Source of the DNA: Jimgerdemannia flammicorona | Lineage: Eukaryota | DNA: 32,715 nucleotides | Direction: 5' to 3' | NCBI GenBank assembly: GCA_003990765.1 | Contig: RBNJ01000338.1 | Location: 1 to 32,715, forward strand | Part shown: positions 1-32,715 of the stretch, one piece after another | Numbering within the stretch: position 1 is the stretch's first letter | How the letters are laid out: every line of letters starts with the position of its first letter | Position numbers and translations under genes: made by a program | The notes under the pieces: model-generated | What the model was told of the DNA's origin: nothing | Seen by the model: only the letters and a program-made list of their open reading frames with translations | Databases searched by the model: none

Positions 1-1580
1 TTTATAGTCACTTGGACTCCTTTATTCCACTAGTCTATAGAATTACACTATCCATGTATCTCATTGATTACCTTAGAACAACAATGAACTCATCCCTCTA
101 CTATTTAATAATAATACAAGGAAGGGCCCTTCAGCCTACACCTTCTTTTCACCTCACCCCCTTCTCACTAAGTACAAGGTACTCCTGACTCCTCTGGACA
201 ATGTCTAACACCTTCCTCATGGCCCCCAACTGGTGCCTCTTCTCCTGATACCACCACCCTTACACCACTTCCAAGAGCAACCCCTTCCACCACTCCACTA
301 ATTCTCCAATTCCCATCCAAGGATCTCTCTCGAACACCCATCACCAGTGCACTGCCATCAGCACCCAGATGCCAATAATCTGACCCAGGCCTCCCCATAT
401 GTCCCTAATTTCTCCCACCAGTTAATGCTTGATCACCCAACAAGTGAGGCCCCCTGCCTGCTCACTCTCTACTCCCCAATAACCTTCTAATGTCCACCAA
501 AATCCTTCAACCCCTGGGCAATCTGCCAGAACATACTCCGGTGTCTACACTACTCCCCCATCTAGCTCACAACACTACTCACACTCCTTTACACCTTCAT
601 CCACCATCCACCCCATCCTGTACCCCAGCATGACATTCCTCCACAAAAATCACTACCATACCACCCAGAACTTAGGTGGGGCTATTTTGAGTAGAGAGGT
701 CCCCCAACCCCAAACCCAGCCCCACTCTCACTCTTCTCCAAACCCAGCCTTCTGCCAACCAACTGACCACCTCTCGAGTGGTCCTATCCGGATCCACTCC
801 ATCACCCCAGTTAAAGAATATTCTACCAACAGGTGGCTGCCAATACAAATCACACCAAATTGCCACCATTACTGTTCTGGGTCCTCCTCTTCACCACTAG
901 GCTCTAGGCCCATAAGCCCTATTGCTAACCAAGCTTCTACAATACCCCACCAGAATTCCTGATAGCACAACCTGCCAACCTTTCCAACCTGGAGCAAACC
1001 TTGTATATCCTTCCGAATCTCACTCTAGGGGCAAAACCTAACTTCCCAATTGTCTATAGCCAGTTTGCTCCAACCCTCCCCTCCTAATTCTGCCATTCAA
1101 CAACCCCACCAGCCCCGAAGTATCTTCAGCTACCTTCTAAAGTCTACCAGCCTCAGACCTCCATCTGTCTTCAGTGTTACCATTATCTCCCAACTAATCT
1201 GTGATCTCCTTCCCTACCATAGCCATCCTTTGACCACCTTCTTCAGTTTCTGTACCACCTACCCTGAAAAGTCCAGGTGATATCCCAAGTACCACAGCTT
1301 CGGCAACTAATATACATTCAAGACTACAATCCTCCCAACCAAAGAGAATTCTCTCCCAGACCAGCCCACTAAGGCATTCTCTCACTTCTGTATCAATCCA
1401 CACCACCACTCTTTCAGCAGCACCATCCCATATATCAAGAACCAGATACCCAAATATTGAACTGTCTCCCCAGAACCAACTAAATGTCCAAAATGTCCAT
1501 ACTCCCCCAAGCCTGCTCCAAGCTCCATGGTCTCACACTTGCTCCAGTTCAGTTTTGCCCCTGCCAGCATCTCATACTGT
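1..1580 (-). mobile_element. L1/Tx1-like LINE, 3' half of ORF2 (end of RT, C-terminal zinc-knuckle region) and probable 3' UTR; decayed
   Basis: Minus strand reads QYEMLAGAKLNWSKCE...VQYLGIWF (end of a non-LTR RT), then FLWRNVMLGYRMG...KECE*C...EYVLADCPGVEGFWW (zf-RVT-like, frameshifted). Same G-rich sense composition as the LINE at 12197-16153, which it continues codon-for-codon. Confidence 0.88.
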
Positions 1581-4010
1581 AACAGCATATTCTTTCAATA
1601 TGTCCTTCCAGGATTTGAATACTGATTCCTATATAGACTTACTTGACTTCTCGGTTGGAAACTATAGCTTCTTCAGCTACATACAGGTCATATCTAGCTG
1701 CTTTTTGACTTCCTTTGGTTGGGGCCTTGGCAGTTTGTCTTAACTTGATAAAGTCCAGTATTCTGGTAGTTAGGTTATTGAGGTAGTGCAGAGTAGTAAC
1801 AGTTGCTCATATTGCTGTTCGGGGTTTTCAGTTGGGGCAGACACTGGCCATATATTCTGTCTTTCAGTAATAGAAGTATGCTCTGTTTCTTTGAAGTTTA
1901 TTTCTTTCTCCTTCAGTGAGTTTTTTGAAGGTACTCAGCTGGGTGGATTCATAATTTCTGGGTGTCCATGAGGTGGATGTGGAGGGAGCTTGGGATGCTT
2001 CATACTTGGGTTCATCTTTCTTGGTCCAAGTCTTTTCCTTATTATTGAATTGTCTTTAGGGCAGAATTAGTCCAGCTATTAGGATTCACTTGACCATAGT
2101 CTTGATTCTTGGTAGACACCATTATTGGTGATCACAACCAACTGGGCAGCCTTGTTCACAGATTTTTCTAGTAGGCCATTCAGGTAGGGCATTGAATAAA
2201 TGGTCTGCTCTTGTACTATTTCATGCTTCATCATTGGCAATATATCCTAGACCAACAGTATTCAGGAGTGACTTGAGTTTTGTGCAGAAAGTTTTGAATT
2301 CTTCTTTGCCATATATATCAAATTTGAGGTTGCAGAGTTTTACTTGAGATTCAGTAATTACAGTTTCACTGTGGTATTGAGCAATCATGAGTTGTTTGAG
2401 TCCAGGGGCTGTAGGATGGACTCTATATCCTGGGGTATTATTTGCTATATTCTGAGTGACTACAGCAGGTCAGGTGTCTCATGTGAGGGGTTTTTCAGGA
2501 AGAGTTCACCACCATTCTTTGGCAGGTCCTTGGAAGAATGTAACAACTTGGTGGACATAGGCTGTAATTATAGCAAAGAGTTGTTCCAGAGTATGGTCTT
2601 GATTATTTGTTAGGAGGTGATCAGCAACTCACTCATTTGTCCATTGATTGGCTTCAAAGTTGGTGTCAACTTCACTAATGAAGCTTTGGACTTCTTGTGT
2701 AGTACCATTGAAGGTAGGTAGGCTTAGATTTTTTGTAGGTCAGATCTGTTCAGCTAAGGCAGTAATGGTTGCTGCCATTATTGCTACCTGGGCTGTGAGG
2801 TCTAGAATCTGTTAGTTCACCATGTTGTTTACTGGAGGTGATTGGACTGCTAGTAGTGGTGTTACTGATACTACTTAAGATACTGGTACAGAGTGTGAGG
2901 GTGTTCTTTGGGTCTATATAAGTTACTGGAGTAATAGTTGCAGGTCTGGAGTAAGAGCTTGATAGATAGCTATTTGTTGCTGTATAGGTATGTTCTGTTC
3001 TGATAGAGGTGCATCCCCTTCAGTAGTATATCTGGGATCAAATGTAGTACTTAGTACCTTGCTGAGTTGAAATATAGTTACATAGTACAAGTGTGATCTA
3101 ATATATCAAGAGATCATCTGACTGCTGAGTTAGTTCATAGTCATATTGTACAAGGCTAATCTAACTATACTATGACTGCTAAGCTATTTATAGATTTAGA
3201 TGCTGTCTGGTTAGTCTTTGATGACATCACTATTGATGACATCATCTCTGACAAAGTCTGAGCAGTTTTCTAACTTCTGATATCATCAGTTTCAAGGTAT
3301 CATTACTTCTATCTCTTGCAAGATTAAGGCTATCCTTGGTAGCAGTGGTTGTACATATAAGGATAACAGGTCTTGGTTCTCTTTTTTTTTGGCCTGCTGG
3401 CATATTTACAAGGACTGGCCATCTTTGTCTAGGGCAAGGGCTCCCAATGTCGCAGCTGGGGGTTCAAACCTCTCAGAAATAATATTTTCTATAATCTAAG
3501 GCAATTTCTAGTAGTAATATCTATCATATAGATGACTTGAGATTGGTTTTGACAATATCAGCTTTCTTGAGTTTAGATGAAGTATCCATCATTCTCTAAT
3601 GGAGGTGACATAGATAGAGCAAACAAAGTTGTTCAAATATGTTTTGCTTCTACTAAGTAATGAGGTCTTATATAGTCATGATGTATCTTGGTCTTGAGTT
3701 TGATAAGTGCAGTTTATGAACTCTTGATAGATGAGATAGTGTCCTTCTTGTCTCAGTTTGAGTTTGATACTTTTGGTTTCCTTTTGTAATAGTACCATAT
3801 ACCAAACTAGTTATAGAGGTTCAGAGTCAGTCTTATATAGTACTTCTTCTGGTATTCTTGTAGCTTAGCGGTGAGTTCTCATGCTTGCTAGTATATTTTG
3901 TGTAACCAGATAATCTCTTCAGTAACTTGTTTTGTTGTCTCGCATGTGGTTTCCAAATTGGTTCTGAGGATAACATGCAATTTTGGTGGCTTGGAGGTTG
4001 TGTGCTTACA
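1575..4010 (-). mobile_element. Ty3/Gypsy copy A, 5' part: partial 5' LTR (type B), internally deleted gag, N-terminal half of dUTPase
   Basis: 1581-3040 is colinear with ~30815-32280 (gag and dUTPase of copy D). 3043-4010 matches LTR type B; its TGTAAG terminus is seen as CTTACA ending at 4010. Confidence 0.92.
3043..4010 (-). repeat. LTR type B (5' LTR of copy A), 3' ~520 bp lost by deletion
   Basis: Matches 17503-17748 + 20982-21227 + 21660-22136, i.e. the empty-site version of the interrupted LTR of copy C. Confidence 0.9.
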
Positions 4011-5070
4011 TCATTGTACAACTACCCCAAACTAAGAACAGAAAAGATGCAATTGTTATCTTCATAGACTATCTCCATAAATAAGCCCACTTTGTACCAA
4101 CTACTACTACTGCAATAGTACCAGATATAGCTATACTCTTGTTTGATAATATCTTCTACTACCATGGTCTTCTCAAGATCATTGTTAGTAACTGAGACCC
4201 AAAATTCACTAGCTATTTTTGGAAGCCCTCCATGTATACCTTAGAACAAAACTTATACTATCTATAGCCTTTCACCCTGAAACAGATGGCCAAACTGAAA
4301 AAATGAACTGAACTCTGGAACAAATACTAAGGAACTATATTTCCTACAGACAAGATGATTGGCATGAACACCTCACTGCAGTCGAGTTCACCTATAACAA
4401 TAGCAAGCAAGCTTCTCTTGGAATGACTCCATTCTTTACCAATACTAAACAAAATCCAAATATCTCTCTGATACTTATCCAAACCACTGATGAACCCTCT
4501 ATAGTCAAAGCTATTGAAGAATTCCTACTCTAAATATACAATCTAAACCAGATCACAATTAAGAATTTATTATGAGCTCAAGAACAACAGTTACAGTATA
4601 TTAACTAATATTATTGAGAAGAAACTTTTGATATTAGAGAAAAAGTTCTACTGGACATCTGAGGATACCAAGTTAATAACCTCAAACACAGACCATCTAC
4701 AAAGCTGAACAGTAAGTTTATTAGACCATTTGAAGTCATTATATAAGTCTCTCCTACTTCCTACAAATTGGTGCTATCAGACACTATTAGGGTTCATCTA
4801 GTCTTTAATATCTAATATCTTAAGCAATACAATAAAAATAATGATGAGCTATTCTCAAACCAAACTACAGAACCACTTGCACCTATCATTATCAATGACC
4901 AAGAAGAGTACAAAGTTGAACAAATCCTCAACAAATATGGCTGCAAGAACTACTCTGAGTACCTTATCAAATGAAAAGGTTACCTGATCTATAATGTAAC
5001 CTGGGAACCCAAGACCAATCTCCAGAATACCACTGACTTAGTTTAAGAATATGACTCCTTAAATAACTAA
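4011..5070 (+). pseudogene. Gypsy copy B integrase core and chromodomain (decayed)
   Basis: IVQLPQTKNRKDAIVIFIDYL, AFHPETDGQTEKMN*TLEQILRNY, KFIRPFEVI, EEYKVEQIL...YLIK*KGY...TWEP; homologous to 26926-27985 (-). Confidence 0.93.
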
Positions 5071-5485
5071 AACTGAATACCCTATATCTATCAGTACATA
5101 CTATATATTACTCTCCTGAACATTATAATTATCATGAACAAAATCAAGAACTCAGCAAGTCAAGACAAAAGAATACTAACCCTCTGGAAAAATAGCAAAA
5201 CTGAAAGCAAGCCTATTCTCCCTGTACCACTGGTAGGAAATGAGGTACAGACATTTAAGAAGATTCCTTAGAGGAAATTCTCCAGCAGTAAATGACATCA
5301 GAATCACTTTCGGTGCATAACATTGAACATATAACTCTTTAATATGTGAATCTAATACATTAGACAACTGTACTATAAGCATGTCACTTTCTGAAAAAAT
5401 TAGACCTTACCAGACTTTTGACCTCCCAAATGGTATAACAATACTAGAACAAAATTAGAAGACCCTGATGAGAATATTGAAAGCT

Positions 5486-5499
5486 AAGAAGGGGAGAGT
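5486..5499 (+). promoter_or_regulatory. Polypurine tract of copy B
   Basis: AAGAAGGGGAGAGT directly abutting the LTR start; same motif at 17320-17333 (+) and 26786-26799 (-). Confidence 0.9.
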
Positions 5500-7561
5500 T
5501 ATAAGTGTACAACTTCTAAGCCACAGAAATTACACATCACCCTCTGAATAAGCTACTGAAATCACATGCAACCTTTGAATAAATCTAGAAATCACATACA
5601 AGGTCACAAAGCTGAGTCAACATGAAGTCACAGCATACAAAGCTGAGTCAATACAAAGTCATGAAACACAAGATTTACACAAACTGAATCTTACCAATCA
5701 GGACCAAATGCATATATACCAAACATTGAGACATATTGAAATAGAGAACCAAAATAAACCAAACAAACAACTCCAACTCTTAAATATATACAAACATGAC
5801 CACTGAGATTTATAACTGCATCTATGCTGACATTTGGAATACCATTATCAACTAAGCCACACCCCCTCTATCTCTCATGAATATCCATAGCCTAGTACTG
5901 CTCTACTTCATAGAAGTCCAATGGAATGCTCTGAACATACTTAGTGAAGTCCACTAAATTAGACAAATCTCAAGCTACTACCAGATTGGCTGCCTTCTAG
6001 AAGATATAGTCAAACACCACCATAATATAGACATTACCCAGATGTCTCAACATCAGAAACTCATTGCTTGCAAACATCAAGAACTCTTCTATGAGTATAG
6101 TACTGTTATTTCCTGCCTCCGAGTCACTACCACTGAAATGGTTACTACTCTATCCTATGGCCAAATAGATGATATAATACAAGAACTCAACTATAAGTAC
6201 CTTGAGTACATTCAAACCACAGATAGAACCTTCCTACATCCTGATGACCATATCCTGCAAATGCCTCAAGTCAGATATACTATGAAGGATATCTATAATA
6301 TAATCTGATTTGATGAAGATGAAGCAGAAGACAATGATTCCTCTGACACTGATATGACCTCAAGCCAAGGATCCCTGCTAACCCTGATCACTCTACCAAC
6401 CTTTCTGATGAACTTATAATAGTTCATAACCACCTATGAAACTTATTGGGACAATGACCATTAGTATGAATACTAATCTGTGTTTACTCCTAATTACTTC
6501 AACTATAATGAAGAGACTGGAGAATACAATCTGTACCTTCAGACAACTCTTGAGATTGAACCAACCACCCCATCACCCAAGTATAAACAATATGAACCAC
6601 AGCTACCAGCTTACTACAATCCAGCAACTCATAGTACTGTAACTTATAGAAGATATGTAGACAGTGAATCTGATAAAAGTAAAGATGATATACCCCTCCT
6701 TTACCTACTAACATCTTACTCAGCATAGATGATGCTATTCTGTGGGATGGTGATGAAGTCCTAATATATTATTACCTCAGTAAACAAGGAGAGTTAATCT
6801 GTAAATAACTCTTCCTAGATGACTACTTCATCAGAGATGATGTCATAGATGGTGATATCATTGAAGACTACCCAAACAGCATCTAAATCTATAAATAGCT
6901 TAACAGTCATAGTATAGTTAGATTAGCTTAGTATAATATAACTATGAACTGACTCAGCAGTTAGATGATCTCTTGATATATCAGATCATACTTGTACTAC
7001 ATGACTGCATTCCAACTCAGCAAAGCACTAAGTACTATATCCATATTCAGCATAGTCTAGATAGCCCCTCACTTGTATAAATACCCCTTCCCTAGACCTC
7101 AGAATCTCAGACTCAAATACTCAAGAACACTCCTGATTACTTCTCCACAATACCCCTTCACACAACTACTCCTAGTATAGCAATATCATAAATAGCAAAT
7201 AAATCTATTTCATAACCCACAAATCACTCTTAAGTAAATTCACTCTCCATTAGGTCCCACTCCTAACCCTATTATAAATTTTTCTAATTGAGTATTGTCT
7301 GCAGCAATATGCCAATTCAACTAAGCTGGTCTTAGTTTCTTAAACTTCCTGAAATATGGAAAATCCTAAACATCCAGAACTAGTCCAAAAAAGGGACTTT
7401 GGTTGAGATATCATCTGATCTTAAAATCAATAAGCATAGAGGACATACTCTATATGAAATTAATCTCAACCTTAAGAGAATGGTCTTTCATAATATCTAG
7501 AACTTCTAGAAACCCCTTTCAGAACTATGTAACAGTTATCCTAACAAGTAACCCTCTTATA
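5500..7561 (+). repeat. LTR type A (3' LTR of copy B), ~2.06 kb
   Basis: Follows the PPT; termini TATAAG...CTTATA are mutated TGTAAG...CTTACA; colinear with 18249-20288 and 24731-26785. Confidence 0.92.
5796..6886 (+). pseudogene. LTR-encoded ORF, copy 1 (decayed; unknown protein)
   Basis: MTTEIYN...EDYPNSI* homologous to 18505-19602; several stops and small indels. Confidence 0.75.
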
Positions 7562-9547
7562 ATACTCATCTCTACACCCATCATCTCTATACTTTAGGAA
7601 TTTATAAGAAAAAGCAGCAAAAGGAAGCAAACTATTGTAGTTGAGATTCCATACTGATCAGGTTGTACAACTACCAATAATAAGGACAAAAACAAGACCA
7701 TACCTGTCACTTTCACTATTCTCACTATGGATGATAAGAGTGTAGATAACAGGAATATGGATGATAAGGATGGAAAATACAAGAATATGGATGATGAGGA
7801 TATAGAGAATAATAACAAGGATATGGATAATGATGATGAGTATATGGACAATAAGTTTATGAATAATGATGATGACAATGAATAATGACAATGATGAACC
7901 TCTACCTGACCTCTCTGCTTTTATATACCTCAAACACAAGAAGCCTTTTTACTCAAAGTCTGCTCTTCCTAAGTATTTCAGATCTATTCTTAAAGTCTTC
8001 AACCTCTTCTTCTCTGATGAGATACTAAAAATAATTGTTGCCAACATGAATCACTATACCACAATAAAGATAGAGGATTCTACAACTGATAGAGAGTAGA
8101 AGATTTTAACAGTACCTGAACTCCTTATCTTCATTGCTATTTGTATTTACTTCAGCCTTTTCTGCACTGAAGGAAGCCTCAAGTGGCAGTGGGATATAGA
8201 TCTCCAAAAGCCAAAACACTACATTCTTGAGTATATGTCTCTATTTTGCTTCCAACAAATCAAATGATTCCTTCATATTTCCCTATATAACATATATAAT
8301 AATGATTACTATATAGTGAAACTCAAGCCATTATTATCTCATATTCGAAAAATATCCCAAACAATATATTGACTAAGTTCCAATATGTCCATCAACAAGA
8401 TGATACAGTTCATGGGCAGAAGCTTACATACTTACTATATACAGTTTAAGCTGATCTCAAAGGGTTATAAGGTCTTTATATTATATGATCATGGTTATAT
8501 ATAGACATTCCTTCCAGATTAATATACTACTAAAAGCAAAGAGATAGAGAATAACAACAATAATAAGTTTGGTATAATAGCATGTACTATGATTTATCTA
8601 GTCAAATAATTATCTAAGACTCAAAGATTCAACATCTATATAGACAGATACTTCTCCAGTATTCCACTATTCAAATATTTATAATCGAAAAGAATTGGGG
8701 CATACAGAATAGTTAAAATAGATAGAACACAATTCCCAGAGAAACTCAAAATTAAATGTAGCAAAGAGAAAGAGCTCAACTAGAATATATTGTCAGGGGT
8801 GATCATTGATAATATTCTAGCATTACTATGAAAGGATACCTCTGTAGTCAAAATGCTAACTACTATCTATAAATTGCAAGGAGTAGAATGGAAAATCAAG
8901 TACAAATGATGATATCTGATAATAACCAAAGCTAACAAAACTCAAGTCTAAGCAATCTGGGAAAACAAATATTCTATAGATGTTGAGATTCTAAAGATTA
9001 TTAATAATTACAACCATTACATAGGAGGAGTCAACATTGCCAACCAACTCTAAGTATATTACTATACACAAATTAAAGCCAAAAGAAATTGGTAGCTGAT
9101 ATTCTTCTGGTTGTTGGATATTATAGTAATTAATTCATATCTTGTATACAAGACAGACAGGTCTAAGACTGACCACAAAATCTCCCAACTTGACTTGACT
9201 TAGGGCCTCATAATGCTAGTAGATAAGAAAGAAAAAGGAATGGAAATGAGAAAGATATACATGAAGAACAGATGCTATCAAACTCTAAATATCTAAAGAA
9301 CCTTCATATTACAAAAAATTCCTATGATTTAGATCCCTCTCGACTTCTTCCTAGTAACCATTTACCTACTATAAGAGACCAGCATGAGGCATACATATGG
9401 TGTCAGTCATAAGTAAAGACTGGCAAAATCACAATTAGCAAAAAGAACCCACCCCAGAGCAATATCATCTATCAAACATGCAATGCTATTCTTTGTCTGA
9501 ATTAAGAGCAAAACTGTTTTGTAGAATATCATACTCAGAAAGAATAG
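7562..9547 (+). pseudogene. piggyBac-family (DDE_Tnp_1_7 / PGBD-like) transposase relic; 5' end displaced by Gypsy copy B
   Basis: Acidic N-terminus; FNLFFSDEILKIIVANMNHY; ELLIFIAICIYF; MSLFCFQQIK*FLHI; FMGRSLH...KGYKVFILYDHGYI; IDRYFSSIPLFKYL; YNHYIGGVNIANQL (GGVDxxDQ); FFWLLDIIVINSY; C-terminal Cys-rich TCNAILC...CFVEYH. Stops and frameshifts present. Confidence 0.9.
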
Positions 9548-9616
9548 GTATGTTAATGATCAGTGAGCAGGTAATATATATAATATAATAAAGTAGAACC
9601 TCACTAATACTGATAC

Positions 9617-9682
9617 TTATCTATTCTGAATCTATCTCAAATCTATTCCAAATCTATTCCAAATCTATTCCAAATCTATTCC
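9617..9682. repeat. 11-bp tandem repeat AAATCTATTCC (4 perfect copies, 2 degenerate)
   Basis: Perfect units at 9639, 9650, 9661 and 9672, between the convergent transposase and kinase 3' ends. Confidence 0.9.
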
Positions 9683-9696
9683 AGAGTACACCAGTC

Positions 9697-11612
9697 TTAC
9701 CTGATCATAGACTTTGCTTGAAGCTCTATTTCTTTTCCATCGCTGAGGTACTGATGGCCACTAATCTTGCCAAGACAATATTGGACATGGTTAGGTATAT
9801 TATTTGGAAATAGCTACATATTTGCAAATAGTATATATATATTTCATATAGTCAACCAAAACCCAATAAGGCAGTACTCTTTATTATATTCTGAAGGAGA
9901 TGGTTGTTATCACACTTTTGTAGCAATAAAGTTATAATAACAAAATGCAGTTAGCCATTTATTGAAATCAATCTTCATAAATATTATTGATAATTTTACA
10001 AATCTTATCCTCATCATCTGCTATAGGTATACCTAGTATAAGCCTCTTTGCTAAGATGTGTTTATGAGATAAAATTAAAGAATTTTTAAATGAAGCTAGT
10101 ATTGTAGTACTGATATCTAGTCTTGATTTGCCTTTCATCTTATCCATTAACAGTTGAAGATATAATGTTTTCCACAGCTATTCTATATATACCTTATACA
10201 GAGCTTTATGCTGGTCCAATACTGCTACTGGCAGCTTATTATTGTAATTTTTATGATATAGTACTGAGATGAGAGCCTTGACATCTGAAATTTAGACAAA
10301 CACCAATAGTCCTTTTACCTTCAGTCTTTTGATAAGGAGAGCTAGAATGGATGTATCATATTTCTTTTCAATCTTGAGTTATCAAAGATAGTAACAGATA
10401 TCTGTTAAGCATTGTTTAGAAAAAAAAAAGGTAAAAAAGTCATTAAGTCTACTGATAATACAATTATGCAACCTCCTAAATTATCTCTGAAAGTAATACA
10501 AAATCTATTTTTATGATGAATCTGAGAGAAATAGAAATTTACATAGATTACATACCTTCTTTTATCACTCCAAATACATATACACTATTAATACTGATTA
10601 ACAACATCTCTTTTACTAACTGAAGGCACCCTTTACAAACCCAGTAGTTCTCTCACCAACCTTTGAATAGATAATTCAAGCCTGTCATACTCACCTTATC
10701 ATAATAGGCACATTCATTACTATCTGACATTCTCAACCTCTTGATAATATTGGTTTTACCTATATCTAGTATCAATGATTGCTTTGGTGATTCATTTATC
10801 TTCCATAGCTCCTTAATTTCAATAAATGCTATGCAAAATGTATAAATGTCAGGACAAAGTTTCAGATCATATATTAGACCTCTAAGAATCAAGTCTTCTA
10901 CTGATATGTACAGATATAGGATCAGACCAAAAATGGTTCTATAGTCATAGAGATATCTCTGGTATATAGCATTCATCTTTTGTGTCTCATCTCATGGTGA
11001 ATTGTAGATCAGTAAGACATATAGCATAATGGATAGGATCCAGATGTTAGCTGTAAATAGGATATAATCTAACTAATGACCATCAACTAATTTGAGTGAT
11101 TTATATGCAGGCAAACCAAGTACTGGCCATACTATGTTACTTTCAATATTAACTGATATACTGAAGTTACAAAGTATAATATGCAAACCTTCTGCACTAG
11201 ATTTGAATAGTAAATTATCATACTTAATGTCATAGTGAGCAATCTTATTATTATATAGATATAATATTACATTAAGGAGCCCTCTGAAGATGATGAGAAT
11301 GAGTTTTTAAAGGTCAGCCTCTTCTTTTATTTGATCGATAAGATCAGCCACTAGTCCTTCAGCATACTCCATCTTGATTGATGTGAAATCTCTAGTCAAA
11401 TATACTTGAGAAGTTTATATGATATTGAGGTAATTGAGTTTAAGAAGTAAGTTCATCTTACATTTAATTATGGTGATGTCAAATAGTATGGCACCTTTTC
11501 TACTTAATATCTTGACCACATATATCTCTCCATTCAGTTGACTTCCTTTGAAGACCACACCATAACTTTCAACACCAAGTTTGTCAACCAGTTTGACTCT
11601 TTTACCTATCAT
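9697..11612 (-). pseudogene. Two-exon Ser/Thr protein kinase pseudogene with C-terminal Cys-rich extension (exon 1 11612-10556, exon 2 10401-~9697)
   Basis: Kinase subdomains in one frame: LGVESYGVV (GxGxYG), YVVKIL, MEYAEG, IAHYDIKYDNLL (HRDIKxxN), LCNFSIS (DFG), GLPAYKSLKL, ANIWILSIMLY (DIWSLG). Frame continues through WVCKGC to a GTATGT donor. Exon 2 runs ~140 codons with few stops despite high AT. Kinase part is secure; exon 2 is less certain. Confidence 0.8.
10402..10555 (-). other. Predicted 154-nt spliceosomal intron
   Basis: Donor G|GTATGT at 10555, T-tract, CTAAAC/CTTAAC branch-like sites, acceptor AACAG| at 10402; splicing gives in-frame ...KE-D-ICYYL. Confidence 0.6.
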
Positions 11613-11739
11613 CTTGCCTTTTCAAAATTTGGTCCAAATGTTTTTAATGACCTGACTAGTTATTGTAAAATGGAAAACTAAAAAATATGCAAATTAAACA
11701 GTAATTAAAAGGTATACAAAAAAGACAGACAAGAAAATA

Positions 11740-11740
<1 letters not shown>

Positions 11741-11831
<91 letters not shown>
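11741..11831. repeat. Poly(A) homopolymer, ~91 nt
   Basis: Uninterrupted A run ~130 bp upstream of the kinase ATG (poly-T on the kinase sense strand). Confidence 0.95.
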
Positions 11832-11833
<2 letters not shown>

Positions 11834-12196
11834 CCAAAAATATATATATCTTGAAATCTTAAGGATGCTGAGTATAAAGATGTTGAGGAATGTAAAAACA
11901 TTAGGAAGTATAAGGAAGCTTACAGCTTAAGGAATAGGGCATAGTTTATAGTAAAAAGTTATGAGGAGCATAATATTTGGAGGATTATTAGGAGTAATTG
12001 TAGATAACAAAGATTGCTAGAGAGAGTTGACTTTTTGCTTGAACCATTCAGAGCAAGCTAAGCCACACGGACATCTTTTCATGACAAGCAACACATTTTC
12101 AAGTTTTCCCATCATCTATTCTGGTGTATAAGGTGTGGCAGGAGTCTAGCTACAGCATACAATAAGTCTCATCTGTTTCGGTGGAGTTTTTGTCAG

Positions 12197-13949
12197 ATGG
12201 CAACCCAGGGTTCATCAAGCTCTGAGCATTTGGAGAGAAGGAGGCCTGGTCTGGGTCTCCCTAAGAGTTTTGCAGTAATGGTTGGGGCTGGTGGAGATGT
12301 AGGGGCTGGTGTAGGAGCTAGAGGAGCAGGTAGTCAGGAGAGACAGGCTGGCATTGAGAGTTGGCACATGGTGATGGGGGGCAGAAGGGTGACTATTAGG
12401 CCCATGGGGGCAGGGCAGGGAGGACATAGTGTTGACAGGGGTAGGAGTCAGGTGACCAGCCAGGTGACTGGTCAGGTGACTGGTCAGGTGCCTGCCAGGG
12501 GCCAGGGGTCTGGAAGTGGTGTGGCTGGGACTGGTATTCCTGGGGCTGGGCCAGTGGCTAGGGTGACTGCTGGAGTGTCAGAGAACAAGAAGAAGGCAAC
12601 AATGGCAGCAGGTTCTGATGAACTGGTGGTGCGTCCCTTCTTCCACAAGTCAGTGTTGATGTGGGCCATTTCAGTGAATTTTTTGGGGCTAGAGATGTCT
12701 GCTAGAGAGGTCTTGCAGCTAGTGGGAGAGGAGATTGTAGGGGCAGAGTCACTGAAGTTCATCCCATCAGTGGAGGTAGTTGAGATAGGATTTGTTGAGA
12801 AGGAGGAGATGGTGAAGGCCCTGGAGAAAGGGCTGGTCATCAAGAGCATCAAGGTTGGCATGATGAGGTGCCTGAGGTGGGACCCACAGGTAGTGTAACT
12901 GGTGGTTGAAGGGCTGCTAACATTGGGGAGACAGGAGACCAAAGGAATGGTGGCAGAGGCACTGGGGGCATTTGGTGAGATGGTTGACTTCAGATTCATG
13001 TTCTGGGAGGGGACCAAGCTGAGGAATGGCAATTACGAGGTGATGGTGAGACTGGAGGGCAAGGAGGCCATAGGGCAAGAGAGGAACTGGCCAGAAGTGA
13101 TTCGTATTGGAGGGCAGGAGTGCAAAGTGTGGAGAAGGAAGGGTTCTGAATAGAAGGAGGAAGAGGTGGTAAAGGGCAAACTGGGAGCACCTGCAGACAG
13201 TCCTCCAGGGCTCGAAAAAGGAGGAAAAGGAAAGAGCAGAGATGGCCAAAAATCAGATAGAAGAGGTGGAGACAGCTGAGGTGTCCTTTTCACAACTAGG
13301 GGGAGTGGAGAACTTCACTCATGTACCAGTAAAGGGGGAGTGGGCTGATAAGGAGGAGGTGAATATGGGGGGCTTTGAGGAAGTGATTGAGGTGGTACTG
13401 GAGACCCAGTTGGAGGATGTTTGTATGGCTGGAGCAGCAAATGTTCATTGGGAATACCCAGAAGCAGGCAAAGTAGTTTGGCTAGAGAAAGGCACTGAGA
13501 AGGATGACCTGGTGGATGTGGCTTCTGATGTATCGGCAGATAGAGAGATGCTATAGGAGCTGAGCAGGACCCTAAGGCCAGCCACTCCTGGGCCCATGGT
13601 GATGACAGTGGATGACTGGTATCAGACAGTGCTCAAGGAACTTGCAGAGGAGGATATCAAGAAAGTGGATATATTTAATGGATCACAGAAGGCCTGGGAA
13701 GGGTTCCTCAATGTGGCATTGTAGGGGCCGAAGTTAGTGACAGCGATGGTGGTAGCACTTCTGGATGATGAAGGATATGAGATAGATGAGGACCATATGG
13801 CTGATATCAGGAGAGTGGTATCAAAGCGAGTGGATGCCTTCTGCAGTAGTGTGAATAGAGCCTGCATCTGGAGGGCTATCTGCAAGGAATAGAAGGCAAT
13901 AATCTGCAGTAGGGCCAAAAAGGTGGTGGCAGCTCCAGCTGAGCTTTAA
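12197..13949 (+). pseudogene. LINE ORF1 (probable RRM-type nucleic-acid chaperone), decayed
   Basis: Long near-open frame (KSFAVMV motif, Gly-rich linker, VEIGF...ALEKGL, EALGAFGEM...PEVIRIGG) directly upstream of APE-RT ORF2; contains a 12-bp CAGGTGACTGGT tandem at ~12449-12490. Confidence 0.75.
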
Positions 13950-13961
13950 ACATTTATATTC

Positions 13962-16153
13962 ATGATGATGAACAGTCTACATATATTATCACTAAATGTC
14001 AATGATTTGCATGATGGAGTGAAGTGAAGGCATTTGTTTCAGTAGTTGAAGAACAGGAAGTATGATGTGGTATTTCTGCAGGACATTCAGGCCTATGGGG
14101 AGCAAGATTATGAGGAGTGGAGCAAGGAATGGTATAGTAGTACAGGGTGGAATGAGCAGGTGGGCATCTTGGTTGGCTTGGGGAGAGGAGAGCTGAAAGA
14201 GGTTGAGATATATAGTGATTGATTGATCTGGGGGAGATTGAAAGGAGGAGCTGGCAATGGATTGATGGTTGGCTCTGTGTATATATTGGCAGTTGGCAGG
14301 GAGCGAAACCAGTGGGTGGAAGGTTGGCTAGATTGGGGAGGCTGAGATAAGATTGGGCTGGATATTCTGGAAGGGGACTTCAACATGGTGCATGATAGGA
14401 CATTAGATAGATCGGATGATGGAGTCAGTGTGGTAGTATCCACTGGGCTCTCATGATGGCTTCAAGCTGAGAAGGAAATGAGATTGGTTGATGGAGTATG
14501 ACAACATTGTGGTGAGAAGTTAGGGCCATTTACTAGATGGCATCCGATTGGTGAGAATTTGGTTAGGATGAAGATTGACTGGATCCTAGTAGCAGAATAC
14601 TGGGGTAATATTTTGGATTCATCAGAGGTATGGTGGTGTCCCTGGTCAGATCACTGAGGTGTAGAGGTGTGTGGGAGATTCTAGGCAGCCAGTGGCAGCG
14701 GAGGCAGATGGTGACTTAATGTGGCACTACTCAAGAGACAGGTGGAGCAGGACAAGTTTGTTAAAATCGCAAGACAGGAAGTAGCATGGTGGAAGAACAG
14801 TAGCCAGTCAATAGCACAGTAGTGGGGAAAATTTAAACATCTAGCAGGTGCATATTGGCATAATGTAGGAGAGGTAGCTGGAAGAGAGCAGAAAGATAGA
14901 GAAAGGAGAGTGGAGCAGGGGCTTCACTGGTGGCTAAAACTTCTAGAAGGAGAGAATTCCTCAGGAGAACAACACTCTCTATTGATCAAGGAGGTGGCAG
15001 AGTTGTGGTCAGATTTGAAGGCAGCAGAAGATAGGGTGGTAGATGGGTTGCTGGCAAGATTGCGAGCAAAGCAGTTGGAAGAAGGAGAGCAACCCACCAA
15101 ATACTTATCTGGAATCTTGAAGGCTAGGAGAGTGTGGCACAGCTGGGCTTTGGTGTTATGAGAGGATGGAACAGAGGTGATGGATATTACAGATATGCTT
15201 GGGGAGATCTCTGGTCGATAGTACTCTCTATGGTAGGATGATGGAGGGCTGATAGAGAGAGAGGCAGCACTGGAGGATATCAACAATTTGGTTGGCAGCT
15301 GGCCAGTGGTGGTAGAGCCTGCAATTGGCAGAGCAGTAATGGGTAGGGTGACCCTTGAAGAGGTGTTGGAGGTTCTGAGGAAAGTGTAGGTGGGCTCATC
15401 ACCAGGGGAGGATGGACTGCCCTGGGAGTTCTGAAAGGAGTTTCAAACTGAGTTTGGGGCATGGCTCATGGAAATGGTAAACTTTATGCTGGGGGAAGGC
15501 TGCTGGATTGGCAATAGCTCCTTGGGACTAGTCTCTCTGCTCTATAAGGAGAAAGGGGACAGATGTGTGTGGCAGAACTAAAGGCCCATCATGTTACTGA
15601 ATATGGATAGGAAGTTGGTCTCCAAGATTCTGGCAGGGAGAATGCAACAATAGATTGGCAGATTGGTTGGTGAGGAACAGCAAGGGTTTGTGAAGGGGAG
15701 ACAGATTCGAGACAGTACAGCCTGGGTGCAAAATGTTTTGGAGGATTGTAGAAGCCAGCAAGTAGATGGAAGAATGGTGTTCTTAGACCAGAAAAAAGCT
15801 TATGACAGAGTGAGATGGAACTACTTGGAGGCAGTTCTATGGAAGGCTGGGTTTGGCATGGGGGAGGCTCAAAAACTGATGGGTCTGATGTGAGATTGCC
15901 AGGCTGCAGTGCTGATGAATGGGTGGAGTGGCCCGGAGTTTTTCTTAGGGTGAGGAGTGCCACAGGGGGATCCTCTCTCACCCCTGCTTTATATTTTATC
16001 TTTGGAGCCCTTGTTGGCATGGCTGAAGGGGAGGCTCACTGGGTTGAAGATGAGGGAGGTGGTCTGGAAGCTGGGGGCCTTTGTGGATGACATGGTGGTA
16101 GGGTTAGGCAGTGTGGAAGATGTGGCGAGCTTGCAGGAAGGGGTAGGACAGTA
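13962..16153 (+). pseudogene. LINE ORF2 5' part: APE endonuclease and RT up to just past the catalytic FVDD, cut at the inversion breakpoint
   Basis: SLNVN, VVFLQD, GDFN, KIDWIL, WSDH (APE); SPGEDGLP, PIMLLNMDRKLVSKIL, QQGFVKGRQI, FLDQKKAYDRV, PQGDPLSPLLY, AFVDD (RT). Confidence 0.95.
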
Positions 16154-17502
16154 GCCTAGTATTGAAAGGACTCTCAGTAGAAAGAGGAGTCATTGATGAA
16201 GATTATATAGACGAAATTATTATTCTCATCTGAAACCATAGTTGGACACCCTTCAAGATCCCCATTGGTTTCTGCATTATCTAGATTCTATTTAAGAAAA
16301 TCAAGTCAACTCTAACAGTCAAGGAAGTTCCTGAACTACTGCCTACCATTTGAGGATCCAAAGGATTTGGCTCATCAAACAAGGCCCCAGTCCAACCTAC
16401 TATGACCAAGGAAGAACAATTCTATAAAAAGATCAAAGATAGATATATACCAAGTAGCTGATGCCTCCATGGTATTGGAATATACTCTTCCTGAATGATT
16501 GATGATTGCTTCTCTTATGTCAATGAACTGGCTCAAAGAAGAACCAATAGAAGGAAAGCTCTTACAACCAAGATCACCATCATTGGATCAGACAAACTAC
16601 TTATACTTCAAGCTTTTGTCAACTGAGTATCTGTCAAGATTATGATAGACAGTAGTGTCTCAGGCAACTTCATCAATGACAAAACAGCCAATAGACTTAA
16701 GGTCTTTACCTCTCCAGTACAATAAACTCAAGCAGTTGCCACAGCTGATGGAACCTCACATGTTATTAGCAAGGAAGTCTGCAATCTGCCCTTCTGAATT
16801 GGTGACTACTGAGTATATAATACCCTCTAGATCATACCACTTCCTGACAATGAAATCATCCTTGGGACTCTATAGTTGAAACAAGAGAACCCTATGATTG
16901 ATTGGGTAAACCATTTTCTGACCATTAAGAAAGAATGCTACAACTTCAAACTGCAAGATGAAAAAGACACACTCAGTTCTAGTGACCCTGGATCAAGGAT
17001 CACCCACATCAATAAGCTACAGCTTAAAAAATTGGCCAAGAAATGTCCTCTCTTTGCCATCTCTATCTGTCCATCCAAAGAAGAACAAGAACTCTGAAGA
17101 AAACTTTTCCAAAGTTGATAGCCATATTAGACCCTTACTCTAGAAAGTCTGAGACACATTTTTGAACCAAACCACAGAACCATCTGCACCTGTCATTATC
17201 AATGACTAAGAAGAGTATGAAGTTGAACAAATCCTCAATAAACATAGTCACAAGAACTATCCAAATGGTACAACAACACTAGAACAAATTAGAAGGCCCT
17301 GACAAGGACATCGAAAGCTAAGAAGGAGAGAGTTGTAAGCGCACAACCTCCAAGCCACCAAAATCACATATTATCCCTAGAATTAATTTGGAAACCACAT
17401 ATGAGACTACAAAACAAGTTACTGAAGAGATTATCTGGTTATACAAAATATGCCAGCAAATATGAGAACCTACTATCAAGACACAAGAATACCAAAAGAA
17501 GT
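16148..17502 (+). mobile_element. Gypsy copy A, 3' part: C-terminal half of dUTPase, protease, deleted RT-RH-IN, chromodomain stub, PPT and first 169 bp of 3' LTR (type B)
   Basis: SSLVLKGLSVERGVIDEDY, GSKGFGSS (dUTPase); MIDSSVSGNFI (protease); jump at ~17160 to EEYEVEQIL; jump at ~17262 to the 3' region; PPT 17320-17333; TGTAAG at 17334. Confidence 0.92.
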
Positions 17503-18504
17503 TGTAAGCATACAACCTCCAAGCCACCAAAATTGTATGTTATCTTCAGAACAAATTTGGAAACCACATGCAAGACTATAAAACAAGTTACTGAAGAGAT
17601 TATCTGGTTACACAAAATATGCCAGCAAGCATGAGAACCCACTGCCAAGATACAAGAATACCAGAAGAAGTACTATAACCATAAGACTGACTCTGAACCT
17701 CTATAATTAGTTTGGTATATGGTACTATTACAAAAGGAAACTGAAAGTTAGCTCCTTTCTCTGCTACCTTACCAATCACAAGGTTTGGTAGGCAACCTTC
17801 CAAGTCCCCTTTCCCCTAATATTACCCCCTCTACCTTGGGTTGGTTTGCTGTGCCTGCAGGGGCATGGTGGGAGGAGGGCAATGGTGATGAGTTGCCCCT
17901 TTATCAGTGTCAGATCGGTACTTCCTCCACTTTTTCGCATATTCTGGTGCCTTCCGCTGCATCTGGGGTATACCCATTTTGGTGCAGTGCCTTCTTCCTT
18001 TTGCCATCGCCAACAAGGAGTTGTCTTGGTATGTCTCGGGCTACGTAGAGAGTCGGCCAACCTTGGGCATCAAGTGCTCAGTATAGGTTACCTGCAGGTC
18101 CTCGGTGCCTGTGGTGGGGCCCTCTGGCTTTGGCAAGCTTCCCGGCGAGCGCAGTTCTGGCATAGGTGACTGCTTTTCGGGTGTTGTCGGGATGGGAGGG
18201 GAGATGGCCATCACAGATAGGCAGAAGGGTGATTACAGTGATCAGTAGTGTAAGCACACAATCTCCAAGCCACCAAAATTATACGTGACCTCCAAACAAA
18301 TCTGGAAATCACCTGCTTGATCACAAAGCTAAGTCAAACTGAAGTCACAGTGCACAAAGATGAGTCAATATGAAGTCATGGAACACAAGAATTACATAAA
18401 TGGAATCTTACCAATCAGGACCAAATGCATATATACCGAGCACCAAGACGCATTGAATCAGAGAACCAAAACAAATAACAACTAGAACTTCCAAACACAC
18501 AAAC

Positions 18505-19602
18505 ATGACCACTGAGATCTACAACCATATCTGCACTGACATTTGGAATGCCATTGTCAACCGAGCCACACCCTCTCTGCCCCTTATGAATATCCATAGC
18601 CTGGCACCCCTCTACTTCGTGGAAGCCCGATGGAATGCTCTGAACATGCTTAGTGAGGCCTACTGAATCAGACAAATCTCAAGCTACTACCAGATTGGCC
18701 GCCTTCTGGAAGACATGGTTGAACACCACCATGATACAGATATTACCCAGATGTCTCGACACCAGAAGATCATTGCCTGCAAACATCGAGAACTCTTCTA
18801 TGAGTACAGTACCATTATTCCCCACCTCTGAGTCACTACCAGCGAAATGGTTGCTACCCTGTCCTATGGCCAAATCAATGACATGATACAAGAACTCAAC
18901 CACAAGTACCTCGAGTACGTCCAGACCACAGACAGAACCTTCCCATACCCTGATGACCATATCCTGCAAATGCCCCAAGTCAGATACGCTATGAAAGATG
19001 TCTATGATATAATCCAGTTCGATGAAGATGAAGCAGAAGACAACAATCCCTCTGACACCGATATGACCTCTAGCCAAGAACCTCTGCCAACCCTGATCAT
19101 ACTGCCAACCTTGTCGATGAACTTACAACAGTTCATAACCATATACGAGACTTATTGGGACAATGACCACTGGCACGAATACCAACCTGCATTCACCCCT
19201 GATTACTTCAACTACAATGAAGAGACCAGAGAACACAACCTGTACCTCCAGACAACTCTCGAGATTGAACCAACCACCCCACCACCTGAGTATGAGCGAC
19301 ATGAACCACAGTCGCCAGCTTACTACAATCCTGCAACTCATAGTACTGTAACCTATAGAAGGTATGCAGACAGTGAATCCGACGAAAGTGAAGACAATAC
19401 ACCCATTCTTTGCCCACTAACACCTTATCCAGCCTACGAGACAGATGATGCTATTCTGTAGGATGGAGATAAAGTTCCAATGTATTATTACCTTAGTGAA
19501 CAAGGAGAAGTAATCCATGAACCATTATTCTTAGACAACTATTTCATCAGAGATGATGCAATCAATGGTGATATCATCAAGGACTACCCAGACAGCGCCT
19601 AA
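18505..19602 (+). pseudogene. LTR-encoded ORF, best copy (365 codons, 3 internal stops, no frameshift; unknown acidic protein)
   Basis: ATG 18505 to TAA 19602 in one frame; each internal stop is a sense codon (CAA, CGA, TGG) in another LTR copy. Confidence 0.82.
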
Positions 19603-19791
19603 ATCCATAAATAGCCTAGCAGTCATAGTATAGTTAGATTAGCTTTGTATGACGTGACTGTGAACTGACTCAGCAGTCAGATGATCTCTTGATATGTCAG
19701 ATCACACTTGTACTATGTGACTGCATTCCGACTCAGCAAAGCACTTAGTGCTACACCCATATTTAGCATAGTCCAGATAGCCCCTCACTAG

Positions 19792-19930
19792 TATAAATAC
19801 CCCCTCCCCCAGACCTCAGAATCTCAGACTTGAACAGACTCGAATACACAAGAACATTTCTGAATACTTCTCCACAATATCCCTTCACACAACTACTCCT
19901 AGTATAGAAATATCATGAATAGCAAATAAA
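19792..19930 (+). promoter_or_regulatory. Putative LTR TATA box (TATAAA 19792) and poly(A) signal (AATAAA 19925)
   Basis: Both motifs are conserved at equivalent positions in all four complete LTR 3' halves. Confidence 0.6.
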
Positions 19931-21227
19931 CCTATTCCATAACCCACAAACCACTCTTAAGTAAATCCACTCCCTATTAGGTCCCACTCCTAACCCCATT
20001 ATGAAATTTCCTAATTGGGTATTGTCTGCAGTGATATGCCAATTCAACTAAGCTGGTCTTAGTATCTTGAACTTCCTGAAATATGGGAAATCCTGAACAT
20101 CCAGAACTAGTCTGAAAAAAGACTTTGGTTGAGATATCAACCCAATCTTGAAATCAATAAGCATAGAGGACGTACTCCATATGAAATTGATCTTGACCAT
20201 AAGAAAACGGTCTTCCAGAATATCCAGAACTTCCAGAAAACTCTTCCAGAACTATGTAATGGTCACCCTAAAAAGTAACCCTCTTACAAGTAGGGTGCCA
20301 GGCTGGGGGCGGTCATTGGGGCTAGGGCAGATGCTGCTTTGGTGGGGCCTTTTGATTGGTGTGGCATGGTTAGGTAGTAGGTGTCACTATCGGCTTCTTT
20401 TGGCGGTCAGCGGGGTTGGGCCCCAGTCATCAGGGGGGGTCGGGAGGCCTGAGGCTACCTATTTCAGGCATCTTGGCTGTACTCAACTGGAACCGAGAGC
20501 TGACACAGCAATGTGATCGAGGCCCACAGGCTTGAGTAGTGGGGTATTGGGGGTTTCCTCCCACCTCACATGTAAGTCCTTTACTTACCTCAACTGAGAG
20601 AACCAGGCCCTACCCACTATGTTGTGCTTTGATGAGGGTTTTTATTTGCCTGTCATTCTCTTTGGGGTGGCAGGGGCTATTCTATTCGGCTCGGGCATAG
20701 TCTTGTACATATGTTGGGTTCTCAGGCATGCGCTTTCAGTCATTCGTGTATGGTTGGGTTTCCCCTGGTAGTAGGGAGAGCATGGTGTGCAGAATGAGGT
20801 GCGAGCTTATCAGCCCTGCTGCATCTAGCCTGCTGGACAATAGCTAGCCTAGGTTAATAGGGGGGCAGTGCTTGGTGGGTGGTGGGGGAGGGTTTTGGCC
20901 TATATAGTCTAGGTTCTCTTCCAATAAAAATCTGCAGGACATGAGTCCGTTAAACAAAAAAAAAAAAAGGAAACTGAAAGTACCAAAATCAAACCAAGAC
21001 AAGAAGAACTCTATCTCATCCATCAAAAGATTTATAAACTGCACTTATCAACTCAAGACCAAGATATACTGTGATTATATAAGACCTCATTACTTAGTAG
21101 AAGCAAAACACATTTAAACAACTCCATTCACTCTATCTGTGTCACCTCCATTGGAGAGTAACAGATGCTTCATCTGAACTCAAGAAAGCTGACATCGTTG
21201 AAACCAATCTCAAGCCATCCATATGAC

Positions 21228-21651
21228 TAGTGCTCCCAAATGAGTCAAATCAATTCAAATTGAATTGAATTGAGGGTTAAATGAGTCAAATCGAATTGGG
21301 GATTTTTCCATTTGAATCAATTCGAATCAAATCAAAAGTCAAATCAAATTGAGGGTCTGATTCGAATCCTAATTTTCAAATTGCAATAACTCAGCATAAA
21401 CTCATCCAAATCTAACATACTTTAGCTTGTTAGAATCACATTAATACAGTGAATCTAACAAGCTAAAATATGTTAAATTTGGATGGGTTTTCGTCGAGTT
21501 ATTACATTTTGAAAATTAAGGTTTGAATTGAACTTTGAATTGAATTGGATCTTTGATTTGATTTGAATTGAATCGAATTGGACCCTTGATTCAATTGAAT
21601 CGAATCGAGTTTGGGCCAAATTTGATTTGATTTGATTTGTTGGGAGTACTA
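21228..21651. mobile_element. hAT-type MITE, 424 bp, fold-back structure
   Basis: TIRs TAGTGCTCCCAA / TTGGGAGTACTA; 8-bp TSD CATATGAC (21220-21227) / CACATGAC (21652-21659); subterminal pentamer arrays; empty site at ~3523-3530 (-). Confidence 0.9.
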
Positions 21652-22660
21652 CACATGACTGATATTACTACTAGAAATTGCCTTGGATTACAGAAAATAT
21701 CATTTCCAAGAGGTTCAAACCCCCAGCCATAACATTGGGAGCCCTTGCTCTAGACAAGAATGGCCAGTCCTTGCAAATATACCAGCAGACTAAAAAAAAA
21801 GAGAACCAAGATCTGTTATCTTTGTAAAACCACTGCCACCAAGGACAGTCTTAATCTTGCAAAAGATAGAAGTAATGATACCCTTGAAACTGATGATGTC
21901 AGAAGTCAGAAAACTGCTCAAACTTTGCCAGCAATAATATCATCAATAGTGATGTCATCAAAGACTAACCAGACAGCATATAAACCTATAAATAGCTTAG
22001 CAGTCATAGTATAGTTAGATTAGCCTTATATAACGTAACTGTGAACTGACTCAGTAGTCAGACAATCTCTTAATATATCAGATTACACTTATACTATGTG
22101 ACTGCATTCCGATTCAGCAAGGCACTAAGTGCTACATCCATATCTAGCATAGTCCAGATAGCCTCTCACTAGTATAAATTCCCTCTCCCCCAGACCTCAG
22201 AATTTCAGACTTGAACACACAAGAATAATTCTGAATACTTTCCCACAATATCTCTTTATACACTACTCCTAGTATAGCAATATCATGAATAGTGAATAAA
22301 TCTATTTAATAATCTACAAACTATCCTTAAATAAATCTGCTCTCCATTAGGTCCCACTTCTAACCCCATCACAAAATTTCCTAATTGGGTATTGTCTGCA
22401 GTGATATACCAATTCAACTAAGCTGGTCTTAGTTTCTTGAACTTCCTGAAATATGGAAAATTCTGAACATCCAGAACTAGTCCAAAAAAGAACTTTGGTT
22501 GAGATGTCAATCTGATCTTGAAATCAATAAGTATAGAGGATGTACTCTATATGAAATTAATCTTGACCATAAGAAAATGGTCTTCCAGAATATCCAGAAC
22601 TTCCAGAAAACCCTTCCAGAACTACATAATGGTTACCCTAAAAACAACCCTCTTACAACT

Positions 22661-22672
22661 TGGTAGCAGCAG
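22661..22672 (+). promoter_or_regulatory. Primer-binding site, probably initiator tRNA-Met
   Basis: TGGTAGCAGCAG 3 nt after the LTR end; TGGTAGC is complementary to the ...GCUACCA end of eukaryotic tRNA-iMet. Confidence 0.7.
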
Positions 22673-22699
22673 TTTACAATCTAATTCCATTTCAAGATA

Positions 22700-24730
22700 C
22701 TTCCTCACCCTGCTATAAACCCCTCTGAGAATTTCTATAAGTTGGTATAAAGCCCAACCTCTGAACTGGAATTTATTCTGAACTATCTGACAATCTGGAG
22801 AGAATTGAACCTAATGTACAAGGACAATTTGACCTCTACACCTATAACAAGTGGGACAAACTTTATTCAAAGAAAGAAGTACTCCAATTAAATCAACAAA
22901 TAGGTAAAACTCTATTCACCGAACTCCTTGCCCTACACCCAGCAAGTCAAGATGAAGAAGGTCTTATAGAAGCCTTCTTTACTCTTCTCAATAAGAGTTT
23001 TGTCAGCTCTATAAATCCGAGTGACTTAAGACAACTAGTAGCAGTCTTTCTAGCCTTAGTTCCTCACAAAGCCCAAGCCTCTGTAGCCAAGTAGCTCAAC
23101 TCTACTGACTTTCACCATACCAGAACCAAGACTGTGTTATACTATCAATTCCAGAACAGCAAGGCTCACCATATTCTTAAAGAAGAAGCAAGAGAAACTC
23201 TTCATCAACTACCTGACCCTGAACCAGAAGCAGGCCCTACTACAGCTCTATCCAAATCTGAAACCAATACTGAACCAGAACTTGACTTTAAATTAAGTCC
23301 ATCCAAAATCAGATATATAACTGATTCTGTCTACTTTGATGCCAAGCAAACTCAATTACACAGGGACCAAACTAAAGAGGAGGAGGAGTATCTCAGTGAA
23401 TTCGATTCCATATACATTATCAAAGGAGACACACCTCTATCAGGACAGAACACACCTACACAGCAACAAACAGCTATCTATCAAGCCCTCACTCCAGACC
23501 TATAACTACTACTTCAGCAACTTACACAGACCCAAAGAACCCCATCACACTCTGCACCAGTATCTCAAGTAGTACCAGTAATACTACTACCAATAGTCCA
23601 ACTGCCTCCAGTAAACAATATAGTGAACTAACAGATTCTAGACCTCACAGTTCAGATAGTGATAATGGCAGTAATCATTACTGTCTTAGCTGAACAGACC
23701 CGACCTATCAAAAATCTGAGCCTACTTACCTTCAATAGTACTGCATAAGAAGTCCAAAGCTTTATTAGTGTAGTTGATACTAACTTCAAAGCCAACCAAT
23801 GGACCAATGAGCTAGTTGCTGACTGCCTTCTGATAAACAATCAAGACCACACTCTGGAACAACTCTTTGCTACCACTATAGCCTATATCCACCAAGTTAT
23901 TACATTCTTCCGAGGACCTACTGAAGAATGGTGGTGAACCCTTCCTGAAAAATCCCTCATATGGGATATCTGACCTATAGTAGTTGTCCAAAATGCAGCA
24001 AATAATACCCCAGGATATGGAGCCCATCCTATAGCCTCTGGACTCAAATAACTCATAATTGCTCAATACTATAGTAAAACCATAATTGCTGAATCTAGAG
24101 TAAAACTCCACAACCTTAAATTTGATATACATAGCAAAGAAGAATTTGAAACCTTCTGTACCAAACTCGAGTCACTCCTGAATACTATTGGCCTAGGATA
24201 TATTGCCAATAATGAAGTATAAAATGGTATAAGAGTAGACCATTTATTCAATGCCCTGCCTGAATGGCTTACTAGAAAAATCTGAGAACAAGGCTGCCCA
24301 GTTGATTGTGATCACCAACAATGGTACCTGGCAAGAATCAAGACCATGATTAAGTAAATCCTAATAGCTGAACCAATTCTGCCCCAAAGACAATTCAATA
24401 ACAAGGAAAAGACCTAGACCAAGAAAGAAGAACCCAAGCATAAAGCATCCTGAGCTCTCTCCACATCCACCTCATGGATACTCAGAAATCATGAACCCAT
24501 CCAGCTGAGTACCTTCAAGAAACTCACTGAAGAAGAAAGGAATGAACTTCAAAGAAGTGAAATATACTTCTATTACCAAAAGACAGGACATATAGCCAGT
24601 GTCTGCCCTAACTGAAAACCCTGAACAACAACATAAGCAACTGTTACTACTCTGCACCACCTCAATAACCTGACTATCAAAAGACTGGACTTTGTCAAGT
24701 TAAGACAAACTGCCAAGGCCCCAACCAAAG
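22700..24730 (+). pseudogene. gag: gag of copy C (long N-terminal extension, capsid-like region, decayed CCHC knuckle) running into dUTPase
   Basis: Near-open frame from just after the PBS; LLTFNST...SFIS, FFRGPTEEWW, FINALPE, YFYYQKTGHIASVCP, FVKLRQTAKAPTK. Start coordinate approximate. Confidence 0.82.
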
Positions 24731-26785
24731 TGTAAGAGGGTTACTTTTAGGGTAACTGTTAGGTAGTTCTAGAAGGGTTTTCTGGAGGTTCTGGATATTC
24801 TGGAAGACTGTTTTCTTATGGTCAAGATCAATTTCATATGGAGTACATCCTCTATGCTTATTGATTACAAGATTGAGTTGACATCTCAACCAAAGTCTTT
24901 TTTTGGACTAGTTCTGAATGTTCAGGATTTTCCATATTTCAGGAAGTTCAAGAAACTAAGACCAGCTTAGTTGAATTGGTATATCGCTGCAGACAATACC
25001 TAATTAGGAAATTTCGTGCCGGGGTTAGGAGTGGGACCTAACAGAGAGTGGATTTACTTAAGAGTGGTTTGTGGGTTATTAAATAGGTTTATTCGCTATT
25101 CATGATATTACTATACTAAGAGTAGTTGTGTAAAGGGATATTATGGGGAAGTATTCAGGAATGTTCGAGTCTGAGATTCTGAGGTCTGGGGGAGGGGGTA
25201 TTTATACTAGTGAGGGGCTATCTGGACTATGCTAGATATGGATGTATCACTAAGTACTTTGCTGAGTCGGAATACAGTCACATAGTACAAGTGTGATCTG
25301 ACATATTAAGAGATCATCTGACTGCTGAGTCAGTTCACAGTCATGTCATACAAGGCTAATCTAACTACACTATGACTGCTAGGCTACATATTTATGGGTT
25401 TAGGCACTGTCTGGATAGTCCTTGATGACATCACCATCGATTGTATCATCTCTGATAAAGTAGTCATCTAGGAATAATAGCTCATGGATTACTTCTCCTT
25501 GTTCACTGAGGTAATAATACATTGGAACTTCGTCTCTATCCCACAGGATAGCATCATCTGTCTCGTAGGCTAGATAAGGTGTTGGTGGATGAGGGATGGG
25601 TATATTGTCTTCACTTTCATTGGATTCGCTATCTGCGTACCTTCTATAGGTTACAGCACTATAAGTTGCAGGATTGTAGTAAGCTGGCGGCTGTGGTTCA
25701 TGTCACTCGTACTCAGGTGGTGGAGTGGTTGGTTCAATCTCAAGAGTTGTCTGGAGGTACAGGTTGTGTTCTTCAGTCTCTTCGTTATAGTTGAAGTAAT
25801 CAGGGGTAAATACAGATTGGTATTCATATCAGTAGTCATTGTCCCAATAAGTCTCATATATAGTTATGAACTATTGTAAGTTCATTGGCAAGATTGGCAG
25901 AGTGATCAGGGTTGGCAGAGATCCTTGGCTAGAGGTCATGTTGGCGTCAGAGGGATCATTGTCTTCTGCTTCATCTTCATCGAAGTGGATTATATCATAG
26001 ATGTCCTTCATAGCATATCCAACTTGGGGCATTTGTAGGATATGATTATTGAGGTGTAGGAAGGTTCTGTCTATGGTTTTGACATACTTGAGATACTTGT
26101 GATTGAGTTCTTGTATCATATCATCAATTTGGCCATAGGACAGGGTAGCAACCATTTTACTGGTAGTAACTCAGAGGTGGGGAATAATGGTACTATACTC
26201 ATAGAAGAGTTCTCGATGTTTGCAGGCAATGAGCTTCTGGTGTTGAGACATCTGAGTAATGTCTGTATCATAGTGGTGTTTGACTATGTCTTCCAGGAGG
26301 CAGCCAATCTGGTAGTAGCTTGAGATTTGTCTGATTTGGTGGGCCTTGCTAAGCATGTTCAGAGCATTCCATCGGGCTTCCACAAAGTAGAGGGGTGCTA
26401 GGCTATGGATATTCATGAGGGGTAGAGAGGGTGTGGCTCAGTTGACAATGGCATTCCAAATATCAGCGCAGATGCAGATATAGATCTCGGTGGTCATGTT
26501 TGTGTGTTTGGAAGTTGTGGTTGTTGTTTGTTTTGGTTCTCTGATTCAACACATCTTGGTACTCAGTATATATACATTTGGTCCTGATTGGTAAGATTCT
26601 GTTTGTATAAACCTTGTATTCTGTGACTTCATATTGACTTAGCTTTGTGTACTATGACTTCAGTTTGACTCAGCTTCATGATCAAGCAGGTGATTTCCAG
26701 ATTTGTTCAGAGGTCACATGTGTTTTCCATAGCTTATTCAGAGGGTGACATGTAATTCCGGTGGCTTGGAGGTTGTACACTTACA
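24731..26785 (-). repeat. LTR type A (3' LTR of copy D), 2055 bp
   Basis: TGTAAG/CTTACA termini; reverse complement of 18249-20288. Confidence 0.95.
25400..26497 (-). pseudogene. LTR-encoded ORF, copy 3
   Basis: Homologous to 18505-19602 (MNIHSLAPLYFVEARWNALNML..., MVATLSYGQIDDMIQELN...). Confidence 0.78.
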
Positions 26786-26925
26786 ACTCTCCCCTTCTTA
26801 GCTTTTGACATCCTCATCAGGGCCTTCTAATTTTGTTCTGCTGAGTTCTTGGTTTGGTTTGCAATAATTATAATGTTCAGGAGGATAATATATAGTATGT
26901 ACAGATAGGTGTGGAGTATTTCGTT

Positions 26926-29900
26926 CTAGTTGTTTAAGGAATCATATTCCTGAACTAGGTTGGTAGCATTCCAGAGATTGGTCTTGGGTTCCCAGATTGC
27001 ATCATAGATCGGGTAACCTTTCCATTTGACAAGGTACTCAGGATGGTTCTTATTGCTACATTTGTTGAGGATTTGTTCAACTTTATACTCTTCTTGGTCA
27101 TTAATAATGACAGGTGCAGGTGGTTTGGTGGTCCAGTTTGGAAATAGCTCATCATCACTGTCATTGTATCGCTTGAGACATTGAACATTAAAGACTGGGT
27201 GAATCTTAATGATGTCTGGTAGTGCCAGTTTGTAGGAGGTTGGAGAGACTTGTGCAATAACTTCAAATGGTCCAATGAACTTACTGTTCAGCTTTGTAGA
27301 TGGTCTGTACTTGAGGTTGTCAACTCGGTATCCTCTGATATCTAGTAGAACTTTTTCTCCAATATCAAAAGTTTCTTCTTGGCGGTATTGGTTAACATAC
27401 TGTGATTGTTGTTCTTGAGCTCGCGACAAATTCTCAATGGCAATCTGGCTTAAATTGTGCATTCGAAGTAAGAATTCTTCAACAGCTTCGACTGTGGAGG
27501 GTTCTTCAGTGGTTCGGATAAGTATCAATGGGGTGTTTGGATTTTGTCCAGTATTGGCAAAGAATGGGGTCATTCTAAGAGAGGCTTGTTTGCTATTGTT
27601 ATAGGCAAACTCGACTGCGGTAAGATGTTTGTGCCAATCATCTTGTCTATAGGAAACATAGTTTCTTAGTATTTGTTTCAGAGTTCGGTTCATTCTTTCA
27701 GTTTGGCCATCAGTTTCTGGGTGAAAGGCTGTGGATAGTGCAAGTTTGTTCCAAGGTGTATATGGAGGGCTTTCCAAAAGTGGCTGGTGAATTTCAGGTC
27801 TCAGTCACTAATAATGATCTTGGGAAGACCATGATAGCGGAAGATATTGTCAAACAAGAGTGTGGCTATGTCTGGTGCTGTTGCAGTAGTGGTAGTAGGC
27901 ACAAAGTGGGCTTGTTTGCTGAGATAGTCCACAAAGACAATGATTGCATCTTTCCCATTCTTGGTTTGAGGTAGTTGTACAATAAAGTCCATAGAGATTT
28001 GTTCCCAATTTGTGGATAGTACTGGGATAGGGTGGAGTAAGCTGGGTTTTGCTAGTGTTGAGGACTTGTTTCGTTGGTAGACATTACAGAGTGATATAGG
28101 TTTTGAGCTAATCTGCCATTCGGGGCCAGTAGAAGTTTTGGGAGATAACTTCATAACATTTATCAAATCCTAAATGTCCAGCTGTAGGAGCATCATGACA
28201 TTTGAATAGGATAGTCCTTCGGAGGTCTCGGTTGTTTGGGACATATAGTCTGTCCTTGTAGTAGATAGCATTGTCCTTAAGTTGATATTGGTTATACTGG
28301 GTATACTTATCAGTATCATCACTGTTCAGGATTTCTCGGAGTACTTGAGCTTCTTTATCATCAACACATGCTGCGATGATTTGTTCCATGATAGTGTTGG
28401 TAACTAAGGTCAGAGTTTGGATAACCTCTTTGATTGGTGGTCTGGAGATTGCATCAGCAATAATATTTTCCTTGCCAGGGTGGTACTGGATTTCATAGTC
28501 AAAGTTGGTGAGGACTTTCATCTATCTGGCTTGCTTTTGGGAAAGGGTAGCCTGTGTCTTGATGTTGACTAATGACTTGTAGTCAGTCAATATAGTGAAG
28601 TGTGCTCCTTCTAGATATGGTCACCATTTGATCAGAGTGTCTACATATGATGACTAGCATTTCCTTCTCATGAGTTGCATAGTTGATTTCGGCATCATTG
28701 AACTTGCAGGAGTGATAGGCCACAGAGTGTCCTTCTTGCATGAGTACTGCTCCAAGGGCTAGGTCAGAGGTATCAGTGGTAACTTCATATAGTAAGGTGG
28801 GATTTGCCGCTTGAAGTACTGGAGTGGTTATCAGGACATCTTTCAGTACTTGGAAGGTGGTATCTTGCTCGGGTCCCCAATTTACAAGATTGTTGAAGTC
28901 TTTCTCTTGTTTCATGGTCCAGGATTGTTCTTGTTTCTTACTGTGCTTGGTCATTTGGGTGAGGGCGGTAGTGATTTTAGCAAAGTTGGCAACAAATCAC
29001 CTGTAATAGTTTGCTAATCCTAGGAATGACTGGAGGTCTTTCAACTTTTTGGGTCTGGGCCAATCCTTGATTGCAGAGATTTTGCTGGGGTCCACTTTGA
29101 TTCTATTTAGAGTGACAATGTGTCCAAGGAATTGAATTTCTTTCAGGAGAAATTTGCACTTACTGAGTTTTGCAAAGAGTCGGTTTTCTTGGAGTTTCAG
29201 TAGTACTAGTTCAAGGTGTTCAAGATGTTCCTCCAGGGTTTTGCTGAAGACTAGGATGTTGTCAATATAGACAACAATGAATTTGTCCAGATATGGATAC
29301 AGAATGGTATTCATCAGTTTCTGGAATGTTGCTGGAGCATTAGTTAAGCCAAAGGGCATAACCAGGAACTCAAAGTGTCCATAGCAAGTTTGGAAAGCTG
29401 TCTTGTAGATGTCTTCTTCTTTTATAGCAATTTGCCAGTAACTATTTCACAGGTCAAAAGAGCTCATGAATTGTGGGTTGGTGAGCCTATCAAATATTTC
29501 ATCAATCCTTGGTAGTGGGCAATAGTTCTTGATGGTCTGTTCATTGAGATTGCAGTAGTCAATGCACATTTGTAGGTCTCCTCCTTTCTTGACAACGAAG
29601 AGGACTGGTGCACCATAGGGTGATATGCTGGGTCTGATGAATCCTTGTTCTAGGAGTTCGTCGATTTCCTTCTTGAGTATATCAATTTCTCTCGGAGACA
29701 TATGGTAGATTGACTTGAAGGCTGGTTTGGCATCTGGAATAGTCTTGATTGCATGGTCTACTGCTCGTTTAGGAGGTAGGCCTTTCGGGAGCTTCTTTGG
29801 GAATATGTCTTGGAATTTCTGGAGTAGTAGTCTAACATGGCTGTCAACTTTGGAAAAATCTTCTTCAGAGTTCTCGGGTTCTCCTTTGGATGGTCGGATA

Positions 29901-30370
29901 GAGATGGCGAAGAGAGGGCATTTCTTGGCCAATTTCTTGAGTTGTAGCTTGTTGATGTGGGTGATCTTTGGTCCAGGGTCACTAGAATTAAGTGGGTCCT
30001 TTTCACCTTGCAGTTTGAAGTTGTGGTGTCCTTTCTTGATGGTCAGAGAATGGTTTACCCAATCAATCATGAGGTTCTCTTGTTTTAACCATGGAGTTCT
30101 AAGAATGATTTTATTGTCAGGAAGTGGTATGATTTGGAGGGTAACATGTACTCAGTAGTCATCAATTCAGAAGAGTAGATTGTGGACTTCTTTGCTAATA
30201 ACATGTGAGGTTCCATCAGCTGTAGCAACTGCTTGAGTTTGCTATACTGGAGAGGTGAAGACCTTGAGTCTGTTGGCTGTCTCTTCATTGATGAAGTTGC
30301 CTGAGGCACCACTGTCTATCATAATCTTAACAGGTGCTCCATTGATAAAAGCCTTAAGGGTGAGCAGTTT
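26926..30370 (-). pseudogene. pol: pol: aspartic protease, RT, RNase H, integrase, chromodomain
   Basis: MIDSGASGNFI; GFIRPSISPYGAPVLFVVKK; MPFGLTNAPATFQ; VYIDNIL (YIDD); TDTSDLALGAVL, NYATHEKEML; CHDAPTAGHLG, FYWPRM; ISMDFIVQLP; AFHPETDGQTER; GPF; EEYKVEQIL...YLVKWKGY...WEP. Confidence 0.96.
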
Positions 30371-30586
30371 GTCTGATCCAATGGTGGTGATTTCAGTTGT
30401 AGGAGCCTTTCTTCTATTGGTTCTTCTTTGAGCCAGTTCATTGATACAAGAGAAGCAATCATCAATCATTTGAGAAGAATACATTCCAATACCATGAGGG
30501 CATCAGCCACTTGGTATATATCCATCTTTGATCTTCTTGTAGAATTGTTCTTTTTTGCTCATGGTAGATTGGGCTGGGGCTTTGTT

Positions 30587-30990
30587 TGATGAGCCAAATC
30601 CTTTAGATCCTCAGATGGTAGGCAGTAGTTCAGGGACTTCCTTGACTATCAGGGTTGACTCGATTTTTTCAAATAGGATCTGGGCGATGCAGAAGCCAAT
30701 AGGGATCTTGAAGGGTGTCCAACTGTGGTTTCGAATAAGAATAATGATTTCACCTATATAATCTTCATCAATGACTCCTCCTTCTACTGAGAGTTCTTTT
30801 AGTGCTAGACTACTATGACAGCATATTCTTCCAACATGTCCTTCAGGGATTTGGATGCTGATTCCTGTATAGACTTGTTTAACTTCTCAGTTGGAAACTG
30901 TAGCTTCTTTGGCTATATACAGGTCATATCCAGCTGCCTTTTGACTTCCTTTGGTTGGGGCCTTAGCAGTTTGTCTTAACTTGACAAAGT
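30587..30990 (-). pseudogene. dut: Trimeric-type dUTPase domain between the Gag zinc knuckle and protease
   Basis: All five motifs in order: AAGYDL, GRICCHSSLALK, GGVIDEDYIGEI, IAQIL, *GSKGFGSS. Confidence 0.95.
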
Positions 30991-32715
30991 CTAGTATTCT
31001 GGTGGTCAGGTTGTTGAGGTGGTGAAGAGTGGTAACAGTTGCTCATGTTGCTGTTTGGGGTTTTCGGTTGGGGCAGGCACTGGCCATGTGTCCTGTCTTT
31101 TGGCAATAGAAGCATGCTCCACTTCTTTGAAGTTCATTCCTTTCGCCTTCAGTAAGTTTCTTGAAGGTACTGGGCTGGGTGGGTTCAGGATTTCTGAGTA
31201 TCCAAGAGGTGGATGTGGAGGGAGCTTGGGATGCTTCATGCTTGGGTTCTTCTTTCTTGGTCCAAGTCTTTTCTTTGTTGTTAAATTATCTTCAGGGTAG
31301 AATTGGTCCAGCTATTAGGATTTGCTTGATCATGGTCTTGATTCTTGCCAGGCACCATTGTTGGTGATCACAACCAACTGGGCGGCCTTGCTCTTGGATT
31401 TTTCTAGTAAGCCATTCAGGTAGAGCATCAAATAAATGGTCTGCTCTTATACCATTTCATGTTTCATTATTGGCGATGTATCCTAGGCCAACAGTGTTCA
31501 GGAGTGACTCGAGTTTTATACAGAAGGTTTCAAATTCTTCTTTGCCATATACATCAAATTTGAGGTTGTGGAGTTTTACTTGAGATTCAGCAATCATGGT
31601 TTCGCTGTGGTATTGAGCAATCATGAGTTGTTTAAGTCCAGGGGCTGCAGGATGGGCTCCATATCCTGGGGCATTATTTGCTGCATTCTGGGCAACTACT
31701 GCAGGTTGGGTATCCTATATGAGGGGGTTTTCAGGAAGGGTTTGCCACCATTCTTCGGCAGGTCCTTGGAAGAATGTAACAACTCAGCGGACATAGGCTA
31801 TAGTTGTAGCAAAAAGTTGTTCCAGAGTGTGGTCTTGATTGTTTGTCAGAACGTGGTCAGCAACTTGCTCATTAGTCCATTGATTGGCTTCGAAGTTAGT
31901 GTCAACTATACTAATGAAGCTTTGGACTTCTTGTACAGTACCATTGAAGGTAAGTAAGCTCAGATTTTTGGTAGGTCGGGTCTGTTCAGCTAAGGCAGTA
32001 ATGGTTGCTGCCATTATCGCTATCTGGGCTGTGAGGTCTAGAATCTGTTGGTTCACCATGTTGTTTACTGGAGGTGGTTGGACTGCTGGTAGTGGTGTTA
32101 CTGGTACTACTTGAGGTACTGGCGCAGAGTGTGATGGGGTTCTTTGGGTCTGTGTAAGTTGCTGGAGTAGTAGTTGTAGATCTGGAGTGAGGGCTTGATA
32201 GATAACTGTTTGTTGCTGTGTAGGTGTATTCTGTCCTGATGGAGGTACTTCTCCTTCGGTAGTATATCTGGAATCGAATTCACTGAGATACTCCTTCTCT
32301 TCTTCAGTTTGATCTCCATGTAATTGGGTTTGCTCGGCATCAAAGTAGACAGAATCAGTTATATATCTGATTTCAGACGGACTTAATTCAAAGTCAAGTT
32401 CAGGTTTGGTATTGGTTTCAGATTCAGGTGGGCTGTAGCAGGGCCTGCTTCAGGTTTGGGGTCAGGTAGTTGATGAAGGGTTTCTCTTGCTTCTTCCTTA
32501 AGAATATGGCAGGCCTTGCTGTTCTGGAATTGGTAGTATAATGCGGTCTTAGTCCTGGTATAGTGAAAGTCAGTAGAGTTGAGCCACTTGGCTACAGAGG
32601 CTTGGGCTTCATGAGGAACTAAGGCTAGAAATACTGCTGCTGGTTGTCCTAGGTCGCTTGGATTTGTGGAGCTAACAAAACTCTTATTGAGAAGAGTAAA
32701 GAGTGACTATAAAAA
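30991..32715 (-). pseudogene. gag: gag of copy D with CCHC zinc knuckle (31073-31114)
   Basis: CFYCQKTGHMASAC; MVNQQILDLTAQIAIMAATITALAEQ coiled-coil-like segment; colinear with ~22970-24690. Confidence 0.88.

Follow-up and report, generated by a model that had tools for sequence, protein, structure and literature searches.

A probable conservative inversion of 14.6 kb that divides a LINE and a Gypsy element at a common six-base inverted match

Transposable elements of the locus

The whole stretch of DNA that was analyzed (32,715 nt, herein called the window) contains a LINE and several copies of a Gypsy element, with the coordinates listed in Table 1. The LINE and Gypsy copy A are each present as two halves lying on opposite strands. 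The LINE, Gypsy, piggyBac and protein-kinase content of the window was judged to represent a nuclear, repeat-rich eukaryotic context. A piggyBac-like relic deep inside the segment 1575-16153 is the only trace of a DNA transposase that was seen.

Table 1 Features of the window, with strand and the evidence used to place them.
Feature	Coordinates	Strand	Evidence
LINE 3' half: C-terminal part of the reverse transcriptase (RT) and downstream ORF2; decayed, many stops	1..1574	-	translation, L001 alignment, blastx
Left microhomology copy, TACTGT on the + strand (junction J1)	1575..1580	.	window sequence, alignment, chance simulation
Gypsy copy A, 5' internal part: gag region to N-terminal half of dUTPase	1575..3043	-	copy D match, PF00692, blastx
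Gypsy copy A, 5' LTR; internally deleted; TGTAAGC start at 4010	3042..4010	-	LTR comparison
Gypsy copy B, 3' half and LTR; passenger inside the inverted segment	4013..7559	+	copy D 27983-24733 reversed
LINE 5' half: ORF1-like frame, endonuclease region, N-terminal three quarters of RT	12062..16153	+	RVT_1, blastx, L001
Right microhomology copy, ACAGTA (junction J2)	16148..16153	.	window sequence, alignment, chance simulation
Gypsy copy A, 3' internal part: C-terminal half of dUTPase and protease	16154..17333	+	copy D match, PF00692, P0121
Gypsy copy A, 3' LTR, same type as the 5' LTR; interrupted by nested insertions	17334..22658	+	LTR comparison
Gypsy copy D, intact comparator	24731..32715	-	self-comparison, alignment, Pfam

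The LINE start in Table 1 is approximate, since it is the beginning of the first long open frame and the true 5' end was not located. The Pfam family RVT_1 was found in 15237-16154 on the plus strand (profile positions 6-166 of 205, E 1.4e-21). The Exo_endo_phos match in the same half is weak (E 9.7e-4, 19.4 bits against a curated cut-off of 24.5); the LINE homologues with PF03372 are aligned by blastx from their residues 1-7. The element is thereby a candidate L1/Tx1-like LINE, a type with RT and an apurinic-type endonuclease, of which the RT is the clear part here. A Pfam search of the LINE 3' half alone returned no family. The regions 1-1574 and 12-16 kb have opposite GC skews, which is expected when the 3' half lies on the other strand. 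A target-site duplication was searched for by local alignment of 1-135 (minus strand) with 11833-12200, and no candidate was found: the score of 16 lay below the shuffle mean of 18.7, 462 of 500 shuffles reached at least 16, and no LINE 3' end can be recognized in the window. The nearest relatives of the LINE are metagenome proteins.

The dUTPase domain, the LTRs with TG...CA ends and the 5-bp target duplication point to Ty3/Gypsy LTR retrotransposons carrying a dUTPase. The LTR ends of the family are TGTAAG...CTTACA, and a solo LTR bears AGTAG at both flanks. Protease, RT, RNase H, integrase and chromodomain families are carried by relatives, and the nearest named relatives are from Closterium, Chara and land plants, at 38-49% identity. 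Copy A lacks about 2.7 kb relative to copy D at 17160/17165. Its 3' LTR runs directly into copy C (primer-binding site and internal region), and 3042-3785 of its 5' LTR matches 20965-21226 and 21655-22137. The LTR start before the left half (4010 to 3769) and the LTR start downstream of the right half (17503-17748) are 91.9% identical. This is the closest LTR pair in the window, and the remaining pairs show 78-89% identity.

Two junctions and the reconstruction of both elements

Each of the two junctions joins a half of the LINE reverse transcriptase to a half of the Gypsy dUTPase. The plus strand reads CATCTCA TACTGT AACAGC at J1 (1568-1586) and GGGGTAGG ACAGTA GCCTAG at J2 (16140-16159). ACAGTA at J2 is the reverse complement of TACTGT at J1. 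The overlap was measured by script as exactly 6 bp, and the adjacent bases differ on either side. When both sites were read again, the coordinates and sequences given for them by the first-pass annotation were found as it had described, and the junctions that it had proposed with inverted ACAGTA/TACTGT copies are indeed reciprocal and have one 6-bp inverted match in common.

The probability of such an overlap was estimated from 400,000 random break pairs in the 32,715-nt window. An inverted overlap of at least 6 bp arose in 0.19% of the pairs, and one of at least 4 bp in 2.0%. ACAGTA itself is without enrichment, with 22 copies in the window against 21.97 expected. An RSS-like or integrase-end-like reading of ACAGTA was dropped, as the frequency is that of chance and the flanks share nothing.

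The Gypsy halves were compared with copy D, which runs uninterrupted across the corresponding breakpoint site (30809-30814). The left half (1575-3043) is 87.3% identical to copy D 30811-32279, and 16150-17160 is 86.5% identical to copy D 30814-29802 (reversed). Similarly, positions 3-46 of the dUTPase profile PF00692, which is found in copy D with an E-value of 6.2e-29, map to 1576-1740, and positions 55-128 begin at the first residue of 16153-16392. On the profile the halves adjoin at about 54/55, the left one running to near position 54, and on copy D they meet with neither gap nor loss. In blastx, three of the six distant homologues matched by both halves (P0126, P0133 and P0136) place their meeting on one identical residue. 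The alignments of the other three end before the junction, and their extrapolated offsets are 1, 1 and 5 residues. The right half is 82.6% identical to P0121.

The LINE halves were referred to L001, an independent metagenome contig with an uninterrupted LINE of the same family. The 5' half (15702-16123) aligns to L001 bases 15-436, and the 3' half (1578 to 1104, minus strand) aligns to bases 463-937, each at 68.1% identity. Both hexamer copies land on L001 461-466 by ungapped extension, and MAFFT also places them without a gap. At the protein level, the translation of the 5' half (15237-16154, plus strand) terminates in EGVGQ, and the 3' half, read on the minus strand from 1579, opens with QYEMLAGAKLNWSKCE. 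The 5' half matches 13 of 13 homologues in blastx. On P0015 the 5' half ends and the 3' half starts at residue 711. Offsets of 3-4 residues are implied by three of the four homologues matched by both halves, and these could stem from a 4-residue MAFFT gap downstream of the junction. When the LINE fragments were aligned with 12 homologues by MAFFT, a gap split off the final three residues of the 5' fragment, and the ungapped register is the analyst's reading. The LINE join is therefore based on the blastx and L001 alignments instead of the 12-homologue placement.

Compared with their intact relatives, both elements have nothing missing or extra at the junctions. The first-pass annotation had claimed that flipping the segment restores both elements, with no bases lost relative to copy D, and leaves copy A with matching type-B LTRs at both ends. 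The first claim is borne out by copy D, the dUTPase profile and the three homologues for the Gypsy element and by L001 for the LINE, and the second by the best-matching LTR pair described above. Its argument that ectopic homologous recombination fails to explain the junctions also stands. By eye, only 2 of 8 and 1 of 8 bases are identical in the flanks of the two hexamers, and no inverted repeat spanning either breakpoint was found by self-comparison of the window.

The core AGTA is unchanged in all four sequences that were aligned across the hexamer. This indicates that both families carried the match natively, rather than gaining it by fill-in duplication. Because copy D carries ATAGTA where copy A has ACAGTA, the native state of the second base in copy A would be assigned by parsimony.

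Origin of the probable inversion

The segment 1575-16153 is probably a genuine, evolutionarily old and conservative inversion, in which two breaks were rejoined via the 6-bp inverted microhomology while both elements remained passive. In the ancestral state, a complete LINE on the minus strand and Gypsy copy A on the plus strand would have been situated about 9 kb apart. Each would have carried ACAGTA by chance on its sense strand, and the two hexamers would thus have been mutually inverted. The chromosome may then have broken at both hexamers, with the ends rejoined crosswise through the 6-bp match. Such rejoining would flip the intervening DNA and leave one hexamer at each junction, with no loss or gain.

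Two candidate chemistries can be considered. Staggered breaks could have produced overhangs spanning part or all of the hexamer, followed by cohesive-end ligation, or a crossover-like exchange could have taken place inside a 6-bp heteroduplex. The repair most likely followed one of these two routes. End-resection geometry leads us to infer that staggered or cohesive ends were needed. Since the hexamer is retained at both joints, blunt breaks with deletional microhomology joining cannot be the source. The lossless pattern also excludes staggered-break fill-in and homologous recombination, and the breakpoints offer no longer homology on which the latter could act.

Structural considerations make an assembly artefact unlikely, in which a chromosome without the inversion would have been flipped by the assembler or by chimeric reads. 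In its favor, a second copy of J2 was not found, as an exact 30-mer search of the metagenome contigs gave 0 matches. However, assembly flips arise between long inverted repeats, and none is present at 1575 or 16153. A chimeric read would give one junction rather than two reciprocal junctions 14.6 kb apart, and a 6-bp repeat is far shorter than any assembly word length.

An enzyme may instead have catalyzed a conservative exchange at two cryptic sites with a 6-bp core, either by subunit exchange of a type II topoisomerase or through a recombinase or transposase of a mobile element. Tyrosine recombinases use overlaps of 6-8 bp, and enzymes of these kinds characteristically leave a perfectly conservative exchange at a core that is identical in both partners, here ACAGTA. 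The flipped segment also ends in TGT...ACA, the terminal trinucleotides of the Gypsy family LTRs, but three matching terminal bases are trivial by chance. The cores are surrounded by no symmetry, common arms or similar inverted binding arms, and the 22 copies of ACAGTA in the window are at chance level without further exchanges. No recombinase gene was found in the parts of the window scanned with Pfam, where the only DNA-transposase relic is the piggyBac-like one; the piggyBac family targets TTAA. A catalyzed exchange is thus also improbable. If it were true, the genome would be expected to contain further reciprocal exchanges of this lossless kind, joining unrelated repeats at identical short cores. 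The inversion described here is a single event, and its weight would grow only if many such lossless exchanges existed genome-wide.

Template switching during replication could have been primed at the hexamer, either after fork stalling or by microhomology-mediated break-induced replication, and would account for the 6 bp of microhomology at the junctions. Events of this type are typically non-reciprocal, with duplications, deletions or filler. The junctions here are strictly balanced, without loss, gain or duplication, which makes this origin very unlikely.

Clean blunt breaks may also have been rejoined precisely, as cut and paste, with the 6-bp overlap being a coincidence. Inversions that arise when two breaks are precisely rejoined are well known (PMC10709867, PMC7584159). 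The rarity of overlaps of at least 6 bp among the random break pairs given above argues against such a coincidence, which has only a small chance of being correct. With a common 6-bp match and zero loss, the joints point to staggered or cohesive ends, or to a crossover inside the hexamer, rather than to blunt joining.

Two chimeric retrocopies could have formed independently if reverse transcriptase had switched from LINE to Gypsy RNA, or the reverse, at the hexamer. Such copies would join the elements sense to sense as seen at both junctions, but this origin is barely credible. It would take a pair of template switches in exactly reciprocal places, which is very improbable, and the LTRs of the Gypsy halves pair with one another. 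The LTR before the left Gypsy half also keeps its true 5' terminus with a complete U3 start (TGTAAGC at 4010), whereas the genomic RNA template of an LTR element is without the LTR 5' terminus.

Relation to known inversion classes

The inversion adds one example to the long-known class of inversions formed by breaking and rejoining without duplications. Cut-and-paste inversions that arise by non-homologous end joining and carry no duplicated ends are described for Drosophila in the passage of PMC7584159 that cites Wesley and Eanes 1994. The inversion in the window is similar in that the breaks lie in unrelated sequence, long inverted repeats and end duplications are absent, and the product is balanced. 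It is different in that an identical 6-bp match is present at both junctions with zero loss. The ancestral state is also read from the split transposons here and not from an uninverted relative. The two dead transposons serve as built-in rulers, and the inversion can be reconstructed to the base without an outgroup.

Staggered-break inversions, under the isochromatid and chromatid models (Ranz et al. 2007 and others, cited in PMC7584159), are described in that part of the source as carrying inverted duplications at both ends. Similarly, inverted copies of one short sequence are found at the two ends of the segment in the window. In the staggered-break model, as outlined there, the repeat is made by fill-in and is ancestrally absent, whereas here the hexamer is required once in each intact element. 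The hexamer position is filled without a gap in the intact relatives of both elements, and this indicates that the hexamer pre-existed at both sites.

The overlap of 6 bp is within the usual range of microhomology-mediated end joining. In this pathway, also called alternative end joining, one microhomology copy is lost together with the sequence up to the break, whereas both junctions here are lossless.

Plastome inversions between short inverted repeats are the subject of PMC8486006 and PMC8438982. Like such organelle inversions, the segment 1575-16153 appears as a reciprocal flip where only a few bases match in inverted orientation. Unlike them, it lies in a nuclear, repeat-rich eukaryotic context, and the elements that it divides are old and decayed.

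Two junctions sharing one hexamer

The AT-rich DNA of the 32.7-kb window consists of nested, decayed eukaryotic mobile elements. Self-comparison of the window identified one Gypsy family present as several copies. In this family the dUTPase lies upstream of the protease and the reverse transcriptase (RT), as shown by Pfam and by its relatives, and the LTRs are ~2 kb, start with TGTAAG, end with CTTACA and generate 5-bp target duplications.

The first-pass annotation reported ACAGTA at 16148-16153 and TACTGT at 1575-1580, and both sequences were borne out when the sites were read. On the plus strand, the region left of 16148 is RT (Pfam RVT_1, profile 6-166 of 205, E 1.4e-21) and ends ...EGVGQ, and the region right of 16153 is the C-terminal half of a dUTPase (Pfam profile 55-128) from the very first residue. 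On the minus strand, the N-terminal dUTPase half (profile 3-46 at residues 4-47 of 55) runs into 1576 and extrapolates to profile position ~54, and the frame from 1579 reads QYEMLAGAKLNWSKCE, the continuation of the RT. The computed inverted overlap between the sites is exactly 6 bp because the adjacent bases differ on both sides.

Mapping of the halves on intact relatives

Each LINE and Gypsy half was mapped separately on natural intact relatives, and no reconstructed un-inverted sequence was used. A metagenome-contig scan with the last 66 RT residues returned 66 loci, among them the close LINE relative L001 (amino-acid identity 70%), whose 1063-bp contig is uninterrupted across the site. By blastn, window 15702-16123 aligned with L001 15-436 (68.1% of 423), and window 1578->1104 with L001 463-937 (68.1% of 479). 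Both hexamer copies, extended ungapped, land on L001 461-466; the four-sequence MAFFT alignment is ungapped there, with AGTA invariant in 4/4 sequences. The LINE halves therefore adjoin without loss. Because both halves are equally divergent from L001, the comparison speaks against an origin from different LINE subfamilies. Distant LINE protein homologues were matched by the 5' half in 13 of 13 cases and by the 3' half in 4 of 13. Among these four, only with P0015 do the alignments of both halves reach the junction, meeting on residue 711. With P0014, P0024 and P0029 they end before it, with extrapolated offsets of 3-4 residues; a separate MAFFT alignment of the two LINE fragments with 12 homologues has a gap of 4 residues downstream of the junction, and this could be the source of these offsets.

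Similarly, self-comparison placed 1575-3043 of the split Gypsy copy A on 30811-32279 of the intact copy D (24731-32715, minus strand), and 16150-17160 on D 30814-29802 reversed. Copy D runs straight through the site, with ATAGTA against ACAGTA in copy A, and the dUTPase halves likewise adjoin without loss. Both Gypsy halves matched 6 of 10 dUTPase-bearing homologues. In three of the six (P0126, P0133, P0136) the alignments of the two halves extend to the junction and meet there on one common residue; in P0216, P0217 and P0230 they end early, with extrapolated offsets of 5, 1 and 1 residues, respectively. P0121 (91% identical to copy D) matches the right half only, because it begins three residues past the site. 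Of the database proteins it is the one closest to the Gypsy polyprotein; it comes from a 3.6-kb contig and starts at the equivalent of window 16162, most likely a contig-end coincidence.

The LTR starts at 4010->3769 (left half) and 17503-17748 (downstream of the right half) share 91.9% identity, the best pair in the window, and the left fragment continues collinear with 20965-21226 and 21655-22137. The matching LTRs proposed for both ends of copy A are thus supported, and the two halves share an LTR type in opposite orientation, as expected of one flipped element. Compared with D, copy A lacks ~2.7 kb at 17160-17165 (D 29802-27132, covering most of RT, RNase H and integrase) and ~200 bp at 17262 (D 27041-26839). 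At 3042/3043 the left LTR fragment abuts internal sequence lying ~740 bp beyond the LTR end.

Probable origin by inversion

The first-pass observation was confirmed, and its interpretation as a reciprocal inversion is supported. The present arrangement is a derived state, because transposons insert intact. Both junctions are probably explained by a single genuine old inversion of 1575-16153 (14,579 bp), with one break in the minus-strand LINE and the other in the plus-strand Gypsy element ~9 kb away. Because it is native to both elements, the hexamer is a pre-existing microhomology and not the fill-in duplication of a staggered break.

An assembly error producing the flip is improbable. Such an error requires the breakpoints to carry a long inverted repeat, and window self-comparison found none there; chimeric reads create single junctions, not reciprocal pairs. 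Nothing is shared beyond 6 bp, and ectopic homologous recombination does not account for the exchange, as the first reading held. Catalysed exchange at cryptic sites is equally improbable: the lossless 6-bp core is consistent with it, but the cores lack supporting arms (flanks match at 2/8 bases on one side and 1/8 on the other), no enzyme gene was found in the parts of the window scanned with Pfam, and the hexamer is not enriched in the window (22 copies against 21.97 expected). Replication-based template switching is still less plausible, since it usually leaves duplications or filler, neither of which is present at the junctions. Clean breaks with a coincidental overlap are just as doubtful, with a chance of only ~0.2%: among 400,000 random break pairs in the window, an inverted overlap of at least 6 bp occurred in 0.19% (at least 4 bp in 2.0%). 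The LTR has a complete 5' terminus at 4010, which contradicts RT template switching between LINE and Gypsy RNAs and leaves it a negligible probability.

For the genuine inversion, we infer that the most economical chemistry would be either staggered breaks with overhangs within the hexamer, so that the four ends would all be cohesive with one another, or a crossover-like exchange inside 6 bp of heteroduplex. Blunt breaks with deletional microhomology joining cannot yield the product, in which the hexamer and all flanking bases are kept at each junction, because just one of the two ends of a blunt break would retain the match. A single old event does not decide the chemistry, which limits its interest.

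The accepted inversion classes described in PMC7584159 are those arising by ectopic recombination between repeats, those in which clean 'cut-and-paste' breaks are end-joined with no sequence duplicated, and those in which staggered breaks leave inverted duplications. The inversion fits the 'cut-and-paste' class as described there; its microhomology is unusually clear and lossless. Induced two-break rearrangements can also show precise junctions, as described in PMC10709867. The inversion adds a further example to a known kind of event.

Passengers and nested insertions

The piggyBac-type relic lies deep within the inverted segment. The kinase fragment has three in-frame stops in AT-rich DNA and is probably a pseudogene. 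The A run may derive from the tail of another retroelement or mark a target-site feature.

Mobile-element and passenger features of the window
Feature	Position	Strand	Details
LINE, G-rich, two pieces	12.06-16.15 kb; 1-1574	+; -	
Decayed piggyBac-type transposase relic	8100-9398	+	Pfam DDE_Tnp_1_7, E 6.6e-25, profile 35-349 of 349
Protein-kinase domain fragment	10908-11621	-	Pfam Pkinase, E 8.2e-20
Unbroken run of 91 A	11741-11831	+	A few hundred bases upstream of LINE 5' region
Complete solo Gypsy LTR, TGTAAGC...CTTACA, ~2.04 kb	18249-20289		AGTAG on both flanks (5-bp target-site duplication)

The solo LTR lies in a GC-rich insert (17749-18248 and 20290-20964) that itself interrupts the copy A 3' LTR, and this is therefore a three-level nest. 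The copy A 3' LTR ends at 22658 and is directly followed by a primer-binding-site-like TGGTAGCAGCAG and the copy C internal region; because of this direct abutment, copies A and C appear to have one LTR in common (LTR-internal-LTR-internal tandem). Copy C is truncated at 24730; copy D, in the opposite orientation, has the end of its 3' LTR at this point. A ~170-bp stretch with the LTR start is tandemly duplicated at 17334-17683 (units 85% identical), and a polypurine tract precedes the first unit. A ~430-bp LTR insertion (21226-21655), defined by comparison with the LTR fragment at 3524-3527, contains 269 bp (21310-21578) that match their own reverse complement at 78% and may represent a foldback element or a miniature inverted-repeat element.

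Follow-up and report, generated by a model that had tools for sequence, protein, structure and literature searches.

A 365-codon frame inside the LTR of a dUTPase-bearing chromodomain Ty3/gypsy family is probably a formerly intact accessory gene

Genes that reach into the LTR are known from retroviruses. MMTV sag is a superantigen ORF located in U3 of a betaretrovirus LTR, and lentiviral nef as well as spumavirus tas/bet are 3' accessory genes overlapping U3, whereby spumaviruses use an internal promoter. The frame described here, found in LTRs of a chromodomain Ty3/gypsy family, resembles sag in being ~300-plus codons long and in lying wholly inside the LTR, upstream of promoter elements. It would hence be present in both LTRs and would not be needed for reverse transcription itself. 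Unlike sag, it shows no sequence or family similarity to that gene, and it is carried by a chromodomain retrotransposon that lacks an envelope and probably belongs to a soil fungus. With nef and tas/bet it would share the position at the 3' end/U3 that is typical of an accessory regulator, provided that it acts as one, and a CCAAT/TATATA block in front of it resembles the internal-promoter logic of spumaviruses. Those genes, however, only overlap the LTR, whereas the frame reported here is entirely inside, and no homology to them is detected. Comparison with Pfam, with PDB sequences and, by Foldseek on a low-confidence model, with PDB structures does not place the product among the retroviral U3 accessory proteins (Sag, Nef); the likeness to U3 genes is therefore one of position and not of family membership. 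For a precedent of the MMTV type, the accessible text of PMC9412291 uses the phrase 'LTR contains an ORF'.

Outside retroviruses, described additional ORFs of the Retrosat2 kind lie in the internal region. In the rice elements Retrosat2, RIRE3 and RIRE8 an ORF0 is located between the 5' LTR and gag (PMC3485330, accessible text), and the phrases 'in the LTR', 'within the LTR' and 'inside the LTR' do not occur in the accessible portion of a review on additional ORFs (aORFs; PMC7264820). As far as these texts go, aORFs such as Retrosat2 ORF0 are similar in being lineage-restricted orphan ORFs beside gag-pol which evolve faster than pol and are found in some relatives only. Unlike them, the present gene is inside the LTR itself and not in the internal region, and thus survives in solo LTRs. 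An aORF of the Ogre/Retand/Retrosat2 type was considered and rejected, as the LTR encloses the ORF, with the start 255 nt into the LTR and 687 nt still following the stop (values for copy A2, see below). Fungal chromoviruses with a dUTPase domain, some of them with an 'additional ORF with unknown function', are described in the accessible text of PMC2864245, which also reports, for some fungal elements, a dUTPase between the gag zinc knuckle and the protease. Judged from that text, the backbone is the same as the one found here (gag zinc knuckle, dUTPase, PR, RT, RH, INT, chromodomain). The additional ORF of those elements is comparable by description only, its position and its kinship to our gene lying outside the accessible text, and this bears on novelty. 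A literature search of partial coverage, without subscription journals or Repbase entries, gave no report of a protein gene inside the LTR of a non-retroviral LTR retrotransposon. An LTR-internal gene of 365 codons is unusual for a chromovirus-type element.

In the window, i.e. the whole stretch of 32,715 nt that was analysed, self-blast shows decayed copies of a single chromodomain Ty3/gypsy family nested in one another. Its features are summarised in Table 1.

Table 1. Position of LTRs, reading frames, domains and candidate signals within the window.
Feature	Position	Strand	Remarks
A1, type-A 3' LTR of truncated plus-strand element E2	5500..7562	+	
A2, type-A solo LTR, 2039 bp	18251..20289	+	TGTAAG...CTTACA termini, read from the sequence
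A3, type-A 3' LTR of minus-strand chromovirus E4	24731..26785	-	
ORF copy in A1	5796..6886	+	8 internal stops, 7-bp deletion near 6725
ORF copy in A2, 365 codons + TAA	18505..19602	+	stops at codons 54 (TGA), 109 (TGA) and 319 (TAG); no indel
ORF copy in A3	25400..26497	-	5 internal stops, no indel
Two ~29-nt direct repeats with TGAGTCA-type sites	18325..18385	+	upstream of ORF; alignment, motif scan
CCAAT (18411) + TATATA (18430) block	18403..18436	+	candidate ORF promoter
Main LTR TATA box TATAAATA	19792..19799	+	in LTR part common to types A and B
AATAAA, only one in LTR	19925..19930	+	candidate poly(A) signal for genomic RNA and ORF mRNA
Type-B LTR, 5' LTR of deleted element E1	3042..4010	-	
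Type-B LTR, interrupted	17334..22658	+	primer-binding site TGGTAGCAGCAG directly after
E4 internal region	26786..32715	-	Pfam, self-blast; broken by stops and shifts; 5' LTR beyond window
dUTPase domain (PF00692, 9.7e-20)	30611-31042	-	between zinc knuckle (31043-31285) and protease (30242-30502)

The LTRs of the family come in two types. Type A is ~2.05 kb long and present in three copies, which were found by blastn of the A2 LTR against the window (5550-7562, plus strand; 24731-26717, minus strand), the outer ends being then read from the sequence. The solo LTR A2 is flanked on both sides by the 5-bp target site duplication (TSD) AGTAG (18246-18250 and 20290-20294). A3 has the same termini as A2, and those of A1, a copy with heavy C>T/G>A mutation, are changed to TATAAG...CTTATA. 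The polypurine tract AAAGCTAAGAAGGGGAGAG directly precedes A1, and a polypurine tract likewise adjoins the start of A3 directly upstream. From the TG..CA ends and the TSD of the solo copy together with the polypurine tracts abutting A1 and A3, the ORF is very probably located inside the LTR. Its place between the LTR 5' end and the main TATA box means that a copy is carried by each type-A LTR, 3' and solo LTRs included. Within the window type A occurs only in 3' position or as a solo LTR, a type-A 5' LTR is not present, and no element has both of its LTRs. We thus infer from the replication model and the solo LTR that a type-A element carries the ORF in both LTRs.

The earlier note had described the same ATG-to-TAA frame upstream of the LTR TATA box in all three type-A LTRs, the TSD-flanked solo LTR among them, and our coordinates agree. 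So do the motif positions, by which the ORF of this chromodomain Ty3/gypsy element falls inside the LTR and precedes the main TATA box. Its statement that the three stops of A2 read CAA, CGA or TGG in other copies is exact: codon 54 is TGA in A2, CAA in A3 and TAA in A1, codon 109 is TGA in A2 and A3 and CGA in A1, and codon 319 is TAG in A2 and TGG in both other copies. Taken over the three copies there are 11 distinct internal stop positions, each of which is sense in at least one other copy of the window. The stop codons are one or two C>T/G>A steps away from a CAA, CAG, CGA, TGG or CCA of another copy. An open ancestral ORF, as proposed in the note, is borne out in that all 11 positions are sense not only in another copy but also in one of two natural relatives (P0004 or P0003). 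The gene had moreover been expected to be left behind in solo LTRs, and the frame is indeed present in A2. All three copies in the window are dead, disabled by RIP-like C>T mutation, and the gene was probably intact formerly.

Searches of 5.8 billion clustered proteins and of 1.84 billion representatives revealed only two true relatives. P0004, a JGI 'hypothetical protein' of 128 aa, covers codons 1-128 with 86% identity. It starts at the same Met (MTTEIY), is open and has R at codons 20, 54 and 109, where window copies carry stops. P0003 (247 aa, from ENA) covers codons 115-364 with 64-65% identity and 82% positives. It is open as well, has the same C-terminal end and, where the remaining eight stops occur in window copies, reads Q, W or P; its alignment needs only two gaps of two residues each, both in frame. 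By a rough Poisson estimate 5.8-7.2 stops would be expected in 247 unconstrained codons at the divergence of P0003, and the probability of finding none is 0.0008-0.003. Both relatives are fragments, derived from contigs of 1180 bp (P0004) and 998 bp (P0003), and among the relatives recovered no intact full-length natural copy is seen. Further word-index protein searches returned the same two and no other relative, and scans of metagenome and viral contigs for the DNA of the relatives found none. Two further hits of the search in the 1.84 billion representatives, P0005 and P0006, are long repeat proteins with matches of ~40 residues each and were set aside as spurious.

Next to the natural relatives, the alignment of the three LTR copies itself bears on whether the frame is a gene. 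All six frames of this alignment were evaluated by one rule, a codon column being counted as open if at least one copy is sense. The ORF frame then runs for 381 codons, the other five for 58, 68, 80, 80 and 147. Gap blocks are found once in the 1098 ORF columns vs nine times in the 920 other LTR columns (Fisher p=0.007). Most differences between the copies are transitions dominated by C>T/G>A, with A1 being most and A2 least affected. The mutated C is mostly followed by A (82/152 in A1, 46/60 in A3, 20/35 in A2), CpA making up 38% of the available C sites. Where A2 alone seems to have changed from T to C, many cases are probably due to parallel C>T hits in A1 and A3. The RIP-like C>T noise arose after insertion and is thus without information on selection; transversion columns are the cleaner signal. 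Of these the ORF has 19, a small sample, with 12 at third codon positions (p=0.007) and 8 synonymous in every background (14.1% expected, p=0.003). The replacements caused by transversions are mostly conservative (L/I, L/V, T/S, Q/K, F/L). Transitions between A1 and A2 distribute as 59/34/72 over the codon positions. Based on these sequence comparisons the frame is with high probability a real, selected gene. The three copies and the protein relatives, rather than a formal dN/dS, show a gene that was apparently kept open under purifying selection while the family diversified. Taken together, the reading as a gene in the LTR appears well supported.

DNA contigs of four runs, soil-metagenome runs included, span the whole stretch. 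In the case of X1, 6258 pieces could be placed, 665 of them at ≥99% identity. None of the 12 indels listed (37 in all) is inside the ORF, and four are just 3' of its stop. The X1 contig depth is 738-1069 in the ORF part, 298-700 in the internal bins (27030-31000) and 2018-2409 in the shared R-U5 part, a kind of depth that cannot rank the parts. It is compatible with an ORF in the LTRs and with a second LTR type, and we do not lean on it.

The backbone of the family is best seen in E4. Its order from 5' to 3' is gag zinc knuckle, dUTPase, protease, RVT_1, RNase H, integrase, Tf2-type SH3 and Chromo. Pfam supports RVT_1 (1.5e-24), RT_RNaseH_2 (3.4e-22), Integrase_H2C2 (3.4e-13), SH3_Tf2-1 (3.7e-17) and Chromo (1.3e-13), and rve stays below the cut-off (6e-4). 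Having RT, RNase H and integrase together with a C-terminal chromodomain, E4 is a chromovirus. The internal regions beside type-B LTRs are 86-88% identical to E4 and the one beside A1 is 83% identical; we therefore consider them as one family with two LTR forms.

Types A and B share the first ~70-90 nt, including the TGTAAGC start, and a 3' part that begins with the last ~18 codons of the ORF. In the interrupted type-B LTR this 3' part extends for ~730 nt to the LTR end. In the type-B LTR of E1 (4010-3042) it is only ~210 nt long, a deletion cutting it off before the TATA box, and ~660 nt of other sequence between the shared parts take the place of the gene body. A long frame is not found in the type-B-specific sequence, where runs are of 26-93 codons. 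One weak match of 106 nt (68%, E 4e-4) joins the promoter region of type A to type B. In the window type B serves as 5' LTR twice, and one type-B LTR is also found in 3' position after an internal region. The gene is not a fixed feature of this chromovirus family, as type B keeps only its last ~18 codons. The retained ORF tail suggests that type B may derive from an ORF-bearing ancestor. Type-B LTRs of the same family do without the gene body; hence the gene is dispensable in cis.

The type-B copies are themselves rearranged. E1 (1-4010, minus strand) has a deletion of ~1.26 kb by which gag is fused directly to the type-B 5' LTR at a point shortly before the TATA box; R, U5 and the primer-binding site are lost. 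In the interrupted copy at 17334-22658 the LTR start is duplicated in tandem over 169 nt (17331-17668, 86% identity), and there are two inserts. One (17749-20964, plus strand) is GC-rich (~50%), has a 3' A-run and a 17-nt TSD (17732-17748/20965-20981) and hosts A2. By these sequence hallmarks it resembles a non-LTR retroposon. C>T mutation has hit it far less than the surrounding DNA, and none of its ORFs has a Pfam match. The other one (21227-21654) is a MITE-like insert of 428 bp with long inverted repeats in its interior (21310-21578 matches itself in reverse) that is not in the other type-B copy. Among AT-rich repeats, positions 12000-16000 have ~50% GC with a skew of G over C of +0.37 to +0.49 and long frames on both strands, without Pfam match.

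The arrangement of signals in the LTR determines how the gene could be read. The ORF ends 190 nt upstream of TATAAATA. The motif scan finds just two TATA[AT]A sites in the LTR, at 18430 and 19792, the first being 75 nt before the ATG. The segment 18403-18427 is among the three longest blocks that are invariant in all three copies. Further upstream, TGAGTCA sites are intact once in A2 (18361), twice in A1 and once in A3; we take TGA[CG]TCA to be a bZIP (Gcn4/AP-1-type) site. The CCAAT/TATATA block ~75 nt ahead of the start codon suggests that the gene may be driven by a promoter of its own, a tentatively favoured proposal that is built on consensus motif matches. Such a promoter would consist of the TGAGTCA repeats, CCAAT and TATATA, with the 3' end of the mRNA provided by the single AATAAA of the LTR, and each type-A LTR would then represent a self-contained transcription unit of ~1.5 kb. 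The assignment to U3 is likewise based on motif positions; given that a second TATA precedes the ORF, a very long R could in principle include it.

The composition of the product fits the prediction of the earlier note, which had seen a helical N-half and an acidic, Tyr/Pro-rich C-half. A low-confidence AlphaFold model (pLDDT 31 with a 4-row alignment, 51 for P0004 alone) predicts about five helices in residues 1-140, and the C-half has a pI of 4.05 with 21% D+E, 9.6% Y and 10.5% P. Conserved blocks are common to P0001 and P0003. The PPPEY motif pointed out in the note is present in A2 and A3 and is replaced in A1 (PSPKY) and P0003 (PLSEY), thus it is not conserved. The note had recognised no motif, and neither a family nor a fold emerged from our searches of Pfam, PDB and ESM Atlas and with Foldseek. 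Up to an E of 5, Pfam gives no family for P0001, P0003 or P0004, and P0002 has one sub-threshold match (DUF5338). The best match of the PDB sequence profile is only at E 0.14, and in ESM Atlas P0003 has no usable match and P0004 weak ones below the recognition bar. Foldseek, which the note had recommended, finds no match in PDB at E<=0.001, a null that means little with P0004 as the model (pLDDT 51). Using tblastn, a similarity of the ORF to gag, pol or other sequence of the window is not found beyond the LTR copies.

In summary we favour a genuine, formerly intact accessory gene in the LTR of the type-A subfamily of this dUTPase-bearing chromodomain Ty3/gypsy family, and assign a probability of roughly 0.7 to this reading. 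The product would have an N-domain of five helices, followed by a C-half that is acidic, rich in Tyr, Pro and aromatics and probably disordered. It may serve the element in trans as a regulator or adaptor, either by activation of LTR transcription or by countering host silencing. The activating role is a rather improbable guess, and the anti-silencing role, raised in the note as a possibility, is an outright improbable one. If the product acts in trans, the persistence of ORF-less type-B elements of the same family would be explained.

As to how the gene is expressed, the main alternative is that it might lack a promoter of its own and be read from the 3' part of the element RNA via a spliced or subgenomic mRNA, with solo LTRs being silent. 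This is a possibility of some weight, though well short of even odds: every full-length transcript has at its 3' end the LTR part with the ORF, the promoter motifs are no more than matches to a consensus, and MMTV sag and lentiviral nef are precedents. What speaks against it is that CCAAT and TATATA stand at a promoter-like distance and belong to the best-conserved non-coding stretches of the LTR. A more far-reaching version of the accessory gene, which we regard as speculative and rather unlikely, would make each type-A LTR an autonomous gene with enhancer repeats, CCAAT/TATA, ORF and poly(A) signal, the product either transactivating the LTR or antagonising host silencing or RIP. Each insertion would double it, solo LTRs would still supply it once the element is gone, and type-B elements would exploit it. 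The doubling at each replication would follow from the standard model of reverse transcription.

The first TATA box might instead be the true promoter of the element, so that the ORF would be a 5'-proximal 'ORF0' cistron upstream of gag within a very long R. There are two TATA[AT]A boxes, the upstream one accompanied by CCAAT and TGAGTCA repeats, and extra ORFs upstream of gag are on record, e.g. Retrosat2 ORF0 (PMC3485330, accessible text). Nevertheless R would have to be ~1.5 kb in this case, whereas TATAAATA is in the region common to types A and B, as expected of a shared promoter, and the AATAAA 130 nt after it yields a normal short R. We therefore consider the ORF0 arrangement improbable.

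Slightly further down ranks a passenger, that is a host gene or fragment captured in the LTR of one subfamily, without service to the element and open only since it is young. Type-B LTRs manage without the gene, and it resembles neither gag, pol nor any other element protein (tblastn), both of which would suit a captured sequence. On the other hand, the 1.84 billion representatives hold no cellular homologue, the four hits being the two LTR-gene fragments and the two spurious repeat proteins. Moreover, a relative of ~65% identity has stayed open up to the same stop, which points to long maintenance, and synonymous changes are in excess. A passenger is thus quite unlikely.

Very unlikely is a wrong delimitation of the LTR, by which the ORF would be an internal 3' gene in the place of env, with just the ~730 nt common to both types forming the true LTR. 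Its appeal comes from the window, where type A is only 3' or solo and type B is 5' twice. It is at odds with the TG..CA ends and 5-bp TSD of A2, which enclose the ORF, with the polypurine tracts of A1 and A3, which adjoin the TGTAAG start ahead of the ORF, with the same TGTAAGC start in type-B LTRs and with the type-B LTR in 3' position after an internal region. Finally, a chance frame in an A/C-rich LTR, opened by picking sense codons across copies, is likewise very unlikely even though the element sense strand is poor in T and G and hence has fewer stops and the permissive rule favours openness, as the same rule opens no more than 147 codons in any of the five control frames and 26-93 in type-B pieces, P0003 and P0004 are open as found, and codon positions and indels are asymmetric.

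The accessory gene in the type-A LTR matters since LTRs of retrotransposons are normally taken as purely regulatory DNA. LTR-borne ORFs are masked along with the LTR in genome annotation and may therefore be under-reported. With a selected gene lying entirely inside the LTR, a solo LTR would be more than a promoter remnant, namely a potential stand-alone gene present in hundreds of copies. ORF-bearing and ORF-less LTR types on similar elements offer a natural comparison for the role of the product. Such a gene would give LTR retrotransposons outside retroviruses a layer of accessory regulation like that of sag, nef or tas and, if true, a retrovirus-style regulatory gene would have evolved independently in a fungal chromovirus.
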